Shown: in pieces, positions 1 to 60,685 of the stretch
How positions within the stretch are numbered: the stretch's first letter is position 1
Layout of the letters: each line of letters opens with the position of its first letter
Origin: an uncultured virus (IMG/VR IMGVR_UViG_3300043568_000902)
Lineage: Duplodnaviria; Heunggongvirae; Uroviricota; Caudoviricetes
DNA: 60,685 nt
Reading direction: 5' to 3' (one strand)
Virus record (IMG/VR): IMGVR_UViG_3300043568_000902
The notes under the pieces: model-generated
Seen by the model: the letters and a program-made list of their open reading frames with translations, nothing else
What the model was told of the DNA's origin: nothing
Database searches by the model: none
Translations under genes and position numbers: made by a program

Positions 1-3000
1 AGAAAATCTAAGTTCATTGAGTTTGGAAAGCGCTACGATAAAGTAGTTACTTTATTTGAAGATATTGAGGACCCTAACTTTAAAAAAGGCCGTGAAGGTT
101 ATGATAGAAAAGGTAATGAGGCTTCATTAACAGAACTTGCTAATGAAAAAGTTATCTACTTAATTAGAAGTTTACACGGTATTAACCCAGATGGTTCAGA
201 AGTTTTAAATTCATTAGGCTTTAATAGTTTAATGGACTTCCCAATGGCTTGGAATAGATTAGCTAAAACCTTAGATGGTGCTAACTCTGTACAAGAAATG
301 TATAGAAGACTTGATAGCTCAAAAGAAGATTATCCATTTTTCCAAGAGCTTTTGCTTAAGTTAGGTAATCCAGATACACAAATGGATGCTTATTCTCAAA
401 GCATGTGGACATCATTCTTACAAGCATTTGGATTAAGTAGAGTACCGTTAATTGCAATGGTTGTTGACCAAAGCGATATCAAAGAAAAAGATGAGGACGG
501 TAAAGTAAGTGTAGTTGATGTTGAGTTCTCAGCTGTTGTAGGAGGTGCGTCCGTTGCGGATAAAAAAGTAGGTAGAGACTGGAGTGACCACTTTAAAACT
601 ACTACTAGCCGATTTATTAAACAAGACGTAGAGGGTAATAACTATTTAGATGTACCTGAGCTATTAAGTAAATATCCAAATGGTGTTTCAAAAACAGATA
701 GATGGGAGTTCTTTAAAGATATCGGCCTTAACTTTAGTAATAAAGATAAAATTAGACAAGAGTTAAATAGCTTAAGACACAATCCAGCTATTACATTCTT
801 CAATAGAATTATTGATTTATATAATGCATACGAAGAAGGGCGTGTAGAAAAGCCTATTATAATTCGCGATATTAAAGACATTGTAGCTGAAAGAGATTAT
901 AAGAACTTTGATGTAGTATCTTTAGCTACAGATTATAATACATTACAATCTATTGAAGCTAAGCACTCTGATGACTACTCAGACTTCATGGTACTTAACG
1001 CTGCCGGAGACGCGCAGTATGAGTTTATGCTGAATAGCACTCTTACTCAAATGATTAAAGAGTTAAATGATGCTCCTTCTTACAACGAGCTCATTTCTAA
1101 TCCTGAGATGAATCACTTATCAAGTGACCGTAATCCTTGGGCAAGTATTAATCCAAAGAGTAACAGAAAACGCTTAGTTACTTTATATGACATGTTTGAT
1201 ATGGCTGCCCCAGGTGGTCCAAAGAGAGCATTAAATCCTGAGTATGGTTCAACTGAAAAAGTTTCTATTGATATCAATAACATGGCTGGGGTATCATTTA
1301 CCATTAATGGAATTTCCAATACTGGTATTACTGCAGCCGATGCTGATGAGGTAACTAAAAGACTTAGTGACTTCCATGTAAGTACATTATATGGTTTACC
1401 AATGGGTACAACACCTGCGGATAAATCAACAATCTTAATGTATCATCTATCAAATAGAAAATACTACGTTAATCCTAAATATTTTGTAAGCAAGGAGTAT
1501 TCGGATAGAGGTAACTTAGATGCATACCAGATTATGCTAGGATACCTTGAGGGTGAATTAGATCGCATTTATCAAGTAAGCAATCTTGATGCAAACTCAC
1601 CAGAAGCCTTAGTACCCGTAGGTAAAAAGAAATATGGTGAAACAGGTAAAGAGTTTGTAATATTTGCGGACATGCTTTCAAAACCTACAAAGGACGCATT
1701 GATGGCTATTCCTGATGAGTATAAGCAAAACTTACGTGACTACTTAGATACCGAAGAAGGTGCTACACTCAATAGAGATATCTATAGGGATATCATGAAG
1801 AAGTACTTCCCTGCTAAAGTTGCGGAGTTTGATTCTAGACTAAGAGAAGCTGAATATATTGATAATAATATTCATAGGAAGATCCGTGATTTAGCTGGCA
1901 ATAGAAGACTTAGCAAAGCAGATACTAGAGAGGCTGCTGTAAAAGCACACGTAATTAATAGCTTTATTCACAATGTGGAAACTGTGTTATTATACCACGG
2001 CGATCCTGCATTGTATAACATGGTTAAGGAAGACTTCCAAAAGCGTAATGCTGGTATTAATAGTACCGGGACATTCCCAAGAATAGATAGTGCTATGCTT
2101 AACTACATTAACAATGTAGCGTTTGGTAAAGATACTAGAGGTAAAGATAAAGTTCGTTACTCTAATAGTTCTTGGTATACAGGACAACCTGTTAAAAAAG
2201 TATTTACTAATCAAATGCGTTCAGCGGTTCTTCAGGATGTAGACACGCAAAGCTTATACTTGAATATTCTTAAAGAGAAACTTAGAGAGTCATTACTTAC
2301 TAGTCCAGCTTACAAGAACAAGAAATTATCTGCAAGTCAAATAAATGATATTATAGATAAAAAACTTGAGCCTTATACTGAGATGAAAGAAGGTGATGGT
2401 CAAGGTTGGATAACTTTTGATGCTTACAAAGCGCTTTCAATTGAGCTTGACTCATGGTCTGACCAACAAGAAGTTCTTTATAGAAAAATATTAAATAGAG
2501 AATATGTATCACCGTCTGCAATAATCGAGTTCTTCCCGGTTTTGAAAATGCAATATTGGGGACCACTAGCTAACAAAGGTTTGCCTTTAACAGCTTTTCA
2601 TAAATTCTCTATTGCACCTTTAGTACCATCAACTATTGAAAATACAGACTTAGAGGTATTACAAAACAAGCTTGTAGAACAAGGTTTTGAGTATGCATTG
2701 TTTAGTTCAGGATCTAAGGTTTCTACTATTACTCCTGATGGTGTACCAGATAAGTTCTATAAAGATGCATCGGATGCTAAAAATCGTGATCTAGCAATTA
2801 CTGAAGAAGACTATAAGTTTACTCCAAATGATATTTTCTTAAAGTATTTTAAGAAGCAGGTTGAGATTGCACCTACCTATAAGGGTAAAGTTATATTCTC
2901 TACTCAGTTGCGTAAGCTTATTGAAACTGGTTTAATGGAAATGGGTATACCTGTTGATTTTAAACCAGAAGAATCTTATGACCAAAGAAAAGCAAAATGG

Positions 3001-6000
3001 AATAAGGTTAAAGCTAAATGGAATTCATTAAGTGAAAGCCAAAAGCTAAAGACTTCTAATAACTATACAAAGCTTGTAAACTTTGAGAAGAGCTTGGATA
3101 AGTTAATGGAGAAAAAGAAGCAGGATCTTCTTGATGAAATGGGATGGAGCTACGATGATAAAGGTGTACCAACTGGCCCACTAGATAAGCTATTTAATTT
3201 CATTGAGAGACAATTAACTAAACAAGATATTGCGGACCATCAACTTGACTTCTTACAAGTAACAAAGTCTGGTAAACTCAAGCATTCCCTAGATATATCC
3301 TTAGCTGCTGCCCAGATTGAAAAGGTATTAATCTCTATAGTAAATAAAAGATTAATTAAACAGAAGGTATTAGGAGAAGCATTGATTCAAGTATCTGGTG
3401 CTGGTTATACAAACCGTGAATTCTTTAATGAAAACAAAGATGCTCCACTTGAAACACGCCTTAAAGTACTTGGAACTAACGACTTACCTTTTTATACACC
3501 AGGTAAAGCAGCTAAAGTAAAAATTGCGTTGCAAGGTAAATTCTTAAACTTATTAAGATTGCCTGAGGTAAATGCAATGGTGAGAGAAAATTTAGATAAA
3601 GGAGAACCGCTTACACATTTGCAAGCACTTAACAAGCTTATCAAAACTGATGAGTGGTTAAATGAGGGTGATAATAGAGCAATGGTTTCTATGGCTGCAG
3701 TACGTATTCCAGTACAAGGTCTAAACTCTATGGAGGCTTTTGAAGTATATGAGTTCTTACCAGAAGGTGGTAATCAAATTATACTTCCTGCAGAGATTGT
3801 AGCTAAGTCCGGAGGTGACTTTGACATTGATAAGCTTACGTCATTTATGCCTGATATTGAGGTAAATGAAAATGGTGACGTGGTCCTTAAAGATACCCCG
3901 GAAAATGAAGTATTGCGTAACATGACTGATATTATCACAATGCCTGAAAACTTTGTGGATCTTATCACACCTAACGCAACAGATATTCTTTCACCTCTTG
4001 CTAAAGAACTAGCATCAAAAGTTAGACCTTATGATCCATTGCAAAATGTATTTGGTGAAAGAGGTGATAACATTAGCGGAACTAGAATATTTGAGATAGA
4101 ATATAATATATATAAGCACGGATCTAATAATATCGGTAAGAAGACATTGGGTCAAGGTGCCGTAGATAATACTTACAACGTTATCTTTAATACAGTAGGT
4201 GCTTACTTAGAGCCAGAGTACCTAGCTGGTAATAGAACAAAATTTAAGAGACGTCAAGAGATATATCTAAACCACAACACTCTAGATGTAAATGATGAAA
4301 AAGCAATTTCATTATCTAACATCTATGACGCAGATGGTGTAAATAAAATATCTGAAGTTATTTCCCAGCTTATCAATGGTTGGGTGGATATCGCTAGAGA
4401 TCCTTGGATCTTTGATATTCAAGGTAACAACTTTGTTGCGCCGTCATTATTATTAATGATTCAAGCTGGTGTACCAATTGCAGATGCAGTATACTTTGCA
4501 TCACAACCTATTGTTAGAGAGTACATTTCTCAGCAGAAGAAAGCAAGATCAGCATTTGCTAATGCATTGGGTATCAATTTAGATAACCCTAACTTCTATA
4601 GATCTGAAGCTAGAAAAACTATGTTAAAGAATTTTCCTCAAACTGAAGAATTGTTTAGCGTAAATAAAAAAACTGGCGAAGAGTATATAAAACCTGAGTC
4701 AATGTACACAGGCATGACAGAGTTTGCTGAGCCAAAGAGAGATGAAATCTTTAACTTAGAGTACTTTAAAGACAATGTTACTACACCAGTAAGCTATAAT
4801 GAAAATGAGTTAGCACTGTTGTTACACTTTATGGACATTGAAGATATGTCTAAGGTAATTACATCTGTTAAGCGGACAACTAACTTTGATACAGCTACAT
4901 CTTCCAGCCTATTCCAAAATGCTCAAAGATCTGCAAACGCAGAAATTCTTGCATCAGATGGTAGAATGGGTAAAGACATTGTATCTAAAATTCTTAATGA
5001 GTCTTCTATATCGAGTTTTGTAGTTACGGATTTTATGCGTGATGTATACAAAAACTTATTTAGCGTTAGAGACTCAAAGACCATGAACGATTTTATCTTA
5101 GGTAAACTAGCTCGTGGTATCAATAAGGATGTTGAAGATACTTTTGATGATATAGACATGTTTGTGAGCCAGTTTAGAAATGACACTTTAATGTTCATGT
5201 TCCAAAACTATGTTAGAAACCTAGATCTAGATTCAGTTAAAACCTATAAGAGTGCGGTTGTGGATAGCTATGCCATGAGCGTAAGACCTACAATTGAGTC
5301 TCCAATTGGTGTTTTTGTAAAAGAGGGTGTGGTTAAACGTAAAATAAAAGGTGTAAGTAAAGATGTATTACGCCCAGTAGTTTACGTTGATAGAGCAAGA
5401 TTAGCTGAGGAGTATGGAAACTTACAATCAGGTCAAGACTTGTTTACAGAAGACATGCCTATTGCACCAGTTAAAAAGAAAATGTTCCAAAACATCCGTG
5501 AGTATGCACGCTTTGTTATGGAGCGTGAGTACTTGAGATTTGTATTAAAGCCTGAGAATGTTGTAACAGATTCAAAGTTTGTTGAATATGCTAACCAGTT
5601 TGCTGAAGAAGGTGCATATGAAAATGAAAGTGAACAAGACTTTGAAGACCGTGTATCAGTAGATGCTTATGAGCACACACTTAGAGACATGGCTTTTGAA
5701 AATACTTTTAACCATTACTATATGTTTAAGAGTAAGAAGAACTATGCTCAAAGATTAGCCGATATCAAAAAGACTTATCCTGAGTTAGAGGAGGCATTCC
5801 CTGTATTAAAATTCTTGAGCTACGATAAGAGCAAGAAAGGTGAATACATTATCAAGTTTAGAACATCTAAGATTGATGTTGATAGGGTGAATAAGTTCTA
5901 CGAGGATATCACAGACTTGTCTAACGCTAGCACACTTCACGGTATTCTTGCAAATGTTCCATCTAATGAAGTAAATGATATTGCAAAGTTCTTCGAAAAC

Positions 6001-6873
6001 TTACCAATGTATACAATGTTTACTACAGGATTTGCTACTAAAGGTGAGTATGCAATAGCTCAGATAATGCCAAACAAGAGACTTACCGGAGTATTAACTA
6101 ACATGTTAAACTACTTCGATAAGGAAAAGCTAATGACTTGGGATCTATTTAACAACTACTTCAAGAAGTTCGTTAATGTAAACGGCTTTAAGAATAGTGC
6201 TAATAGATATAAAATCAAAAACTATACTTTAGACCAACCTTTGTGGAAAGCGTCTAAGAATAAAAAAGCTGAATTATTTGGAGAGTATGGTAACATATCT
6301 ACAGGAAGAGATAACTTTGGTAAACCCGTTTATTCTTCAACATTTGAAGAATCAAATAAGTTATTAGAAGATATCACCACCCTTTTAAATAATAGAAGCA
6401 ACTATGCCTTTATTTTTAACGGGGCAACTAAAGCTTTGGGTATTCCAAAAAGTGGTTCCGATGGTGTATTAGCTGACCCAAATCTTGGAGCATCTAATGT
6501 ATTTGGTATTGCTGCAGCTAAAACATATCAAAAAGTACCATCTGCCCGCATGACGGATGACACATATGATGACAACGTAGAGGTTATAGAAAAATCTTTA
6601 AATGATCTTGAAGATTACTTGAAGTCTGAAAAGCTTAAACCTTTCTGGAATTCATATGGCTACGGTCAATATATGATTGGTGCAGATCAGTATGGTGAAA
6701 ATATAGATGCAACTAAAGCAAGAGCCCCTAAAACTTTTGTATATTTGTCTAAGAGGCTTTATGAAAAGTTTGGCTATGTTAATCCAAACTACAACATTAC
6801 AAAGGAAGGCCGATCTTTTGTGAAAGTAAGTACTAAAGATGTTATTCAAAAAATTAAAGAGTGTTTAAAATAA
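1..6873 (+). CDS. Virion-associated two-barrel RNA polymerase (crAss-like), 5'-truncated by the window
   Basis: Frame is open from base 1, so the Met at 232 is internal. Contains RIPVQGLNSM and the catalytic KSGGDFDIDKL (DxDxD at 3817-3831) typical of crAss-like virion RNAPs; >2290 aa. Confidence 0.9.
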   Translation, partial: RKSKFIEFGKRYDKVVTLFEDIEDPNFKKGREGYDRKGNEASLTELANEKVIYLIRSLHGINPDGSEVLNSLGFNSLMDFPMAWNRLAKTLDGANSVQEMYRRLDSSKEDYPFFQELLLKLGNPDTQMDAYSQSMWTSFLQAFGLSRVPLIAMVVDQSDIKEKDEDGKVSVVDVEFSAVVGGASVADKKVGRDWSDHFKTTTSRFIKQDVEGNNYLDVPELLSKYPNGVSKTDRWEFFKDIGLNFSNKDKIRQELNSLRHNPAITFFNRIIDLYNAYEEGRVEKPIIIRDIKDIVAERDYKNFDVVSLATDYNTLQSIEAKHSDDYSDFMVLNAAGDAQYEFMLNSTLTQMIKELNDAPSYNELISNPEMNHLSSDRNPWASINPKSNRKRLVTLYDMFDMAAPGGPKRALNPEYGSTEKVSIDINNMAGVSFTINGISNTGITAADADEVTKRLSDFHVSTLYGLPMGTTPADKSTILMYHLSNRKYYVNPKYFVSKEYSDRGNLDAYQIMLGYLEGELDRIYQVSNLDANSPEALVPVGKKKYGETGKEFVIFADMLSKPTKDALMAIPDEYKQNLRDYLDTEEGATLNRDIYRDIMKKYFPAKVAEFDSRLREAEYIDNNIHRKIRDLAGNRRLSKADTREAAVKAHVINSFIHNVETVLLYHGDPALYNMVKEDFQKRNAGINSTGTFPRIDSAMLNYINNVAFGKDTRGKDKVRYSNSSWYTGQPVKKVFTNQMRSAVLQDVDTQSLYLNILKEKLRESLLTSPAYKNKKLSASQINDIIDKKLEPYTEMKEGDGQGWITFDAYKALSIELDSWSDQQEVLYRKILNREYVSPSAIIEFFPVLKMQYWGPLANKGLPLTAFHKFSIAPLVPSTIENTDLEVLQNKLVEQGFEYALFSSGSKVSTITPDGVPDKFYKDASDAKNRDLAITEEDYKFTPNDIFLKYFKKQVEIAPTYKGKVIFSTQLRKLIETGLMEMGIPVDFKPEESYDQRKAKWNKVKAKWNSLSESQKLKTSNNYTKLVNFEKSLDKLMEKKKQDLLDEMGWSYDDKGVPTGPLDKLFNFIERQLTKQDIADHQLDFLQVTKSGKLKHSLDISLAAAQIEKVLISIVNKRLIKQKVLGEALIQVSGAGYTNREFFNENKDAPLETRLKVLGTNDLPFYTPGKAAKVKIALQGKFLNLLRLPEVNAMVRENLDKGEPLTHLQALNKLIKTDEWLNEGDNRAMVSMAAVRIPVQGLNSMEAFEVYEFLPEGGNQIILPAEIVAKSGGDFDIDKLTSFMPDIEVNENGDVVLKDTPENEVLRNMTDIITMPENFVDLITPNATDILSPLAKELASKVRPYDPLQNVFGERGDNISGTRIFEIEYNIYKHGSNNIGKKTLGQGAVDNTYNVIFNTVGAYLEPEYLAGNRTKFKRRQEIYLNHNTLDVNDEKAISLSNIYDADGVNKISEVISQLINGWVDIARDPWIFDIQGNNFVAPSLLLMIQAGVPIADAVYFASQPIVREYISQQKKARSAFANALGINLDNPNFYRSEARKTMLKNFPQTEELFSVNKKTGEEYIKPESMYTGMTEFAEPKRDEIFNLEYFKDNVTTPVSYNENELALLLHFMDIEDMSKVITSVKRTTNFDTATSSSLFQNAQRSANAEILASDGRMGKDIVSKILNESSISSFVVTDFMRDVYKNLFSVRDSKTMNDFILGKLARGINKDVEDTFDDIDMFVSQFRNDTLMFMFQNYVRNLDLDSVKTYKSAVVDSYAMSVRPTIESPIGVFVKEGVVKRKIKGVSKDVLRPVVYVDRARLAEEYGNLQSGQDLFTEDMPIAPVKKKMFQNIREYARFVMEREYLRFVLKPENVVTDSKFVEYANQFAEEGAYENESEQDFEDRVSVDAYEHTLRDMAFENTFNHYYMFKSKKNYAQRLADIKKTYPELEEAFPVLKFLSYDKSKKGEYIIKFRTSKIDVDRVNKFYEDITDLSNASTLHGILANVPSNEVNDIAKFFENLPMYTMFTTGFATKGEYAIAQIMPNKRLTGVLTNMLNYFDKEKLMTWDLFNNYFKKFVNVNGFKNSANRYKIKNYTLDQPLWKASKNKKAELFGEYGNISTGRDNFGKPVYSSTFEESNKLLEDITTLLNNRSNYAFIFNGATKALGIPKSGSDGVLADPNLGASNVFGIAAAKTYQKVPSARMTDDTYDDNVEVIEKSLNDLEDYLKSEKLKPFWNSYGYGQYMIGADQYGENIDATKARAPKTFVYLSKRLYEKFGYVNPNYNITKEGRSFVKVSTKDVIQKIKECLK

Positions 6874-6874
6874 G

Positions 6875-9800
6875 ATGAATATTTGCCCTAATCAAAATAG
6901 CAGAGAGTGGAAAAACCTTGAGAACTCAATAGGTAAAGTACACACCATGACTTATTGGATGTCAACTGGAGGTGAGTTAAAAGACGATCCTATTATGGTA
7001 CTCAATGAATTAGCTGAGTACTATCCAGAGAAAAAAGACGTATATGAGGCACTATCTTATAATTTACGTAGCCGCACTGAAAACCCGGAGACTATAAACT
7101 ACGTGCTTAAAACTGCGGCAACCCTGTTAACCGACAAGGCAGTCGAGGTATTTAAAAAGGGGACCAAAAACAATTGGCCTATAGATAAAATTCTTACTGA
7201 GTTGCAAATATCTAAAGAGCAAAAGCAATTAGTTAAAGACTCAGGTGCTACAGATATTGATGGCATACTAACGTACCTTACTAATAACTACTCATTTGGT
7301 GTAGAACTTAGAACTGCATATACTAATATAGATCCTAGGGGTTTACTTAGTGATGATGAGAATGATGCTATAATGGAGGAGCCTGTACCAACAAATGAAT
7401 ATGGTTACTTGTCGGTACCAGGTGGAATTAACTATCAAGAAGTTAGAGTTGTAGCTCCCAATATACTACCTAAAATAAAGGGTCATGCTGCATTTGCTAA
7501 AGACAATGATATAGGTTGGTTAAGGATAGATGATGAAAATCCTATAGGTACCTTAGAAGGAGAACCGTTAAAAGAAGATTTTGTTTTTAATTCTAATGGA
7601 AATTATATAAAAAAAGGTACTTCTATTAAAGATGGTTACATTAGCATATATGATAAGAATAATAATATTGAATATGAATTATATAATGTAGAATTTGATA
7701 CACACGATTATAACTATGCTAAATCTGATTTTGTAAGCCTCTACGGTAATAAAGCTTATCATAAAATAATAAAAGCATTAGCAAATTTTCAACAAGTAGA
7801 ACCCATAGGAAATAAAATACTTAGAGTTTTAGAACTACAATCAGATTTATTTCAAAAAGGGCGAGATGAAAGAGAGCTTGTAGACTATGAAGATGAAGAA
7901 TATGCTTTTACAAATAGGCAAAATTCAGAGTGGGTTGCTTTACGTGAAATTCAAGATTCAGATCCTTTAATGTATGAAGAAGGGATGGAAGAATTAAAAA
8001 AAGACATGGATGTTTTTTACACTAAGCAACATAGCAAAAATAAATTTTTACAACTTTTAAATAAAGATAATACCTGGATTACTGTTTTTGTTAAAGGTAT
8101 TATACAAGATGCCGCTAAAAAAGGTTATAATAAAATATTATTTCCATTAGGAGATACCGCTGCTAAAGTAGAAGGTCATGATACTTTAGAAAACTTTAAA
8201 AGAACTAAACAAAATCAAATTGATAGGATTAATAGAGAAATTGCAAATTATAAAGCTAATCCATCATATGCTATAGCTGAATGGAATGACAATATGGGTG
8301 TAGGTGAGAATCAAGTTACCTATTTTGCAGATGGTAGATATCTTTATTCTATAATAGATGGTGTTACTGAAGTAGAAGAAACCTTTGATGATCCCCGTTT
8401 TGCAGAAGATGCTGCAATTGTTAAAAATGAAGAGTCGCAAAAAGAAAAAGAAAGTCTAGAAAAAACTCCAGATAGTGTAAAATTAAAAGAAGTTATTGAA
8501 TCACTTGAAAGTGAAAAAGCTGTATATGAACAAGAGCTTGCAAGAGTAGAAGGACCAGAAGGTTTTGGTGCATTAAGACCTATATATAATTTTTATGAAA
8601 ATACAATAGCTAACATTCTTAAAAAGCAAGGTTATAACCCTACTCTTTATACAGATAATCATGGTAATAGCTGGAATGAAGTTAAGCTAAACAACCAAAG
8701 AGATACACAACCTATTCAGTTTAATAGTAGAATGACCCCTAACCAATTCCGTAAATTTTTAAATGAAAAGTACGGGCGTAAGGTGGGTAAGATGCACTTT
8801 ATTGATGGCGACAATAGCAACTATACAAATGTTAGGAATGCTATTGCTATGTATAACAATGAGCGTGGTGGTTTCTACGTAGAACTTTTGCCTACTAAAA
8901 CAAACACAGACTTCTATAAGCAATCGTATTTTATTAAAACATATAAAAACGGTAAGGGTTCTGCTAACCAACCCTCAGGCTTTACTATAGATAACTTTCT
9001 TGACGCAATAAATACAGTAGAAGCAGAAGAGTTTAAGCTAAGAGACTTAAACGCTGAAGCTGTAACTAATCTTCAATCTGGTAATATAAATGTTGGAGAA
9101 CTAGATAGAGCTCAAGCAAGTCAGCTTGTTGCTAAAATAGCTAAATCTATAGGACTAACTAATCAGGATGGTACAGCTGCGTTTAACGTTGTTACTCTTG
9201 AACAAGCTAAACTTATAACAGCTGGTGCCAAGAATGAGTTAGCAAATGCACCTGCGTTTGTCTACAACAATCAAGTGTATATTGTAGAGGGTAACCTTAC
9301 TTCAGAGAATATATTTCACGAGTTTTCACACCCATTTGTAAAAGCTTTACTAGCTTACAACCCTGCTTTATTTGATAACTTATACAACAAAGCATGGAAA
9401 GAGTTTAATGATTCTGCGTATGCTGATGTATTTAGGAAGGAGTATGACTACCTTGTTGAGGGCACGGATTCTTTTAAAGAAGAGGTTATAGTTAAGACTT
9501 TAACTAGATATGCTCAAATGAAATTAGCAAACATTCCTGTAAAGAAATCATTTGCTGATTTTGTTAATAACATCATGTATGGCATCAAGCAAATGCTTAA
9601 GGCATTGATTGGTAAAAAAGTTAATGTATCTGAGTTAAGTCCTACAACTTCATTAGCAGATCTTGCTAACAAGATGCTTACTGAAGAATTTGAAATTGAT
9701 AGCGCTATTGTTGGGCAAAAAGATTTTATTGATGCAAACCGCAGAATAAAACTAGAGCTTGATGAGTACATCGAGGTACTCAATGAGAAGATTGGTGATC

Positions 9801-12800
9801 CAAAAAACAATATATTACTTCAGCGTAATCTAGATAGATTCTTTAATGTTGTTAATACTCAAATACAAAAGCTCTTAAATGAGAAGAAGTATGCCGACTT
9901 AGCGGGATTGCTTGTAGACGAGTTTGATAGTAAGGACTTACAAAATATTAGATCTAATATTAGCAAGTATACAGATACAATTATTACAAAAGCAAAAGAG
10001 GTTATGGATGAAAACCTCCAAAACAAAAATAAAAGTATTGCTTTTGTAAATGGTTTACGCCGCCTAGAATATATCACAAATAAATTGCACAACGCAATTG
10101 AAACTAACATTGAGGATTTATCTAACATAGATAACCTGTACCGCGTTAAGTACTACAATGACTTCATAACGTCTTATGACAACTTCATGAAAGTACTTAG
10201 AAAGGATTTGTTAGCAATGAAGATTCCTACAAATTCTCCTATATTCGGATTGGTAAACACTATCAATGCTAATATTGATGCAGCTAGACTTGCTAGCCAT
10301 GATATTTACGGAGAAGGTCTATTAGATACATTCTGGGATATTGTAAAACCTACAGCAGACAAGATTGATGAACGCCATGAAAAGCGCATGGAGTATCTAA
10401 AGAGTAGAAATGCTCCAGAGAGAGTGCTTAAACTTGAGCAGGCTTCATACGATAGCATTAAATTATCTAAGGAATCATTTAAAAGTATCCTAGATGGTGA
10501 AATGGATGACGCCGGTATGCTTAATACATTACTAGAAGGGTATCTATATAACCAAGATCCTCTAGTAGGTTCGTTTGCTTTATATGTAAAGAAGAACTTT
10601 GTTGAAGTTCAGAATAATATTCAAATGAATAAGACTCGCTTTATGTCTGAAGTTGTTCCAGCTTTAGAGAAAGCAGGTTTTAATGCTTTTAACTTAACGT
10701 TAAACGCAGATAAGCTTTTACACTTAGACTATAAAGGAATTAAAGAAAATGGTGACCTTATTAAAACTCCAGTATGGACTTTATTAAGTCAGTTTAAAGA
10801 TTATAATTGGTGGTTAGCTGAGCAGAAATTTAAGATTGCAAAGCTTAATGATGAGTACTTAAGTGACCAAACTGACGAGAAAAAAGATATTTTAAACAAG
10901 GCTAAAGAAGATTTTGCTAGAGATCTTAAATTATATTTCCATCAGCAGTTTAAACCCGAGTACTATGATCGTGAAGAACTTTTTGAAAGGGATGCGGTTG
11001 GTAGAGAAGCAAAAAGATTACGTGATGAAATCTATGACGAGTTAGGTCAAATAGATGAATCAGTGCGTAATGGCTTTGAAGTTAAAGATGAAACTAAACG
11101 ACGTGAAGATGCATTGCGTAAACTACGTGAGCTTAGTAGTATCACCGATAGATTTGGTAAACTTAAACCTAAGTTTGAAAGGGACATTGCAGAGCGCTTA
11201 AAAGAATATAAAGAGTTAAGCCAAGACTTATTCACATGGCGTGAAAGAAGTGGTGTATTCCTTAATGATATTAAAGATTACGAAGACCAACTTATTCTTG
11301 AAGGCCTTGAAAGAACAGATGAAGAGTTTATTGATAAGCGTGAAAATTTCATTTTGAAAAATACACGTATTGCAATTAAACCTGAGTTCAACATATTTGT
11401 AGGTACTTTATATGAAAGATTAAAGGAGCTTGAAGAAAAGAAAAATGCTGTAAATAAAGATCGTATTGAAGCTTCTTTAAAAGCTAAGCTTGAAAAGAAA
11501 GGTGTATCTGATAATATCATTAGTCAAGTAACTACTGTATCAGATGTTTATAGTATTATTTCAGACTTGAGCTCTATATATAAGGATGAGGATAGACAAA
11601 CTGTGGCAGGCGATATGACCGCTAGTGCAATTGAAACTATTAAATCTTTAGAAGAAGTATTAGATGAAGTAAGATTAGAATCATACACTTATAGAAACTT
11701 AAGTGAAGAAGAGGCTGAATACTTAAGTGATTACTTTATCCGATTAAAAGAATTTGACTTAGGTATTATTGAAACAGAAGCTGAAAAAGGTACTCCTGAG
11801 TATGATGCTGAGATGGAAAAAATCAGCGATGAATTAACTGAAGAGTATAAGTATGTTCAAGAGTTAATTGAAAAGCAAAAGGATAACGGGCTTACTAAAA
11901 AAGAAAACACTGAGTACAATAAAATCTTAGCTGATCTTAAAGCACTTAGAAGTAAGAACCCTACCCAGTACTACCTAGATATATATAACAATTACCTTAC
12001 TACTATAGATACAGGGTTCATTGAAGATGAGCTTGATACAAATATTGTTGATTCCGAGAATGCAGATTCATTCTTAAGAGTAGATATAGTTGATGAAATT
12101 AAATCTCAAAACTCAGAGTTTGCAGAGTGGTTTGATAAAAACCATATACTAACTGAGAAGTATGATAAAGCTGAGGGTGAATATGTAGAGGGTTATAGAA
12201 GATTATCTGTATGGGAATATACGTTACCAAATGACCCAGAGTACTATGAGACTACGGAGATACCTTCTGCAGATGGCTCAGAAATAGTCACCATTATTGG
12301 TCAACCATCTCTTAAGTACTTTATGCGTGAGGTTAGACCAGAGTTTAAAACAACTAAAGTATTTGCGGGTGAGGTAGATGAAAACGGAAGACGCTTAACA
12401 CCAAACGTGGATAATAAAGGACACTGGTTACCAAAAACTGTAGCTCAAGGAGCTCCGGCAAATAGCCCATTCCTTAACCCAGAGTATGAGCGCTTGCGTA
12501 AAGATGACCCTAATGCATTTGAGGCACTAAATGTTTTAACAGATTACTACCTATCTATACAAGAGGGGGTTGAAGATGGTGTTAAATTATATCTTGAGAT
12601 TCCTCGCTTTACACCAGATAGTAAAGAAAACCTTGCTACTGTTGCAGCATCTGAAGATAGAAAAAATCTATTTAAAAGATGGTGGTATAACACAAAAGGT
12701 TTCTTTGTAAGAACTGCAGAGTCTGCGCAAGAAGATGGCTTAAACTGGCAAAACACTGAAGCAATACCAGATGAACTAGAATTCTTTGTAGATAAATCTA

Positions 12801-14581
12801 AGAGTATTCCAATTGAGGGTAAGTCTATGCTAAAAGCTGACTTGGTTTCTAAAGATATTCCTAGAAGTATGCTGCGCTATATGGCTTCTCTTGAGAAACA
12901 TAAAAAGCTTGTTGAAATAAGTCCTGTTGCAACAGCATTACAGGAGTATATGGTTGATCCTATTACTGGTAAAAACAAATCTATAGGGCAACTGCTTAAA
13001 GAAAAGCTTACTCTAAGACCTGGAAGTATCATTATTGATGGCGGAGACCGCGAAGATAAAGATAAAAAGAGACGCAATAGAGCACGTGGTATCAGAGAAG
13101 AAGCTATTAATGCATTAATTAATAAAGAATTCTATGGTCAAATCCACAATGATAAGTGGGGAGGTGATTCTGCATTCTTAAATAACTTCTCAGCCTTTTT
13201 ATCTAAGGCTGCGTCATTCTCATTCTTTGCTTTAGATATACCTAGTGCTTTAGTCAACTACTTTGATGCTAAGATTCAAAATAAAATTGAAGCATACGGT
13301 AGTAAGTACATGAACCCAATTACTTATAACATGGGTAATATTTGGGCAGGTAAAGCAATGACAATGATTAGCGCCGAAGTATACAGCACTGGCCCTAAAT
13401 CTACAACAGTTCAACTTGTAGAATTAATTGACCCAGGTCAAGACTTCCTAAAGAAATCAATAGATGATCCAATGAGTAGACATATATTAGGAGATTTAGC
13501 TAAGCTTAATTTCTTAATGAGTCCTCGTAAATGGTTAGAGTTTCAAGCATCACTTTCAATTATGGGAGGTATGATGCATCATCAAAATGTTGAACAAATA
13601 GTTGATGGCGAGCCAAGAAAAATACGCTATATTGATGCATGGGAAAAAGATGCTAGTGGTTATTTAAGACTAAAAGACGGTATAGATAAGAAGTGGGATC
13701 GTGATGGCGAGGCATTCAAAGACTTTAGAATTAAAGTTCAACAAGTTGTGAATAACGTCAATGGAGCATTTGCTGATTTTGACCAGCCACTTGCGTCTAA
13801 GTTCCTTATCTATAGACAAATTGCATTCTTACAAAAGCACTTTACCACAATGTTCATGAACCACTTTGCATTTAGAGGTGGCTTTAGATCTCTATTTGGT
13901 AAAACAGGCGGTCTTGAAAGATATGATTGGGGTACACAAGATGTAGGCATGGGTTACTTTATTAGAACTCTTAACTATCTTCTTAACGGATTTAGAACTC
14001 TAGGTCAAAGCTACATATACATGTCTAAGGAAGAAGCATATGCAATCTTTAAAACATTGCGTTGGATGGCATCATTGTATATCACAAGCTTGATTAAATC
14101 AATGTTCTTTGGCTATGATGATGAAGACAAAGATCGCTTTAAGAAAATGTATAAAAGAAGTGGACCTCTTCCTATATTTGGTGCTAAGTATAACACCGGT
14201 TATAAAAGAGCAGCTAAATTTAATCCGCAAGGTTGGGTTATGAATAACTTATTGTATGTTGCAATTAGAGCTCAAGATGATACAGAAGAGTGGATGCCAC
14301 TACCAGGATTTGGTATTGGTAACTATACCGATATGATGTCATTAAAAGGTGGAGCTATGATGAAACCTACATTAAGTGCATATGCCGAAATTCTTACAGG
14401 ATTAACTGGCTTAATTATGGGTGATGAAGATATTTACTATAAGCAAGAATCAGGTGCATACCCTTGGTTAAAAGAAGGTAAGCCTAAGTTCTTGAAACCA
14501 TTAGCTGGTACAGTAGGTATTACCGCAGGTACTACTGACCCAGGTGCTAAGATTGAAGTTTTTGAAGGATATGATAAATAA
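6875..14581 (+). CDS. Giant virion/ejection protein with zincin-like HExxH domain
   Basis: 2568 aa directly after the vRNAP. HEFSH at 9317-9331 with downstream EE; helical coiled-coil body. Position matches crAss-like co-ejected proteins. Confidence 0.7.
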   Translation: MNICPNQNSREWKNLENSIGKVHTMTYWMSTGGELKDDPIMVLNELAEYYPEKKDVYEALSYNLRSRTENPETINYVLKTAATLLTDKAVEVFKKGTKNNWPIDKILTELQISKEQKQLVKDSGATDIDGILTYLTNNYSFGVELRTAYTNIDPRGLLSDDENDAIMEEPVPTNEYGYLSVPGGINYQEVRVVAPNILPKIKGHAAFAKDNDIGWLRIDDENPIGTLEGEPLKEDFVFNSNGNYIKKGTSIKDGYISIYDKNNNIEYELYNVEFDTHDYNYAKSDFVSLYGNKAYHKIIKALANFQQVEPIGNKILRVLELQSDLFQKGRDERELVDYEDEEYAFTNRQNSEWVALREIQDSDPLMYEEGMEELKKDMDVFYTKQHSKNKFLQLLNKDNTWITVFVKGIIQDAAKKGYNKILFPLGDTAAKVEGHDTLENFKRTKQNQIDRINREIANYKANPSYAIAEWNDNMGVGENQVTYFADGRYLYSIIDGVTEVEETFDDPRFAEDAAIVKNEESQKEKESLEKTPDSVKLKEVIESLESEKAVYEQELARVEGPEGFGALRPIYNFYENTIANILKKQGYNPTLYTDNHGNSWNEVKLNNQRDTQPIQFNSRMTPNQFRKFLNEKYGRKVGKMHFIDGDNSNYTNVRNAIAMYNNERGGFYVELLPTKTNTDFYKQSYFIKTYKNGKGSANQPSGFTIDNFLDAINTVEAEEFKLRDLNAEAVTNLQSGNINVGELDRAQASQLVAKIAKSIGLTNQDGTAAFNVVTLEQAKLITAGAKNELANAPAFVYNNQVYIVEGNLTSENIFHEFSHPFVKALLAYNPALFDNLYNKAWKEFNDSAYADVFRKEYDYLVEGTDSFKEEVIVKTLTRYAQMKLANIPVKKSFADFVNNIMYGIKQMLKALIGKKVNVSELSPTTSLADLANKMLTEEFEIDSAIVGQKDFIDANRRIKLELDEYIEVLNEKIGDPKNNILLQRNLDRFFNVVNTQIQKLLNEKKYADLAGLLVDEFDSKDLQNIRSNISKYTDTIITKAKEVMDENLQNKNKSIAFVNGLRRLEYITNKLHNAIETNIEDLSNIDNLYRVKYYNDFITSYDNFMKVLRKDLLAMKIPTNSPIFGLVNTINANIDAARLASHDIYGEGLLDTFWDIVKPTADKIDERHEKRMEYLKSRNAPERVLKLEQASYDSIKLSKESFKSILDGEMDDAGMLNTLLEGYLYNQDPLVGSFALYVKKNFVEVQNNIQMNKTRFMSEVVPALEKAGFNAFNLTLNADKLLHLDYKGIKENGDLIKTPVWTLLSQFKDYNWWLAEQKFKIAKLNDEYLSDQTDEKKDILNKAKEDFARDLKLYFHQQFKPEYYDREELFERDAVGREAKRLRDEIYDELGQIDESVRNGFEVKDETKRREDALRKLRELSSITDRFGKLKPKFERDIAERLKEYKELSQDLFTWRERSGVFLNDIKDYEDQLILEGLERTDEEFIDKRENFILKNTRIAIKPEFNIFVGTLYERLKELEEKKNAVNKDRIEASLKAKLEKKGVSDNIISQVTTVSDVYSIISDLSSIYKDEDRQTVAGDMTASAIETIKSLEEVLDEVRLESYTYRNLSEEEAEYLSDYFIRLKEFDLGIIETEAEKGTPEYDAEMEKISDELTEEYKYVQELIEKQKDNGLTKKENTEYNKILADLKALRSKNPTQYYLDIYNNYLTTIDTGFIEDELDTNIVDSENADSFLRVDIVDEIKSQNSEFAEWFDKNHILTEKYDKAEGEYVEGYRRLSVWEYTLPNDPEYYETTEIPSADGSEIVTIIGQPSLKYFMREVRPEFKTTKVFAGEVDENGRRLTPNVDNKGHWLPKTVAQGAPANSPFLNPEYERLRKDDPNAFEALNVLTDYYLSIQEGVEDGVKLYLEIPRFTPDSKENLATVAASEDRKNLFKRWWYNTKGFFVRTAESAQEDGLNWQNTEAIPDELEFFVDKSKSIPIEGKSMLKADLVSKDIPRSMLRYMASLEKHKKLVEISPVATALQEYMVDPITGKNKSIGQLLKEKLTLRPGSIIIDGGDREDKDKKRRNRARGIREEAINALINKEFYGQIHNDKWGGDSAFLNNFSAFLSKAASFSFFALDIPSALVNYFDAKIQNKIEAYGSKYMNPITYNMGNIWAGKAMTMISAEVYSTGPKSTTVQLVELIDPGQDFLKKSIDDPMSRHILGDLAKLNFLMSPRKWLEFQASLSIMGGMMHHQNVEQIVDGEPRKIRYIDAWEKDASGYLRLKDGIDKKWDRDGEAFKDFRIKVQQVVNNVNGAFADFDQPLASKFLIYRQIAFLQKHFTTMFMNHFAFRGGFRSLFGKTGGLERYDWGTQDVGMGYFIRTLNYLLNGFRTLGQSYIYMSKEEAYAIFKTLRWMASLYITSLIKSMFFGYDDEDKDRFKKMYKRSGPLPIFGAKYNTGYKRAAKFNPQGWVMNNLLYVAIRAQDDTEEWMPLPGFGIGNYTDMMSLKGGAMMKPTLSAYAEILTGLTGLIMGDEDIYYKQESGAYPWLKEGKPKFLKPLAGTVGITAGTTDPGAKIEVFEGYDK

Positions 14582-14599
14582 TTTTATTATCTTATATAT

Positions 14600-15145
14600 A
14601 TGAAACAATACACTTACAAAGAACTAGAAGCAAAATTTGTTGAACTAGGTTACCAATGGCCAACTCTTCACTTGGTGGGAGTAAGATCTGCCGCTAATGA
14701 GAAGAACAAGTTTGATGATACCATGTATCTTGTAAACGGTCTTATCATGAGTCCTTACAGTTGCACTACTAATCCTGGTACACACTGGTTAAAGAACTTG
14801 CTTAATCCTAAAGGAGCAGCATTACTTAAACCAGGACAGTATGTTGATGCTTACCAATTAGGATTACACCAAGGTAAGTATGAAGCGTTAGTACAACGTA
14901 AACCTGTAACTGTATACCGTGATGGTGACAAGGATGATGTAGCTGAAGAGACCTCTACAGAACAAACAGGTTTATTTGGTATTAACATTCACCGTGCTAA
15001 TCCTAATGCTGTATCTAGCATTATAGATAAGTGGTCAGCAGGATGTCAAGTACTTAATGATCCTAAGCAATATGCTACATTGATTGCAGCTTGTAAAGCA
15101 TCAGGTAAGAAGGCATTTACTTATACCCTATTAAGAGAGTTCTAG
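14600..15145 (+). CDS. Putative endolysin, L,D-transpeptidase (YkuD)-like Cys/His fold
   Basis: GINIHRA...WSAGCQV (H...SxGC) motif; upstream of holin- and spanin-like genes. Confidence 0.65.
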   Translation: MKQYTYKELEAKFVELGYQWPTLHLVGVRSAANEKNKFDDTMYLVNGLIMSPYSCTTNPGTHWLKNLLNPKGAALLKPGQYVDAYQLGLHQGKYEALVQRKPVTVYRDGDKDDVAEETSTEQTGLFGINIHRANPNAVSSIIDKWSAGCQVLNDPKQYATLIAACKASGKKAFTYTLLREF

Positions 15146-15897
15146 TGAAAAACTTATCAAAAGAAGAGCTGCTCAGTAGATTAGAAGCAATTAACAGAAG
15201 TAACGCTATTATCTACTTTGATCTCAATGGATACATCCTAGGGGTGAATCCTATATTCTTAAAAGCAATGGGCTTTCAAGAAAATGAGCATGCTCAACTA
15301 ATTGGTAAGCATCATAGCATTTTTGTAGACTATAACTATTCAAAATCTGAGGAGTATAAAAAGTTCTGGGACACACTAAGAGAGGGTAAGTTTTTTGAAG
15401 GAGAGTTTGAAAGAAAAAAAATAGACGGGGCTCCCATTTACTTACAAGCTACATACAATCCTATTTTAGATGAAAGCGGTACTATAACTAAAATAATGAA
15501 GATTGCTACTGACATTACACCTATGGTAAATAGTAAAAATACAGTAGATGCTCTTTCAAAAGATTTGCAGATTGAGTTAAAAAAATCACAGGATCTTAAA
15601 AATTCAATAGAGATAGAAAAGGATGCAGCTTTGAATGACTTGGATATAGTAATGAAGAAAAGTCAAAGTGAGTTAATAAAAGTCATTGTTAAAGTTGCGT
15701 TGTCCGTTATAGTAGGAGTTGGGGTTATTACAACAATACTATATTGGATGGCAATAGTTATGAGCAAAGACACACAAATAATTGGTTCAACTTGGAGTAA
15801 TATGTTTAGTGTCTTATTAACAAATGCCTTTTCAATAGTTGGAACTATTATGGGAATCAAGTATGCTACTCAAGAAGGGAGTAAAGAAAAAAAATAA
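15145..15897 (+). CDS. PAS-domain + coiled-coil + 2-TM membrane protein
   Basis: N-terminal PAS/PAC resembling cytoplasmic chemoreceptor PAS repeats (IIYFDLNG..N..FL..MG..LIGKHHSIF..YKKFW..L..G..GEFER..G..IYLQATYNPI.D..G...KIATDIT). Two hydrophobic C-terminal helices. GTG start overlaps the endolysin TAG. Confidence 0.85.
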   Translation: MKNLSKEELLSRLEAINRSNAIIYFDLNGYILGVNPIFLKAMGFQENEHAQLIGKHHSIFVDYNYSKSEEYKKFWDTLREGKFFEGEFERKKIDGAPIYLQATYNPILDESGTITKIMKIATDITPMVNSKNTVDALSKDLQIELKKSQDLKNSIEIEKDAALNDLDIVMKKSQSELIKVIVKVALSVIVGVGVITTILYWMAIVMSKDTQIIGSTWSNMFSVLLTNAFSIVGTIMGIKYATQEGSKEKK

Positions 15898-15916
15898 TAA
15901 ATAAAAATATAATAAA

Positions 15917-16228
15917 ATGAAAGAGTTTTTCTATGACCTATTTAGCAATAAGTCTTCTCTCTCAAGTAAGAGAGTCTTATCTGCACTTACATTATTAAAT
16001 ATTATTATCTTAGCATACGTTGCTACTTTCCGTAATGATGATCATATCACACCGGAGTTTATGTTTGACGCTCTATGTCTAATAGCAGGCGGAGGACTAG
16101 GCTTAACGGTTATTGAGAAGATCTTTGATAAAAAGAAAGAAGTACCAGTACCAGCTCCAGTACAACCGGCTCCTGAGCCACAACCTGAGATTACTTATGA
16201 CACAGCGCCAACTGAAGAAACTGTATAG
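15917..16228 (+). CDS. Putative holin (2 TM, SSKR motif)
   Basis: 103 aa, two hydrophobic segments, SSKR before TM1, charged Pro-rich tail; lies in the lysis cassette. Confidence 0.6.
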   Translation: MKEFFYDLFSNKSSLSSKRVLSALTLLNIIILAYVATFRNDDHITPEFMFDALCLIAGGGLGLTVIEKIFDKKKEVPVPAPVQPAPEPQPEITYDTAPTEETV

Positions 16229-16562
16229 TGATATAGCTGTAGCAGTAACCTTAGTAACAATTGTAGCCTTTATCGCAATATTGCAATATAAGAATAAGGT
16301 AAAAGATCTTAAGATAGAAGACCTTAAGCGTCAAGCTTATGCCGATGATGTAAGAGATAGTATCTTAGTAGATTCTTTAAAGCTAAAGATTCTCCAAGAT
16401 AGCTTGGCAATTGTTGATATTCAACGAGTTAACTATATAAACACTATAAATCAACAAGATGACAAAGACAAAGGTAATCGGGATATTCTTATTGCTGCTA
16501 TCCCTAACGCAGATGATGAACAGCGTGACCATATATGGGCAGCTTACTCCCCAAAGAATTAA
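16197..16562 (+). CDS. Putative i-spanin-like membrane protein
   Basis: ATG at 16197 (MTQRQL...), N-terminal TM followed by coiled coil; overlaps the next gene. Confidence 0.45.
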   Translation: MTQRQLKKLYSDIAVAVTLVTIVAFIAILQYKNKVKDLKIEDLKRQAYADDVRDSILVDSLKLKILQDSLAIVDIQRVNYINTINQQDDKDKGNRDILIAAIPNADDEQRDHIWAAYSPKN

Positions 16563-16923
16563 GTACAATGACACCAAAGGTATCTTCTTCACAGATAAAC
16601 AAGAGGAGATCTTGCTTAAATCTATTGTGGACTATGACTACTTGCAGAAAAGCATTGCAGGTAAAGACAAGATTATTAAGACCCAAGAACTCCGCATTCT
16701 TGATAAGGAGTTTGAGATCAAAAAGATGGCTGGATACCTGGATGCAGCAAACCAAAGAACAACAGAGTGCCTTGATAGAAACTTTGTTTTACAATCAAAC
16801 CTGGTAGAAACCAGGGATTCCCTACATATATCGCAAGGTAATCTTGGTGTGGCTAAAAGAAATAATTGGATATTCGGAGGAATCTCCGTATTTTTATTAA
16901 GTATACTTATTATAACAAACTAA
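16459..16923 (+). CDS. Putative spanin-like protein (signal peptide, coiled coil, C-terminal TM)
   Basis: Hydrophobic N- and C-termini; overlaps the previous gene in another frame; no lipobox Cys seen. Confidence 0.45.
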   Translation: MTKTKVIGIFLLLLSLTQMMNSVTIYGQLTPQRIKYNDTKGIFFTDKQEEILLKSIVDYDYLQKSIAGKDKIIKTQELRILDKEFEIKKMAGYLDAANQRTTECLDRNFVLQSNLVETRDSLHISQGNLGVAKRNNWIFGGISVFLLSILIITN

Positions 16924-16935
16924 AACATATATAAA

Positions 16936-17103
16936 ATGGCAACAAACAATTACATGCCTCAAGGGCGTACTCCACGTAGTGGCGGAGCAGGTGTAAACAC
17001 TTACAAAAAAGGCGGTATTGCCAAAATTGCAGGTGTTATGTCTAAAGGTGGTAGCAAACCTAAAGTTACTATGAGAAAAGGTGGTATGAAAAAAGGATGT
17101 TGA
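16936..17103 (+). CDS. Small basic Gly/Lys-rich protein with KGG repeats (55 aa)
   Basis: Manually translated: MATNNYMPQGRTPRSGGAGVNTYKKGGIAKIAGVMSKGGSKPKVTMRKGGMKKGC; A-rich leader. Confidence 0.65.
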   Translation: MATNNYMPQGRTPRSGGAGVNTYKKGGIAKIAGVMSKGGSKPKVTMRKGGMKKGC

Positions 17104-17249
17104 TGAACAACGATTATCAATTTCTTAAAGCTCAAGTAAAAGCATTTCATCCACAATGGTCAGATGAGCAAATAGATGCTGAATGCAAAAAAATATTAGC
17201 CGGTAACAGCGAAGATGCTGATGACGGCTGCTTATACTGTGGATCTTAG
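17103..17249 (+). CDS. 48-aa protein ending in acidic CxxCGS
   Basis: Manually translated: MNNDYQFLKAQVKAFHPQWSDEQIDAECKKILAGNSEDADDGCLYCGS; TGATG coupling to the previous ORF. Confidence 0.65.
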   Translation: MNNDYQFLKAQVKAFHPQWSDEQIDAECKKILAGNSEDADDGCLYCGS

Positions 17250-17274
17250 TAATTAACAATTAAAAAATAAAACA

Positions 17275-17496
17275 ATGGACAAATCAAAGAGAGTAGCAAA
17301 CAAAATTAACCGTTTATCTGAGCGTAGAGAAAAAAATGCTAATATAATATTAGATAATTCTGGCAGCGGCAAGAACCAAGGCAGAGCAATGAAAAGGTTT
17401 GATAAGCTTGATGCTAAAATCAGTAAACTTGCTGAAAAGAATAAGATTAGCTCACCTACTATGAAAAGAGGTGGTCAAATGAAAAAGAAAAAGTAA
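17275..17496 (+). CDS. Small basic protein
   Basis: 73 aa, Lys/Arg-rich, ends MKRGGQMKKKK. Confidence 0.6.
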   Translation: MDKSKRVANKINRLSERREKNANIILDNSGSGKNQGRAMKRFDKLDAKISKLAEKNKISSPTMKRGGQMKKKK

Positions 17497-17807
17497 TGGC
17501 AAAAAATCTTAAAAAATATCAAACTCCAGGTTCTGTGGTTCTGTCACCACCAAAAAGAACTAGAACAGTAGTTGTATCACCTGATGGTGAGTATAGAACT
17601 ACAAGTAAAACTAAAAATACTGCTAATTCTTATAGTGAATCATCAAAAACTAGACGTACTGCTAAAGGTTTTTTAAAAGGGGCTGAAAAGGTTAACATGA
17701 TGCAACCTCCAATTAGCAGCCCTGAACCTTCTTCTCCTAGACCTATTACAGCAATGGATCAGGTAGATAGAATAGAAAAAGCAAAACTTGGTAAAATTAA
17801 AAAATAA
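17496..17807 (+). CDS. Basic low-complexity protein
   Basis: 103 aa, TAATG coupling. Confidence 0.6.
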   Translation: MAKNLKKYQTPGSVVLSPPKRTRTVVVSPDGEYRTTSKTKNTANSYSESSKTRRTAKGFLKGAEKVNMMQPPISSPEPSSPRPITAMDQVDRIEKAKLGKIKK

Positions 17808-18085
17808 TGGTACTAGATATAGAAACAGTTAAAGTAATTCAGTCGTTAGTAACTGAGTTAAATACAACAGCTACATTTCTTACTAAACTAAAAGAAAGTA
17901 AAGAAATTTCTTTTACTGTTGGTGGTATTACTACTAGAATACTAGCTAGAGATGAGGAAGCATTTAAACCTATCTTTGAAGCTATTTTAGAAAGTAATAA
18001 TAAAAAAATGTTTGGTCTTAGAGATAGAATTGCAAACCTGTTAGACTTTGATAAATTTGAAGAAGCAGCAAAAAGAGAATTATAA
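17807..18085 (+). CDS. Hypothetical protein
   Basis: 92 aa, TAATG coupling. Confidence 0.6.
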   Translation: MVLDIETVKVIQSLVTELNTTATFLTKLKESKEISFTVGGITTRILARDEEAFKPIFEAILESNNKKMFGLRDRIANLLDFDKFEEAAKREL

Positions 18086-18087
18086 TT

Positions 18088-18225
18088 ATGGCAAAATTAG
18101 CAACTGTAAAAAGCAATTCCCCTAAGCGTACTAAAGTTAGCCGCCCAGGGGTTATTGCAAAAACTAAAACTAGTAGATTAAAATCTAGTAAGAACTATAA
18201 GAAAGCTTATAGAGGTCAGGGTTAA
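18088..18225 (+). CDS. Small basic protein ending KKAYRGQG (45 aa)
   Basis: Manually translated; YRGQG C-termini recur in small phage proteins; last gene before the strand switch. Confidence 0.6.
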   Translation: MAKLATVKSNSPKRTKVSRPGVIAKTKTSRLKSSKNYKKAYRGQG

Positions 18226-18605
18226 ACACCCAAGACCTTACTAATATTAGGCTTGAAGTAATTCTTCCCCTTAAGGATCTTCCCATCTTCTCTGAGGATG
18301 GGTTTTCCATTTTCATCCAGCTTGCTCATGTTAGATCTGTGGATCTCTGTGAAGACTTCTTCAATCCGGTCTTGTAAGCCATGCTTAAGAATAGTCCCGT
18401 AAATGATATAAAGCTGGTCACCAAGAGCATCTGCAATACCCACCAAGTCATCATGACCACAAGCTTCAAGGTACTCGTTATTCTCTTCTTCCAAGAGCCT
18501 GTGACGTAACTCATATTGTTCAGGTGTTAGCTGTTTGTAATCTTGTGGGTCAGGCATGTTAAACGCGGTATGGAACTCCGCTACCATATCTATAAACTTC
18601 TTCAT
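18222..18605 (-). CDS. MazG-like / PRA-PH-like NTP pyrophosphohydrolase
   Basis: LLEEENNEYL..ADALGDQLY..EIHRSNMSK..REDGKILKG motifs. Confidence 0.85.
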   Translation of the reverse strand: MKKFIDMVAEFHTAFNMPDPQDYKQLTPEQYELRHRLLEEENNEYLEACGHDDLVGIADALGDQLYIIYGTILKHGLQDRIEEVFTEIHRSNMSKLDENGKPILREDGKILKGKNYFKPNISKVLGV

Positions 18606-19105
18606 TAATATCCTTTATCGCCGTTAGTATTATATCTCACCTTATCTATATCATTATCATTACCGGCCATCTTTACAAGACCAAGCATATCAGTGTTCTT
18701 AGTGTAGTCACTAGTCCACATAGATAATCTATCTACAGATTCTTTATTGTACAACTTAGCCTTAGCATATGCTTCTTTAAGCTTACAGTGTCTTTCAGCT
18801 TTTTGATTTAACATAGCCTCTAGTAAGATAAGGTAATTAATTACATCACCAATCTTTTCAGATACTACACTAGCATCAAGCGGTTTATTATCAGCTACTA
18901 TATCTTTAATAGAAACTAAATGCTTAGTCATGTAACTCCATAATACTTCAGCTGATGTGCTGTGGAGGGAAAATCCCCCCGCAGCTTCATCAAAGTTTCT
19001 GAATACATTATCATCTGCAGCATATTCTTTATGCTTAGTTAGTAGAGTCTGGCGGATTAGGTCAATCCGCTTCTCTACTCTTCTGCTAAAATCTTCTCTT
19101 GTCAT
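18605..19105 (-). CDS. Nucleotide-modification-associated (DUF1599/Nmad1-like) all-alpha protein
   Basis: K..EYA...F.NF...K...D.INYLILL pattern. Confidence 0.5.
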   Translation of the reverse strand: MTREDFSRRVEKRIDLIRQTLLTKHKEYAADDNVFRNFDEAAGGFSLHSTSAEVLWSYMTKHLVSIKDIVADNKPLDASVVSEKIGDVINYLILLEAMLNQKAERHCKLKEAYAKAKLYNKESVDRLSMWTSDYTKNTDMLGLVKMAGNDNDIDKVRYNTNGDKGY

Positions 19106-20109
19106 AAGTCAGGTAATTCAAATGTCGGTAATTCTTCAACACCAAAGTTAAAGAATTCCTCTTTATGTTCTACCACTTCTTCTTGAATTTCTTCTTGAAC
19201 AAGTAAGCTTAAATCATCTTCTATGACATCTGTAGGAGACGTTAATTTAGGCGCCTCTTCTACTTCCTCAATGACATCAAAGATATTAAGTTGATTAGTA
19301 GGTTCTTGTACATCCTCCTGTACAGAATCTTGTACAATTCCATACTCCATAGGGGTATCCATAGGTACACTCATCTGTGTTAAAGTAGTTAACGCAAAGT
19401 GTTTGTTAATAAGTTTGTGGCATTCTGATTGGTCCTCAAACCAGTTCTTAGGATGTGACATACGCAATGCAGTAGCTACAGAATTGTAGAAGTTCCATGC
19501 ATTATGCCATTTAGTGTTGTCCAATAGTACAACTTCTCCAATAAGACGATCACGTACTGCAGAGGCCTGCTCCTTATTAAGACATTGCTTTTCAATAAAC
19601 ATGCGACCTACTAACTCAGAGTAGGTACGTAGAGTACCATACTGATTAACAAGGTTATCTCTTGACTCAAGTAACTCAGCATAGTGAACATTGGCCATGT
19701 TAAGTTGAGTCTGAATCATAGCGATAGCTTCTTCATCAGCTTTACCTGTATGCTTTCTAGCATAGCTAGACAAGTTACCGGCGAAGATGTAGTTACCAGT
19801 TCTTGGTATATATGCACCAACACCACACTTAAATCTCATAGACTTGTCATATGAGTTACCCCACACAAACATCATCTTCATATCAGGATCAGTCCCTTGG
19901 TCTAGGATATACATCCCGTTTGCAACATTACCGCCAATACTTGCACGGTATAATTCTGTTTCTATATTAAAACCACGGATAGCAAGTTCTTCATGAACTT
20001 TATCTATAATAGACTTGTGGCTAATAGGAGTATAACGCCCCCCGTGAGTGGGGAGCGCTACACTTTCTAAGTACTCTCTGGTAATACCAGTAGGAATTCT
20101 TTTACTCAT
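19102..20109 (-). CDS. DUF932-like protein with acidic tail
   Basis: YTPISH, NSYDKS, RKHTG, W.FYN.V motifs. Confidence 0.6.
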   Translation of the reverse strand: MSKRIPTGITREYLESVALPTHGGRYTPISHKSIIDKVHEELAIRGFNIETELYRASIGGNVANGMYILDQGTDPDMKMMFVWGNSYDKSMRFKCGVGAYIPRTGNYIFAGNLSSYARKHTGKADEEAIAMIQTQLNMANVHYAELLESRDNLVNQYGTLRTYSELVGRMFIEKQCLNKEQASAVRDRLIGEVVLLDNTKWHNAWNFYNSVATALRMSHPKNWFEDQSECHKLINKHFALTTLTQMSVPMDTPMEYGIVQDSVQEDVQEPTNQLNIFDVIEEVEEAPKLTSPTDVIEDDLSLLVQEEIQEEVVEHKEEFFNFGVEELPTFELPDL

Positions 20110-20110
20110 T

Positions 20111-22108
20111 TTAAAATAAACTTAATTGTGATTTCTGCTTTGCTTTTGTTATGTGCTCAATTTCCTTATACATATTCTGAAGATAGTAATCCTCATTAAT
20201 GTTAAAATCAGCCCAAGGTTTTTCTTCATGTACATTGTAGACAGTTTGCATCCACTTGCCAGCTTCTAACTGGATCTCGCGTTTATCAACTTTATTGTAC
20301 TTGATTATTTTACAGCCTCTATTAGATACATAATATCTTACAATATGCTGTAACATGTTATCATAACGCTGATTATTCCTGAAGCATGTTTCCATAAAAT
20401 ACCAATCACCTTTAATCTTTGCGCCGCCGCAAAAATCAAATATGTTTTTGTTAGTCTTTATATACTGCTCAGGTACAATGTCGTGGACAAAGTAGTTATA
20501 TATACCTTTTGGTATTACTAGGAAGCTTTTATTCTTATGCAGTGCTAGGTCTGTAAACTCAAACCTACCCTTACATTTTGTTGCTTGATAATAATACTTG
20601 CCATCTCGTTCTTTAAATACATAGTGTGGTTTATCACTTTTAAGTTCATCCCACTTACTCTTATCTAATTCTTTCTCACTTAGCACGGCAATATAATTAT
20701 TTACATCTCCGATAATCATCTTATCATATTGATCATGCTCGAGCTGAAGTTGTGTTATCTTCTCCCACTCTGCACAAATCTCAAGATACTTTTCCTTATA
20801 TGTTTCAGGAATCATCATCTCTAGACCATCTGTGTTTTGCATTAACGGAATACTACCTGGAATACCTGTAGATAACATTTCATATAACATCATCAAACTC
20901 AGTTGTCCGTTCATAGTAATACGCATGGTAAACTCTGGGTCATATAGAAAGCTATTCTCATCATTACTTAAACCATAAGTACTATTAAGAATAATCTTGT
21001 ATACATAATTCTTGGGATCTTTCTTGGGTATCTTTTTTCTTTCTTCAAAGAACCACTCATATTGATCACAAAAAATCTTCTTTGGTAAATGTGCCGGCGA
21101 CCATTTATTGCGGATAGCAAGATTAGGATAAAAACTAGTAACGTCAGACGTCATTATTATCATACCATCTTGGCTTTTATAAACACCTGCTTTTGTAGCA
21201 CCGTGAACACCACCAAAGCCAAAGTCTGTCTTTACACCCTTATGGGTCATTGTATACTTAAAAGCACCTTTAGTATTACTAGCATCAATAACAAGACTAT
21301 TAAACTTTTCAAGAAGATTTTGGAATTCTTTACGGTCAAACTTTATATAATCTAATATAATATCTTTAACCGCAATCATGCCTCTCTTGGTCCTAAGAGA
21401 TTTAAGCTCGGCTTTTTTAATACCAAGTGCATCGCTTAAGAATAAAGCAAATAGTTCTTTAGAAATTCTAGGCTCAGATGCGCTATATAAATTAACACCG
21501 TATTCTTCAGTAAGACTTTTCCGTAAACCAATCTGAGATTTAGATATATGCAATATCTTCTTAGTTGCTAATACGTCATTAATACAATAAGTTACAATGC
21601 TATCTATTTGATCTTGTGTTTCAATAACTGCAGTATGATGAATAGGCATCTCTTGTACGTTATACCAATCCATTGAATACTCAATCCATTTAAGACTAGA
21701 TCTTTTAGCTGCATTATCCCAGTGATTTAATTTATATAAATCAATTTGTGGAATAGATAATTTCCACTCGGGATATTCCGAGAATTCATTATTGTTACTA
21801 CGCTCAATAACATTTTGGGCTTTCCTATATATAGCCTTAGCTATCTCTTCTCCAGGTAAATTAAGTAGTTGTTCTCCTTTTTTAAGAATATACTCAGTAA
21901 TCTGCGAGTCAAATGCTAAACCATTAAAAGAGACATGCCATTGGTTGTTCTCTTTACATTCATGTAGGAAATTCCACAGAGCATAAAAATCATTCTTAGA
22001 CTTATGAACGACAAATACTTTTTGCTCTTCTTCTTTATAATGTATGAATACCGCTGCAAAACAATTTGTCAGGGTTTCATAGTCCATTACCCAGTGTTTC
22101 ATATACAT
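20111..22108 (-). CDS. polB: Family B DNA polymerase
   Basis: Exonuclease DYE / FNGLAFD / YCIND; polymerase DVTSFYP, KIILNSTYG, NTDG motifs. Confidence 0.92.
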   Translation of the reverse strand: MYMKHWVMDYETLTNCFAAVFIHYKEEEQKVFVVHKSKNDFYALWNFLHECKENNQWHVSFNGLAFDSQITEYILKKGEQLLNLPGEEIAKAIYRKAQNVIERSNNNEFSEYPEWKLSIPQIDLYKLNHWDNAAKRSSLKWIEYSMDWYNVQEMPIHHTAVIETQDQIDSIVTYCINDVLATKKILHISKSQIGLRKSLTEEYGVNLYSASEPRISKELFALFLSDALGIKKAELKSLRTKRGMIAVKDIILDYIKFDRKEFQNLLEKFNSLVIDASNTKGAFKYTMTHKGVKTDFGFGGVHGATKAGVYKSQDGMIIMTSDVTSFYPNLAIRNKWSPAHLPKKIFCDQYEWFFEERKKIPKKDPKNYVYKIILNSTYGLSNDENSFLYDPEFTMRITMNGQLSLMMLYEMLSTGIPGSIPLMQNTDGLEMMIPETYKEKYLEICAEWEKITQLQLEHDQYDKMIIGDVNNYIAVLSEKELDKSKWDELKSDKPHYVFKERDGKYYYQATKCKGRFEFTDLALHKNKSFLVIPKGIYNYFVHDIVPEQYIKTNKNIFDFCGGAKIKGDWYFMETCFRNNQRYDNMLQHIVRYYVSNRGCKIIKYNKVDKREIQLEAGKWMQTVYNVHEEKPWADFNINEDYYLQNMYKEIEHITKAKQKSQLSLF

Positions 22109-22140
22109 TTGTTCAGTTAAGCTGTTCCCCCGTATGTAAG

Positions 22141-22166
22141 TGAATAAAGGGGGATTGCTCCCCCTC
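22141..22166 (-). terminator. Intrinsic terminator
   Basis: On - strand GGGGGA-GCAA-TCCCCC followed by TTTATT. Confidence 0.6.
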
Positions 22167-22170
22167 TATA

Positions 22171-22548
22171 TTATGCTTCTTTAACTTCCATGTTCAAGTA
22201 TTGAGCATAGTCATAAGTATCTGCATTAATTGCAAAATGACTAAGGAATGCTTCAATCTCGGCACGCTCTTCCAAGTAATACTCTTGGTAAGTTTCAATA
22301 ACACGACGCTCTTGTTTAACCGGAACACCATCTTTAGAAGGAGTTTTACGGAATTCAGGATCACCATTTGGATCTAACTTAGGCATCATATGAAAAATAT
22401 CTTTCTTGTGTGCACCAATAAGTGCTAAGATTTTATTTCCAGTATAATAAATACCCTCAATAAATGGACAATCTCCTGTTGTAGGAATCATCTTAAAGGT
22501 TTTCTCTCCCTCTTTTGTACTAGAGGTAACTAACATCATGTTTTTCAT
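22171..22548 (-). CDS. Hypothetical protein
   Basis: 125-aa ORF in operon context. Confidence 0.7.
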   Translation of the reverse strand: MKNMMLVTSSTKEGEKTFKMIPTTGDCPFIEGIYYTGNKILALIGAHKKDIFHMMPKLDPNGDPEFRKTPSKDGVPVKQERRVIETYQEYYLEERAEIEAFLSHFAINADTYDYAQYLNMEVKEA

Positions 22549-22551
22549 AAA

Positions 22552-23121
22552 TTACTTTTTTTCAAAGATATTAAAATTAACTAGCTCATCAGCTGTAAGC
22601 TTCAGAGTTTCTTTCTTAATCTCTGGTGGGCTACAAAGCTCACCAACTTCATGCAGTACTTCAACCGGAACTTTAAGTAATTCCGCATATGTGTTAAAGT
22701 ATTTTTCAGGGTATAGATAACTATCTAAATATTTATAGTTACTATGATTGTTTTTAAAGAAGTCTAATATTCTGCGTTTAACAGCAGGAGACATCTTAGC
22801 ATATTGACCTTTAAGAAAATAATCCCAATCATTGGCAAAACCTTCATAATCGAAGATATATACACCAACTTTATGGCTTGTTTCTCTAAAGTCACATAAC
22901 AAACTGTTATCAAGTAACTTGGACTTCTCAAAATCTAAGAACTCCTTATCTTCCCTTAGGTGATACGTTAGTATAAGCTTCCTATCTTCTGCAAGAAACT
23001 CATCCTCCCATGCAACATATGTTTCCATAGGAGTTATAATAGCACCTCTTCTAATTCCTAAAAGCGGATACAAAAATGCTCGCGACTTTTGGAAATACTC
23101 CGTATACAGTTCATTAATCAT
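22552..23121 (-). CDS. Hypothetical protein
   Basis: 189-aa ORF in operon context. Confidence 0.7.
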   Translation of the reverse strand: MINELYTEYFQKSRAFLYPLLGIRRGAIITPMETYVAWEDEFLAEDRKLILTYHLREDKEFLDFEKSKLLDNSLLCDFRETSHKVGVYIFDYEGFANDWDYFLKGQYAKMSPAVKRRILDFFKNNHSNYKYLDSYLYPEKYFNTYAELLKVPVEVLHEVGELCSPPEIKKETLKLTADELVNFNIFEKK

Positions 23122-23133
23122 TAGCTGATTGTT

Positions 23134-24102
23134 TTACAAAATTACACCACCAACCTCATATTCATAAGGTAAGTTAAATTTTCTATTTGTGTAATGATAG
23201 TCTGCAATTTTCATTATCTCATCTAGCCTATCCATCCAGCTATTAAGTGTTACAGTACTAACTTCAAATGCATAACACTGGGTGAGCTTGTCAACCACTA
23301 TGAAATGAAACTTAATCTTGTAATCACTTAAGCCATAGTTAGCTCTTACTAATTTACAGTACACTGCAGCTTGCAACCAGTACTTGTAATACTCTATAGT
23401 CTCCGGGAAATCTTGTAGCAGTTTTCCGCTAGTCTTGAGATCATTAATATAAATCACTTTGGCACCGTGATCAATATTAACGTTATCTACAAAACCTCTA
23501 AGACCAAAGGCATACTGTGTGTCCATTACAAATGGCACCTCACTCATACTAAAGGGGCTCCCTATGTTGAGTAAGCTTGTAATCTTCTCATTAGATCTTA
23601 CGATCTCAGCATAACCTTTTACTTTGTTCAGGGTTTCCTCGTCTATAACAGCCTTGTCACCCTTTGTAGTTAAGAAGTTATAGTAACTTATACTCGCGTC
23701 AGTAACTACCTTCTCAACTCTTTGTGCATCAGTCTTGAGACTCTGATACAAGTTTATCTCCTTTAGTATATCAAGGATATCAAACTCATTGTCTTCCAAA
23801 GATAAATCAGTACGTCCATTAACCAAAGCTCTTATGAATACTTTGTCAACAACATTCTTAATGCTGTCACCCGGCAAGTTTACCGGGGACACCACATACT
23901 TATCATGGAACTTATCCTCCTCTAGGAGAAGACAGTGAAGCAAGCTACCTTCAATCAGGTGCTGCTCCATCTTGTCCTCTCTTTGGTTCAGGATATAGTG
24001 TTTATAAAATGCACTCGGGGCAAACAACAACTTGTTGAACCCGGAATAACTAAAGTGAAACTTCTTCTTGTAGAAGTTCTCCTCCGCTTGGAAATCTATC
24101 AT
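23134..24102 (-). CDS. PD-(D/E)XK exonuclease (RecE/ExoVIII-like)
   Basis: FSYS, GSLLH, E..RGFVD..DLKTS, Y.LQAAVY motifs. Confidence 0.85.
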   Translation of the reverse strand: MIDFQAEENFYKKKFHFSYSGFNKLLFAPSAFYKHYILNQREDKMEQHLIEGSLLHCLLLEEDKFHDKYVVSPVNLPGDSIKNVVDKVFIRALVNGRTDLSLEDNEFDILDILKEINLYQSLKTDAQRVEKVVTDASISYYNFLTTKGDKAVIDEETLNKVKGYAEIVRSNEKITSLLNIGSPFSMSEVPFVMDTQYAFGLRGFVDNVNIDHGAKVIYINDLKTSGKLLQDFPETIEYYKYWLQAAVYCKLVRANYGLSDYKIKFHFIVVDKLTQCYAFEVSTVTLNSWMDRLDEIMKIADYHYTNRKFNLPYEYEVGGVIL

Positions 24103-25174
24103 CTTGTTTATTTAAAAGTTTATCTACCTTAGCTTGCACATCAGCTGTTAATCTAACATCTACAACTTCAAAGTTGCTACTAAAAGTTCTAGCCTCATTT
24201 AATACACTAGCCTTAACAGTATCCAATAGCTCATGAGTCAATAACCCTTTCTCTATAGATACATCTAGAATAGCATCTTTATCCCAACGGTACTTGTTAT
24301 AACCAAGCCAGTTAGTCAAAGACTTAAAGCCTACAGTGTTTCTATACTTATTATTGTAGATGGCGTTTCTGCCAAATTCCTCAAGCAGCAATGCCAAGTA
24401 CACAAAACTTTTCTCATAGTTACAACCAGCCATAATGGTCATAGCAACTAAGTGATTGTCCTTGTCCATACTAGTTAGCATAGTTCTCAAAGATTCAAAG
24501 GCATCCCTATCAATAACTGTGTCACCAATAAGATTGTTAAATTCTTCTTGTGAATAAACATTACCAAGGTTTGAACTATTGAGCAAGAAGTCATCTATAA
24601 CAGTTGTTATATACTCACCATAATAGTCTCCACTCCGAAATGATTTACCCTGTAACGCAGTACCATAAAGAGTTTTAAGCGGATGTGCATGATTACTTAC
24701 ATAAAATGTGCCTACAGCAGATCTGTCTACAATAACATGCTTGCCTGTGTAAGTAGCTAGCTGCTCTGTAATATTATGCACATTACCTCCAAGTTTAAAA
24801 CCATTAGCAAATGGTATTATATCAGAAGTTTTTATATAATACAGGTGCTTTGTGTCTAGACCTGCCTCTATAGAATCTGTACTCGCAATAATAATATCTG
24901 CAGTATCTCTATCTCTAACAGTCTTGATCTTCTTCTCCTCCAAGAAAGGCTTGGCCTTATCTCTAGGAATACTGCACTTAGGTGCAAAGTATATTGTTTT
25001 TACATTAGTAAGATCTAGTTTCTTATCAGCAGTTGCCTGTTTGAATACTTTTATATATTCATTCTCATGCCAGCGATAATGTAGATATTTTTTCTTATCA
25101 TCTACTAGTACACGGCTAGGTATAAGCACTAGCTCATTATTACTTACAGTAAGTGTTAGTTGTTCTTGTATCAT
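24050..25174 (-). CDS. Hypothetical protein with BRCT-like N-terminal segment; paralog of 25177-26289
   Basis: IYFAPKCSIPR..KIKTVRDRDTADIII; C-terminal helical module shared with neighbours. Confidence 0.65.
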   Translation of the reverse strand: MIQEQLTLTVSNNELVLIPSRVLVDDKKKYLHYRWHENEYIKVFKQATADKKLDLTNVKTIYFAPKCSIPRDKAKPFLEEKKIKTVRDRDTADIIIASTDSIEAGLDTKHLYYIKTSDIIPFANGFKLGGNVHNITEQLATYTGKHVIVDRSAVGTFYVSNHAHPLKTLYGTALQGKSFRSGDYYGEYITTVIDDFLLNSSNLGNVYSQEEFNNLIGDTVIDRDAFESLRTMLTSMDKDNHLVAMTIMAGCNYEKSFVYLALLLEEFGRNAIYNNKYRNTVGFKSLTNWLGYNKYRWDKDAILDVSIEKGLLTHELLDTVKASVLNEARTFSSNFEVVDVRLTADVQAKVDKLLNKQDDRFPSGGELLQEEVSL

Positions 25175-25176
25175 AA

Positions 25177-26289
25177 TTAAAATGGTAATGGACCCTCAGT
25201 TTTAGGCTCCTCTTTAGGTTTATTTTCCTCCATAAACTCTTGATAAGTTTTGGCCCAGGAAGGTATAAGTTTTACAAACTTTCTTGCATCATCAGATAAG
25301 TTATCTTTAACGTTGTCTTCAATAGTATCCATAATAAGATTATCATATATCTCCTCAGTTAACCAACCATTCTTTAGAAATAGTTTTATAGCTGCGGGAT
25401 AACTGGTATGTCTAAGACCGTTAAAGTCTAACTTATTATGCATGATTTTAACATTAGCACTACTCATAGCATTACTTACCTGATAATAATCTTCTTTAAG
25501 AAGCTTATAGATGTAATACATAGAGGTCTCATAGTTACAATTGAATAACATTTCTGCGGCAACTGCACGGTTCTCCATATCAGAGTTAAACATTGTAGTC
25601 AAAGTCCGATATATAGAATCATCTATGGTAATACGCTCAATAGAATTAAAGATCAAGTCCTCATCTATAACAGGTGTCCCCATAGATAGAATGCGGTGTA
25701 ACATCTCTACAGTTCTTGGATGTAAGAAGTTATATGTCCATTCATTATTATGTATGGGTGACCAAGAATCATAATAGCGGTAGTATGCTTTAGAAAATAC
25801 CATCCAGTTTTCAGTATCCATAATAGTATTAAAGACACCACCTTTTAGTTTTACTTTCTCTCTACTAAAGTCATCAGGCATATCATATCTTAGTGCAGGG
25901 CAATTACTAGCTATGAGAGCATTAGGAACTTGCTGATCTGCATTACCTCTACTGACATTGTTACTATGACCAATAAAGAAATCTGCTTTAGAAACATCAT
26001 TAGTAATGGTCCAGTTATTTATACGAGCAATGTCTCTCAATTGAGAAACACTATATTTACAACCGGGTATCACATACCCTTTAGATTTAGCAGGAAGAGA
26101 AACTAATGCAGCCCCCTTGAGGACTGCATTAATCTTTTCTACTGAATCATCATCTACAGTATATAGCCAGGTGTGAGGAAGTGGTTTATGCTTCCTATCT
26201 ATACCGGCATATCTTACCTTTTGTTTAATAAATGGTAATTGCTTCAGCATGGTGTCTGTAACATTACCGAGATTCAAATCCATTTTCAT
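25177..26289 (-). CDS. Hypothetical protein with BRCT-like segment; paralog of 24050-25174
   Basis: YVIPGCKYS..WTITNDVSKADFFI; shared L..M..S...N...A......CNYE module. Confidence 0.65.
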   Translation of the reverse strand: MKMDLNLGNVTDTMLKQLPFIKQKVRYAGIDRKHKPLPHTWLYTVDDDSVEKINAVLKGAALVSLPAKSKGYVIPGCKYSVSQLRDIARINNWTITNDVSKADFFIGHSNNVSRGNADQQVPNALIASNCPALRYDMPDDFSREKVKLKGGVFNTIMDTENWMVFSKAYYRYYDSWSPIHNNEWTYNFLHPRTVEMLHRILSMGTPVIDEDLIFNSIERITIDDSIYRTLTTMFNSDMENRAVAAEMLFNCNYETSMYYIYKLLKEDYYQVSNAMSSANVKIMHNKLDFNGLRHTSYPAAIKLFLKNGWLTEEIYDNLIMDTIEDNVKDNLSDDARKFVKLIPSWAKTYQEFMEENKPKEEPKTEGPLPF

Positions 26290-27479
26290 TACTTAACTGC
26301 AATAGCAGCGATGTTAGCGTTTAACATTAACTTGGTGAACTTCTTACTTCCGTTAAGAATACCCTTGATGACAGCATACTTAAGGTCATTAGTAAAGATG
26401 TCCTTGTCAGTGATGAAGTTAGTAACACGGTCAATGATCTTCTGATCTACAGTGTTATCTGTGCTATAGTGAACAGCATAGTTAGTGAAGCGTAATGCCA
26501 AGATACTAGCAATGTCTGCACGGTATGCATCATCCTTACCAACACAGTTATTCATTTGACCTTTAACATACTCCCAGCTGTTGTTAGTCAACATATCTTT
26601 AGGAGTAATCAACTTGTCCAGCTTGTTGTTAATGAACGTAGTAAATAGAGTAGCAAACTCGCTACCTACACTACCCTCACCAATCATTTGGATAAGCGGT
26701 AAGTCCTGTTCAAAGTTCTCTATGCTAGAGATAGAGTTAAAGAATGTAGTAATACTACGAGCATTAGTTGTCTGTGTAACCAACTCAGGATGCATCAACA
26801 AAAAGTTAATACAACGAGAGTCAATACTATTTTGCTCTGCCCAACGAGCCCAGCAATCTACATCAAACTTTAAATAAGCTGTAATAAAACGAGTCTTTTG
26901 TGCAGCATCCATAGATGTTACTTGATAGTCACCATTATCTGGATTACTAGTCAATACAATATGCCAGTTCTTTGGTAGCTCCCATGAGATATACTTTTGA
27001 CGGTCAATTAATTCCATCGCCGCTTGGGTAAATCTTTGGTCAGCACGGCTATAGTCATCTAAGATTAAGATACCACCTTGCTCCTTACCTTGAATCCATT
27101 CTGGAGTAGCATAACCCATACGCTTCTCTCCACTAGGAACATACTTATTCTGAATATACATAGGCATGATGTTCTCAGGTACCCACTTGGCTAACTTCTT
27201 TCCATCATCTGTAGTCTTAACTACTTCAAATTCTTTAATAGGAAAACCAGTAAGGTCACCTAGCTCTTCTATCTGAGCAAGATTTAACTTAACTACATCT
27301 AGCCCTAGTTCTTTACCAATCTGCAAAATGGTAGTTGTCTTACCAATACCTGCCTCACCCTCAATGTTCACTGCTACAGGAATCTTTCCTTCAGTTTGGA
27401 TGTGCTGGTTATTCTTTACAATGTGACCAATGAAGGTCTTCAACTCGTCTGTGTTTAAGTTAACTTGATTTGCGCTCAT
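26289..27479 (-). CDS. MoxR-like AAA+ ATPase
   Basis: Walker A GEAGIGKT, Walker B LILDDYSRA, sensor TSNP, D.AQKTRF. Confidence 0.88.
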   Translation of the reverse strand: MSANQVNLNTDELKTFIGHIVKNNQHIQTEGKIPVAVNIEGEAGIGKTTTILQIGKELGLDVVKLNLAQIEELGDLTGFPIKEFEVVKTTDDGKKLAKWVPENIMPMYIQNKYVPSGEKRMGYATPEWIQGKEQGGILILDDYSRADQRFTQAAMELIDRQKYISWELPKNWHIVLTSNPDNGDYQVTSMDAAQKTRFITAYLKFDVDCWARWAEQNSIDSRCINFLLMHPELVTQTTNARSITTFFNSISSIENFEQDLPLIQMIGEGSVGSEFATLFTTFINNKLDKLITPKDMLTNNSWEYVKGQMNNCVGKDDAYRADIASILALRFTNYAVHYSTDNTVDQKIIDRVTNFITDKDIFTNDLKYAVIKGILNGSKKFTKLMLNANIAAIAVK

Positions 27480-27483
27480 ACTC

Positions 27484-28677
27484 TTAGTTTAATTTAATTT
27501 GTGGACCAGGTAGGTCTTTGTTTATACTGCCACGGGTAGAAATTACCCACAATAATTTGCCAACAGGCTTTACACTACAATCACATTCACCATCAGTTAG
27601 ATATACTAAACAAGTATATTTATCTTGGTTCTCATTATACAGTTCAATAATAGGGTCAAACGCAGTACCTCCGCGTCCATGAAGTTCAATCTTGTCTCCA
27701 GCTTTGTATGGACCAACATGTTGAATTCTTGAATCACATTGCGCAATGGTTATCTCTGCACCCGTCTTATGAATATGATCTATCTCATGGAAGAACTCTT
27801 GTACTTCCTTGTCACTAACGGAACCGCTAGTATCTACAGCAACTAAGATATGCTTACGGAATTTAATCTTAAGACCAGGGTTATCCTCAAATCTTTTATT
27901 AGATTTACGTCTAAGCTTCTTAGTAAATACTTTCTGACTACCTCCAGTAAACCTTCTAAGATAAGACTTCCAGTCAAACTTAGCGGGCTCACTACTGTTA
28001 AGCTTGTCTAGCAAACCCTTGAGTTCTCCAGGTACATGACCTCTAGACTTTGTTACTTGATCTGCAATCTCCTTAAGCTGATGCTCTACTTGCTTTTGTA
28101 TAAGCTTTTGTTCAGCCTCGCTTAAGTCTTTGAAGTCATCCCATGTGCTATGATCAGGAACAGGTTGACCATCACCATAGGTAGGTTGACCCTCGTCCAT
28201 AGCTTTCATCATCTGCTCAAACTTGCTAGTACCATCTCCATTATCTTTCTGCTCTTGTAGTAGTTTGTAATACTCTCTACAGCCAGCCTTAAGAGGAAGA
28301 TTCATAGGTGCAAACATCTCATTGTCAATGGTACAACCACCGTCAGGAAGATACTGTGCATCTATATACTGATTAATCTCCAGATCCATTGCTACGTTAG
28401 CTAGCTTAGGGTCCGCAAAGTCATTGTGTATAGTAAGATGGAAGAATGCAATATGCAATAGCTCATGTTTTAGTAGGCCTATGTGATGCTCAGGACTCAA
28501 GCTTTCCCAAAACTCCTCATTGATCATCAACTGAAAGTTTATATTATGCTTGCATACACCTGCAGTAGGAACACGTTTGCTCCATAGTTTATTTAGTCCA
28601 ATGAGAAAGAGCCCGTAAAAAGGCTCCTTCAACATCAGTTCTTTGCTAGCCTTAGCTAGACTATCTTGTTTTGTCAT
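27484..28677 (-). CDS. Metallopeptidase-like (HExxH) + vWA domain protein (DUF2201-like)
   Basis: LKHELLH; MIDAS DTSGS, GRGGT, YLTDG. Confidence 0.88.
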   Translation of the reverse strand: MTKQDSLAKASKELMLKEPFYGLFLIGLNKLWSKRVPTAGVCKHNINFQLMINEEFWESLSPEHHIGLLKHELLHIAFFHLTIHNDFADPKLANVAMDLEINQYIDAQYLPDGGCTIDNEMFAPMNLPLKAGCREYYKLLQEQKDNGDGTSKFEQMMKAMDEGQPTYGDGQPVPDHSTWDDFKDLSEAEQKLIQKQVEHQLKEIADQVTKSRGHVPGELKGLLDKLNSSEPAKFDWKSYLRRFTGGSQKVFTKKLRRKSNKRFEDNPGLKIKFRKHILVAVDTSGSVSDKEVQEFFHEIDHIHKTGAEITIAQCDSRIQHVGPYKAGDKIELHGRGGTAFDPIIELYNENQDKYTCLVYLTDGECDCSVKPVGKLLWVISTRGSINKDLPGPQIKLN

Positions 28678-29081
28678 TTACCTTTAGGTATTAATGTTAG
28701 TTGATACTGTTCCATGAAAGTAAAACCGGCAGTCTCTAATTGCCTCCCTAATTCTTCTGAAAATCTGTTAATAAAGAATCCCATAGCTATTGGATCAACA
28801 TTCACATTTTTGTGAAGTACATCATACATACTATTCCAAGTAAGGACACTGTTATAGTCTAAACCAGTAATTTCTTTTAGCTTTGCTACAGTATCTGAAT
28901 CAAGATTTAGATTCTTATGCCCTGCTTCTTTACATAACATAAGTATGTAGGGTAAATTAGCCTGGAGATCTGAAGATTCAATAAGATTCTTAACCACAAC
29001 ATGGTTCTCTTTATCTACAGACTTAGCCATTGACAACAAGTTCTTATATGTTGATTCATCAAGTTTAAATATTTCTCCCAT
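28674..29081 (-). CDS. Hypothetical protein sharing a helical module with the 24050 and 25177 ORFs
   Basis: LDESTYKNLLSMAKSVDKENHVV aligns with IDRDAFESLRTMLTSMDKDNHLV. Confidence 0.65.
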   Translation of the reverse strand: MGEIFKLDESTYKNLLSMAKSVDKENHVVVKNLIESSDLQANLPYILMLCKEAGHKNLNLDSDTVAKLKEITGLDYNSVLTWNSMYDVLHKNVNVDPIAMGFFINRFSEELGRQLETAGFTFMEQYQLTLIPKGK

Positions 29082-29632
29082 TACTTCATAAGGTTATTTA
29101 GTTTCTCAAGTTCTTTAGTAAACACATGCTTTGCCGCAGCAAAACCTGCCAGGTATCCTTTCCTTGCATAATTATATTTTCTAAAATCTGCAAGGGTTTG
29201 ATAAAGATTATAATCATGTACTCGCATAGCATAGTTATCTGCCATACCCCAATGATTAACATAGTCTTTACCGGTTTCCTTATCTTCTACTACAATAATT
29301 GTATCTTCAATCTTACGCTCAGAACTTTTTACAAATAGTATTGTGCCGGGTTTAATATTCTCCCTAGCCTCTTTACTATTATATATTTCTATACCATCTT
29401 TACCTTCATAAGGATCACTTATGTGAAACGGTATACTGTTAACATAAAAAGGTAATGCATCAATCTTACCATTGGTAATTACATCACCTTCTTTAAAGAT
29501 ATCTACATCGGATAAAGTATACTCACCGTAGATACTAAGGTTGTCATCATTCTCTTTAGGTAATACAACCTCTTTTACCATAAACATGTTTGTAGTCATT
29601 AGTCTTCTATTTTTAAAGTTTTTAACATCCAT
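29081..29632 (-). CDS. Hypothetical protein
   Basis: 183-aa ORF; true start may be MTTNMF. Confidence 0.6.
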   Translation of the reverse strand: MDVKNFKNRRLMTTNMFMVKEVVLPKENDDNLSIYGEYTLSDVDIFKEGDVITNGKIDALPFYVNSIPFHISDPYEGKDGIEIYNSKEARENIKPGTILFVKSSERKIEDTIIVVEDKETGKDYVNHWGMADNYAMRVHDYNLYQTLADFRKYNYARKGYLAGFAAAKHVFTKELEKLNNLMK

Positions 29633-29940
29633 ACAGGAGGGTTATTCATATGAGTAATCCACTCCTTTGCACTTGGTAGATAACCATTGCAATCTTCTTT
29701 TACATGTTGCTCACCTACATAGCGAGTCATAACTTTTTTACCTACTGAGTTAACAAAGAAGGGCCCGAAGACCCTTTCACATTCAAAGATACCTTCACTG
29801 TGATGCCTGAATAATCTATGCATACTGTGACCATACCAGGCCTTAGTAGCATCAAACCACTCCTCAATATGGATGTATTCTTCCCAGGTTCCTCCCCACC
29901 GCCTTGCTGCGGATTTGGCGTGCTCTATAGGGTGGGACAT
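29599..29940 (-). CDS. DUF6915-like protein
   Basis: HP..HA.S..RWGG..Y..I..WFD.TK..HR..RHH.EGIF..E..FG..VGEQHV.ED pattern. Confidence 0.75.
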   Translation of the reverse strand: MSHPIEHAKSAARRWGGTWEEYIHIEEWFDATKAWYGHSMHRLFRHHSEGIFECERVFGPFFVNSVGKKVMTRYVGEQHVKEDCNGYLPSAKEWITHMNNPPVWMLKTLKIED

Positions 29941-30542
29941 ACTGTTAATTTTTTAATTGTTATCAAATGTACTTTCATAATCCAATTTTTAAAGTCTTCT
30001 AGACTCATATTACTTTTTGCTCTGTTACAAACTTTACAGCAGGTTACAACGTTTTCTTTAGTGTAACCTTTAGAAGAGTCTACCCTATCTATACCATTGT
30101 ATAATATGGGTACACCAGATCTTAATTTACCAGTTTTAGGATTCTTTAATTGATAAACTTGTATAGGTTCAATACCGCAGTAGTTACAGTTTTTTTGTGT
30201 AAGCTCTTTAAAATAATCAGAGTCTAACTCAAAACTAAACCCTCTATCGCGAGCATGTTTTTTGTATACATATAGGATAGCTCTATGACCCACATCAGGA
30301 TCTTTATCTCTTTCAGTTCCTCTACAAGGAGATAATCCACAAGAACTACTGTTACCATTTCTTATATTATTAAGACATATGGTTTTCAATCTACCACATT
30401 TACATTTTGCTTTAATATAACGTTTACCTGTGGTACCATTTTTTGATACATCCTCTAAGTATGTCCAGTTTGTTTCTTCACCTTTACGGGTTTTTAGGAT
30501 ACCACCCGCTTTAAAAATAAGTGTTTGTTTAAATGAGCTCAT
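29925..30542 (-). CDS. HNH homing endonuclease
   Basis: KCKCG..SCG N-terminal repeat; CNYCG..NGIDRVDSSKGYTKENVVTCCKVCNRAK. Likely start MSSFKQ at 30542. Confidence 0.85.
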   Translation of the reverse strand: MSSFKQTLIFKAGGILKTRKGEETNWTYLEDVSKNGTTGKRYIKAKCKCGRLKTICLNNIRNGNSSSCGLSPCRGTERDKDPDVGHRAILYVYKKHARDRGFSFELDSDYFKELTQKNCNYCGIEPIQVYQLKNPKTGKLRSGVPILYNGIDRVDSSKGYTKENVVTCCKVCNRAKSNMSLEDFKNWIMKVHLITIKKLTVCPTL

Positions 30543-30618
30543 GTACGTATGATTATATGTTAATACATGTACAATGTACAACAAAATAATCATACATACA
30601 AGAATGAGCCATAATTAC

Positions 30619-30873
30619 TTACTCATCTTGACCTCCGTAAGTTTCGTTGTAGTATTCCTCATTACTTATTGAATATCCTTTAAACACAGCATCAATACCA
30701 TCTTGTCTTGCATCAATAATCTGCTCCTTCTCCATTTGCTTGGCTACCTCCTCTCTTTCACATAAACAATCAATTAGGTTAGCATTTTTCTCATCACCTG
30801 CTTTTCTCATAACTTCGGATAAAGCTCTAAATTCTTGAAATAATAGTGTTACCGCAGTTTGTTTCTTTTCCAT
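30619..30873 (-). CDS. MEKKQTAV-family small protein
   Basis: KQTAV..AKQMEKEQI..YYNETYG pattern repeated in paralogs. Confidence 0.75.
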   Translation of the reverse strand: MEKKQTAVTLLFQEFRALSEVMRKAGDEKNANLIDCLCEREEVAKQMEKEQIIDARQDGIDAVFKGYSISNEEYYNETYGGQDE

Positions 30874-30879
30874 AGTTAT

Positions 30880-31074
30880 TTAGTTTTTAGTTATGTCAGT
30901 CCATTCCCATCCTAAGAACATCTTCATCATTGCACGATGAAAGAAGTTAGGTTTTTTTGTAAAAGAGATACACACTCCACCATAACCTCCACCATAACCT
31001 CCTATGCAATACTTACCTACATATGGAGGATTTAATAGTGCCTTAACTGATGCTAATTGTTTTGTATTTTCCAT
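30880..31074 (-). CDS. Hypothetical protein
   Basis: 64 aa with the conserved leader. Confidence 0.6.
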   Translation of the reverse strand: MENTKQLASVKALLNPPYVGKYCIGGYGGGYGGVCISFTKKPNFFHRAMMKMFLGWEWTDITKN

Positions 31075-31076
31075 AG

Positions 31077-31289
31077 TTATAAATTTTTAGTTTTTCCGTA
31101 AGTTTCGTTGTAGTATTGTTCGGCATTTGTAGACTCACCATATATGCTATGACCTTCAATGTAAGAATCAAGTATCTGCTCCTTCTCCATTTGCTTGGCT
31201 TTTTTAATAGCACTAATTAAACCTCTCTCAGATAATCCAAGATTGATTTGCCATTCCAACCATTCAACTGCAGTTTGTTTCTTTTCCAT
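31077..31289 (-). CDS. MEKKQTAV-family small protein
   Basis: Paralog of 30619-30873 and 42203-42469. Confidence 0.75.
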   Translation of the reverse strand: MEKKQTAVEWLEWQINLGLSERGLISAIKKAKQMEKEQILDSYIEGHSIYGESTNAEQYYNETYGKTKNL

Positions 31290-31291
31290 AT

Positions 31292-31513
31292 TTATTTAGT
31301 TTTTAGGTTTTCTAACAATTCAGAAAATAAATCTGCAACATCTTGTCTACCTTGAAAAGTAGCGTCTATTAAATCTGCTAATTCTTCCTTACTATACATT
31401 TGTTTGGCTTGCCATTCAGCACCTTTTCTAGCACCGTCTTCCCATATCTCTTGGGTTCTACCTTCATCGTAGCCTTCTCTTTCTAAAAATTCTTCAAATG
31501 TTTCTTTTTCCAT
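31292..31513 (-). CDS. Hypothetical protein (GAEWQ motif)
   Basis: 73 aa; KET.EE..GAEWQAKQMYS.EE. Confidence 0.65.
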   Translation of the reverse strand: MEKETFEEFLEREGYDEGRTQEIWEDGARKGAEWQAKQMYSKEELADLIDATFQGRQDVADLFSELLENLKTK

Positions 31514-31518
31514 AGCTT

Positions 31519-31773
31519 TTAATCTTGGTTTAATTGTTTCATAAAACGTAACACCTCTTCATAGGGTGTGAAGATGAAGAATAGCTCTCCACTTTTTAGA
31601 TAGACAACACACATATCAGGGTTAATAATGTCAGCCTCATCTGCATTTTGCCTAACTGCTACTATCTCATCGTACTTTATACATACATCAGCAAGGCTTT
31701 TATCTTGCTGCTCCATAAAGTCATACTCCTTATCATGAAGGAGTTCTGTCTTAGTGATTAGTAATTTACTCAT
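31519..31773 (-). CDS. Hypothetical protein; paralog of 43248-43499
   Basis: INP.MC.VYL.SGE.F....PY.EV shared. Confidence 0.7.
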   Translation of the reverse strand: MSKLLITKTELLHDKEYDFMEQQDKSLADVCIKYDEIVAVRQNADEADIINPDMCVVYLKSGELFFIFTPYEEVLRFMKQLNQD

Positions 31774-31814
31774 AGTTTTTAGTTTTAATTATTAATGATC
31801 ATATGGATGCGCCA

Positions 31815-32174
31815 TTACTCTTTCCACTTAATATCTGTGAGGTCAACTGAACCATAAGCATCAGTAAGATTTCTTACATAACCATTGATATTTATAGTAG
31901 GAGGTTCCTCTTCAAAGTCAATGTCAATGGTTCCATAACCACCATCATTGTTATACCAGTCATACTGATAATGCTCCTCAAGTATATGATAAGCTAGGTC
32001 TTGCATATCCCCCTCATACATATCAGTAAGAACAGCTGTATCTAAATTTTCTCCATAAAAGTCTACATCTTCCACCTGGCCAGAGTCTCCTCCGCCATCA
32101 TATCTAATTTCTACATGTGTTACACCAGCATCTTTCAATGCTGCAAATAAGGTTGCTGTCTTTAAGCTTGCCAT
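31815..32174 (-). CDS. DUF6878-like acidic protein
   Basis: YDGGGDSGQ..DWYNNDGGYG motifs. Confidence 0.75.
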   Translation of the reverse strand: MASLKTATLFAALKDAGVTHVEIRYDGGGDSGQVEDVDFYGENLDTAVLTDMYEGDMQDLAYHILEEHYQYDWYNNDGGYGTIDIDFEEEPPTININGYVRNLTDAYGSVDLTDIKWKE

Positions 32175-32175
32175 A

Positions 32176-32592
32176 TTACTTTTGTTTATAAAACCTACCT
32201 AAGATATTAGCGTTTAACCAGATGTCTTTCTCTAGTACCTCACACATAAATTGGTATTTAACTTCTTGATAAGAGAGCTCTGTCTTAGAGTAGCATATCT
32301 TTAGGATAGTCCTTTTGATTTGTACTCCTGCCTTATGAGCTGCCTTAAGTTTTTCATTACTACTATAGTAATTTTGATATACAATTTTTCTTACACGCTT
32401 GTAGGACTTCAGGCGTTTGTCAGTGGGCATAGCCTTCTTAGAAAGCTTAGTCTTAACATCTGCAAAGAAGTTCTTCTTGCCAATGTAGGACTTGCGTTCA
32501 CCATCTAGTATAACATCCATCTGGTATACAAATCCTACAGCACCATCAGGAATCATGTCCTCGGTAAATTCTTTTAATCTATAAACCCACAT
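32176..32592 (-). CDS. GIY-YIG family nuclease
   Basis: GFVY..YIGKK..YYSS..R.IL..E...Q...VL...N.NI. Confidence 0.7.
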   Translation of the reverse strand: MWVYRLKEFTEDMIPDGAVGFVYQMDVILDGERKSYIGKKNFFADVKTKLSKKAMPTDKRLKSYKRVRKIVYQNYYSSNEKLKAAHKAGVQIKRTILKICYSKTELSYQEVKYQFMCEVLEKDIWLNANILGRFYKQK

Positions 32593-32851
32593 GCTTTCTA
32601 GCTATCTGCATTAGTAAATCATTTATATGACGGTGAGTCTCATCAGCATCATAACCTTTAATAATATCAAGCATTTTAACTATTACCTTATCTGCTTGAT
32701 CTGGTAAACAAAGCGGACTAATCTGATCAAGTAACTTCTCGTAATCATTATTATAATATGCAGGTATAGTTTCAGGTAACGAATCATGCATAATTCCATA
32801 TGTTGAATTCTGTAAAATTCTATGTGCTAATTTTAAATTCTCTTCTTCCAT
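32579..32851 (-). CDS. Hypothetical protein
   Basis: 90-aa ORF in operon. Confidence 0.6.
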   Translation of the reverse strand: MEEENLKLAHRILQNSTYGIMHDSLPETIPAYYNNDYEKLLDQISPLCLPDQADKVIVKMLDIIKGYDADETHRHINDLLMQIARKHVGL

Positions 32852-32855
32852 AATT

Positions 32856-33815
32856 TTATTTTTTTAATGCTTCTTTTAATAAGGGGAATAAACTTTCGTG
32901 TGCCCTATCTATACCATGATCTCTTACTGAGTCAGATATATCTTTAGACATAGGTAGTATAACGGATTCTATTCCATATAATCTTTTATACTTTTCACCA
33001 GATCTTACACCGGCTTCATCAAAATCAAATAAAGTACACAATGATTTATAACGATCTTTATACATTGCAATTGACCCACTAGGAATAATTGTATTCTCAC
33101 TATCTGGTGCAACATACTCAGCATTATACCCAAACTTGGATAGCGTCATGATATCTTTAAGAGAGCTTGCAATTATGAGATTTGGTTTATCAAATTTTAA
33201 CTGGTCAGTCCCCTGAATATAACTTCTTACTTTAAGAAACTTATTATCTTTAGATTTAGGTTGATATATTTTATATAGCTCGCCGTCACTTCTAAAATAA
33301 CCATAGATATATGCATGCTTAATGCTTATGTCTCTACAGTTTTCTTTTTCCATTGCATAAGAATTTAAAGGTCTTACGTCATAATGATTTAGAATATTAG
33401 AATCAATCTTAAATTGAGTCCAGTATGCAGCATCAAGATTTGTCCAACCTCTTTCTTCATAGCTTGTAACTTCATATCTACCTTCAGATTTTATATATCT
33501 ATCATCATCATTGTCAAGCATGAATTTGTTGTATTCATCTAGCATAATTGCTACAGCTTTATCACTGTCACACTTATGCATAAGCTTAATAAATTCTATA
33601 TGATTACCACCGTTATCGGTAGAAAAATCTTTGAAATAATATCTGTTACCCCTTACGTATATGCAAAAGCTAGGGTTCTTTTCACCTGGGTTAAACGGTG
33701 AAGTTATTTTTATATCCTGACCAACAAGTTTAGCATCTAACTTGCAATAATGTTCAAACACCCAATAGCTTGGGATATCATTAGCACTAAGTGCCTGTAG
33801 TTTTGTACTAATCAT
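32856..33815 (-). CDS. DnaG-like (TOPRIM) primase, crAss type
   Basis: SPF..EKNPSF..FKDFS degenerate Zn-ribbon, YKIYQP, SLKD, FDFDEAG, KDISD. Likely start MISTK at 33815. Confidence 0.8.
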   Translation of the reverse strand: MISTKLQALSANDIPSYWVFEHYCKLDAKLVGQDIKITSPFNPGEKNPSFCIYVRGNRYYFKDFSTDNGGNHIEFIKLMHKCDSDKAVAIMLDEYNKFMLDNDDDRYIKSEGRYEVTSYEERGWTNLDAAYWTQFKIDSNILNHYDVRPLNSYAMEKENCRDISIKHAYIYGYFRSDGELYKIYQPKSKDNKFLKVRSYIQGTDQLKFDKPNLIIASSLKDIMTLSKFGYNAEYVAPDSENTIIPSGSIAMYKDRYKSLCTLFDFDEAGVRSGEKYKRLYGIESVILPMSKDISDSVRDHGIDRAHESLFPLLKEALKK

Positions 33816-33829
33816 GTCATAAGTTTTAG

Positions 33830-33858
33830 AATAAAAAGGGGAGCATGACGCTCCCCTC
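33830..33858 (-). terminator. Intrinsic terminator
   Basis: GGGGAGC stem on - strand followed by a T-tract. Confidence 0.55.
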
Positions 33859-33875
33859 CTTGTATTCAATTAAAA

Positions 33876-34568
33876 TTAAAGTTCAAAATCACCACTTGAC
33901 TTTGGTGCAGCTGGTGCATCATCGCCAAATGAAGTCACGCTTTCCACTTTACGTTTCTTAACGTGAATTTGCTCATCAAAAGCAATAACTTTAGTGTTAT
34001 TTTCTTCTACCTCAATAGTCTCAAATGGAACTTGTCCACGATTATATTTAGGTAAATACAGATCATAGTTAGTGTAACCTTCTCTGTTTACATACTCTTT
34101 ACCTGCAATACAAACTCGAATAATTTTACCTGCAAAAGGCTTATCATTATTCAAAGCTTCAAACAAAGACTCAATAGTCTCGTGTTTGTTATCTTGCTCA
34201 GCAAACCATCCTAAGCTATGAGTTTCTTTACAAAATGTTTGTAAGAAGCGCAACAACTCTTTATCGCGGCTAACTTGAACACCACTCTTAGTTGTACCAT
34301 CAGCATAAGGATACTCAGCTGCACGAATGCGACCTACTTGACCTTTGTGACGTCCCAAAGACTCATTGTCTTTGTTAATCCAGAAGCCATCAAAGCCTTC
34401 GCCCATGTCTGGACCTTCTACGTTAAGAATAATATCATAACCACCTTCTTTAAAGCGAGCTGGTTCTAACTTAATATTCAACACTGTGCAATCTGTGTTA
34501 CCTGGTTGAATTACTTTAGGCACACTGGATCCACCAGTAGTACCTACTACATCTTTTGTACTTATCAT
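33876..34568 (-). CDS. Putative single-stranded DNA-binding protein
   Basis: Beta-rich, acidic/aromatic C-terminus (..SGDFEL); lies between the Sak4-like ATPase and primase. Confidence 0.55.
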   Translation of the reverse strand: MISTKDVVGTTGGSSVPKVIQPGNTDCTVLNIKLEPARFKEGGYDIILNVEGPDMGEGFDGFWINKDNESLGRHKGQVGRIRAAEYPYADGTTKSGVQVSRDKELLRFLQTFCKETHSLGWFAEQDNKHETIESLFEALNNDKPFAGKIIRVCIAGKEYVNREGYTNYDLYLPKYNRGQVPFETIEVEENNTKVIAFDEQIHVKKRKVESVTSFGDDAPAAPKSSGDFEL

Positions 34569-34580
34569 TTTTACTTAGGG

Positions 34581-35324
34581 TTAATCAATATAAATTTTAC
34601 TCCAATCTACTATTATCTTATTGTCTTCTGTTAATTCAGATACGACAAACTCTTGATTACGCAAATGCTCAGGTCTTGCACCGCATGCAATCTCATCAGA
34701 AGTTTTAAAACTTAAGACGTTAGTTTTGCCTTTGCGATATAAGTAACCTATTGCGTCAGAGTTAGAGCAAGAGATTCTCTTTAACTTACCGGTTAAGTCC
34801 AAGTCTAAAGAGTTAAACTCGGAACCGTTTTTCTCAAGCATTGTGTCTTTCACGTGTCCTACCAATATGGTTCTAGGAGCCCAGGTTTTGATATAATCAA
34901 CTACCTTTGTGAAAGCCTCTCTGAGATATGGGTAACCAGCACCATTAGGTAAACTAAGTATAGTACCGTATTGTGCTTTTGCAGAACCAAACCAGTTCTT
35001 ACCCATAGGGGTTCTAGAATAAAGTTCCTCGGCATAAGGAATACACATTTCTTCTAATGCTGTAATAGTATCTACAGCAACATATTGATAGGGATTATCA
35101 GCATCTTTAATAGCTTTACCAATATGCTTGATTTCTTCAACAGAAGTTGCTTTAATCTTAAGGGCGTCAATATAATCAGCACCACTTTCTAAATCTAGAA
35201 TAAGGCAATTCTCTAAGTTAGCAAACAAGGTTGTTTTACCAGTCTTAGGCTTTGAAAAGATAATCAAGTTACTAGGGCTCTGTGATGTAGCCTTAACTTT
35301 TTCTAGGGGCAATTTAATTTCCAT
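34581..35324 (-). CDS. AAA_24 / Sak4-like ATPase
   Basis: SKPKTGKTT, LDLE.G, VDTIT, GH. Confidence 0.8.
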   Translation of the reverse strand: MEIKLPLEKVKATSQSPSNLIIFSKPKTGKTTLFANLENCLILDLESGADYIDALKIKATSVEEIKHIGKAIKDADNPYQYVAVDTITALEEMCIPYAEELYSRTPMGKNWFGSAKAQYGTILSLPNGAGYPYLREAFTKVVDYIKTWAPRTILVGHVKDTMLEKNGSEFNSLDLDLTGKLKRISCSNSDAIGYLYRKGKTNVLSFKTSDEIACGARPEHLRNQEFVVSELTEDNKIIVDWSKIYID

Positions 35325-35325
35325 G

Positions 35326-35886
35326 TTATTTTACTAAATCATTCAACCATTTCTTATTACTTACAGGCTTCTTTAATAGTAATGCAGCCAAATCACGAAT
35401 TGTTAATTGGTCAAAAGGTGCATCGGTATTAGGATCTAAAATCTCATCAAAATCCATAGTTAATGGAGTTGCAGGAGATTTACCTTTAGTAGAAATAGTT
35501 TTCTTATCCTCTTTACCAGGAATGTTAACTTTAACTAATTCAGCAGCTGGAATCAAATATCTTACTTGACCATTAGCCATAGGCTCGGTAGTATCATATT
35601 CTTCTAACCAGTGTGGATTATAACGCCAAACATATAAAGTACGATTAATATCTTCAGGATCTTTTGCCTGGCTTACAGCTTCGGTGTAAACATCTTGTTC
35701 TTTGCGAAGCTCGCCAACAAACATGCTGAAGTGCATCTCGTCTTTACCTTGTGGGCGATAAATTAACTTAGGGATGTAAAGGGCATCCGGTATACCTAGG
35801 GCATCAAAGCTTGGCTGATGATACTGTCTAAGATCTTGGAGCTTATCCTTCACATTGTCTGCTTTTTGTGTTGTGCTTATTGACAT
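35326..35886 (-). CDS. Hypothetical protein
   Basis: 186 aa; C-terminal TIRD.AA....PVS.K.WLN. Confidence 0.7.
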   Translation of the reverse strand: MSISTTQKADNVKDKLQDLRQYHQPSFDALGIPDALYIPKLIYRPQGKDEMHFSMFVGELRKEQDVYTEAVSQAKDPEDINRTLYVWRYNPHWLEEYDTTEPMANGQVRYLIPAAELVKVNIPGKEDKKTISTKGKSPATPLTMDFDEILDPNTDAPFDQLTIRDLAALLLKKPVSNKKWLNDLVK

Positions 35887-35891
35887 GTTAC

Positions 35892-36890
35892 TTAGAATTT
35901 AATTTTTCTTTCTTGTTGTGGTGGGGTTTCGGTTTCAACAATCCTCATTTTCTCAAACTCGGCCTTAAAGAAACTCATTCTAGCATCGCCATTACGGCAC
36001 TTGATAAAATGCATTACAAGAACCTTATCATCCTCAATAATAAATTTATCGGGGCCATATAAGCGTATCTTTTGTTTCCCAGGTCTGTTAATACCTACTA
36101 GTGTGTCGGCATGTTGCAATAAAGCGTCAGCTCCAAATAGGTCAGACTCTAGTATGTAGTTACCATACTTACCGTCTTCACTACGCTCAGGATTATCGAT
36201 ACTCCTATTAAGCTGACTTAAGATAATAAACGCTATTGGATACTTACGTTTAAGTTCCGTTAGCGCCTCACCTAAATTATATAACGTGTCGTATTTATCT
36301 TTCTCAAAAGGTGCCTTTTTGAGCAAGAGTGAGTGGTCCAATGTTATAATTGTCTTTGTAAATGTGGTATTACCATCCTCATCAGATTCAGCATAATACT
36401 CCATGTAGTCCTTAATGATTTCTTTGAACTCATTAACTGTACAAGGGTCTTCTACGATATCTATAGGATACTGTACCCTTTCCTTAGCATAATTATAACA
36501 AATCTCAAGATCTTCATCGGTAAGTTTCCCTGATGCACTACATAAGTACTTATAGGGTTTACCAAGTACACTGGAGTATTCACGGATAGCTGAGGTGCGA
36601 GCTATCATCTCAAACTGAAATTCCAGTACTCTAAAGTTTTCACCTTTATTCAAGATAAAAGCTTCACGTACAATCTGATCTTTAATAAGAGTTTTCCCGC
36701 TTGCTGGTCTTCCACCAATAACCGTCATTGAGTTCCACTCTAAACCACTTGTTGTTGCGTCATTGAATTTATCCCAGGGTGTCTTTAAGCTTTTGATTTG
36801 GCCTTGTTGACGTCCCTTCATATACTTCAAAGAGTCAAGAAATCCTTCCCGCTGGCTATTCCAGCTTGTATTTTTTTTCTTTGTTGTCAT
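35892..36890 (-). CDS. dnaB: DnaB-like replicative helicase (C-terminal domain only)
   Basis: GGRPASGKT, FEM, LDH, LSQLNR, D....QHAD, KCRNG. Confidence 0.88.
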   Translation of the reverse strand: MTTKKKNTSWNSQREGFLDSLKYMKGRQQGQIKSLKTPWDKFNDATTSGLEWNSMTVIGGRPASGKTLIKDQIVREAFILNKGENFRVLEFQFEMIARTSAIREYSSVLGKPYKYLCSASGKLTDEDLEICYNYAKERVQYPIDIVEDPCTVNEFKEIIKDYMEYYAESDEDGNTTFTKTIITLDHSLLLKKAPFEKDKYDTLYNLGEALTELKRKYPIAFIILSQLNRSIDNPERSEDGKYGNYILESDLFGADALLQHADTLVGINRPGKQKIRLYGPDKFIIEDDKVLVMHFIKCRNGDARMSFFKAEFEKMRIVETETPPQQERKIKF

Positions 36891-36915
36891 TGTTTAAGGA
36901 TAAAAAACCCCGTAC

Positions 36916-37119
36916 TTACTCAGCACGAGGTAAATGTAATTTTTGCATTACGAATGTATAAAAATAATTAAGCAAAAGCAAGAGTATCTCTATAAAAAAA
37001 TACTGCCATAGCGCTATTTCTATGATTAATGCATTGGTTATAAACCAAGTAAGAATTGAAAAAAAGATACTAACAATTAGTGCTAGTAATTTTTCTTTTG
37101 TAAAAAAATTTATAATCAT
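36916..37119 (-). CDS. Small 2-TM membrane protein
   Basis: 67 aa hydrophobic. Confidence 0.5.
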   Translation of the reverse strand: MIINFFTKEKLLALIVSIFFSILTWFITNALIIEIALWQYFFIEILLLLLNYFYTFVMQKLHLPRAE

Positions 37120-37676
37120 ACTACGTTATCTCTAAAGTGTGGAGTCTCTGGTTCGTCATCTCCGTTAATAATTATATCACAGTAGTTAGCAAGCTCAGAA
37201 TCCCAGGACTTGTCCGTGTTCTGCTTGCGTATAAAATACTGCGAGTTCTTCATATACATGTAATTAGTCTTTTCATACGTTTCTACATAATACAATGTAG
37301 CTCGTAGTATAGTATCCCAATCATACGTATAATTTTTTAGAAACCATTTGAAAGCATCATCAATATTTTTCTTGTTTACTCTAGCAGGTTTACCACTAGG
37401 CAACTTGCCTTTAGGAAATATACTAATAAACTTATCAATATTATCAGATGCATCTTGTGGCAAAGCACCTACAACTTTAGAGTTAAATCTTACAATTTCT
37501 AAACCTTTAGAAGTTAGTTTGCCTTCTTCATCAATATAACCTTGTTGAGCAATAGTTCTCATCTCCAAGGGTACTTTAATGTTTTGAGGTGCAGTACCAT
37601 TATAAATGGACCACAATAAATAATAACAATTAGGCGACATGCCTTTAATTATTAAAAAATCAAATAGCTCTTTCAT
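37116..37676 (-). CDS. Putative replication protein (wHTH-like)
   Basis: Adjacent to dnaB; F..IFP..YM.N..YFI.K pattern. Confidence 0.5.
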   Translation of the reverse strand: MKELFDFLIIKGMSPNCYYLLWSIYNGTAPQNIKVPLEMRTIAQQGYIDEEGKLTSKGLEIVRFNSKVVGALPQDASDNIDKFISIFPKGKLPSGKPARVNKKNIDDAFKWFLKNYTYDWDTILRATLYYVETYEKTNYMYMKNSQYFIRKQNTDKSWDSELANYCDIIINGDDEPETPHFRDNVV

Positions 37677-38194
37677 AGGTTATCAATAGGCTCTAAAGAT
37701 ACAAATGTTTTTGTGTAATTTCTTTCTTGCATCTTAGCCATTAGATTACTCCATATGGGTAATACAGCTTTGTCCTTGATTTCTAATGCATTACGAGTTT
37801 TCTTTACACCATGTAACATAGTAGCATGATGAGTAACTTTCTCTCCATGATTCTGATTAAGAACTCTTACCATGTGAGAATAACTTAAACCAAGTTCGGT
37901 ACCTATTAGATAACAACACTGTCTTATAATAATGACTTGTTGTTTACGAACTTTCATATTACTAGTAAAAGGTTTATCATCAGGATAAAGTTCTTCAGCT
38001 AAATCAACTACAACATTGAAGTTATCTATACCAGGGATAATAGCATGCGAGTCACCAATGTATTTGTCATACTTATTTAAATCCTGTTGTATACTAGTAA
38101 AAAACTTAGAGATAACTAAATTCAAATCATAATTGAGCTGGGCCAAATCTTGCCTGATATTGCTCCTCAGCTTCATAACGTCTTTCTCTGCCAT
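37673..38194 (-). CDS. Protein with DnaA domain IV-like HTH
   Basis: R......RQ...L.....GLSY..M...L....HHATMLHGVKK resembles the DnaA C-terminal DHTTV.HA. Confidence 0.55.
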   Translation of the reverse strand: MAEKDVMKLRSNIRQDLAQLNYDLNLVISKFFTSIQQDLNKYDKYIGDSHAIIPGIDNFNVVVDLAEELYPDDKPFTSNMKVRKQQVIIIRQCCYLIGTELGLSYSHMVRVLNQNHGEKVTHHATMLHGVKKTRNALEIKDKAVLPIWSNLMAKMQERNYTKTFVSLEPIDNL

Positions 38195-38432
38195 ATTTTA
38201 CATAATCTATTGGTTCTAAATGATAAAACTTACCAGTGTTTGTACACTTGGCCATATCTTCTGCAATATATTTAGCTCTTTCAAGCTCAATACCATGTTC
38301 AGATAATGCATCAAATAGACACTTGTTTTTAATATTTGTTTCTTCTATTTCAAATTGTACCTCACCAAATTTTGGATCAAGCACAATTTTAATTTTAATT
38401 CTACCAGGATATGGGTTTTTCTCCTTTTTCAT
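38127..38432 (-). CDS. Hypothetical protein
   Basis: 101-aa ORF overlapping neighbours. Confidence 0.5.
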   Translation of the reverse strand: MKKEKNPYPGRIKIKIVLDPKFGEVQFEIEETNIKNKCLFDALSEHGIELERAKYIAEDMAKCTNTGKFYHLEPIDYVKYGRERRYEAEEQYQARFGPAQL

Positions 38433-39102
38433 CTAAGTAGTTGTTTATTTTATTCCACATGTCATTGCAATCCCATTTACTGCCGCTATATGCAGCACTC
38501 GCAGGATGTGATACCATAATCTTATGATTAGTATCTGGTACCATGTCAGCAAACTCCTGTGCTTTCTTACCTAAGAATACATAAACTAGATCATCTTTAT
38601 AATGAGTTAGTATATCTAGGAAGTATGCGAAGAACGGCTGCCACATTTCCTGGTGCGTTCCTGGTTTACCAATAGTAGTTGTTAATGCTGAGTTTAACAT
38701 GAGTACGCCTTGTTCTGCCCAAGGGGACAAATCAGGACTTCCTACATATTCCACATCAACAGTTTCCTTAATAGAGTTATGCATATACTGTAATGATTTC
38801 TCAATCTTACCTGTATTGCTACAACTAAAAGCAATACCATCTGCAACACCTAATTGCGGATAAGGATCTTGTCCAATAATGATTACTTTAACATTATCTA
38901 ACGGACATTTTTCTAAAGCGGTGAATAGACTTTTAACAGGGGGAGTAAAGCGTTTACCTTGCTCAACCTCTTTCACTAATTTTGTTAAGATATCATCCAT
39001 ATCAGATGATAACAAAAAAGTGCGAAGCTTATTCCACCCTTTATCCTTCACCTTGTCATAAAGTTTCTGGTTAATTTCTTGGATATTAATTTCTTGGGTC
39101 AT
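38401..39102 (-). CDS. ung: Uracil-DNA glycosylase (family 1)
   Basis: GQDPYP, GIAFS, W..QGVLMLN.ALT, HP motifs. Confidence 0.93.
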   Translation of the reverse strand: MTQEINIQEINQKLYDKVKDKGWNKLRTFLLSSDMDDILTKLVKEVEQGKRFTPPVKSLFTALEKCPLDNVKVIIIGQDPYPQLGVADGIAFSCSNTGKIEKSLQYMHNSIKETVDVEYVGSPDLSPWAEQGVLMLNSALTTTIGKPGTHQEMWQPFFAYFLDILTHYKDDLVYVFLGKKAQEFADMVPDTNHKIMVSHPASAAYSGSKWDCNDMWNKINNYLDEKGEKPISW

Positions 39103-39109
39103 AAGTTTG
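39102..39109 (+). promoter_or_regulatory. Bacteroidota-type -7 promoter box TAAGTTTG
   Basis: TAnnTTTG 14 nt upstream of the lone + strand gene starting at 39124. Confidence 0.5.
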
Positions 39110-39123
39110 TAAAAATTAATGCA

Positions 39124-39429
39124 ATGGAAGAGCCTAAAAAAATAGTTGATTTAGATGCTATCCCAAGTGATAAAGTGGTAAACATTGAAATGCCAACAGT
39201 CATGTATTTAAGGCTAAATAGACTTATACACGGCATATTGGCAAATAAATCTCCACAAGAAGTTACCAATGCTTTAAAAGAAGTAGGAGAAGGTAAACAA
39301 GAAACTGATGAACAGTTTAACTTGTATACCTTACTCTACATCCAAATTTTAATTGAAGAAGAATCAGCCAAACAAGGCTATAACTTCAAAGTTAAGTTTG
39401 ATACTGAAAAGCAAACTTGGGTGGATTAG
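39124..39429 (+). CDS. Hypothetical protein (opposite orientation)
   Basis: Fills the gap between - strand genes; start MEEPKK at 39124 after a TAnnTTTG box. Confidence 0.7.
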   Translation: MEEPKKIVDLDAIPSDKVVNIEMPTVMYLRLNRLIHGILANKSPQEVTNALKEVGEGKQETDEQFNLYTLLYIQILIEEESAKQGYNFKVKFDTEKQTWVD

Positions 39430-39800
39430 TATAAACTAAAACCAACTAATTCTCCTATCTCAATACTAGCTTGAATAGCCATACTTAATTCTTCTTTGCT
39501 GCAATCAGCAAAAGATCTACAATCTGAATCGCTACATAAACCAGCTCTTAACTTAACTTGAAGTTTCATGTCTTCAAATGAGTCGCCGGTATAGTTAGCA
39601 AGTTCTCTAATATGTTTATGCACTTTACTTACTTGAGCATAGCTGGCATCATCAGTTTGTACCTCATAGGTAATAATAACTGTTTCACCTTCTTGCAATC
39701 CTTTAACAAATAAGCCTAGTTTAGCAGATCCTAACGGATCTATCTCTAGATTCTTATTTACTACTTTTGCGCGTATACTTACGGGTAGTTGGTTTGCCAT
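39426..39800 (-). CDS. NinB/YbcN-like protein
   Basis: Q...H..IRELA..TG..F...K...K.....S...CSK.E pattern. Confidence 0.5.
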   Translation of the reverse strand: MANQLPVSIRAKVVNKNLEIDPLGSAKLGLFVKGLQEGETVIITYEVQTDDASYAQVSKVHKHIRELANYTGDSFEDMKLQVKLRAGLCSDSDCRSFADCSKEELSMAIQASIEIGELVGFSLY

Positions 39801-40089
39801 TTACTTTAGGTTTATTAGTACTTCCTTTAGGTCTTCCAGGTTTCTTCTTAACAACAGTTGCTTCTTTCTTAACTGGAGGAATAGGTTTTAAATGTTTCTC
39901 AAACTTTAACTTGTGTATTTCAACAATACATTCGGTATAAGTATCTACTAAGTCATTATATCTATTCTCTAGAAAATCTAATTCATCTCTAAAATTCTTA
40001 ATTTGCTTATTTCTAATAAGCAATCCTGCACAGATACCGCCTACTAGACCAGAACCTGTTAATACACAAACATCAATTAGTGTTACCAT
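39754..40089 (-). CDS. Membrane-anchored protein with AT-hook-like GRPKGS
   Basis: N-terminal TM, coiled coil, KKPGRPKGS. Confidence 0.6.
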   Translation of the reverse strand: MVTLIDVCVLTGSGLVGGICAGLLIRNKQIKNFRDELDFLENRYNDLVDTYTECIVEIHKLKFEKHLKPIPPVKKEATVVKKKPGRPKGSTNKPKVNGKPTTRKYTRKSSK

Positions 40090-40417
40090 TTCTTTTTTCT
40101 TTTAAATAATTTTCAATTAATTCAACACACTCTTGCATTTCCAGATAATCCATATCCGTTATGAGCTCTGCAAACTTACTCAATCTTTTAGACATTTCTA
40201 CCATGTCTATTTGGTCAGGTATATCCCAAAATGCTTTCAGTAATGGACCGTGTTCTTTAACCACGATATCATTAAAGTTATTCAAGACATTCTTAGTCTT
40301 ATGCCTATTAAACCACTTTATATTAGCGGTTTCATCTGCTGCAAATACAGCCATCTGTAACCACACTACAAGATTAGCAATCTTTAGCCTTTCCTCGTTT
40401 TCTTTTGTTAACTGCAT
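40073..40417 (-). CDS. Hypothetical protein
   Basis: 114-aa ORF in operon. Confidence 0.6.
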   Translation of the reverse strand: MQLTKENEERLKIANLVVWLQMAVFAADETANIKWFNRHKTKNVLNNFNDIVVKEHGPLLKAFWDIPDQIDMVEMSKRLSKFAELITDMDYLEMQECVELIENYLKEKRNGNTN

Positions 40418-40716
40418 AAATGTAATTTAGCTAATCCTTCTTCTACTGTAATGTACTCTATCTTGAGTCCTTGCCAATCATATAGGAATGATCCCATATC
40501 TGTACCGCTCATCTCCTCACCATGCCATTCTGCTTGTGCAGTAATGTAGGGTCCACCACTAGGGTCAATCATAGAGAACTTATAGTTAGGCATGCCAACT
40601 TCACCTGGCCAACCACCTACACGGTAGTGCTCAGTAAAGCCAGTCATCTCTATTACATTATCCTTTTTTTCAAAGGTGATAATATCACCATACCTGTTTC
40701 TATACTGTGTCTTCAT
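40408..40716 (-). CDS. Hypothetical protein
   Basis: NRYGD..F..R.G..DPSGGPYI motif seen in small phage proteins. Confidence 0.65.
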   Translation of the reverse strand: MKTQYRNRYGDIITFEKKDNVIEMTGFTEHYRVGGWPGEVGMPNYKFSMIDPSGGPYITAQAEWHGEEMSGTDMGSFLYDWQGLKIEYITVEEGLAKLHLCS

Positions 40717-40717
40717 G

Positions 40718-41593
40718 CTAAAAAATATAACGTATTGTATTCCACGGTAAAATTATACCATGCAATGCTTTAAACTGGTAAATATACTCTGACTTAAGTT
40801 TATGTTGGTAGCGAATATTTAATTCACCATTACCTGATATCTTATTTTCTTGAATCTCAGGTCTCCACAACATGTCCTCGCCAGATATATCATTAGCAAG
40901 ATTGTAGTTATGCTTCTTCTCATTATGAGTAAGGAATATAACCTCACACTTTACTTTATCCTTATTTGTAACATGCTCATCTACAAGCATAAACAAATCT
41001 CGGTAATCATCTAGCCAAGTATCTGTTATTACAACAGGACTAAAGTTAATGTGAACTTCATAACCCATATCTATAAACCTATCTATAGCCTCAATCCTTT
41101 CTATAATAGAACTGGTCTCGGGCTCTAGCACATCCGAATACTTCTGTGGCATAAGACTAAATCTAATTCTAATACCATGAAAAACATTAGGTAAATCATA
41201 GTTTACATACTTAGTAGCAAAAGAGAATTTAAGATATGTTCTACCATATACAGTTTTAAAAATATGGTCTATGTCATAGTACTTAGCATGTAAAGCAAGA
41301 TCTTCATTGCTACCTATATCATACGTTATATCATGATCATCAGTTTGGTTAGGCTTATTCTTATTATACCAAGGCGAGTAAACTATATCGGAGTAATGCT
41401 CAGTTATAGCATGTAATACATCATTTACATTATCTGCCACTTGTAATCCAGTAGGACGGTGGCGTTTCATATAACAGTAACTACAGTTATAAAGACAACC
41501 GTGACCAAAGCTTGGAGCAATAAAATCCGTGCTTCTACCTGACTCGGTAATCTTTAACTGCTTTCTAGTTACTTTCTTGATTAAACTACTCAT
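40718..41593 (-). CDS. Spore photoproduct lyase-like radical SAM protein
   Basis: S.DFI.P...GCLYNCSYCY (CxxxCxxC), FATKYVN, RIRFSLMP, GYEVH.NFSP, RY. Confidence 0.85.
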   Translation of the reverse strand: MSSLIKKVTRKQLKITESGRSTDFIAPSFGHGCLYNCSYCYMKRHRPTGLQVADNVNDVLHAITEHYSDIVYSPWYNKNKPNQTDDHDITYDIGSNEDLALHAKYYDIDHIFKTVYGRTYLKFSFATKYVNYDLPNVFHGIRIRFSLMPQKYSDVLEPETSSIIERIEAIDRFIDMGYEVHINFSPVVITDTWLDDYRDLFMLVDEHVTNKDKVKCEVIFLTHNEKKHNYNLANDISGEDMLWRPEIQENKISGNGELNIRYQHKLKSEYIYQFKALHGIILPWNTIRYIF

Positions 41594-41732
41594 TCTTTAA
41601 TGGTTTTCAGCTTCCTATAAACAAGGTCAACACAGTCATCTATACCCTTATAAGGATTAAGATAAGGTACTGTCTTATTACTACGCAGGTGTTCCATCTC
41701 CTTGATTAGTTCTTCTAATACTTCTTTAGTAC

Positions 41733-41936
41733 TCATACTTTTTGTTTAAAGGGTGGTAGATCTTTATTAGTCTCACAGCAGTCCTTGCATACATATACAA
41801 TGATACCAGTCTTATACTTAAAGGTTATGTTCCTCATGTAGTTCTCAGGCTGTACCTTCTTAAGACAACATACACATTGGTGCTTAACCCTGGTGTAAAC
41901 TATCTTATCTTTAAGGATGGGTAAGTTCTGTATCAT
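41733..41936 (-). CDS. Small zinc-finger protein
   Basis: CVCC..CKDC. Confidence 0.55.
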   Translation of the reverse strand: MIQNLPILKDKIVYTRVKHQCVCCLKKVQPENYMRNITFKYKTGIIVYVCKDCCETNKDLPPFKQKV

Positions 41937-42213
41937 CAGGATCAGTTGTTGTACCTACAGTTGTCGGGTCTACATATACAGTATCCTCCGGTATCTTAAC
42001 AGCTTTAAACATTTGGTAGTCCTCTCTCTCAAGAGGCTTATCCTTTACAGATAGGTATACACCTATTGTAGCAGCACAATCTAGTAGTAAGATAAATGCT
42101 AATACCCACATTAGATACTTACCCATAACTAAACCATCTGCATACCTACTTACTTGTTTCTTAACATCTTCAGGTGTCTCAGCCATTAGTCTCTCTACAG
42201 TTTTAGTTTTCAT
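41911..42213 (-). CDS. Membrane protein
   Basis: Start MKTKTVE at 42213; single TM. Confidence 0.55.
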   Translation of the reverse strand: MKTKTVERLMAETPEDVKKQVSRYADGLVMGKYLMWVLAFILLLDCAATIGVYLSVKDKPLEREDYQMFKAVKIPEDTVYVDPTTVGTTTDPDDTELTHP

Positions 42214-42469
42214 CTTGACCTCCGTAAGTTTCGTTATAGTAGTCCTCAAATGACTTTTGCTCCACCTTAAATTCATCACCCATATCTTCTACTCTACTAC
42301 TAAACCAAGTTTCTTCGTGTTGCTCCTTCTCCATTTGCCTGGCTTGGTTTTCAATTTCTATTTTTCTTTTGTCGAACTCTAATATGCTTATTCCTTCAAC
42401 ATCATACTCATATTCAAGTTTATCGAGTTGTTCAATGAACCATTCAACCGCAGTTTGTTTCTTTTCCAT
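42203..42469 (-). CDS. MEKKQTAV-family small protein
   Basis: Paralog; a 26-bp stretch at its 3' end is identical to the 30619 gene. Confidence 0.75.
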   Translation of the reverse strand: MEKKQTAVEWFIEQLDKLEYEYDVEGISILEFDKRKIEIENQARQMEKEQHEETWFSSRVEDMGDEFKVEQKSFEDYYNETYGGQDEN

Positions 42470-42482
42470 AGTTATTTAGTTT

Positions 42483-42686
42483 TTAAAGTTTTTCTATTTC
42501 TTGTTTTACTTCTTTCCAATACTTTTTTAACACTCCTGTTGTTGTGCCTTCTAAAAGTCCTGTGTTAATTATCTCATCTACTGCTATCAAGGCACATTGC
42601 TTAGCTCCTTCAGAATCACATACATCTGTCCAATGATGTACCGTCATTCTTTTTAATAATTCCTTTGCTTTTTCTTTTGGTGTCAT
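42483..42686 (-). CDS. MTPKEKA-family small protein
   Basis: MTPKEKAKEL..AKQCALIAVDEI..YW.EVKQEIEKL. Confidence 0.75.
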   Translation of the reverse strand: MTPKEKAKELLKRMTVHHWTDVCDSEGAKQCALIAVDEIINTGLLEGTTTGVLKKYWKEVKQEIEKL

Positions 42687-42705
42687 AATTATTTAGTTTT
42701 AGAGT

Positions 42706-42801
42706 TTAATATTTGTTCTTTGTGTTCTCCCTAATAAGTCTTAATTCAATAATCATTATGACTTGTAATAAGGTTGGCACCCAAAAATAAATGTGTTCCA
42801 T
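42706..42801 (-). CDS. 31-aa hydrophobic peptide
   Basis: Manually translated; preceded by the conserved AAAACTAAATAACTATG leader. Confidence 0.5.
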   Translation of the reverse strand: MEHIYFWVPTLLQVIMIIELRLIRENTKNKY

Positions 42802-42803
42802 AG

Positions 42804-42965
42804 TTATTTAGTTTTAAAGTTCATATAATTAATTTGCGCTTTACAATCTTCAAGACTTCCTTGAAATAGCATAAGACCATCAGGAGTTACTATTTCTAAA
42901 GAGTAAATGTTATTTGCAACAGCTACGCAAGAATAGCTTATATAGTCCTTCTCTTGTGGTGTCAT
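42804..42965 (-). CDS. 53-aa hypothetical protein
   Basis: Manually translated; same conserved leader. Confidence 0.55.
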   Translation of the reverse strand: MTPQEKDYISYSCVAVANNIYSLEIVTPDGLMLFQGSLEDCKAQINYMNFKTK

Positions 42966-43247
42966 AGTTATTTAGTTTTAAAGTTTGTTTAATATTTTAG
43001 CTGACCTATCAACACAGGCTCTAGCTATTTTCTGCAACACGGTTACCGTGAGCATTGATAATCTTTTACTAAGATTGTTCATGTTTAAAGTTTTTAGTTT
43101 TTACAACATTTACATTTACCTCTACCTGCATGACCTTTCATTTTGTCTTTAGGCATCCATACCCCAATGTAGATTAAAAAGAATATGGGTATGCACATTA
43201 GCATACATAATAAAGCATAACCTATTGTTTCCATAGTTGTTTAATTA

Positions 43248-43499
43248 TTAATACCATTCTAAGATTTCAACTACCTCTGCATACGGTTTATACAGGATGA
43301 AGAATTCACCGCTTGTTAAATATACAGCACACATTTTGGGGTTGATCTCATCATCCTCTTCATCTGCCCATTCTCTTAGGGCTATGATATTATCTGTGAG
43401 TATCTTTACCTCCGCCTTCATGGTACAGGTCTCTCCACCAATAAGGTTAGCTAACTTGCTATTAATTAAGTCAATGTTAGCAGTTATAAACTTACTCAT
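43248..43499 (-). CDS. Hypothetical protein; paralog of 31519-31773
   Basis: Shared motif INPKMCAVYLTSGEFF. Confidence 0.7.
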   Translation of the reverse strand: MSKFITANIDLINSKLANLIGGETCTMKAEVKILTDNIIALREWADEEDDEINPKMCAVYLTSGEFFILYKPYAEVVEILEWY

Positions 43500-43785
43500 T
43501 CTCTTGCTCTAGTTCAGGACGGTTGACCTTAAGGCCCCACATCAGGTTATACATAGAAGCAGATCTCTGAGCATACTTAATAGTAAGCCTTCTATGCTTA
43601 CGTAAGTAAGTTACCATCCACTCCGTCCACTTTTCTTCTTGCTCAGGAGTCATGGTCCATTGCTCATACCATTTGTCCTTACGGTCTTTAATGTCCTCAT
43701 AGGATACATTATGACCAGCTATTATAAACATGGTGTTGATTATATCTTTTACCATGTCATCATCAGTTAGTCTTTTACTTTTCAT
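43492..43785 (-). CDS. Hypothetical protein
   Basis: 97 aa, Trp-rich. Confidence 0.65.
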   Translation of the reverse strand: MKSKRLTDDDMVKDIINTMFIIAGHNVSYEDIKDRKDKWYEQWTMTPEQEEKWTEWMVTYLRKHRRLTIKYAQRSASMYNLMWGLKVNRPELEQENE

Positions 43786-44009
43786 AAATTAATTAGTATT
43801 ACTTTATTATCTATGGTGATCATAGCTACTGGTATAAGGTCCTCGTCATTTGAATGACGTGCTACAATGTAATCTTTATGCATACGGGTAGGGTCACTTG
43901 TATAAACAACTATACATTCATGACCATCAGCCTCCATTATATCAGTAACCCTTAATACAACAGTCTCTGGCTCAAAGTAATTATCTATGTAATAGTCTCC
44001 CGGTTTCAT
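43782..44009 (-). CDS. Hypothetical protein
   Basis: 75 aa, ATGA coupling. Confidence 0.6.
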   Translation of the reverse strand: MKPGDYYIDNYFEPETVVLRVTDIMEADGHECIVVYTSDPTRMHKDYIVARHSNDEDLIPVAMITIDNKVILINL

Positions 44010-44302
44010 GGGTCTTCTATTTCACAGGTTAAATCTAAATCACCAAATACCTTAGCAATAGGCTCGAGTTTATCACGAGATCCATACTTTACCACAGCTT
44101 TTCCCTCGTTATGAATTCTCATAGCAAACTCCGCAGCCCTTGCCGAAGATATCTCACAGTAAATCATAAGAGCCATAATAACTTTATCAAAGCTATTGTG
44201 GTCATCGTTGAACAAGATGAGCTTGCTGTCCTCCATAAAGGACAGGTCAAGCTTTACATCTTCAAGTTCAACAGTCTTAGTCTCGCCAATTGACCCAGTC
44301 AT
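44006..44302 (-). CDS. clpS: ClpS-like N-degron adaptor
   Basis: LILFNDDHNSFDKVI.AL...C..S...A...AM.IHNEGKAVV..G; likely start MTGSIG at 44302. Confidence 0.88.
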   Translation of the reverse strand: MTGSIGETKTVELEDVKLDLSFMEDSKLILFNDDHNSFDKVIMALMIYCEISSARAAEFAMRIHNEGKAVVKYGSRDKLEPIAKVFGDLDLTCEIEDP

Positions 44303-44519
44303 CTTCATCATCTGCTTGTTCTTCTTTAAAACAATCACGGCATATATCTGCTTCTTCAAGCATTGCCTCAAAATGTTCATCAACATCGGACTCATCAGGT
44401 GCTGACTCATAAGCCATACCTCTAATAATATCCCTGTCGCAATTCCTACATAAATCACTTACTTGATTCCAAGGTGCATTAACATCTTGTTCTGCACCAG
44501 CGGGTAAATTACTGTTCAT
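44277..44519 (-). CDS. Small acidic CxxC protein
   Basis: N.PAGAE.D..APWN, CRNC, CRDC. Confidence 0.6.
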   Translation of the reverse strand: MNSNLPAGAEQDVNAPWNQVSDLCRNCDRDIIRGMAYESAPDESDVDEHFEAMLEEADICRDCFKEEQADDEDDWVNWRD

Positions 44520-45600
44520 TTGGTTTAATCCATTTAATTTTTGTTTCATCATATTGCTCTAATGCATTCTGAACCCATGTAGTATCAACAGTATCATCAT
44601 AACATAGTATGTGAATAACTGCTTTTTCATCAGGATTAAGACGGAGTAACCTACCCAATCTTTGTGCTGACTTACGTTCATTACCATAAGCATGCATGAT
44701 AATACCTTGTTTAAGGTTTGGAATATTTACACCCTCATTAAGCTGTAATACACAACTTAACTTGGTTATATCACCATCCTTAAACAGTTTAAGATTTTCT
44801 TCAGATGCTTTATTAGCACTATGATAACTATGTGTACACATTTTATCTGCTTGCTCTTGCGTATTAGCAAACAAAATCACTTTATCATTTATCTTATTGA
44901 ACAGTTTTAGAGCATAGCGTTCTTTGCTGGGATAACCCATCATAGATTTCATACGCATTACTCTAAGTATTTGTTCTTCTTTAAAACCATTAGCATTCAT
45001 TAGCTTCTCACTCCAGTAGTTATAGTTCTTTAACTCTGAAGATGGAAAATAACCTTTTTTAGTTTTTTGTTTATAAGTTAAACTTTTATCTAAATCTAAT
45101 AAATGTATAATAATTTCATAGTCATTTAGAATACCATCTTCTACTGCTTCATCAGTGATGTAACGGTATTTAATAGGACAATACTTGGCCACCATTTGTC
45201 CTTTCTCGGACTTTGCGATACGCGGTGGTGTACCAGTAAGACCTACAATTGTACCTTTATACTGCGAAAGCCAATGATCATGAGATTCTAACAGGTTATG
45301 GCACTCATCCAAGTACACAACGTCATAGTCTAAATCTTGTTTTCCTAAAGATAAATAAGTAGTAAACGTAATATGCTCTTTCAAATAAGACATATTAAAC
45401 TTATCAGCCTCTTCAACCCAGGACTTAAATATAGACTTCTTAGGTGCTACAACCAATACTTTGAGTTCTTCATAGTAATTAGTTGCAACGTGCTGTAAGC
45501 CAATAAGAGTTTTACCAACTCCCATAGATACAGCAATGCCAGATCGCTTATTAGCAATAAGCGTATCTAGCGCTTGCTTTTGTATCTCTTCTCTACTCAT
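44509..45600 (-). CDS. Superfamily II (DExH) helicase
   Basis: MGVGKT, DECH, LTGT, EGVNIP, QRLGRLLR. Confidence 0.9.
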   Translation of the reverse strand: MSREEIQKQALDTLIANKRSGIAVSMGVGKTLIGLQHVATNYYEELKVLVVAPKKSIFKSWVEEADKFNMSYLKEHITFTTYLSLGKQDLDYDVVYLDECHNLLESHDHWLSQYKGTIVGLTGTPPRIAKSEKGQMVAKYCPIKYRYITDEAVEDGILNDYEIIIHLLDLDKSLTYKQKTKKGYFPSSELKNYNYWSEKLMNANGFKEEQILRVMRMKSMMGYPSKERYALKLFNKINDKVILFANTQEQADKMCTHSYHSANKASEENLKLFKDGDITKLSCVLQLNEGVNIPNLKQGIIMHAYGNERKSAQRLGRLLRLNPDEKAVIHILCYDDTVDTTWVQNALEQYDETKIKWIKPNEQ

Positions 45601-45601
45601 A

Positions 45602-45841
45602 TTACCATTGACCTTGGTTGGTAACACAGAAGTTACTGCCTACATAGGCATCCATCCACACATCCTGATCAAAGCAAAATGTTTTCTTGTTACCTGTACA
45701 ATCATTACGGATCTCTAACCAGTAGCAACTACCATTGATACCATCATTAGCAATCGTACCGCAGTTACACTGCTTATCTTCTTCTTTACCACAGCTAACT
45801 AATCCAATAGCTAGCATAAAAATCATAATTAACTTCTTCAT
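45602..45841 (-). CDS. Cys-rich lipoprotein
   Basis: Signal peptide with lipobox LVSC. Confidence 0.7.
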   Translation of the reverse strand: MKKLIMIFMLAIGLVSCGKEEDKQCNCGTIANDGINGSCYWLEIRNDCTGNKKTFCFDQDVWMDAYVGSNFCVTNQGQW

Positions 45842-46176
45842 GCTGTTAGTTTTTTAATATAAAAATGTTGTGGATAATCAGGTCCCACATATAGGAGTAG
45901 TAACTCACATATATAATGTAGACCGAGTGTACTATGAGCGTACATTGCACCAGGTAAACCTTTGGTAATCTTATCAAGAGTAAATCTTTCACCACCTTCT
46001 AATGGTGCGGCAGATATCTCAAAGGTTAGTACCTTATCATCTGTTTCACCGTATAGTTTACGGATAAGTTGAGTAAGATCAATGTGTAGTGTAAGATCAT
46101 TGCTGTCTCCACGCCATGTGCGATCTAATAGTCTCAGGTTTTCAAGCCCTTCTATTACTTCAAATTTTATAATCAT
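45838..46176 (-). CDS. Hypothetical protein
   Basis: 112-aa ORF. Confidence 0.6.
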   Translation of the reverse strand: MIIKFEVIEGLENLRLLDRTWRGDSNDLTLHIDLTQLIRKLYGETDDKVLTFEISAAPLEGGERFTLDKITKGLPGAMYAHSTLGLHYICELLLLYVGPDYPQHFYIKKLTA

Positions 46177-46592
46177 GATTCTCTTGATTTACTAAAGTCT
46201 AATAACTTTGCTTCTTTAGGATGAGTTTCTATATAGTTATGGCACGTCCTGCATACAGCAAGGAACTGAGTATCATCTAATAATAGAGCACCAATCCTAC
46301 CTTTTTGGTGGTGTACGTCACAGGCATTAATAGCACAGTCAGGTAGATGTGCCTCACAGAAAGGCTTTCTCTTTAAGAACTGATCTCTTAATACCATGTA
46401 AGCAGCGTTAAGTTTAACAATCTTGGAAGATTGAAGGCGCATAGGTTTCTTAGCTGTTGGTTTTTTAGTGCTTGATAAACCCTTAAATTGTTTACTCCAG
46501 CATTGCTTACAAAACTTCTGCTTACCTTCTTTCTTCCAGATTGTTGTTACTTCGCTACACCCATCACACTTCTTCAGCTTGGCTTGTAACAT
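46173..46592 (-). CDS. HNH-type nuclease with N-terminal Zn finger
   Basis: CDGC..CKQC; CE....C....DVHH.KGR..AVCRTCH. Confidence 0.7.
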   Translation of the reverse strand: MLQAKLKKCDGCSEVTTIWKKEGKQKFCKQCWSKQFKGLSSTKKPTAKKPMRLQSSKIVKLNAAYMVLRDQFLKRKPFCEAHLPDCAINACDVHHQKGRIGALLLDDTQFLAVCRTCHNYIETHPKEAKLLDFSKSRES

Positions 46593-46773
46593 TTTCAGAT
46601 TTCATTATGATAATAGAATCATTACCGTAGGTCATGGCAATATGACTACCTTCTCCTACATTAGTAATGATGTTATCTTGCTTGGTTAGTTGTTTTAACA
46701 TAACCTCTTCGGCCTCCGTCTCAGGAGTGAGAACAAGTCTTGTAGACCCGTTCATTATAAAAGTTGTTTTCAT
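46564..46773 (-). CDS. Hypothetical protein
   Basis: 69-aa ORF. Confidence 0.6.
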   Translation of the reverse strand: MKTTFIMNGSTRLVLTPETEAEEVMLKQLTKQDNIITNVGEGSHIAMTYGNDSIIIMKSENVTSQAEEV

Positions 46774-46776
46774 AGA

Positions 46777-47088
46777 TTAAATCTTGGCTTTTTCAAAGCA
46801 GCCTTTAACGTCAGTGTAAAGATCTTTATCCGCTTCTTCAATCATGTCTACTATATCTTCAAGCTTCCTATTGATATTAGCAGCAAGTATAAAATGATCA
46901 GATTCCTGTATCTTAACGATATCCTCATCACTAAGAGGTTGAGTAATACGGATTTGACCAAAGTCGAGGATGTTTAACACATCCTCTGTTGACTTGTACT
47001 CAAATATATCCTCATAGGTATCTAACCACTTTCTATTGCTGAAGTAGATGAATAGAATTTCACGGTTATCTAAATCACTGAGTTTCAT
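46777..47088 (-). CDS. Hypothetical acidic protein
   Basis: 103-aa ORF. Confidence 0.6.
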   Translation of the reverse strand: MKLSDLDNREILFIYFSNRKWLDTYEDIFEYKSTEDVLNILDFGQIRITQPLSDEDIVKIQESDHFILAANINRKLEDIVDMIEEADKDLYTDVKGCFEKAKI

Positions 47089-47093
47089 GCCGT

Positions 47094-47573
47094 TTATTTT
47101 AGTTGATAAAAATTATAAGGTAGTACCTTTTCTTCTATCAATTTGTTAATTACTTCCTTTTTACTAACTCCTAAAGATTTAAACTCTAGATTGCTAATAT
47201 ACGTAGGGTCAATATCATTAACAAATTTTTCAGAATATTCTTTAACAAAGCTGCTATTCCAAAAGAGGTTACCTAACAGGTCCGCCGTCCATTGATTAGT
47301 AAGCTGATGTTTCCAAATATTTAAAACATTTTGCGCGCGTTCATGCACTTTCTGGATACGTTTTTTCTTATCCCAATGCATTTTAGCCAATTCCTCAGGG
47401 GAATAAACACTTAATCCAAACAGCACACGCTTATACAGAAAATTCTGTTGTGCGTTAAACTCGTCTTTTTCATAGACCATTTTTTGCTTGTGTCCTGGAT
47501 TACCATACAACTGGTAAGACTGCATCTTACCTTTGTAAACTACTTTTTGTGCAAAAGAGTAATTGTTCTTCAT
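47094..47573 (-). CDS. Hypothetical protein
   Basis: 159-aa ORF with A-rich leader. Confidence 0.7.
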   Translation of the reverse strand: MKNNYSFAQKVVYKGKMQSYQLYGNPGHKQKMVYEKDEFNAQQNFLYKRVLFGLSVYSPEELAKMHWDKKKRIQKVHERAQNVLNIWKHQLTNQWTADLLGNLFWNSSFVKEYSEKFVNDIDPTYISNLEFKSLGVSKKEVINKLIEEKVLPYNFYQLK

Positions 47574-47624
47574 AGATTTTGAGTTGATTATTATACAAAA
47601 AAAACAAGGGTAGAACTACCCTCG

Positions 47625-48080
47625 TTATACAGCAAAGTTGTCTGCTGCTACCATTTTTAATGATCTTACAGCAATCTTGATCTCTTCGGTGTTATTATGT
47701 TGAATCAAATCATCAACATCATTACCCGTTGGATCATAAAAACACTTACGATAAATTGGTTGGCCATCAACACAACAAGGGATACCTGTTTCACCTGCGA
47801 TCTTTAAATCTTTATCAGGATTATCTGGTGTAAATGCTTCAAAGCTTTCTTTGATAACAATTTGCCCTTTCAATTGCTTATTGGCTTCCCAGTTTAGCAT
47901 CTTTAAAGTATCAACATCTGCTTGAACAAGCGCGGACAAAGGTCTAATACTAACCCAGCCTTTCTTATTAATAAGCAAACGCTCTTGAGTAACACGAATA
48001 TATCCATACTCAGGATTATTCTTACTCAAAGTAATAACACTGTTGTCCTCATTAGGACAAACCATAACAAAAGGATTCAT
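47625..48080 (-). CDS. Hypothetical beta-rich protein (possible OB-fold)
   Basis: 151 aa; GYIRV.Q, K.AG.TG..C..DGQPIYR, D.L.QH.N. Confidence 0.65.
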   Translation of the reverse strand: MNPFVMVCPNEDNSVITLSKNNPEYGYIRVTQERLLINKKGWVSIRPLSALVQADVDTLKMLNWEANKQLKGQIVIKESFEAFTPDNPDKDLKIAGETGIPCCVDGQPIYRKCFYDPTGNDVDDLIQHNNTEEIKIAVRSLKMVAADNFAV

Positions 48081-48092
48081 AAATAGTTGGTT

Positions 48093-48359
48093 TTAGTCTT
48101 CTAACGTGTCGAAATCTATAGCATCATCTGCTATATCAGGAAACTCATCAGGGAAGAACTCTTGATAATAGTTTTCTTCTTCCTCTTCAAAATCTTCCTC
48201 GTCTTCTTGTTTAGTTTTTATAGAAGCACCATGCCAAGGATTGGATAAATGTTCACCAGCATTACAGGCGACAAGTTCTCTAATATCCCTATCTGTAAGA
48301 TTAAGAATATCATTAACATCAAGCCATATTGTTTTCCCGTTAGGGAGCTGATAATACAT
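48093..48359 (-). CDS. Acidic small protein
   Basis: MYYQLPNGK.., E/D-rich tail; TACCTTTG box (- strand) at 48366-48373. Confidence 0.65.
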   Translation of the reverse strand: MYYQLPNGKTIWLDVNDILNLTDRDIRELVACNAGEHLSNPWHGASIKTKQEDEEDFEEEEENYYQEFFPDEFPDIADDAIDFDTLED

Positions 48360-48429
48360 ATATATCAAAGGTAAAACTGCTTAGTATAAAATGCTTTAAT
48401 ATACAATAATTAATAGAAAAAAATCAGCA

Positions 48430-48615
48430 TTATATAGCTAAAGACGCAATAGCAGTTATCATAGCTACTGTTGATAAAGCTAAAAGCATAGTTACTCTTT
48501 CACTTAATTTCTTTGTTTGTCTCATAACGTCTTCATGTTTTACTTGCGTTTCTTTCTTAAAACGTTCAAAGTTACCCATAAACACAGGTCTTTTATCTTG
48601 TTCACTCATTATCAT
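48430..48615 (-). CDS. Small C-terminally anchored protein
   Basis: 61 aa with C-terminal TM. Confidence 0.5.
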   Translation of the reverse strand: MIMSEQDKRPVFMGNFERFKKETQVKHEDVMRQTKKLSERVTMLLALSTVAMITAIASLAI

Positions 48616-48662
48616 TTCTTTAAGATTGTAAAAATAAAAGCAGGGGATTACTCCCCCACTTT

Positions 48663-49811
48663 TTAAAAATCTAAATAAGCCATCTCAACTACACTATCTA
48701 GTTGATTAGTCTTATAATTATCCTTAAACCACTGTTGTACTTCAGGCTTTGCTAACCATTCTTTGATATAGTCATGATGACACTGATCAATAGTTGCATT
48801 ACGCTTACCATACATTTGGTTAATAACAAAGTTGTCACTATTCCAACCTTTAGTTATACCTAAAGTAGCACGAGTATCTCTATCAGTAAACTTAAATACA
48901 AAATAAGTTTTACTTGATACAGTATCAGCATAGTTAGTATATACACAATGAGACATAATCCTGCCTTCTATATATAACTCTTTGCTATTAGTAATAAGCT
49001 CAAGACATCCATTGTTAGGTAACTCATTCTTATAGTTATACTCTTTATGATCAACGTAGTCTTGCTCCATGTCCATAATCTCTATAGTCCATTCATTATG
49101 AACTTCTTTCATACGGTTCATAGACCACTTAAAATCTATCTTACGCCCAAGCATTTGTGCTTGTTTACTAAGATCAACTAGTTCATGATGCATATAGTTA
49201 TTTTGACCATCAAGTATAAATTCTAACACGTGATTGGGGTCTTTTGCTACACTCATCATATCACCAAGAGCTTGAATTCTAGAAGAATTACCACTGTTAA
49301 GCCACCGCCATACCAACTCTGTTGATATATTTAGGTTGCGCAGTGTAGGGTTAACCTTAATAATACCTTTAATAAGATCTCTTGGGTTAGTAATCTTACC
49401 TAACAATACTTTACTTAAGGTGCTATTAGTAGTACTTATCTTAAGATTGATAGGTGCATTATTAAACCACTCGGCTTTAAAATAATCACACATGTCTTTT
49501 AAGATAACATTATTTGATACAGCCATTTGCTTACCGTACCACCACTTAAACTTTTTAGTGGCCTTATCATATGTAGCACCTTGAGAGGAAGTATTTCTAA
49601 GATACAATCCTGATTTACTATTCCACTTTGGTGCTGCACTATTCTGTACCCAATACACATGGGTATCAGTCTCTTTACGAGAAACTTCATGATAACCATG
49701 CACCTTACCACCAAAGAAAGCAAACCTTTGTTGCTCTAATGGTTTAGATTTATAGGTAAGATAACTTTCTTTATACCCAATCGGTAAACATTCTATGCTT
49801 GTTACTTGCAT
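48663..49811 (-). CDS. PcfJ-like domain protein
   Basis: H+.W..L..EG..M.HCV..Y....R.TL.I...I.Q..G..N C-terminal pattern. Confidence 0.75.
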   Translation of the reverse strand: MQVTSIECLPIGYKESYLTYKSKPLEQQRFAFFGGKVHGYHEVSRKETDTHVYWVQNSAAPKWNSKSGLYLRNTSSQGATYDKATKKFKWWYGKQMAVSNNVILKDMCDYFKAEWFNNAPINLKISTTNSTLSKVLLGKITNPRDLIKGIIKVNPTLRNLNISTELVWRWLNSGNSSRIQALGDMMSVAKDPNHVLEFILDGQNNYMHHELVDLSKQAQMLGRKIDFKWSMNRMKEVHNEWTIEIMDMEQDYVDHKEYNYKNELPNNGCLELITNSKELYIEGRIMSHCVYTNYADTVSSKTYFVFKFTDRDTRATLGITKGWNSDNFVINQMYGKRNATIDQCHHDYIKEWLAKPEVQQWFKDNYKTNQLDSVVEMAYLDF

Positions 49812-50003
49812 TTTAGAGTTGATTTAGAATTGAATAAAAAATATACCCCCTTGGACTTCGGGGGCATTAAACAAATAAATATGAAAGAAAACTACAGCAT
49901 GTCCTAGCTGGTGGGGTTACCCCGCGTCACTAAACGAATTAATTAATTTACTTTAGGAACCGTTGTTCCCTCGATGAAAAAACTTGTGACGCGAGGCAAT
50001 ATC

Positions 50004-50159
50004 TTACCACCAATTAGTTCCGCGAGAGTTGTAGTTCTCGCGAATCTTTGGTTTAAAACTATCTTCACAACTGTGCACTGTTGTTGCACAAGATGTCATC
50101 AATGCTACTAATGTGATTAACACAAAGTACATTAAGATGTAGGCATTACTCTTCTTCAT
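50004..50159 (-). CDS. Small lipoprotein (51 aa)
   Basis: Manually translated: MKKSNAYILMYFVLITLVALMTSC...; lipobox. Confidence 0.55.
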   Translation of the reverse strand: MKKSNAYILMYFVLITLVALMTSCATTVHSCEDSFKPKIRENYNSRGTNWW

Positions 50160-50476
50160 ATATCGCCGGGGTTAAATCCCTTAAACATATCATTTAACTG
50201 TGTAACAGCATCATCCATACGCTGTTCATTAGAAGTAAGACCACCTTTGTAGTTCTTATAATCTTCTAATGCGGCATCAAATTTCTTTTGAGCTTCTATA
50301 AAAACCTTTTGGGCTTCTATATACTCATCACATGCTTTATCCATAGCATCATAGGCAGCAAGATCGCGAAACAATTGTTCCTTTTCTTGCTCTTGTTCAG
50401 CATAATTAAACATGGTTGCTGATTGCAACTCATCCATCATGCGTTCAAACTCTGGGGTGCTCTTTGTCTTACTCAT
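50156..50476 (-). CDS. Coiled-coil hypothetical protein
   Basis: 106-aa ORF. Confidence 0.65.
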   Translation of the reverse strand: MSKTKSTPEFERMMDELQSATMFNYAEQEQEKEQLFRDLAAYDAMDKACDEYIEAQKVFIEAQKKFDAALEDYKNYKGGLTSNEQRMDDAVTQLNDMFKGFNPGDI

Positions 50477-50643
50477 ACGTTTACTACTAAGGTTATATGG
50501 TTTTGTAAATCTTCAAACATTTTTTCAAGTTCTGGCACACTCATATCATATATGAGGTCAAACTCTTCCACAGTAATATTCCTACCAAATAAGAAATTGA
50601 TACTCTTATTGATATCTTGAATCAAAGTTATTTTTTCTTTCAT
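50473..50643 (-). CDS. Hypothetical protein
   Basis: Likely start MKEKIT. Confidence 0.55.
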   Translation of the reverse strand: MKEKITLIQDINKSINFLFGRNITVEEFDLIYDMSVPELEKMFEDLQNHITLVVNV

Positions 50644-50693
50644 ACGATTACTTATTATGTACATACCCGGATACACACTATACAAGCGTGATA

Positions 50694-50725
50694 AAAAAAG
50701 AAAAGGTAGCGTGATGCTACCCTTT
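50694..50725 (-). terminator. Intrinsic terminator after the DUF2828 gene
   Basis: GGTAGC stem followed by a long T tract on the - strand. Confidence 0.6.
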
Positions 50726-50738
50726 CAAGATTATATGA

Positions 50739-52142
50739 TTAGTCCACCTTGATACAAGAGTATCTTGGCTTACCAATAGTTTCCATCATAACACTGTAAG
50801 GACTCATATCCTTACCGCCCAAGATACTTGTTAGTATACTTGGACTATACCCGCTAACAAGGGCAGTGTTTGGTGTGTTAGCCTTCACAGGTACATTACC
50901 AAGGCGACCGTTAACATTCCAAAAGACAATACCTGGCATTTCATAGCCTGCTTCAGCGTACATAGCCTTGATTACATCAAAGTTATTACGATTACCACAG
51001 GCTTCATCAAACTCCATGTCACTGATAATCAGTAACTTAGTAGGCATGTCTTCTTGTAATACTTTACCATCTTTTGCACGGTTAAGTAACACATGAAATG
51101 TTGCTTCAAGGTTAGTATTATATCCCCATTCCGCTTTACGCAAGTTATGTACTCTATCAGATAGAGTATCACCTTGTATCTTGTGGAACACTGGGGTACC
51201 ACTAAACGTCAACACAAGATCCTTGAAAGGACCTTCATTGCGCTCAGAGATATATAAGCCTAATCCTATAGATACATCCATAGGTTGGCCCGTCATACTA
51301 CCTGATACATCGCACACAGGCAAGATTCTTTCCTTGCACCCTTCCATATAATTAGGTAAAGACTTCCACATAGCATCATATGCTGTTGTGTTATTTCTTT
51401 CATCCCAATCAGGAAACATAACCTTGTTAACAAGATCACTTGGGAACAATACAGAAGCATTCATCTTCTCCTTGCCTTCCATAACATCGGTAATATAAGA
51501 ATCATATCTTACACCATCATGTTTACGGAATGCACCTACATATCTCTTACCTGCAACAGAGGGTACTTGTGAATAAGGAATAGATTCCCACTCATTAGCA
51601 CACATCTTTTGCTCCACGGTATTAGACATAGAAGTCAATCTTCTGCGGAATGTACCTGCTGATACACCGAGATACTTATGCATACCTACAAACCATTCTC
51701 CCTTGCGTGGGAACCACTTGGCCAATAGATTAGCATTCTCATTCTCATCTAGTTGATGCTTCAACCAGTTAAGAGTATCCTCGCTTGGTCTCTCAATGAT
51801 AAAGACATCCTTCCAATACCCAAATGTTGGTATATGTATGGCAACCTGATCATAGGCTTCACCATCCAGTGTCATAAGATGTCTCATGATCACTTGGAAG
51901 AATCTCTTCTCACCTGCACCACCTCGTGCATCACGTGCCCAAAATAGAATCTTAAGAGCCACATTCTTATCTTCACGATAAGCGCGTGTAAAAGCTTTTA
52001 AGATATCTTCTTCAGACATAAAACGGCTCGCACCTGCTATGAAAAACAGGTCAAGACACTCCATACCTGCAGTACTATGCGTAACTGCGCCGTTATTGGT
52101 AAGAGCATCATTAGAAAACATTGCGTTGGTAAAATTGTCCAT
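50739..52142 (-). CDS. DUF2828 / TROVE (Ro60)-like protein with C-terminal vWA
   Basis: T.NGA..ST..CLDLFF, RD.RGG.GE+, GYWKD, AKW.PR, VE.KMC.N.W, MIDAS DVSGSM, SDMEFD, FWNV. Confidence 0.88.
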   Translation of the reverse strand: MDNFTNAMFSNDALTNNGAVTHSTAGMECLDLFFIAGASRFMSEEDILKAFTRAYREDKNVALKILFWARDARGGAGEKRFFQVIMRHLMTLDGEAYDQVAIHIPTFGYWKDVFIIERPSEDTLNWLKHQLDENENANLLAKWFPRKGEWFVGMHKYLGVSAGTFRRRLTSMSNTVEQKMCANEWESIPYSQVPSVAGKRYVGAFRKHDGVRYDSYITDVMEGKEKMNASVLFPSDLVNKVMFPDWDERNNTTAYDAMWKSLPNYMEGCKERILPVCDVSGSMTGQPMDVSIGLGLYISERNEGPFKDLVLTFSGTPVFHKIQGDTLSDRVHNLRKAEWGYNTNLEATFHVLLNRAKDGKVLQEDMPTKLLIISDMEFDEACGNRNNFDVIKAMYAEAGYEMPGIVFWNVNGRLGNVPVKANTPNTALVSGYSPSILTSILGGKDMSPYSVMMETIGKPRYSCIKVD

Positions 52143-52211
52143 TGCTTTAAAGGTTTTTGGTTAAACAAATTAATGAGATTGGCAGGCCACGAGTATCACT
52201 ACTTGGCTTTT

Positions 52212-52588
52212 GCACATACTACAGAATGAAGAGAACCAAACAACTAACTTGTTGTGGCCTACCTTTCTCGTGAGACTTTTATTGTCTCGTGCATTGTATT
52301 TGTTTTTTACAGTGCAGATTCATTCTTTAATGTGCTAAATGCTCTTATGTTAAACAGAATAGTTGTTTAACCTAGTTTAATTGTGTAGTTAAATAGTGCT
52401 GAACTATCCTTCACTAACATAAGAGCAGGTTTGATTATCTAATATCCTAGATTTAGAAGACACGGCAACGAAGCCCTGGTAGAATTGTTATCTACATCTT
52501 CAGATAATCAGTGGTTGTAAAGATACAGAATGCGTTTTAACTTACCATAGTTTTATTTATAGTGCTGTATACATTCTTCCCTTTACAA
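52212..52588 (-). ncRNA. Array of three repeated structured RNAs (Y-RNA-like candidates)
   Basis: Units 52212-52335, 52340-52427, 52515-52588 share AGRATR..C(A/T)GCACT...YATTCTGT in nested stems; G-U pairs work on the - strand. Confidence 0.7.
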
Positions 52589-52590
52589 TA

Positions 52591-52806
52591 TCAATAGTCG
52601 TCTTCGTCTAACATCTCGTTAAACTCGTCTTCCATAAAGTTGGCGGTGATCCCATCCACCCTACTAATAGGGTTAATAGGAAGACCAAGAACCAGTGCTT
52701 CATAGTAATTAATTACCTGAATAACACTGATTCCTGATAATACTTTGCCGTCAAGTAAGTTAGTAAACTTCTCAGAGGTCTTTATCTTAGCAAGATTAGC
52801 GTTCAT
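52591..52806 (-). CDS. Hypothetical protein
   Basis: 71-aa ORF. Confidence 0.6.
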   Translation of the reverse strand: MNANLAKIKTSEKFTNLLDGKVLSGISVIQVINYYEALVLGLPINPISRVDGITANFMEDEFNEMLDEDDY

Positions 52807-52807
52807 C

Positions 52808-53170
52808 TTAATTGGTTAAAAGAGTGTATAAATACTCATTGTCTTGCCAATTGAACTTAAACTTTAAGGATAAGTCATTAGCAATTTGATCAATGCTGGT
52901 ATCACCTGCATCCATACGTTCTCTACCTAACAAATAAGCGTCGTGCATTTGAGGATATACATCCCCTAAACAGGTATAGTAACCACGTTCATATGCTTCT
53001 ACACGATTATTAACCATTACTTGCTCAAAATCTGTGTCAATAGGGCCATCTTCAATAAGATTACATTCTCTTATTATAGATTTATTACGAAACACTTCAC
53101 CGCTTGATATTGTGGCAATACATATTACCACGGCTACAAGCATGCCTACCGCAAAGGATTTAATGTCCAT
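52808..53170 (-). CDS. Membrane-anchored hypothetical protein
   Basis: N-terminal TM. Confidence 0.65.
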   Translation of the reverse strand: MDIKSFAVGMLVAVVICIATISSGEVFRNKSIIRECNLIEDGPIDTDFEQVMVNNRVEAYERGYYTCLGDVYPQMHDAYLLGRERMDAGDTSIDQIANDLSLKFKFNWQDNEYLYTLLTN

Positions 53171-53243
53171 AGTTATAAGGTTTAAGTTAATACAAGTTAT
53201 ATAGGACAGCCGGGATAAAAATCGTAAAATCCCGGCTTCCTAC

Positions 53244-53432
53244 CTATTCCAACTCACCAGCTTGACAAAGGTTATCATCATAGATAAAGACACCAGTCTC
53301 TATATACTCCAACACCTCACCTTCGCAAGCATACTCAATAACAGAACTCTCAGCAGTATGTATGGTATACAAACCATCTACCCTCTCAACCTTACCGGTT
53401 AAAAGGTACATTAACAAAATCAATTTACTCAT
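53244..53432 (-). CDS. Hypothetical protein
   Basis: 62-aa ORF with A-rich leader. Confidence 0.55.
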   Translation of the reverse strand: MSKLILLMYLLTGKVERVDGLYTIHTAESSVIEYACEGEVLEYIETGVFIYDDNLCQAGELE

Positions 53433-53663
53433 TGTATAAGTATTAAAGGGTTAAACACACTAATAACAAATGGCCAGGTTCTCACCCCGGCCTTATCCCC
53501 CATTCTGCTATATCACAAGACAGACCCAGGGACACATAAAGCCTTGGTACTACACCTAAATTCCCGTTTATGTAGTGTTAGCTTCATTAATTGACAATAG
53601 GGGAACAAGCCGCCCAATTCTACTTATTGTTTAGTCAATCAAATCTACCATAGGAACCAAAGA

Positions 53664-53800
53664 CTCTGTACCACTCTGCATTCAGTTATAATAGTGTATT
53701 AGCTTCCAACGAGGTCTTACCTCTTCAGTAGAAGGTCTGCGAAATACACTATTACAACTGCTTACCCTTGTGAAGTAAGTTATGATGCATTAATACAAAG
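53664..53800 (-). ncRNA. Twister-like self-cleaving ribozyme with long P5
   Basis: P1 CUUUGUAU/GUACAGAG, UAA, P2 UGCA/UGCA, P4 CUUAC/GUAAG, L4 UUCACAAGG, 3' GAGUG giving a CAC:GUG pseudoknot. Confidence 0.72.
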
Positions 53801-53954
53801 GGACCGTGCTCGCAAGCATCATTGTCCCTTTAGCTATCTAGTACGCGTCCATATGCGTACCCAATGTACAATATCACAGATTGTTAAGAATACCTGAGTG
53901 GGGTGTTAGCTCTTACACTAACACCCTCATACTCAAGTAGTTAGCCCACCTTTG

Positions 53955-54341
53955 TTAAAGGTCAGCTACATCCTTCTTCTCAACCTTCTTGGCTCCAGTT
54001 GCAGCACCTCTGCTACCCCCAGCTACCATCTTCGCAGCAAGCTTATCGGCTAAGCTTTGCCCGAAATTACCACCGTATTGCTCTGCTAAAGCAACCTGCA
54101 TATCCATCTCTGTTGTGTCAGGGATGATACGCCCGTCCTGCGTGGTTAAACTTGGACAACTCTCCCCTACATAACGTGTAGAGAAGAACAACGGAGCACC
54201 ATTGTCATCTTCTACAAGATAACTACCGGCTTGCTCGCGGTATTGGTCAAGCTCCTCGGCTTTACCTTTCACGGTGTATACAAACACCAACTTGCCAGTT
54301 TCTTTTTTGCGGTACTGGCGCACCTTCTCAAACTTTGCCAT
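53955..54341 (-). CDS. Early protein, paralog of 54790-55209
   Basis: Shared FVY.V.G..E.LD.Y...G......NG.PL.F..R..GESC and QVALAEQYGGNFGQSLAD+LA.K. Confidence 0.8.
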   Translation of the reverse strand: MAKFEKVRQYRKKETGKLVFVYTVKGKAEELDQYREQAGSYLVEDDNGAPLFFSTRYVGESCPSLTTQDGRIIPDTTEMDMQVALAEQYGGNFGQSLADKLAAKMVAGGSRGAATGAKKVEKKDVADL

Positions 54342-54416
54342 AGGCTTTAATTGATTGGTTTTTAATTAGTTAACATTACCTTAGCTCCATTACCCCATAT
54401 GACTACGGGAAATAAT

Positions 54417-54508
54417 CGAGCGTAGCGAAGATTATGGGTATATAGAAATTAACGAGCGAAGCGAGTAAGCGGAGCGAAGCGGAGCTAAAAAAAGCGAGCG
54501 AAGCGAGC
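54417..54508 (+). repeat. Cluster of GAGCG(A/T)AGCG mini-hairpin repeats
   Basis: CGAGCGTAGCGA, CGAGCGAAGCGAG, GCGGAGCGAAGCGGAGC, GCGAGCGAAGCGAGC; more copies at 55276-55290, 55302-55316 and ~56384-56399. Confidence 0.85.
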
Positions 54509-54630
54509 TAAGAATAAGATATGGGTATATAGGAATCCAAGGGTAAAAACTTTACAACTTAATGATAATGAGCGTGTTGGTCACGCGGCCCCGTGGGAAA
54601 ACATCCATACTAGGATTCCAAGAATGCGTG

Positions 54631-54660
54631 CATCCGTGTACATCCGTGTACATACGTGTA
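54631..54660. repeat. 10-bp tandem repeat x3
   Basis: CATCCGTGTA CATCCGTGTA CATACGTGTA. Confidence 0.85.
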
Positions 54661-54789
54661 TACTTGCTTCCTATATATATGTACACACTCACAATAGCAT
54701 CCTAGTGCTATAGCAAAAAGGGTATATAGAACTTAAACGAAGTTTAAAACCCACGAGTGTGAACTCGTGGGTGTAGGTGCAGGTCCTGC

Positions 54790-55209
54790 TTACAGGTCAC
54801 CTGGCTTCTTCTTGGAAGAAGTCTTGGTGTCTGTTGCAGGACGAGCAGTTGGGGTTTGCGACTTGGTCACAAGTTTGCTGGCCAATCGGTCAGCTAAACT
54901 TTGGCCAAAGTTGCCCCCATACTGCTCCGCAAGTGCGACTTGTATGTCAAGCGCGGAAGTGTCTGGGTACCAGGCACTTTCGTCTTGCTTGACAACAAGC
55001 TCGCACGACTCGCCGGCGAATCTTTGCGTAAAGTACAATGGTTCACCATTGTCACTTTCGCGATAGAATTCGCCCTGCGTTTCGGCGTAATGGTCCAAAG
55101 ATTCCTTTGGGCCACTTACGGCGTAAACGAAGGTTAGGCGAGGGCGCGCACCGGCGATCTTACTCGCTTTGCGATAAGAGCGCTGAAAAGATAGTTTTAA
55201 ATTTTTCAT
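54790..55209 (-). CDS. Early protein, paralog of 53955-54341
   Basis: 139 aa; near-identical QVALAEQYGGNFGQSLAD block. Confidence 0.8.
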   Translation of the reverse strand: MKNLKLSFQRSYRKASKIAGARPRLTFVYAVSGPKESLDHYAETQGEFYRESDNGEPLYFTQRFAGESCELVVKQDESAWYPDTSALDIQVALAEQYGGNFGQSLADRLASKLVTKSQTPTARPATDTKTSSKKKPGDL

Positions 55210-55232
55210 AAAATTTGAAATTAGATTTTCAA

Positions 55233-55273
55233 GGTATAATGGGTATTAAATAAAAAAACTTGCGAAGCAAGTT
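55233..55273 (-). promoter_or_regulatory. Putative phage-RNAP early promoter module (GGGTAT + hairpin on template strand)
   Basis: GTATAATGGGTATTAAA then AACTTGC-GAA-GCAAGTT; the module recurs before each early gene. Confidence 0.6.
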
Positions 55274-55365
55274 CCGCGAGCGAAGCGAGCACAACGCACG
55301 CGCGAGCGCAGCGAGCAGCCGTTGCTTGCGCAAAGGAAGAGCCGAAGCTCTTCCGCGCAAAGACT

Positions 55366-55692
55366 TTAAATTTGATTAAAGTCAAGCGTACCACGCCATT
55401 CTTGTAAAGACATGGTTTCGGTACGCGACCACGCTTTGGGGTAATCTTTCCTAAAGGTTACCTCATCGGACCATTTATTATAGCCTTGGAACAAGAGCGA
55501 ATAATGGTCAAGCGTGTCGTCATCTTTCTTGATGGTATGATGCCTATGATAACGCGGTTCAAGATCCTCATCTTGAAGTGGGTTAACATAAGTACCATCA
55601 AGAATAGCCATAGCAACCAATGGGTTGCTGTGTGCGTTGATGACGTCTAATAAATCTGCGAACGCGATTTGAATTTTGATTGGTTCTACCAT
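55366..55692 (-). CDS. Early hypothetical protein
   Basis: Likely start MVEPIK at 55692. Confidence 0.7.
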   Translation of the reverse strand: MVEPIKIQIAFADLLDVINAHSNPLVAMAILDGTYVNPLQDEDLEPRYHRHHTIKKDDDTLDHYSLLFQGYNKWSDEVTFRKDYPKAWSRTETMSLQEWRGTLDFNQI

Positions 55693-55726
55693 GATAAAAT
55701 TTAAATTAAGTGAAACTGATTTATTA

Positions 55727-55774
55727 GTATAATGGGTATTAAAGTAAAAAAACAACAAGAGCCAAAGCTCTTGT
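55727..55774 (-). promoter_or_regulatory. Putative early promoter module
   Basis: GTATAATGGGTATTAAA (17 bp identical to the 55234 copy) plus ACAAGAGC-CAAA-GCTCTTGT hairpin. Confidence 0.6.
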
Positions 55775-55802
55775 GTTTAGTACCCGAAAGGCAAGGATGT
55801 AA

Positions 55803-55976
55803 TCAATTTTCATTGATTACAAACTTGTCGTCTTCGGTAAGTACAAGCAGTGCGCGCTCAATAGCGCGTACTTCTTGTGCAACTTCCCGAAGTTCGGGAA
55901 AGGCCTTGCCCAATCCCTTGGGCAAAGTTATTTCGCGATCGATATGTAGGATCGCGAAAGGACGTGGTCTTTTCAT
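55803..55976 (-). CDS. 57-aa early protein
   Basis: Manually translated: MKRPRPFAILHIDREITLPKGLGKAFPELREVAQEVRAIERALLVLTEDDKFVINEN; preceded by a GGGTAT module. Confidence 0.65.
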   Translation of the reverse strand: MKRPRPFAILHIDREITLPKGLGKAFPELREVAQEVRAIERALLVLTEDDKFVINEN

Positions 55977-56009
55977 AGTAAATCGATTTTATGAGATTTG
56001 CTATGATAT

Positions 56010-56053
56010 TGGGTATTATGTTAAAAAAGAAAAACAACTCCGAAGAGTTGTTT
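56010..56053 (-). promoter_or_regulatory. Putative early promoter module
   Basis: TGGGTATT, A-run, AAACAACTC-CGAA-GAGTTGTTT hairpin. Confidence 0.55.
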
Positions 56054-56069
56054 TGCTTAATGAAGAAGG

Positions 56070-56252
56070 TTAAGCCTTCTTCATATCTCGTAGTTGATAG
56101 TATATCAAGTACGAGATGAATGCTGCGCAGAAGATGAGGAAGCCATTTACGTATGGCTTACCACTTATGTGCGGCAACATGTTAGTAATGAAGATTAGCG
56201 CAATGGCATCAAGCCATGCGATGATTGTAATGAATAACATGAGATTTTTCAT
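56070..56252 (-). CDS. 60-aa 2-TM early membrane protein
   Basis: Start MKNLML at 56252; two hydrophobic helices. Confidence 0.65.
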   Translation of the reverse strand: MKNLMLFITIIAWLDAIALIFITNMLPHISGKPYVNGFLIFCAAFISYLIYYQLRDMKKA

Positions 56253-56281
56253 AATGATTAAATAATTATTATGAAAAATAC

Positions 56282-56310
56282 TGGGTATCTTACACAAGCG
56301 TAGCTTGTGT
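56282..56310 (-). promoter_or_regulatory. Putative early promoter module
   Basis: TGGGTATCT plus ACACAAGC-GTA-GCTTGTGT hairpin. Confidence 0.55.
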
Positions 56311-56409
56311 TCCAAGCGAGCGAGCCCCAGCTCGCGAGCCCAGCGAGCACTGTGTCTTGCACAGCAAGCACATGTGTGAGCACGCGAGCGCAGCGAGCGC
56401 ACCAAGCAT

Positions 56410-57300
56410 TCAGGCTATGTTACTCATAGCCAATAACATTTTCTTTGTAGAAAATATTATTCCTGGTGCCTGCCTAATAGGCCATACCCCTTCTAAGAAT
56501 TTGACGGGGGTGGCCCCCAAGCGCGAACGCACCGGGGGGATGCTTGGTATACATCCCTTACATCGCCTCCCACATTAAATTTCCCCTACCACCATCCCCC
56601 GGGGGGTGTCCCCACCTAACCTTACTACCGGGGGTAGGTTGATTGTCTTATTCCCTAGGGGGGTATATGTAGGAGAACCATAAGTGTCAAGTTTATTGCA
56701 CAAAAAACTGGACATTCCCCCCTATATGCCCCTACATATAAATGTGGGGTAATACGGTAATACTATATGCAAGTGCATGCAAAATCTGGAAAAATTCATG
56801 CAAAATTATAGGGGGTAATTCGAAGAACTTCCGAGTTTGGCACCTTTTCGTTACGGAGTTTGGCATCTATAAGTCGCCAATACTCCTAAAATTTTCCAGT
56901 AATAGCGGATTAGCGCCAGGGGGTTGGGGATTATTTTCCACTAAAAGCCTGATTCTGTAGATTATTTTCCACAATGCTTGTCGCAAAAGTTTACTATACT
57001 TGCGACTAAGTACCGACCAAGTAACCGTACAAGTACCCCTCCAGTACCCATCAAGCTTGTCACAAAAGTTTAACATATTTGTGACAGATGTGGTTTATAA
57101 CATCTATCTCATATCAATGGTGCCAGGTTTATCCTGACATCTATACTATAAAACGTACCCGGAGAGGTACGGAGTATACTCTCTATACATGATAATGTCC
57201 CTTACAGGGTATAAAAATGAGGTTTTTTGTTTCTTATAAACCACATTATAGTATGGTATACTATGCATCTCGGTACAAAACTATGGCTTTTGCATATTAA
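56410..57300. other. Long non-coding region with G/C tracts and many imperfect palindromes (candidate genome terminus/origin)
   Basis: No credible ORF; sits between the early - block and the late + block. Confidence 0.5.
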
Positions 57301-57306
57301 AACATG

Positions 57307-57873
57307 TTATAATGTGGTTTGCCTAGCTCTTTTTCCAATTACTTTTGTCTTAAGATCTACCGCTTTAAGTGCCAATACACATTTCTGAATAACAGCTAGA
57401 TTTACATTATCTCCCTTTTCCAATAGAGATAGTGTAGATCTGGATACTCCCATTAATTCGGATAGCTGTTGTTGGGTTAACTTTCTACATAATCTTTCTC
57501 TTTTAAGGATAGAAGACATACTATGTATAATTCTAAATAAGTCATCAAATGCTTTTGCATCATCGTCTGACCTTGTTTCTACTAGCTCTTCTGGCATTAG
57601 CATTATATTAAGCAAGCTGGGATTAATGTTGTAGTAGTAATCTATCCAGTATCTTTCTCTATCTGGTAAATCATTAATATCTTTAACTTCTTCTATGATG
57701 TCTATCTTAGGGTAAAGCCAATTCTCCTCCAGCATTTTAACCCAGTCATTAACGTGTGAAGAATGTGAGTTAGTTAAATGTTGTAGGGGTCTTTTTTCAC
57801 CTACTGTGCTTTTGCCTATGTACTGATAGACATCGTTTCTTGGATCTCGTAGTCCGTAGATTATGTTTTTCAT
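57307..57873 (-). CDS. GIY-YIG nuclease fused to XRE-type HTH
   Basis: IYGL.DPR...YIGKS..R...H..E.YWI..N; LTQQQLSELMGVSRSTLSLLEKG. TACCTTTG box at 57898-57905. Confidence 0.8.
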   Translation of the reverse strand: MKNIIYGLRDPRNDVYQYIGKSTVGEKRPLQHLTNSHSSHVNDWVKMLEENWLYPKIDIIEEVKDINDLPDRERYWIDYYYNINPSLLNIMLMPEELVETRSDDDAKAFDDLFRIIHSMSSILKRERLCRKLTQQQLSELMGVSRSTLSLLEKGDNVNLAVIQKCVLALKAVDLKTKVIGKRARQTTL

Positions 57874-58012
57874 ATTTAGTATGTATTAGATATAATACAA
57901 AGGTATGAAATATAATACACATAAACAACACCTCTCGTAACATTTTTATATATATTTTTGTTACGAACCATACTTTAGTGTGGTAACAATTTTACGCTAT
58001 ATTTGTTACGAG

Positions 58013-58213
58013 ATGCTACAGTTTATTACCTACACCCTACGGTGGATATCTTCTAACCTAGCTATTCCTTTCTGGACAGTTGGGCACATCCACCTTAGTA
58101 TTAATGTCTACGAGGATCTGGTAGAGATAGCTTCTTCTATAGGTATGAACCTTATAGTAGCTGTAGGATTCTATATGGAATGGCGAGAGCATAAAAAAAA
58201 TTCTTGCCCGTAA
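58013..58213 (+). CDS. Small membrane protein
   Basis: Start MLQFIT after a TATATTTG box (57998-58005); two hydrophobic segments. Confidence 0.6.
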   Translation: MLQFITYTLRWISSNLAIPFWTVGHIHLSINVYEDLVEIASSIGMNLIVAVGFYMEWREHKKNSCP

Positions 58214-58254
58214 CAAATTCTTGTATATATTTGTCACAACTAAACCAATGAACT

Positions 58255-58545
58255 ATGTCATTATTTAAACAACTACGTGGTAAACGCGTAATGATTCAGA
58301 AGCCTGAGTCTGAGAATAAATCCTTAATTGAACTTACTCCAGAAGTAGAAGCACAACTTGAGAAAGAGGCTATTGCAAAATGGACTCGTCTTAAAGTTTA
58401 TGCTGTTGGTACAGATGTTACCGATGTTGTTGCTGGAGATGAGGTGTACATTACACCAGGTGTTTTAGCAGCAGCTGAGATTTTTAAAGTTGAAGAGGAA
58501 GTGTTTATCATTGTACCGGATCACGCGGTAGCAGTTATATACTAA
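58255..58545 (+). CDS. groES: GroES-like co-chaperonin
   Basis: L.G.RV.I..P..V.AVG.DV..V..GDEV; TATATTTG box at 58226-58233. Confidence 0.7.
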   Translation: MSLFKQLRGKRVMIQKPESENKSLIELTPEVEAQLEKEAIAKWTRLKVYAVGTDVTDVVAGDEVYITPGVLAAAEIFKVEEEVFIIVPDHAVAVIY

Positions 58546-58763
58546 TTATTTCGGCCTAAAGCTTGGATGCGGAAGTGGGTTTTCTCCTGCTCTGCTGCCA
58601 TGATGGCCATGATACCACGGAGTTCCTCGTAAGTAAGTTCTACTACAAGTTCTTCTTCACTATCTAGCACTTGTATTACTCGCGGGTCTATATATATGTT
58701 AGCCTCAACCTGTTCATCAGAGTGAGGTACTTGATATGTTCCCGCTTTAATATAAGTTGCCAT
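58542..58763 (-). CDS. Hypothetical protein
   Basis: 73-aa ORF. Confidence 0.6.
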   Translation of the reverse strand: MATYIKAGTYQVPHSDEQVEANIYIDPRVIQVLDSEEELVVELTYEELRGIMAIMAAEQEKTHFRIQALGRNN

Positions 58764-58766
58764 GTG

Positions 58767-59768
58767 TTATGATACTACTCCGTCAATGATCATCTTGTTA
58801 TCTACTGAGAAGGTACCATCCTTCTCTAGTTTAACTACCGCAAAACCGTGTACCCAATCACTGTGCCCTTTCATATATTCAGGATAAAGTTCACATAGGC
58901 ATCCCGTTGACCAAGCTCCTTGGATATTGTTGTTAATGTCACGGGTTATAAACTCTGATTTTCTATGGAAGTGGCCGCAGATAGTACTAGCTTTTGCTTT
59001 AAGGTATAGGTTCCTTGCAGGGTTTACTGTACCACCACCTAGATATTCATGACCGTGTATAATGTTTAACTTACCTGCTTTGATTGTAGAGTTAGAGTCT
59101 ATGAGTTGTATTTGATTTTCTCCAAATCTTAGGAGCATCTTTAATTCAAACTCATCCATACCAATCCACTCTGGTGCCTTAATCCTTAGCCACTTCTCAA
59201 GTCTATCCTCATGGTTACCAATCTTGTAATAGATTCTAGCTTTAGGAAATGCTGTACGCAAAGCTTTCATAAACCATCTACCTTGTTCAAGTTCTACTTG
59301 CATCTTAGGTTTAGAAGGGTCCTTGTCAAACCGTGACAGCTGGTAGAAATCTAAGACATCCCCGTTAAGAAGTATTGTATTAACTTCTTCCTTGATTCCG
59401 TATTGAATAGCACTACCAAGAGCTTCTTCATCATGATAAGGGAAGTGAATATCAGAAAGAATAAGAATATGATTGGCATCATCTGGCAATACAAAGTCAT
59501 TAGGTCCAGACTTATATGATTTTGGTATGTCATTGAATGGTGCATAGTTGTATGTTATGGGTCTTTGTAACTCAGGGTCTACATTCTTCCTTGTTTCTTT
59601 ACCACCTAGTCCTGAATGCCGCTTCAGTAGTGAGCGCGCGTGATCTACACTATTGAAGTGTAATTCATTTTCGGCGAGCATAATTTTAGCAATTGTTTGG
59701 ATTGGAAGCTTAGGATACTTCTTTAGATACTGTTTAGCGAGTTTGCCAGTAGCGGTAATCTTATTCAT
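58767..59768 (-). CDS. Calcineurin-like metallophosphoesterase
   Basis: SDIH, NGDVLD, GNHE, HGH, GHFH motifs. Confidence 0.88.
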   Translation of the reverse strand: MNKITATGKLAKQYLKKYPKLPIQTIAKIMLAENELHFNSVDHARSLLKRHSGLGGKETRKNVDPELQRPITYNYAPFNDIPKSYKSGPNDFVLPDDANHILILSDIHFPYHDEEALGSAIQYGIKEEVNTILLNGDVLDFYQLSRFDKDPSKPKMQVELEQGRWFMKALRTAFPKARIYYKIGNHEDRLEKWLRIKAPEWIGMDEFELKMLLRFGENQIQLIDSNSTIKAGKLNIIHGHEYLGGGTVNPARNLYLKAKASTICGHFHRKSEFITRDINNNIQGAWSTGCLCELYPEYMKGHSDWVHGFAVVKLEKDGTFSVDNKMIIDGVVS

Positions 59769-59926
59769 AAGATGTGTATATCTTACGCAAGATTAAGGAA
59801 AATATTTTAATAATCAGCACTTTAGCTAAAAATATTTTTTTTTATATCCTATAGATAACTAACTTTGGATAATAACAAATTATTTCTTATATTAGATATA
59901 TACTAATCCATTAATCAAATCAAGTC

Positions 59927-60145
59927 ATGGAACTAAATTTCACACCGGAAGAAGTAGCAAAGCATATTAGCAATGCTTATGATAGCGTTACTCTTATTAC
60001 AGAGCTAACTGCTAAAGAGTCTCTAACAGAAGAAGAGACTGAAATGCTCTCACGTAATGTGGGACATATTCATATCATGCTAGAAAAAGCATGGTTCACT
60101 GAAGGGCTTACACCTGAACAAAAAACAGAGTTGGAGGCTATATGA
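59927..60145 (+). CDS. Hypothetical protein
   Basis: 72-aa ORF; TAACTTTG at 59860-59867. Confidence 0.65.
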   Translation: MELNFTPEEVAKHISNAYDSVTLITELTAKESLTEEETEMLSRNVGHIHIMLEKAWFTEGLTPEQKTELEAI

Positions 60146-60276
60146 ATAAAGAACAAGCATTAGAAGTTTTAAATCAAGCACTAGATCAAGCGTTTAAAAA
60201 AGGCGCTTACTCACTACAAGACGCTGGATTTATTACAAAGGCTTTAGAGACTTTGTTTCCTCAAGAGAATAATTAA
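60142..60276 (+). CDS. 44-aa hypothetical protein
   Basis: Manually translated: MNKEQALEVLNQALDQAFKKG...; ATGA coupling. Confidence 0.6.
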   Translation: MNKEQALEVLNQALDQAFKKGAYSLQDAGFITKALETLFPQENN

Positions 60277-60296
60277 CAAACTAAACTTATAATAAA

Positions 60297-60685
60297 ATGG
60301 ATATTTTAAACTGGCTCTATCTTGCCAAAAATAAATTTGTACGTGATCAACCGGGTAGTCTTCAAGACTTAATGATCTTTGGTTCTAAAGTTGGATTTAC
60401 CAAACGTGGCGATAAGTACCAAAACTACGCAATGGAAATTGGTGAATTTGCTCAAATATTACCTCCAGGTCCAGCTGGTCCTCAAGGAGTTGCTGGTGTT
60501 GCTGGCCCTGCTGGGGCACCAGGTCCTGTTGGTCCTGCTGGTTTAAACTGGCAAGGAGCATGGTCTGCTTTAGGAACTTATGTAATAGATGACGCAGTAG
60601 GTTACGGTGGAGCATCATGGTTCTGTATTGCTAACGTAGGTCCTACCGCTACTGTACCTTCAGCGGATCCTACAAAATGGGCATT
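60297..60685 (+). CDS. Collagen-like fibre protein with CBM5/12-like module, 3'-truncated
   Basis: MDILNWLYL..., (GXY)n GPAGPQGVAG..GPVGPAG, then W.G.W....Y...D.V.YGG.SW.C. Confidence 0.8.
   Translation, partial: MDILNWLYLAKNKFVRDQPGSLQDLMIFGSKVGFTKRGDKYQNYAMEIGEFAQILPPGPAGPQGVAGVAGPAGAPGPVGPAGLNWQGAWSALGTYVIDDAVGYGGASWFCIANVGPTATVPSADPTKWA

Follow-up and report, generated by a model that had tools for sequence, protein, structure and literature searches.

A PAS Sensor Joined to a Membrane Hairpin as a Candidate Lysis-Timing Module of Uncultured Phages

The DNA examined here, referred to as the window, is a stretch of 60,685 nucleotides from an uncultured virus of the Caudoviricetes (IMG/VR IMGVR_UViG_3300043568_000902). 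Between an endolysin-like and a holin-like gene it contains a 250-codon open reading frame (15145–15897, plus strand, as are all features described below) for a protein in which a cytoplasmic PAS domain is followed by a long helix and a hairpin of two transmembrane (TM) segments. We consider it reasonably probable, if far from certain, that this PAS-hairpin protein is a sensor-controlled accessory module of lysis timing. Throughout its family the hairpin is the constant output, and the inputs are interchangeable: PAS, PAS-PAS, GAF, or a phage kinase acting through a receiver on a small docking domain. The hairpin constitutes an undescribed protein family that is almost only viral, and our literature search returned no description of the PAS-hairpin family. 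Lysis timing largely sets phage fitness, and in the phages studied it follows from the holin's own clock, from dual-start antiholins or, in T4, from the sensing of superinfection. If our reading is true, the module adds a new layer of control by which lysis becomes conditional on an intracellular host signal, received through sensor domains or through a kinase–receiver pair that the phage itself encodes.

The PAS-hairpin gene is among the last of the block of late, rightward-transcribed genes, at its end. Its GTG start codon at 15145 overlaps the TAG stop codon of the upstream endolysin-like gene in a TAGTG sequence (15143–15147), and a gene for a two-TM protein follows at 15917–16228, both as described in an earlier sequence-only reading of this DNA. 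Relatives of the protein occur in 292 of 314 candidate viral stretches, with 67–85% identity between stretches although their neighborhoods are otherwise non-homologous. The ratio pN/pS ranges from 0.06 to 0.28, with synonymous sites near saturation (pS 0.61–0.87). Because of this distribution and the low pN/pS at near-saturated pS, the reading frame is not a chance one.

An AlphaFold2 model of the 250-residue protein (mean pLDDT 76.5) begins with an N-cap (residues 1–20; 15145–15204) that is modeled as a helix at residues 6–19. The PAS core (residues 21–125; 15205–15519), recognized by Pfam and Foldseek and modeled at residues 21–123, ends with a D-I-T motif. It is followed by a linker helix (residues 126–183; 15520–15693), probably a coiled coil, that runs without interruption into TM1 (residues 184–206; 15694–15762; mean hydropathy 2.3), so that in the model a single unbroken helix of 81 residues (125–205) joins the PAS domain to the membrane. 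A short outer loop (residues 207–213; 15763–15783; modeled at 206–210) leads to TM2 (residues 214–238; 15784–15858; second model helix 211–247), and the protein ends in a cytoplasmic tail (residues 239–250; 15859–15897 with the stop codon). The two hydrophobic stretches of the protein are residues 184–206 and 214–238. The tail, 54% conserved, had been called basic; it is indeed charged, but with four lysines and two glutamates it is mildly basic at most.

Tested against the curated Pfam cut-offs for PF13426, PF00989, PF08447 and PF08448, the N-terminal half is a PAS domain. The best profile is PAS_9 (residues 22–125; E = 5.6e-11; 43.1 bits, cut-off 27), and PAS (34.4 bits, cut-off 22.6), PAS_3 (34.4, 25.6) and PAS_4 (30.4, 23.1) also score above threshold. 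The modeled strands (21–25, 30–34, 84–91, 97–108 and 114–123) and accompanying helices form a PAS fold. Foldseek counted 500 or more structural matches with E ≤ 0.001, and those listed are PAS or LOV structures with a probability of 1.00. In the same protein Pfam finds PAS families alone at E ≤ 0.1, with no kinase, HAMP or MCP signaling domain, which bears out the original description of a complete PAS domain lacking a kinase or MCP output. Soluble chemoreceptors often carry a PAS domain of this type at their N-terminus; the PAS-hairpin protein differs from methyl-accepting chemotaxis proteins in having no MCP signaling domain and none of the HAMP domains that usually go with it. The MCP label attached to 371-residue relatives was rejected as annotation carried over from the PAS part.

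The earlier remark that PAS domains of this type often bind flavin or haem agrees, as regards flavin, with both sequence and fold. The nearest solved PAS sequences are the FAD-PAS of MmoS (E = 2e-9) and the PAS of Aer (1.8e-3), and flavin-binding domains (LOV, NifL, MmoS, Aer) predominate among the Foldseek matches listed. His57, which follows a G-x motif, and Trp75 in the Fα helix align with residues common to MmoS and Aer. The picture at the flavin-contact positions is mixed: in the alignments, histidine stands in place of the LOV cysteine, Arg90 in place of asparagine, and alanine in place of the Iβ Gln/Arg, positions which we take to have the corresponding roles in the aligned PAS domains. 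MmoS, NifL and Aer (PDB 3ewk, 2gj3, 8dik) are thus the closest PAS domains by sequence and among the top fold matches listed, but their aligned Asn and Arg are Arg and Ala here, and their signaling partners are an MCP, NifA or a kinase. The window PAS is closest to the flavin-binding structural class, with flavin as a putative cofactor. A redox or energy signal would be only one possible input, since some flavin contacts are kept and others replaced, and since GAF domains or a kinase and receiver take the place of PAS as input in some relatives. LOV photochemistry is not expected because the position of the photo-cysteine holds histidine.

The linker carries a signature of register. From the D-I-T motif to a juxtamembrane glutamine it measures 49 residues in 180 proteins located by motif search. 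The same length occurs in 13 more proteins in which the motif reads D-I-S and the search expression had taken an earlier match (three of the 13 were checked directly, and one aligns gap-free with the window's twin). One diverged relative has a linker of 42 residues, and both 42 and 49 are multiples of seven. In relatives that lack the PAS domain, the linker is 50, 57, 64, 71, 78, 85, 92 or 99 residues long in 117 of 122 distinct sequences; these account for 8 of 12 distinct lengths falling into one class modulo 7, which has a chance probability of about 3.5e-4. These seven-residue steps therefore point to a signaling coiled coil that keeps its register and, together with the unbroken helix of the AlphaFold2 model, they agree with the proposed path from sensor through coiled coil to membrane output. 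In YF1, the D-I-T motif reportedly has a signaling role and function is said to depend on the heptad length of the linker. Short LOV proteins and LOV-kinase chimeras of this type (PDB 7a6p, 7r5n, 8a3u, 4gcz, found by Foldseek) share with the PAS-hairpin protein the N-cap, the PAS core and the D-I-T passage into a long C-terminal helix. Here the output is a membrane hairpin rather than a kinase or a free helix, and the photo-cysteine position is histidine.

We infer that the PAS-hairpin protein would form a parallel dimer in which a change in the PAS domain travels along the coiled coil as a shift of helix register. Such a shift would reorient the two hairpin helices within the inner membrane, and permeabilization would come at a different time. 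The opposite direction, in which membrane state (potential or the triggering of the holin) is sensed by the hairpin and the cytoplasmic domain serves as output, would be accommodated by the same rigid helix, which could carry a signal either way. This reverse scheme appears very improbable: PAS and GAF domains typically serve as inputs, the three-gene form of the system described below ends at a receiver lacking an output domain so that the hairpin protein is its obvious target, and in the one-piece form nothing but the hairpin could be the output.

Purifying selection is strongest at the N-cap (pN/pS 0.058; columns on average 95% identical in 80 loci) and at TM2 (pN/pS 0.069; pS 0.65), and no part of the protein varies more than TM1 (pN/pS 0.28). 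Residues 211–242, comprising TM2, are at least 97% identical across the 80 loci, and W217, T226, F229, I231, T234 and G237 are invariant in every input class. This segment is amphipathic and rich in Ser, Thr, Asn and Gly with a G-x-x-x-G motif; its mean hydropathy is 1.05, and its hydrophobic moment is 0.94 versus 0.53 in TM1.

The two-TM topology seen in the sequence-only reading and taken there as holin-like is confirmed, but kinship with holins is not. The hairpin has no match in Pfam, and against PHROGs it gives only weak matches, none to a holin family (in the window, phrog_27934 at 0.023 and phrog_1544 at 0.051). Eight of 30 family members match phrog_1544, the best at 6e-4; neither of these PHROGs has an assigned function. 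Profile comparison by hhalign gave probabilities of 0.9% and 0.1% for a relation to the two neighboring holin families, h85-type and holin_4_1-type, respectively. A class II holin is a small protein with two TM segments, N-in/C-in, and a charged C-terminal tail; the present protein shares the two TM helices and the tail, which is short, but has 250 residues and a cytoplasmic sensor and linker of about 180 residues.

The gene is linked to lysis genes well beyond the window. In 45 of 80 PAS-hairpin loci, which are not independent and include many near-duplicates, a gene of an endolysin family lies at most one gene away, and in 71 of 80 at most three genes away. These endolysins belong to four mutually unrelated families (Peptidase_M15_3, GH19, Phage_lysozyme and phrog_3000), so that the lysis-cassette membership read from the window alone holds across all four. 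A holin-like gene lies within four genes in 54 of the 80 loci, and 44 neighbor genes within the same distance belong to the "h85/h103" family represented in the window. In nine of the 80 loci the nearest four genes on either side include no member of an endolysin family, which counts against the lysis-timing reading; of these nine, L056–L058 and L061 adjoin a 5′-3′ exonuclease and DnaB, and L065 lies among unknowns.

These exceptions touch on a second alternative, namely that the protein has a membrane function unrelated to lysis and simply rides in the late or lysis region, for example in superinfection exclusion, in host takeover, or in host defense or energy sensing that acts on a host membrane protein. 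Accessory genes are often carried in lysis regions, five of the 80 loci have no lysis neighbor, with four of them in a context of replication genes, and the invariance of TM2 would suit a conserved host target. Against this stand the proximity, in 71 of 80 loci, to endolysins of four unrelated families, the linkage to lysis genes in all input designs including a kinase/receiver/hairpin unit between two endolysins, and, in the window, translational coupling with the endolysin-like gene. We regard a non-lysis function as unlikely.

Relatives of the window's endolysin type show that the PAS-hairpin gene is optional: it is absent from 78 of 80 such loci and present in two. Where it is absent, the endolysin gene usually abuts the holin-like gene; among the 20 closest relatives, 16 have the two genes side by side. 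Because the gene is optional, and because the closest relatives retain endolysin and holin-like gene in its absence, the PAS-hairpin protein is very probably not the main holin. The earlier proposal of a "sensor-gated holin or antiholin" thus survives as a sensor in the lysis cassette with a membrane output, and finds no support as far as the main holin is concerned. That the protein might still be the phage's own hole-forming holin with a regulatory PAS head is suggested by its two TM helices and charged tail beside an endolysin, with which it overlaps in the window as adjacency to the endolysin would lead one to expect of a holin, and by 26 of 80 loci with no other recognized holin-like gene within four genes. 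We give this idea very little credence: the 78 loci that lack the PAS-hairpin gene keep a small two-TM gene, no holin family matches, the conservation is far above that usual for holins, and the window contains a separate holin-like gene.

The inputs attached to the hairpin point to a modular device. We found the hairpin in 101 representative proteins, C-terminal in those of full length, and a domain scan of 66 of them (the 35 shortest were left out) identified PAS, PAS-PAS and GAF domains as fused inputs. A few representatives carry odd fusions to hairpin-like ends (a TsaD fragment, SOUL, GT2, an Rpb1 fragment), which may be chimeras of assembly or gene calling. PAS-less versions, whose existence had been posed as a check, were found as a class in which the hairpin follows an N-terminal domain of about 70 residues. 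Among 80 loci of this class, a kinase with PAS and HATPase_c domains is encoded in 71 and a protein with a Response_reg receiver in 76; the gene order kinase, receiver, hairpin occurs in 53. These relatives thus have the kinase and receiver genes of a two-component phosphorelay beside the hairpin gene, whereas the window's one-piece gene has neither a kinase nor a receiver nearby. The PAS domain of the kinase is 40% identical to that of the window (E = 5e-25). Lysis genes lie within six genes in 55 of the 80 PAS-less loci; the other 25 kinase/receiver/hairpin loci, many of them short contigs, have no recognized lysis gene within that distance. In one locus the order is GH19, kinase, receiver, hairpin, M15. 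All three GAF-hairpin loci adjoin a holin-like gene or GH19.

A 97-residue protein (P0157) had been a candidate for a stand-alone hairpin and was rejected. Of 58 viral loci with relatives of this protein, 51 encode PAS-less forms of 224–225 residues and one encodes a PAS-PAS form of 371 residues; the remaining six are short reading frames, four of which run off the end of a contig and two of which are fragmentary weak matches. In this sample of 58 loci, a stand-alone small hairpin protein was never found.

How the hairpin might act on lysis can be approached through two known systems. In phage T4 (PMC11413866), the antiholin RI detects superinfection from the periplasmic side and attaches to the holin T by the latter's periplasmic domain; it is an accessory lysis protein with a sensing part that adjusts holin firing and is dispensable for lysis. 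The PAS-hairpin protein is likewise an accessory, dispensable member of its cassette, as an antiholin would be, judging from its presence and absence among relatives and its position. It differs in having a cytoplasmic PAS sensor with a coiled coil leading to a two-TM hairpin; it has no sequence relation to RI, and holin binding is hypothetical. The second system is the pinholin S21 68 of phage 21, described in PMC9025707 as a small protein with a SAR endolysin as partner and a TM2 of glycine-zipper type, for which depolarization is the trigger of lysis. Like S21 68 and its antagonist form, the hairpin would have two TM segments in an N-in/C-in arrangement and a TM2 rich in small residues, here G-x-x-x-G with a Ser/Thr ladder. 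Unlike S21 68, it carries a cytoplasmic sensor of 180 residues and has no homology to the pinholin; any pore is putative. The endolysins also differ: in a crude hydropathy test (19-residue window, hydropathy ≥ 1.5), none of 76 neighboring endolysin-family proteins has a hydrophobic segment of the kind that would mark the SAR endolysin of a pinholin.

An antiholin analogous to RI would be a brake, with the hairpin binding the phage holin in the membrane and blocking its oligomerization until the PAS signal arrives. The gene lies directly 5′ of the holin-like gene, it is optional in the manner of accessory timing regulators, its modeled N-in/C-in topology would be shared with many holins and antagonists, and known antiholins form complexes with holins according to PMC11413866 and PMC9025707. 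Yet the hairpin is nearly invariant beside holin-like genes of different families (h85-type, holin_4_1, or none recognized), to which it is unrelated by the hhalign comparisons given above. Identical TM1 segments occur beside holins of both the h85 and the holin_4_1 type and next to endolysins that may be M15, GH19 or GH24 (TM2 being nearly invariant across all loci in this comparison), and the hairpin does not covary with holin type. On this evidence we judge a brake rather unlikely. Since identical hairpins adjoin holins and endolysins of different families, the target is more likely to be a general one, such as another copy of the hairpin, the membrane or some conserved component of the host, than the phage's own holin.

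For the sensor-controlled timing module, the direction we tentatively favor is that the hairpin advances lysis as a trigger. The polar TM2, rich in small residues, would self-assemble into a small depolarizing lesion that fires the phage's canonical holin, whatever its type. Counting against such a trigger, a small depolarizing lesion alone could not release the neighboring endolysins, because all 76 lack a hydrophobic segment. Taken to its widest, the scheme would describe modular phage signaling in uncultured aquatic bacteria whose output is a membrane hairpin in place of transcription, with PAS, GAF or two-component input gating a self-assembling depolarizing hairpin via a heptad-registered coiled coil and directly setting the moment of lysis. 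This speculative picture, which we hold as possible and no better, would provide the first virus to time lysis post-translationally by an intracellular host signal (redox or energy state, a small ligand, perhaps a nucleotide messenger). If true, the protein would also be a compact natural coiled-coil switch of a membrane output, relevant to transmembrane signaling and to the construction of switchable lysis devices for laboratory strains.

The hairpin family is found essentially only in viral sequence. Its nearest clusters in a language-model atlas are 100% viral and all unnamed, with scores of 0.77–0.89, below the tool's mark of 0.9. A search of one genome from each of 185,579 species returned eight loci, all on contigs of metagenome-assembled genomes (MAGs); because these carry labels of six different phyla, they do not give a reliable host. 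The DNA of positions 14000–17500 has no match in cultured phages. In 50,697 GenBank phage records the window protein matches three, through the PAS part alone, and the PAS-less form matches none. In RNA libraries, four runs from two studies hold 0.05–0.15 of the sampled words, contigs span 190–221-nt pieces of the PAS-hairpin gene (two with zero differences), and a 523-nt contig of a relative (31 differences) extends from the last 81 nt of the gene into the holin-like gene; these matches are not proof of transcription.

The neighboring genes complete a plausible cassette. The endolysin-like gene (14600–15145) encodes 181 residues with a YkuD or L,D-transpeptidase-like fold, as judged by its AlphaFold2 model and Foldseek. 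In PHROG searches the protein hits phrog_3000 (1.7e-33) and aligns with the C-terminal part of phrog_33083, "endolysin" (2e-13); it has no match in Pfam and no hydrophobic segment. Its AlphaFold2 model (pLDDT 86.2) retrieves PDB entries that, among the matches listed, are almost all enzymes of the L,D-transpeptidase fold at weak E values (7e-3 to 0.09), and 24 sequences all share H131, S146, G148 and C149. The 103-residue product of the holin-like gene has two hydrophobic segments and a charged tail, no family in Pfam or PHROG searches, and is a candidate for the primary holin. A complex prediction of this protein with residues 150–250 of the PAS-hairpin protein, run with no controls, scored 0.00 and weighs neither way on binding. 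Scans for consensus promoters and terminators around the cassette returned nothing that alters the interpretation. Downstream, an i-spanin-like reading frame (16197–16562), so named from its anatomy of an N-terminal TM segment and a coiled coil, had been listed from a TTG at 16113, and more likely begins with the ATG at 16197. It overlaps a gene (16459–16923) for a 154-residue protein that is hydrophobic at its N-terminus, bears a TM segment near its C-terminus, has no lipobox cysteine and no Pfam or PHROG family match, and is possibly a partner in envelope disruption. Both reading frames are conserved in relatives, where the i-spanin-like frame overlaps the next gene as well.

The 250-residue product of the PAS gene (window 15145–15897, + strand) had been described from sequence as a PAS domain, a coiled coil and two transmembrane helices with a basic tail, devoid of a kinase or MCP output domain. 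This anatomy was confirmed. The sole domain reported by Pfam is PAS_9 at residues 22–125 (E = 5.6e-11, above cut-off), and no kinase, HAMP or MCP domain was found by the same search; classification as an MCP was rejected on this ground. The AlphaFold2 model, for which an alignment of 34 rows was used (pLDDT 76.5), contains an N-cap helix (residues 6–19), the PAS core (21–123), one continuous helix (125–205), a five-residue loop and a second helix (211–247). The first transmembrane segment (TM1, residues 184–206) is plainly hydrophobic. The second (TM2, residues 214–238) is amphipathic, with a mean hydropathy of 1.05 and a moment of 0.94; about half of its surface consists of Ser, Thr, Asn and Gly, and a G-x-x-x-G motif is present. 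The tail is indeed basic, though just mildly so. We refer to the C-terminal unit of TM1, loop and TM2 as the hairpin.

The window is a segment of a phage genome, and its lysis cassette is directly preceded by two giant plus-strand ORFs (window 1–14581) of at least 2213 residues, open at the window start, and of 2568 residues. Both lack a PHROG match and probably encode virion or tail-associated proteins. A compact run of small plus-strand genes comes after them, beginning with a 181-residue endolysin-like gene (14600–15145), the stop codon of which overlaps the GTG start of the PAS gene in a TAGTG at 15143–15147, so that the coupling read from the sequence stands. Further downstream lie a two-transmembrane gene of 103 residues (15917–16228), an ORF with an N-terminal transmembrane segment and a coiled coil (likely start 16197, end 16562) and, overlapping this ORF, a 154-residue gene with hydrophobic N- and C-termini, the latter a transmembrane segment (16459–16923). 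The overlapping pair is kept in relatives and recalls spanin gene pairs; its second ORF has no lipobox cysteine. The 103-residue protein is a member of a diverse family whose proteins have 75–103 residues, two transmembrane segments and a charged tail. The 181-residue protein has no Pfam match; among the PHROGs it is similar to phrog_3000 and to the C-terminal portion of an "endolysin" family with two domains. Structure matches of its model (pLDDT 86.2) are weak (E = 7e-3 to 0.09) and almost all are YkuD-type L,D-transpeptidases or L,D-carboxypeptidases, and 24 relatives all keep a His and an S-x-G-C motif. There is moderate support for reading it as an endolysin of the peptidoglycan L,D-peptidase type. 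With relatives encoded by 589 of 598 candidate viral stretches, it may represent an under-described endolysin class.

Using this protein as the query, we kept 80 loci of the 589 stretches with relatives. A hairpin protein is encoded in two of them, L105 and the near-twin of the window, L081. In the 20 closest relatives (L082–L101) the order is giant gene, endolysin, holin-like gene and two overlapping genes, and in 16 of these the holin-like gene starts no more than a few bases from the endolysin stop. Since these relatives keep both the endolysin and the holin-like gene, the PAS gene is optional, an insertion into an otherwise complete cassette. This completeness argues against the possibility that the PAS gene product is the main holin.

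Of 314 candidate stretches drawn from a collection of viral contigs, 292 encode a relative of the PAS-hairpin protein. We kept the best 80 of these, with one PAS domain in L001–L050 and L073 (which starts at its contig edge, so that its form is uncertain) and two in the other 29. The best protein-collection matches are also two-PAS forms (367–375 residues, 69–75% identity), which one source labels "methyl-accepting chemotaxis protein". On the viral contigs of L051–L055, the PAS-PAS-hairpin gene is separated by a few genes from one for a TonB-dependent-receptor-like outer-membrane protein of 749 residues (Plug + OMP_b-brl_3). The near-twin of the window (L001/L081) encodes a 100% identical PAS-hairpin protein, flanked by endolysin, holin-like and downstream proteins that are 91–95% identical. 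Other window genes are shared by L001, L070 and L078 only among the best 80 of 292 loci; the PAS-hairpin protein is therefore 67–85% identical across otherwise unrelated contexts.

For these 80 loci we called genes, clustered four neighbours per side and annotated 44 cluster representatives. The commonest neighbour is a two-transmembrane family of about 85 residues that includes the 103-residue window gene (44 genes; h85-type), followed by endolysins of the Peptidase_M15_3 (35), GH19 (26) and Phage_lysozyme (12) families and by Phage_holin_4_1 (10). The synteny with lysis genes put forward for checking in the sequence-only reading was observed: an endolysin-family gene lies at most one gene away in 45 and at most three genes away in 71 of the best 80 loci. 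No such gene was found within four genes in the remaining nine. Among these, L028 is cut by the contig end, L025, L060 and L068 adjoin a small two-transmembrane gene, L056–L058 and L061 adjoin a 5'-3' exonuclease and DnaB, and L065 lies among unknowns. Because many loci are near-duplicates, the independent observations are fewer than these counts imply; the robust point is that the linkage extends to four unrelated endolysin families. We regard a function unrelated to lysis as quite improbable.

A search of the full database with residues 127–250 (E ≤ 1e-3) matched 101 representative proteins, and in the full-length ones the match is C-terminal. Pfam scans of 66 of the 101 identified PAS in four proteins, GAF in one and apparent odd fragments in a few, while 54 proteins had no domain. 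Most of the unannotated representatives have an N-domain of about 70 residues that falls outside known families, then a coiled coil, which varies in length, and the hairpin. PAS-less versions, another point raised for checking, thus exist, and we examined 80 viral loci of this class. A PAS+HATPase_c kinase of about 410 residues is encoded in 71 of these and a receiver-domain protein of about 145 residues in 76; the gene order is kinase, receiver, hairpin in 53, and an endolysin or holin-like gene is at most six genes away in 55. The window PAS is 40% identical to the kinase PAS (E = 5e-25). L161–L240, L316 and L338 carry, next to lysis genes, a three-gene unit in which a histidine kinase with PAS or GAF is joined by a receiver of one domain and by the small N-domain/coiled-coil/hairpin protein. 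In three loci there is a full-length GAF-hairpin gene, which in each case adjoins a small two-transmembrane gene or a GH19 endolysin, and one locus has the order GH19, GAF-kinase, receiver, hairpin, M15. Inputs are exchangeable on a constant hairpin.

The hairpin has no holin match in Pfam or PHROG, and membership in these holin families was rejected; eight of 30 family members weakly match phrog_1544 (unknown function). Profile comparison with the two holin families found nearby showed no similarity, and the sample checked contained no stand-alone hairpin protein. The hairpin is very rare in cellular genomes, where 185,579 species (one genome each) gave eight loci, every one on a MAG contig and with phylum labels that are scattered, and it is absent from 50,697 GenBank phage records. 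The family is real, strongly conserved and almost confined to viral sequence.

The linker helix varies in steps of seven. In PAS-less proteins the stretch between a basic N-domain motif and a juxtamembrane Q motif measures 50, 57, 64, 71, 78, 85, 92 or 99 residues in 117 of 122 distinct sequences. One class modulo 7 thereby holds eight of the 12 distinct lengths (chance about 3.5e-4), and the four others may be motif mis-hits. For PAS forms, measured from a D-I-T junction to the same Q in 194 of 204 sequences, the linker is 49 residues in 180. The same length was found in 13 more PAS forms with the motif D-I-S (three of three inspected sequences read D-I-S, and one aligned gap-free to the near-twin of the window), and one relative, 43% identical, has a linker of 42. 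A length change by whole heptads is what a continuous coiled coil requires to keep input and output in phase. This pattern suggests that the hairpin is a regulated effector rather than a mere anchor.

Selection was measured over 33 non-redundant genes, in which synonymous sites are near saturation (pS 0.61–0.87). Purifying selection is strong on the loop and TM2 (pN/pS 0.069) and on the N-cap (0.058), compared with 0.20–0.28 in the PAS core, coil and TM1. Residues 211–242 are marked as at least 97% identical in the best 80 of 292 loci, and six TM2 residues are invariant across every input class. Since the inner half of TM2 is conserved on all faces, the helix appears to be packed against protein on every side.

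Among solved sequences, the window PAS comes closest to the FAD-binding PAS domain of MmoS (2e-9), the PAS domain of Aer (1.8e-3) and a LOV domain. Flavin-binding PAS domains predominate among the Foldseek matches listed, which include short LOV proteins and LOV-kinase chimeras with the same N-cap, PAS and long-helix layout. His57 and Trp75 align with residues common to MmoS and Aer, and an Arg is found where LOV, MmoS and Aer all have Asn. The window PAS has His at the LOV cysteine position and Ala at the Iβ position.

How might such a protein act? It would form a parallel dimer, relay the signal by helix register and alter the timing of membrane permeabilisation. Identical TM1 segments (TM2 being near-invariant everywhere) occur beside both holin_4_1-type and h85-type holins, and beside M15, GH19 or GH24 endolysins. 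Specific binding between transmembrane helices of this protein and of the holin of each phage is hard to reconcile with this distribution, and an antiholin that acts as a brake in this way seems unlikely. The target would rather be generic, such as the membrane potential, a host protein that is conserved, or the hairpin. We lean toward a trigger. Collapse of the proton motive force goes with triggering by holins and pinholins both (PMC9025707). A small gated lesion that depolarises the membrane could therefore work in one cassette as in another. A hydropathy test of 76 neighbouring endolysins found no hydrophobic segment in any; a pinholin/SAR pair was rejected accordingly, and the lesion would have to act through the canonical holin, not by freeing the enzyme. 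We put forward this gated lesion as a tentative possibility.

In working logic the PAS-hairpin protein resembles T4 RI, an accessory lysis-timing regulator (PMC11413866), and possibly the pinholins; its architecture resembles LOV/YF1-type PAS-coiled-coil signalling proteins. Literature outside subscription journals yielded no sensor-domain holin or antiholin and no phage two-component system acting on lysis. The sensor-gated lysis timing proposed in the sequence-only reading is plausible but only partly supported; anatomy and lysis linkage agree with it, and a holin-family match is lacking. We favour the view that the PAS-hairpin protein is an accessory lysis-timing regulator, with a membrane module not previously described at its core.

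The lysis block is followed at 16936–18225 by small, very basic, Gly/Lys-rich ORFs of 55, 73, 103 and 45 residues; the 55-residue ORF, the one scanned, has no family match. From about 18.2 kb onward, the minus strand encodes a replication module with DNA polymerase, exonuclease, primase and helicases, and with a MazG-like pyrophosphohydrolase. The whole window contains no tRNA genes. Its G+C content is about 0.35 but reaches 0.449 at 54001–56000, near which the GC skew also switches sign.

Follow-up and report, generated by a model that had tools for sequence, protein, structure and literature searches.

Hairpin-packed early gene cassettes behind a mini-hairpin and box in a distant crAss-like phage

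In promoters of the N4 type a hairpin is centred some 11 nt ahead of the site where transcription starts, and extrusion of that hairpin is driven by gyrase and stabilised by the host SSB. Overlap of coding and folding on a genome scale is found in the single-stranded RNA phages, with dense local pairing, synonymous constraint and covariation. According to the available portions of the N4 literature, the virion RNA polymerase (vRNAP) of that phage uses a template-strand hairpin promoter with a sheared G:A loop, and on single-stranded templates it leaves RNA:DNA hybrids unless EcoSSB recycles the template (PMC4496689). Mini-hairpins of the form d(GCGNAGC) are described in the accessible part of another report as extraordinarily stable, N4 itself using GCGGAGC (PMC13037366). 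For the crAss-like phage phi14:2, the accessible text states that gp66 transcribes single-stranded or denatured DNA, that the early transcripts have no common upstream motif and that the whole replicative module is vRNAP-transcribed (bioRxiv 10.1101/2020.03.07.982082).

The window analyzed here, a stretch of 60,685 nt, derives from an uncultured lake phage that is a distant crAss-like phage. The block under study forms the head of its leftward (early, replication-side) gene block, adjoins a divergent junction and is organised as an array of single-gene cassettes (p60, p57, p108, p139 and p128) plus two ORF-less units (Table 1). A giant ORF at 1-6873 matches crAss-type proteins, among them phi14:2 g066 (gp66; 25% identical residues across 12% of the query length, E 3e-7), and is a weak homologue of the gp66 virion RNAP. 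DNA similarity to phage records was not found, and a search of the whole window against Rfam 15 gave no match at gathering score; the only Rfam match at E <= 1 within 52100-58300 was cspA, with 17 bits against a threshold of 78. The likeness to phi14:2, as portrayed in the available text of its report, lies in a crAss-like phage with an injected polymerase and an early replication-side block read in one direction, and abundant early non-coding RNAs near the block head are listed as a further likeness (bioRxiv 10.1101/2020.03.07.982082).

Table 1. Genes, boxes, hairpins and terminators of the block (positions refer to the window)
Feature	Position	Strand	Remarks
p60, membrane-like ORF, 60 aa	56070..56252	-	L027 homologue 83% identical
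p57, 57-aa ORF	55803..55976	-	Five hairpins span the ORF; box-preceded homologues in L071, L072, L076
p108, 108-aa ORF	55366..55692	-	Conserved hairpins, covariation in 15 sequences
p139, 139-aa ORF	54790..55209	-	Paralogue of p128
p128, 128-aa ORF	53955..54341	-	Behind P7; paralogue of p139; folding only moderate
Box P1 (ATACCCA)	56282..56288	-	30 nt before p60 ATG
Box P2	56010..56016	-	34 nt before p57 ATG
Box P3	55733..55739	-	41 nt before p108 ATG
Box P4	55240..55246	-	31 nt before p139 ATG
Box P5	54719..54725	-	Heads ORF-less stretch
Box P6	54522..54528	-	Heads ORF-less stretch
Box P7	54435..54441	-	
GCGAGC-N3-GCGAGC repeats	56316..56398	+	Upstream of P1; template reading: C-GNA-G loop, tandem G.A in stem
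Hairpin ACACAAGC-GTA-GCTTGTGT	56292..56310	+	3 nt upstream (- sense) of P1; without T-run
Terminator	56027..56058	-	Stem, sense-strand C(UUCG)G loop, then T-run
Terminator	55755..55774	-	Hairpin, then T-run
GCGAGC-GAA/GCA-GCGAGC repeats and hairpin GGAAGAGC-CGAA-GCTCTTCC	55276..55354	+	Sense loop UUCG
Hairpin AACTTGC-TTC-GCAAGTT and T-run	55250..55273	-	Template C-GAA-G; terminator and promoter mini-hairpin combined
Perfect 10-bp hairpin	54749..54772	-	After p139 stop codon; T-run weak
GCGAGC/GCGGAGC repeats	54410..54512		With boxes P5-P7

The distance from a box with the consensus ATACCCA(T/A)TAT to the ATG is 30-41 nt at P1-P4 and 94 nt at P7, and all seven boxes within 54435-56288 are on the - strand. 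The spacers make up a putative array of early promoters and terminators in one order, a hairpin with T-run, a template-strand GC-GNA-GC mini-hairpin and then the box. Box contexts from 15 loci include 64 distinct ones; GC-NNN-GC occurs upstream in 49, and of these 49 the template-strand reading is GNA in 36 and the gap to the box is 8-10 nt in 43. Antisense box matches at the 12 metagenomic loci number only 0-2 per locus. In the window the extended GNA hairpin is restricted to P1 (GTA) and P4 (GAA); P2, P3 and P5 have other loops, P6 has none, and a GCGAAGC word lies 14 nt upstream of P7. The template-strand GC-GNA-GC hairpin of the N4 type is thus present at P1, at P4 and as the word near P7, as well as in most of the contexts from relatives. 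Taken with its relatives, the locus presents a sharply defined candidate promoter made up of mini-hairpin, 8-10 nt and box. Sites resembling sigma-70 promoters are as frequent as expected (27 vs 27.6 +/- 5.6), in a scan outside which Bacteroidota-type promoters fall. Sites with a hairpin and T-run number 14 across 51000-60685 against 5.7 +/- 2.4 expected, and stems rich in GC that lead into a sense-strand T-run, as in an intrinsic terminator, were found at three canonical - strand sites, 55774-55755, 56054-56031 and 55275-55255. The units P2-P4 end in a canonical hairpin with T-run, and P5 has a weaker one.

Promoters P1-P3 of N4 (gp50), in the available descriptions, share with this locus a GC-rich template-strand heptamer with a G-N-A loop (here GCGAAGC, GCGTAGC, GCGCAGC and GCGGAGC), a hairpin upstream of the first genes, an RNAP of the phage's own that is injected, and the same RNA:DNA hybrid problem. 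However, a separate conserved box follows the hairpin here, N4 has three promoters, and hairpin-packed coding sequences are not described in the accessible text on N4 (PMC4496689). The polymerase expected here from the weak gp66 match is also a crAss two-barrel enzyme and not T7-like. Because the giant ORF matches crAss-type proteins and not a T7-like single-subunit RNAP, the system is best called an N4-type analogue and not a member. From phi14:2, as far as the available text goes, the locus differs in its sharp combination of box and mini-hairpin, with seven occurrences in the window and 64 distinct contexts among relatives. Plasmid leading regions with Frpo/ssi elements offer a third likeness, with small, first-entering genes in one orientation and expression from folded ssDNA, yet in the accessible description it is established that plasmid DNA arrives as a single strand, and one long hairpin imitates the duplex promoter of the host (PMC11541004), whereas at this locus short hairpins take up the coding sequences and there is no sigma-70-like excess.

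The earlier note had described nearly back-to-back inverted repeats across the block, and every example that it named is present in the sequence. A nested stem (54933-54952/54987-55006) encloses a core at 54954-54982 with loop GTA, the stem 54778-54789/54836-54847 encloses 54803-54823, and further named hairpins were located at 55026-55042/55045-55061 and 55437-55465. The segments 55526-55537/55593-55604 form a perfect 12-nt pair, and the hairpins of the p57 ORF lie at 55798-55821, 55841-55880, 55884-55900, 55904-55927 and 55931-55959. Stems in the block are 7-18 bp long; in the Frpo/ssi type, a long single-strand hairpin has a stem that reconstitutes a -35/-10 host promoter. With a strand-neutral hairpin finder, 24 hairpins were counted in 54721-56420 against 1.77 +/- 1.26 (max 6) in 300 dinucleotide shuffles; inside the four CDS there were 12 against 2.79 +/- 1.39 (max 7) in 300 codon-preserving shuffles. 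The hairpin excess is therefore real, and within the four - strand genes it persists against codon-preserving shuffles. Hairpins occur at 11.6 per kb in the block and at 1.2-1.7 per kb in the remaining window. Sliding-window folding (120-nt windows, DNA parameters, 20 dinucleotide shuffles each) gave mean z values of -4.53 (+) and -4.74 (-) for 17 windows of the region and -0.71 (+) and -0.76 (-) for 488 other windows (Mann-Whitney p 1e-8 and 7e-8, respectively). Folded as a whole, the + strand of 54.7-56.4 kb is 74% paired at -447 kcal/mol, against -195 +/- 6 kcal/mol when shuffled.

Selection acts on these hairpins, whose pairing has been preserved through compensatory substitutions. Across 15 homologues of p108, compensatory changes were found in 24 of 108 pairs, compared with 2-7 in six shifted controls, and 86% of the cells are Watson-Crick. 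The eight p139 sequences have only 54-60% nucleotide identity to the copy in the window, and 82% of their cells are Watson-Crick, against 22-27% when shifted. Homologues show nucleotide identity of 74-86% where amino-acid identity is 58-80%, and there is a weak third-position excess. Covariation in p108 and p139, these identity ratios and the third-position signal together support the proposal that the proteins evolved under a dual coding and folding constraint. Simultaneous selection of protein-coding sequence for dense local pairing is a likeness to the single-stranded RNA phages, but there the folded molecule is an RNA genome, while here the effect is confined to about 2 kb of a dsDNA phage, and folding of the antisense strand matches or surpasses that of the sense strand.

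To relate folding to the boxes, 41 non-redundant box-driven ORFs (cassettes) were compared with 28 ordinary ORFs of the window. Median codon-shuffle z values are -4.7 (sense) and -7.3 (antisense) for the cassettes and -2.2 and -1.4 for the ordinary ORFs (Mann-Whitney 4e-6 and 2e-10). The most folded gene is p139, with z of -12.6 in sense and -17.6 in antisense. Coding sequences that follow a box are written as dense local Watson-Crick hairpins, unlike the ordinary genes of the phage. It is this hairpin density of ORFs behind a box that is new in this work; in the literature searched, no description was found of a whole CDS whose hairpins are maintained through compensatory changes and fold best on the template strand.

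With codon-preserving shuffles as reference, antisense folding is the stronger in 31 of the 41 cassette ORFs but in only 13 of the 28 controls; for the cassettes the advantage gave Wilcoxon values of 4e-5 with RNA parameters and 0.001 with DNA parameters. Over the whole region the folding energy of the + strand minus that of the - strand is -55.4 kcal/mol, against -12.5 +/- 6.2 when shuffled. That the + (template) strand is the better folder, as first proposed, is thus borne out beyond composition. The template strand folds somewhat better than the mRNA; the strand bias is modest, and because the 41 cassettes represent about ten gene families, the tests overstate independence. Wobble pairs had been offered as the main argument for the + strand. 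The counts themselves held up, with 12 G.T vs 1 A.C on the + strand in the block hairpins and the reverse, 1 vs 6, at 52.15-53.95 kb, but they are largely as expected from C-rich codon choice. Chance hairpins have a G.T share on the + strand of 53% under the dinucleotide null and 68.5% under the codon-preserving null; 12 of 13 exceeds the former (p = 0.0035), while the 9 of 10 within CDS-contained hairpins give p 0.13 against the latter. Overall shares of 68.6% in p108 and 72% in p139 are near this codon-composition null, so the excess is largely an effect of codon composition. Helices predicted on both strands are balanced, with 7 G.T vs 8 A.C in p108 and 12 vs 13 in p139.

Seven of the 24 hairpins have triloops and 17 have longer loops; in + strand reading four of the seven triloops are of the GNA type (three GTA, one GAA), so that of the GAA, GTA and GCA triloops reported earlier the first two are present, GCA is not, and most loops are longer. 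GCGNAGC words number 11 on the + strand and 2 on the - strand in the region (14 and 4 in the whole window), and of the 26 triloops within cassette CDS nine read GNA on the template strand and none does so on the sense strand. The cassette mRNAs are unusually C-rich and purine-poor, with C>G in 32 of 41 cassettes against none of the 28 controls and a purine fraction of 0.509 against 0.567. Their C-ending codons could reflect translational selection, or merely that a G at the first codon position requires a C as partner, and this too weighs against a reading based on the template.

A role for the mRNA only, in which the first transcripts, produced before the phage has any protection and possibly ribosome-uncoupled, fold to adjust translation or to withstand RNA-guided defence or the RNases of the host, and the template advantage is a by-product of codon choice, is possible but doubtful. 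The sense strand folds far beyond chance (region z about -23, and the p139 value above) and has C(UUCG)G loops together with U-runs, a clear sense G.U bias is seen in neighbouring early elements and in other relatives, and the G.T share on the + strand equals the codon-composition null. Yet antisense wins in most cassettes under composition-matched shuffles, the core helices show no excess of the sense G.U pairs that should be tolerated (8 of 15 in p108, 13 of 25 in p139), and mRNAs poor in G are the opposite of what RNA folding prefers. If the folded molecule were instead an abundant + strand antisense RNA, such as a later transcript shutting off the first genes, the better folding of the + strand would follow, a wobble advantage would be most natural, and the + strand reading of P3 and P4 does contain TATAAT. 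We consider this very unlikely, as the boxes keep a fixed distance upstream of - strand ATGs and are almost only sense-oriented in relatives, the runs adjoining the hairpins are A-runs on the + strand, which therefore lacks terminators, the + advantage is equal under DNA parameters, and GNA triloops are a DNA-type and not an RNA-type signal.

The explanation that we favour, while rating it somewhat short of probable, is that an injected polymerase reads the cassettes from a locally unpaired template whose self-pairing frees the RNA. The boxes would be putative promoters of the injected crAss-type RNA polymerase and, by analogy, may work like the template-hairpin promoters of N4 with an unrelated enzyme. 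The template of the first genes would be locally unpaired while being read, extruded or unwound and not necessarily single-stranded in the virion. Self-pairing of the template behind the polymerase, with folding of the purine-poor RNA, would release the transcript and may also shield the unpaired DNA, tasks that elsewhere would fall to the non-template strand or SSB. Box anatomy, the selected hairpins and their link to the boxes, the template bias and the C>G, purine-poor mRNA speak for such template reading. Against it stand the modest bias, the balanced core wobbles, the G.T share near the null, the very folded mRNA, the RNA-type signals (C(UUCG)G loops, U-runs) on the sense strand of the terminators and the lack of an extended GNA hairpin at P2, P3, P5 and P6 in the window. 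Furthermore, where relatives such as 17:0 and 10:1 have different early modules, their stem wobbles favour the sense strand, so early regions do not in general have a folded template, and only about 2 kb is hairpin-packed here, against the whole replicative module reported as vRNAP-transcribed in the accessible phi14:2 text. The fuller claim, that the first cassettes of this group of crAss-like phages are genes built for transcription from an unpaired template by an injected polymerase, with a promoter of DNA mini-hairpin and box and with intrastrand refolding behind the enzyme taking over from the non-template strand the release of the RNA and the protection of the DNA, appears rather unlikely. 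If true, it would describe a new organisation of a transcription unit and identify the early promoter of crAss-type virion polymerases; template folding, if it holds, would explain how an ssDNA-preferring enzyme expresses the first genes of a double-stranded genome. Both the promoter and the hairpin-CDS features can be tested with synthetic DNA and purified polymerase, for which phage culture is not needed.

In its strict form the first proposal placed the block at a genome end, with the + strand single-stranded in the virion (a long overhang) or fully so on entry, like the leading region of a conjugative plasmid. This form shares the + strand evidence given above (cassette folding, GNA triloops and the regional energy difference), the preference of phi14:2 gp66 for single-stranded DNA in the available text, and the position of the block at the head of the early genes beside the divergent junction. 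Nothing in the contigs, however, points to a terminus here. DNA contigs cover the block in four of four lake runs; X8 connects it with both flanks and shows no differences, and the remaining three reach the 52-kb flank and the noncoding region. No RNA run contains the stretch. Relatives have contig ends at scattered places, and in the single record classed with terminal repeats the end lies outside the block, about 5 kb downstream from the 467-aa gene. With contigs that show no terminus at the block and no template bias in relatives that have other early modules, this strict form is highly improbable.

A role in duplex DNA, as cruciforms or protein-binding palindromes that pause entry, absorb supercoils or recombine cassettes, is likewise quite improbable. 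Most stems are short and imperfect, with loops of 3-8 nt, and are scattered in the CDS and not at the joints; a strand bias is present, and no recombinase was found among the ORFs scanned. In its favour, only Watson-Crick pairs are conserved, core wobble types are balanced, and cassettes have been shuffled between relatives at conserved promoter/terminator joints.

The new element in the block at ~54.3-56.4 kb is the packing of coding sequence with hairpins, and it is associated with boxes of the form ATACCCA(T/A)TAT on the - strand (P1-P7, candidate early promoters; an ORF behind such a box is termed a cassette). The + strand is the template strand of the block and the - strand is the mRNA sense of its small genes (p60, p57, p108, p139 and p128, named by length in amino acids). 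The hairpins singled out in the earlier note were all found in the sequence, and folding of the region exceeds chance, also relative to codon-preserving shuffles inside the CDS. In sliding windows of 120 nt, with DNA parameters and 20 dinucleotide shuffles per window, the mean z of the region's 17 windows was -4.5 on the + strand and -4.7 on the - strand, compared with -0.7 and -0.8 for 488 other windows. A strand-neutral hairpin finder, in which G.T and A.C are scored alike, returned 24 strong hairpins in the stretch searched vs 1.77 +/- 1.26 (maximum 6) in 300 dinucleotide shuffles. Inside the four CDS it found 12 hairpins, while 300 shuffles preserving protein and codon usage gave 2.79 +/- 1.39 (maximum 7). 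When pairs are limited to a span of 150 nt, the + strand as single-stranded DNA reaches 74% pairing and -447.5 kcal/mol, against 56 +/- 2% and -195 +/- 6 kcal/mol for shuffles; four ordinary 1.7-kb stretches folded in the same way are 45-52% paired at -111 to -151 kcal/mol. By gene, the sense/antisense z (25 codon-preserving shuffles each, RNA parameters) is -12.6/-17.6 for p139, -6.2/-5.6 for p108, -4.0/-4.3 for p57 and -3.0/-3.8 for p60. Only moderate folding is found in p128, p62, p120, p71 and the neighbouring 467-aa gene, with the sense strand more stable in all five. An Rfam search for structured RNA families gave no match.

Coordinates of features in the window, with the reading given to each
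Position	Strand	Feature	Reading
1-6873		First ORF; weak tblastn matches to crAss-type proteins	
42314-43100		Depth spikes to 124 per bin vs 23 around (run X2); alternative joints and loose ends numerous across the four runs	Repeated or hypervariable element within the leftward block
50739-53950		Region of the 467-aa gene (DUF2828 and DUF7788; PHROG 850 'RNA-binding protein') and the stretches preceding it	
52143-52590, 53433-53954		Noncoding, preceding the 467-aa gene together with small ORFs	May be structured early RNAs adjoining an RNA-binding protein
53955-56252	-	Small ORFs p60, p57, p108, p139 and p128	Real genes
54721-56420		Stretch searched with the hairpin finder	
56421-57306		Noncoding, ~0.9 kb, directly upstream of the first box	Could be a leader, origin or packaging site
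57307-57873		GIY-YIG and helix-turn-helix ORF	Looks like a mobile homing-endonuclease insertion, polymorphic in the population
60297-60683	+	ORF open at the window end, containing a G-X-Y run of collagen type (GPAGPQGVAGVAGPAGAPGPVGPAG)	Probable fibre protein where the rightward block begins

The source of the window is a distant crAss-like phage. Among the matches of its first ORF is g066 of Cellulophaga phage phi14:2, the catalytic subunit of that phage's virion RNA polymerase. Rightward genes extend up to ~18 kb and leftward genes occupy the stretch between 18 kb and ~57 kb, and the hairpin block forms the upstream end of the leftward gene block. In phi14:2 the corresponding block is reported to be early, on the replication side, and read by the injected polymerase (section 4 of bioRxiv 10.1101/2020.03.07.982082). 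No DNA similarity to the region was found among 50,697 phage records. The nearest record, G001, is an 18.7-kb fragment that lacks it. Contigs from 20 lake-water DNA runs contain the stretch, and none of the 23 holders listed is an RNA run. The Logan contigs of DNA runs used as comparison material are uninformative on DNA ends, strand or expression. Queries with p108 and the neighbouring 467-aa protein brought up relatives; the 139-aa protein retrieved none from the viral contigs.

The hairpin-rich ORFs are real genes. p139 and p128 are paralogues with paired copies in many related contigs, an intact p108 is present in 14 other sequences, and p60 has a homologue at 83% identity. Pfam and PHROG searches with p60, p57, p108, p139 and p128 returned no family. 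The predicted structure of p139 (pLDDT 75.8, pTM 0.60) had no convincing fold match, the lowest Foldseek E-value being 0.46 and the top VIA-align Z being 3.7. A match to the single-stranded DNA-binding protein of Pf3 (Z 3.6, rmsd 3.5, 65 residues aligned) ties with ribosomal and RimM beta-barrels and is too weak for an assignment.

The hairpins are under selection, and the dual coding/folding constraint that had been proposed for the small proteins is borne out by covariation and by constrained silent sites. Homologues of p108 share 58-80% protein identity and 74-86% DNA identity. Third positions are only weakly enriched in the differences among the window copy and three homologues (e.g. 14, 10 and 22 differences for codon positions 1, 2 and 3), and thus silent sites are constrained. 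In a codon alignment of 15 p108 sequences, evaluated at 108 pairs representing the union of both strands' consensus structures, 1394 of 1620 cells are Watson-Crick; two-sided changes that keep pairing occur in 24 pairs, vs 2-7 after a shift of the 3' partner by 1-3 columns. Eight p139 orthologues, with 54-60% nucleotide identity to the window copy, have 82% of cells paired vs 22-27% when shifted, and 19 compensatory pairs vs 5-12.

The association with boxes was examined across 15 loci, from which ORFs of at least 40 codons starting within ~100 nt downstream of a box were taken; the resulting 72 were reduced to 41 by removal of those at least 90% identical. As controls we used 28 ordinary ORFs, 90-190 codons long, located at 18-50.7 kb of the window, and z was computed from 10 codon-preserving shuffles. 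In cassettes the median z is -4.7 (mRNA) and -7.3 (template strand), vs -2.2 and -1.4 in controls (Mann-Whitney 4e-6 and 2e-10, p-values which, like the other cassette p-values, overstate independence because the cassettes amount to ~10 gene families). Folding the cassettes with DNA parameters yields -6.2 and -8.2.

At P2-P4 the spacers read, on the - strand, GC-rich hairpin, T-run, box and ATG, and three sites among the spacers are canonical intrinsic terminators. The distance from box to ATG is 30-41 nt at P1-P4 and 94 nt at P7; the stretches downstream of P5 and P6 contain no ORF. Relatives follow a sharper grammar of terminator, T-run, TTGC-TNC-GCAA, 8 nt and ATAC..C.TAT(C). Over the 15 loci, a GC-NNN-GC word is found upstream of the box in 49 of 64 distinct contexts, with a G-N-A loop on the template strand in 36 of these 49 words and a gap to the box of 8-10 nt in 43. 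The boxes are nearly always oriented in sense. Within the window an extended GNA mini-hairpin is present only at P1 (GTA) and P4 (GAA). A GCGAAGC word precedes P7 by 14 nt, the loops at P2, P3 and P5 are of other kinds, and P6 lacks such a hairpin. Repeats of the type GCGAGC-GNA-GCGAGC are located upstream of P1, P4 and P7 and reach downstream of P6. As read from the sequence, they can pair on the template strand with tandem G.A in the stem, whereas the sense strand has pyrimidine mismatches at those positions. d(GCGNAGC) is described as an extraordinarily stable DNA mini-hairpin (PMC13037366), and GCGGAGC as the hairpin bound by N4 virion RNA polymerase in template-strand promoters (PMC13037366, PMC4496689). 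The GC-GNA-GC words beside the boxes support N4-like signals on the template strand. Box and mini-hairpin resemble N4 promoters, although the polymerase here is unrelated to that of N4. In the literature searched, arrays combining hairpin and box were not described.

Order and combination of cassettes differ among the related loci L065-L079 and the window at 54.3-56.4 kb, and none of the small-gene families has a known function. This suggests exchange of cassettes at conserved promoter and terminator joints. Integron-like attC cassettes were considered, as the cassettes are shuffled and bounded by hairpins; this reading was rejected for now because the ORFs themselves are full of hairpins and every cassette carries a candidate promoter of its own.

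The + strand had been proposed as the folding strand on the basis of its G.T pairs. The count is correct (12 G.T vs 1 A.C on the + strand), but it is weak evidence for the strand: in codon-preserving shuffles chance hairpins are already 68.5% G.T on the + strand, because the mRNAs of the block are C-rich (C at third positions 0.24-0.33, vs 0.09-0.15 for four ordinary window ORFs). Wobble counting was therefore dropped as a decisive strand test. The G.T share in the alignments is near this null (68.6% for p108, 72% for p139), and helices predicted on both strands have balanced wobble types (7:8 and 12:13, respectively). C-rich third positions would also follow from selection for stems within CDS, whichever strand folds, because first-position G needs C partners.

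A folding advantage of the template strand is shown by strand z-scores and by whole-region energy. Of 41 cassettes, 31 have a lower z for antisense than for sense, compared with only 13 of 28 controls (Wilcoxon for the cassette difference 4e-5 under RNA and 0.001 under DNA parameters). The energy of the + strand minus that of the - strand is -55.4 kcal/mol for the whole region vs -12.5 +/- 6.2 in 12 shuffles; another 12 shuffles, probably run with the same parameters, gave -12.7 +/- 5.1. The 88 distinct hairpins in cassette CDS have 77 G.T vs 18 A.C on the template strand, and GNA accounts for 9 of 26 triloops on the template strand vs none of 26 on the sense strand, many hairpins and triloops being homologous copies. 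We read these data as favouring the template strand, modestly, with the mRNA strongly folded as well.

Three indirect points suggest that the folded + strand molecule is DNA, namely that its GNA mini-hairpins are of DNA type, that the advantage persists with DNA parameters, and that no terminators and hardly any boxes were found in + orientation. An antisense RNA would account for a wobble advantage, which is generally typical of RNA, and that is the sole point for it; we consider such an RNA very improbable. Against the stronger claims of the earlier note, stems of relatives with other early modules (e.g. 17:0, 10:1) have sense-strand wobble, as have the window elements at 52.2-53.9 kb (1:6), and both behave like ordinary structured RNAs.

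The interpretation in the earlier note is supported in part. It had placed the folded + strand in a single-stranded leading end of the genome, yet nothing locates a genome end at the block. Contigs in all four runs compared (X2, X6, X7 and X8) cover it without difference, the longest (X8, 51592-57628) extending into both flanks. Contig ends of relatives are scattered, and one related record classed as having direct terminal repeats has its end ~5 kb from the 467-aa gene, on the downstream side. Word depth of the contig over the block (51.6-56.7 kb) is above that of flanking contigs in all four runs, for example 32.2 vs 23 and 14.1 vs ~5, contig depth being a poor measure. The higher depth may reflect sharing by co-occurring strains.

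On the likeliest of the readings considered, boxes and mini-hairpins would serve as promoters of an injected polymerase, analogous to those of N4 with an unrelated enzyme, acting on self-folding template and RNA. The enzyme phi14:2 gp66 is reported to transcribe DNA well when it is single-stranded or denatured but poorly as native duplex (bioRxiv 10.1101/2020.03.07.982082), and with N4 virion RNA polymerase on single-stranded templates RNA:DNA hybrids are reported to remain unless host SSB recycles the template (PMC4496689). A template snapping into hairpins behind the enzyme could free the transcript unaided, and a self-folding, purine-poor RNA could act likewise. In the mRNA, C exceeds G in 32 of 41 cassettes vs 0 of 28 controls, and the purine fraction is 0.509 vs 0.567. 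Such release would be needed most by the genes that are expressed first, when no phage factor has yet been made, and the confinement of packing to the first 2 kb would fit this. Only local unpairing of the template would be required, and no single-stranded virion end. Template-hairpin promoters of injected polymerases are already known; the hairpin-packed coding sequence is the testable addition.

Some neighbouring stretches also deserve description. Hairpins near the 467-aa gene favour sense-strand G.U (6 vs 1) and have no Rfam match; the candidate early RNAs there recall phi14:2, in which early non-coding RNAs are abundant. The noncoding stretch upstream of the first box is 82-87% conserved in the related loci L002, L006 and L027, whose downstream small genes differ, and is rich in short direct repeats and G/C-tract palindromes, e.g. 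TCCCCCGGGGGGT. The GIY-YIG ORF occurs among relatives only in L003 (91% identical). It is absent from the others, in which 57318 is joined directly to ~57969, and in one lake contig of run X8 position 57268 is joined to 57967 with 32 different letters between.

Follow-up and report, generated by a model that had tools for sequence, protein, structure and literature searches.

A conserved ATAC-N5-AT box with template-strand DNA mini-hairpins as a candidate early promoter of a crAss-like phage

The window, by which we mean the whole 60,685-nucleotide stretch analysed here (IMG/VR record IMGVR_UViG_3300043568_000902), comes from a crAss-like phage that encodes a gp66-type virion RNA polymerase (RNAP), and was placed by the DFD[I/V]D motif of this polymerase together with homology. 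The polymerase gene occupies positions 1..6873 of the + strand, with its 5' end open, and carries DFDID at residues 1273-1277 of the frame, a large virion RNAP with this motif being a trait of the Crassvirales; to our knowledge, all crAss-like phages carry an RNAP of the gp66 type. Using tblastn, the frame matched 37 phage records, including g066 of phage phi14:2 (E 3e-7), and the 30 matches listed were of crAss type, while homologs were present in all four relative records searched; in the relatives G002 and G003 the RNAP frames measure 3323 and 2863 aa, respectively. On the strength of DFDID and the g066 match, the phage does encode the two-barrel enzyme that a first-pass annotation of this DNA had supposed. 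Annotation of the window's ORFs did not identify terminase, portal or capsid genes, no tRNA or tmRNA was found in the window, and a Sigma70_r2 domain was found in none of five relative records. Likewise, the array region described below gave no blastn match among annotated phages, the nearest record (G001) is an 18.7 kb fragment that lacks this region, and the contig ends of relatives vary (seen, not counted) and do not fix the genome terminus.

A leftward arm at ~18-56 kb encodes a polymerase, a primase, a helicase and a TROVE-like gene, and at its head stands an array of five small genes of unknown function, gE, gD, gC, gB and gA, which start on the - strand at 56252, 55976, 55692, 55209 and 54341, respectively, with gaps of 90-450 nt between them. 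It is reasonable to infer that they are early, because the early genes reported for crAss001 include one with a TROVE domain (PMC8375218). Each gene is preceded on the - strand by a short box, and most of the hairpins around these boxes lie on the + strand, which is the template. The first gene, gE (56070..56252, 60 aa, hydrophobic), has its box at 56278..56288, 36 nt before the ATG, and beside it an 8 bp hairpin with a GTA loop (56292..56310, + strand), centred 13 nt from the box. Further upstream are a tandem-G.A hairpin with a GCA loop (56383..56399, + strand) and, upstream of the array, a possible eighth box (56540..56550, - strand) with neither GGG nor a GNA hairpin, at which place ATAC is kept in seven of eight aligned loci. 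After gE comes an intrinsic-terminator-like hairpin with a UUCG loop and a U-tract (56031..56054, - strand), then the gD box (56006..56016), 40 nt before its ATG and with no GNA triloop at the usual distance, and gD itself (55803..55976, 57 aa). A second intrinsic-terminator-like hairpin with a U-tract (55755..55774, - strand) follows gD, and the gC box (55729..55739), 47 nt before the ATG of gC (55366..55692, 108 aa), has the best position weight matrix (PWM) score in the window and no GNA triloop beside it.

Between gC and gB lie two GCGAGC-GNA-GCGAGC hairpins with tandem G.A pairs (55276..55316, + strand) and a 7 bp hairpin with a template GAA loop (55257..55273, + strand) that also has a terminator-like score on the mRNA strand and is centred 19 nt from the gB box (55236..55246), itself 37 nt before the ATG of gB (54790..55209, 139 aa). 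After gB, a terminator-like hairpin missed by our terminator scan (54749..54772, - strand; its tail has 4 T, against ~7-10 T in most relatives) is separate from a 6 bp mini-hairpin with a GAA loop (54733..54747, + strand), whose centre is 15 nt from the ATAC of an atypical copy without the AT (54715..54725, - strand) that heads ~270 nt of non-coding sequence. Another atypical copy (54518..54528, - strand), preceded by a GGAWTCC near-palindrome (54532-54538), has ATAC without AT at +9/+10 and without a GNA hairpin. The stretch 54452..54509 (+ strand) then holds three C(GNA)G hairpins on the template strand, of which two have tandem G.A pairs; the nearest loop centre is 18 nt from the gA box, ATAC-N5-AT (54431..54441, - strand), which lies 100 nt before the ATG. 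Downstream of this box is a hairpin with a GTA loop, tandem G.A pairs and one bulge (54414..54433, + strand; structure read by eye), and at this place relatives keep a hairpin, with paired changes. The last gene, gA (53955..54341, 128 aa), is a paralog of gB (~50% identity), and neither had a PHROG, Pfam or Atlas family match; a structure model (pLDDT 81.6, 78 sequences) gave no Foldseek match at E<=0.001 in PDB or BFVD and a best Z of 3.9 in a wide search. These searches thus gave no clear fold or family match for a possible role of gA/gB as an SSB-like helper, and an Rfam scan of 52500-58300 returned a lone weak chance match (cspA, 17 bits against 78).

The first-pass annotation had noticed GGGTAT, and the seven copies are indeed all on the + strand, at 54436, 54523, 54720, 55241, 55734, 56011 and 56283. 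Within 54300-56400, a region chosen after the fact, these seven exceed anything seen in 2000 dinucleotide shuffles, which averaged 0.32 copies and never held more than 4, and the whole window holds 38 copies against 22.4 expected, a total reached in 1 of 100 shuffles. Four copies lie 31-42 nt upstream of a - strand ATG as described (32, 42, 35 and 31 nt for 55209, 55692, 55976 and 56252, respectively), and the 17-mer said to be identical at two sites is so; the copy at 54436 also heads a gene, gA at 54341, 95 nt away, and no ORF shared with relatives follows those at 54720 and 54523. The description of a hairpin after most copies held, with a refinement: the three hairpins quoted are present and one starts 3-15 nt on from six of the seven copies (none at 54523), but a C(GNA)G triloop adjoins just four (54436, 54720, 55241 and 56283), and the hairpins at 55734 and 56011 are 4-nt-loop terminators with a U-tract. 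TAnnTTTG, the Bacteroidetes housekeeping promoter consensus, is absent from the 110 nt before all five array genes, in line with the earlier observation, and precedes 58255, 57873 and six other control ORFs (8/64 in the window).

Relatives were fetched with an alignment of the gA/gB paralogs, giving 15 viral and 78 metagenome loci (93), 29 of which are close; the TROVE-like gene as bait gave 62 loci, few of them reaching the array, and the paralog alignment worked better. Comparison of the 29 close loci displaced GGGTAT as the element, since the conserved box is ATAC-N5-AT and GGG is private to the sub-clade of the window, L079, L080, L081 and L098, and is lost elsewhere. ATAC-N5-AT was found before 79 of 84 distinct homologous starts in the close loci, at 24-48 nt from the ATG (75-108 nt for gA), versus 1 of 64 other window ORFs, which measures conservation and not independent trials, because the loci share ancestry and the distance windows were chosen with the data in view. 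TAnnTTTG preceded 1 of the 84 starts versus the 8 of 64 control ORFs.

Because a PWM is circular at those positions by which its sites were chosen, we relied on this ORF-start count and on a hairpin-first test. In the latter, which counted distinct template hairpins with at least 4 Watson-Crick pairs, 53 of 104 had ATAC 11-16 nt from the loop centre, versus 1-8 in ten other 6-nt windows. AT at +9/+10 was present too in 45 of these 53 pairs, against a background of 84/730, and in 4 of the 80 unrelated viral loci that also match the short hairpin and ATAC pattern; in viral contigs this short pattern was mostly a single chance match, with at least 3 hairpins in 3 of the 80 loci read. Furthermore, the spacer between stem base and box was 6-7 nt in 48 of the 53, and across sites the spacer differs in sequence but not in length, and the box ends are constant. 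In two whole relatives the composite pattern occurred only in the array, on the forward strand, three times each (control 0). As read from these alignments, the conserved unit on the coding strand is a terminator with a U-tract, a mini-hairpin, 6-7 nt, ATAC-N5-AT, ~24-48 nt and the ATG. The box is very probably an early promoter.

The mini-hairpins are confined to one strand. Between 53.9 and 56.45 kb the + (template) strand has eight C(GNA)G hairpins of 4 or more Watson-Crick pairs and the - strand none, against two and one, respectively, in the other 58 kb, and 17 close loci around gA/gB, which include the window and one near-identical locus, together hold 138 on the template strand versus 0 on the coding strand. 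The other 58 loci hold 43 versus 4, although two of these loci, which contribute 5 of the 43, really belong with the close ones. The template-strand hairpins of the first-pass annotation are therefore well founded: they are strictly on that strand, with a C-G closing pair and a purine-N-A loop. At 98 distinct boxes the template loops were GAA (22), GTA (18), GGA (5), GCA (4), A-N-A (9), AAC (4), G-N-N-A (3), TT (4), other (5) or none (24), and in the 62 C-G-closed triloops beside a box the first base was a purine in every case and the last base A in 58. A free middle base between constrained flanks is as expected for a sheared pair, and some loops (AAA, ACA, AAC or TT) fall outside the GNA rule; DNA loops of the A-N-A, AAC and TT types are stable as well. 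GCGNAGC is reported as a very stable DNA mini-hairpin that standard models miss, and only GNA formed a mini-hairpin among GCNNNGC sequences (PMC13037366). Nearest-neighbour DNA energies (ViennaRNA), which model neither the GNA bonus nor tandem G.A pairs, showed no template-strand advantage (e.g. -5.5 against -5.6 kcal/mol). At one orthologous site the stem was invariant in 13 of 15 rows and the window hairpin was out of register, so that this site gives no covariation support; paired stem changes appeared only between different sites, where the third pair was T-A in 37, C-G in 6 and A-T in 1 of 47. By its sequence pattern, the hairpin behaves as DNA and not as RNA.

The hairpin has limits, and the view that every promoter needs one did not survive, since the copies at 55734 and 56011 have none and most boxes of distant relatives lack one alongside. 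The two best boxes of the window, those of gC and gD, have only terminator hairpins, 14-15 nt away, the triloops of gA and gB are 18-19 nt from the box, and among the 104 template hairpins 51 were far from any box or downstream of one. In distant relatives a CAACCC-type box stands before the same genes in 35 of 75 upstream regions (1 antisense), mostly without an adjacent hairpin when read by eye. RNAP identity is 64% in relatives with the same box and 43-52% in more distant relatives, a comparison in which three of five records are fragments without a match, and box sequence shifts with this divergence, the ATAC box being shared at 64% identity and the CAACCC type appearing at 45-52%. Because of these limits, we regard the box as more general and the hairpin as a trait of the lineage, with the balance of the sequence evidence tilting slightly towards a contribution of the hairpin to initiation.

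In most relatives the mini-hairpin is preceded by a distinct element, a classic terminator with a U-tract, and because of this the A-run that had been taken for an N4-like ruler is better read as the U-tract of the upstream terminator. Of the earlier proposal that several hairpins could double as terminators and give one transcription unit per gene, the second half stands, each gene having its own unit with a terminator in front, and three of the hairpins score as terminators. A gene-wise reading of 12 loci gave 109 mechanically called ORFs, of which 75 had a box and 70 of these 75 a hairpin, with a loop rule that was widened after seeing the data; many of the 34 without a box overlap real genes and look spurious. 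By eye, ~11 different small genes carry the unit, in changing number and order, and the array is probably a set of one-gene early cassettes, each with a phage-specific promoter. RNA data from one run (share 0.05, contigs) contained pieces that cover parts of gA and gB, without a readable start, strand or level.

Our preferred reading, to which we give a probability of roughly 0.6, is that these units are phage-specific early promoters in which the box is the main determinant, the hairpin aids strand opening, and the likely reader is the injected gp66-type RNAP. That the virion RNAP reads the box appears likely in its own right, and a phage enzyme fits because the box changes with phage lineage and ignores the host consensus. 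The gp66 protein of phi14:2 is reported to transcribe ssDNA well and dsDNA poorly and to make the early RNAs (10.1101/2020.03.07.982082), and a template-only hairpin beside an AT-rich box would be a plausible open template for an RNAP that prefers ssDNA. On phage entry, folding of the mini-hairpins in vivo, confined to the template strand, would keep the AT-rich spacer and box open, and the RNAP would load on this opened template and start at or near the box, with the hairpin as an aid to initiation and not an absolute need. The intrinsic terminator would cut each cassette off from the preceding gene, and shared terminator-promoter junctions would let cassettes be swapped. A stronger form, in which the two-barrel virion RNAP converged on the N4 trick, needs an extruded C(GNA)G mini-hairpin for a bipartite ssDNA promoter, and has expression or template exposure during entry tuned by the number of hairpins per cassette, is possible but doubtful.

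Strict mimicry of N4, in which the virion RNAP binds an extruded hairpin and counts a fixed distance to the start, with the box as the initiation region, is unlikely. It would explain the polarity and loop chemistry shared with N4 (C-G closing pair, sheared G.A; PMC4496689) and the 6-7 nt spacer, and the modal distance of 12 nt from loop centre to ATAC (27 of 111 hairpins) would put an N4-like +1, with the centre at -11, one base before ATAC. However, this distance spreads over 12-15 nt in relatives and over 13, 15, 18 and 19 nt in the window, two good window boxes have no hairpin, the box of distant relatives mostly lacks an adjacent one, the loop centre is free here whereas N4 is described as contacting -11G (PMC4496689), and gp66 is reported to transcribe M13 ssDNA without such promoters (10.1101/2020.03.07.982082).

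Marginally less likely still, the box may be the promoter while the hairpins do something else, such as marking or protecting the ssDNA template at ejection, excluding SSB, priming, or binding a phage protein such as gA/gB. The arrays of 3-6 hairpins around the gA unit, one of them downstream of its box, suit such a role, as does the tandem-G.A repeat, which recurs in 130 or more viral contig stretches, many of them small; mini-hairpins are also described at phage priming sites and as poor SSB binders (PMC13037366), and the two-barrel virion RNAP of P23-45 needs no more than an AT-rich box (10.1101/2022.12.01.518664). Against this, the simple 4 bp hairpin keeps a distance of 6-7 nt from the box over ~11 genes, which a general mark would not need, and gA has no recognised nucleic-acid-binding fold.

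It is improbable that the unit is a host RNAP promoter with an alternative sigma factor, or a palindromic operator (TTGC-N3-GCAA) of a dimeric regulator beside a host promoter. A position before genes is as expected of any promoter, conservation of the inverted repeat is mostly at the sequence level, and crAss middle and late genes are reported to use host RNAP (10.1101/2020.03.07.982082), but the array genes lack TAnnTTTG, sigma70-type matches are at chance level (19 against 16.9), the box varies by phage lineage, and a purine-N-A centre confined to one strand is not something an operator would require. A + strand TATAAT present at two copies was also considered as an antisense -10 box and dropped, because relatives do not keep it. 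Finally, it is very improbable that the repeats are mere terminator or recombination junctions left by cassette duplication, or a travelling repeat, without a promoter role: cassettes are shuffled, common ancestry alone can give a shared orientation and three hairpins score as terminators, but genes behind strong terminators need promoters of their own, terminator and mini-hairpin are separate elements in relatives, and the spacer varies in sequence and not in length, with constant box ends.

We found no paper defining the crAss early promoter in the full-text literature, subscription papers and preprint supplements being outside our view, and the box and hairpin unit is a testable candidate for this still-undefined promoter of the injected crAss RNAP. 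This lineage contains one short unit in many natural versions, so that oligonucleotides could probe box, spacer and hairpin separately. If the hairpin is functional, structure-based recognition of an ssDNA promoter would have evolved twice, in unrelated polymerase families.

The array shares the junction trait of T4-like PeSLs, in that a terminator and a promoter-like unit lie between small genes of varying content and order, whereas PeSL promoters serve the host RNAP. PeSLs are described as having composite terminator-promoter junctions between small variable genes that are gained, lost and reordered, as here, although the abstract describing them names no template-strand DNA mini-hairpin (PMC4122927). 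P23-45, with gp96, is likewise similar in having a two-barrel virion RNAP, a repeated AT-rich motif before many small first genes and many terminators, but it belongs to another phage group, the word hairpin does not occur in the P23-45 text, and the likeness is one of role (10.1101/2022.12.01.518664). Phage phi14:2 has a homologous RNAP, small divergent-arm genes heading the replication arm and host-type promoters on the other arm, and its early transcripts are reported to have no detectable common upstream motif (10.1101/2020.03.07.982082). Bases 1-30000 and 85000-100418 of phi14:2 (45 kb) contain no such array and no template-strand C(GNA)G hairpin near early genes, and no such array was found in 82000-102679 and 1-6000 of crAss001 (27 kb).

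The N4 promoters P1-P3, read by gp50, offer a close parallel for the hairpin itself, with a template-strand hairpin, a C-G closing pair and a G-N-A loop just upstream of the presumed start, an injected RNAP active on ssDNA, and promoters at the head of the early region (PMC4496689, PMC13434306). These three hairpin features recur at four of the seven window sites and in the 138:0 strand count of the close loci. However, the window RNAP is two-barrel and of the DFDID type, not T7-like, the stem here is mostly 4-6 bp, and the loop centre is free and at no fixed distance, such as -11, from a start site that is here presumed. Furthermore, a mixed AT-rich spacer takes the place of the four-A ruler, the conservation is carried by a separate box with one unit per gene, and the hairpin is dispensable at some sites, being absent at 54523, 55734 and 56011. 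The array itself is a real feature of the sequence.

The paralogous small genes gA (53955-54341) and gB (54790-55209), both on the minus strand of the cassette array, belong to a family whose members sit in tandem, two at a time, in many relatives from aquatic sources. Family and fold searches with this protein family gave no match to protein families or known folds, and structure prediction returned a confident alpha/beta model, with a predicted pLDDT >90 over residues 1-80. The gap between gB and gA (54345-54790) measures 413-542 nt across 18 loci, among which there is no common ORF. It opens with a copy of the candidate early promoter unit, a template-strand mini-hairpin beside the box ATAC-N5-AT, here without the AT, and near-palindromes of the form GGAWTCC occur one to four times per gap in the 18 loci, with two of the three copies in the whole window lying within it. 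We consider this gap a candidate for encoding a small RNA or for binding a protein.

The two divergent arms are separated by a non-coding block (56450-57100) that is strongly conserved across eight aligned loci and contains G/C-tract hairpins, the recurring words GTGGAAAAT and GCCAAACTC, and one pair of a 38-nt direct repeat. This block is a candidate for the end of the genome, for a packaging region or for an origin. The gene at 57307-57873, which encodes GIY-YIG and HTH domains and is present at the corresponding place in some relatives and absent from others, has a host-type box (TAnnTTTG) of its own at 57905. Elsewhere, a PAS-domain protein (15145-15897; Pfam PAS_9, E 5.6e-11) is encoded directly after the virion-protein genes.

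RNA contigs from run X1 reached a depth of 38-500 near 52370-52550, in an intergenic stretch (interval 52230-52650), as a pile with gaps and joints. The tRNA search found none at 52230-52650, the Rfam scan covered this interval only from 52500 onward, and the RNA may derive from another organism.

Among other phage sequences, an 85.6 kb viral contig (L167), for which no link to the gA/gB-bearing phage family was established here, carries seven C(GNA)G triloop hairpins, all on one strand, inside 3 kb. The early arm of the crAss-like phage phi14:2 likewise opens with small genes separated by gaps of 100-200 nt (L157:13915-14418, phi14:2 g113), and C-rich stretches lie upstream of these small genes at the start of the arm.
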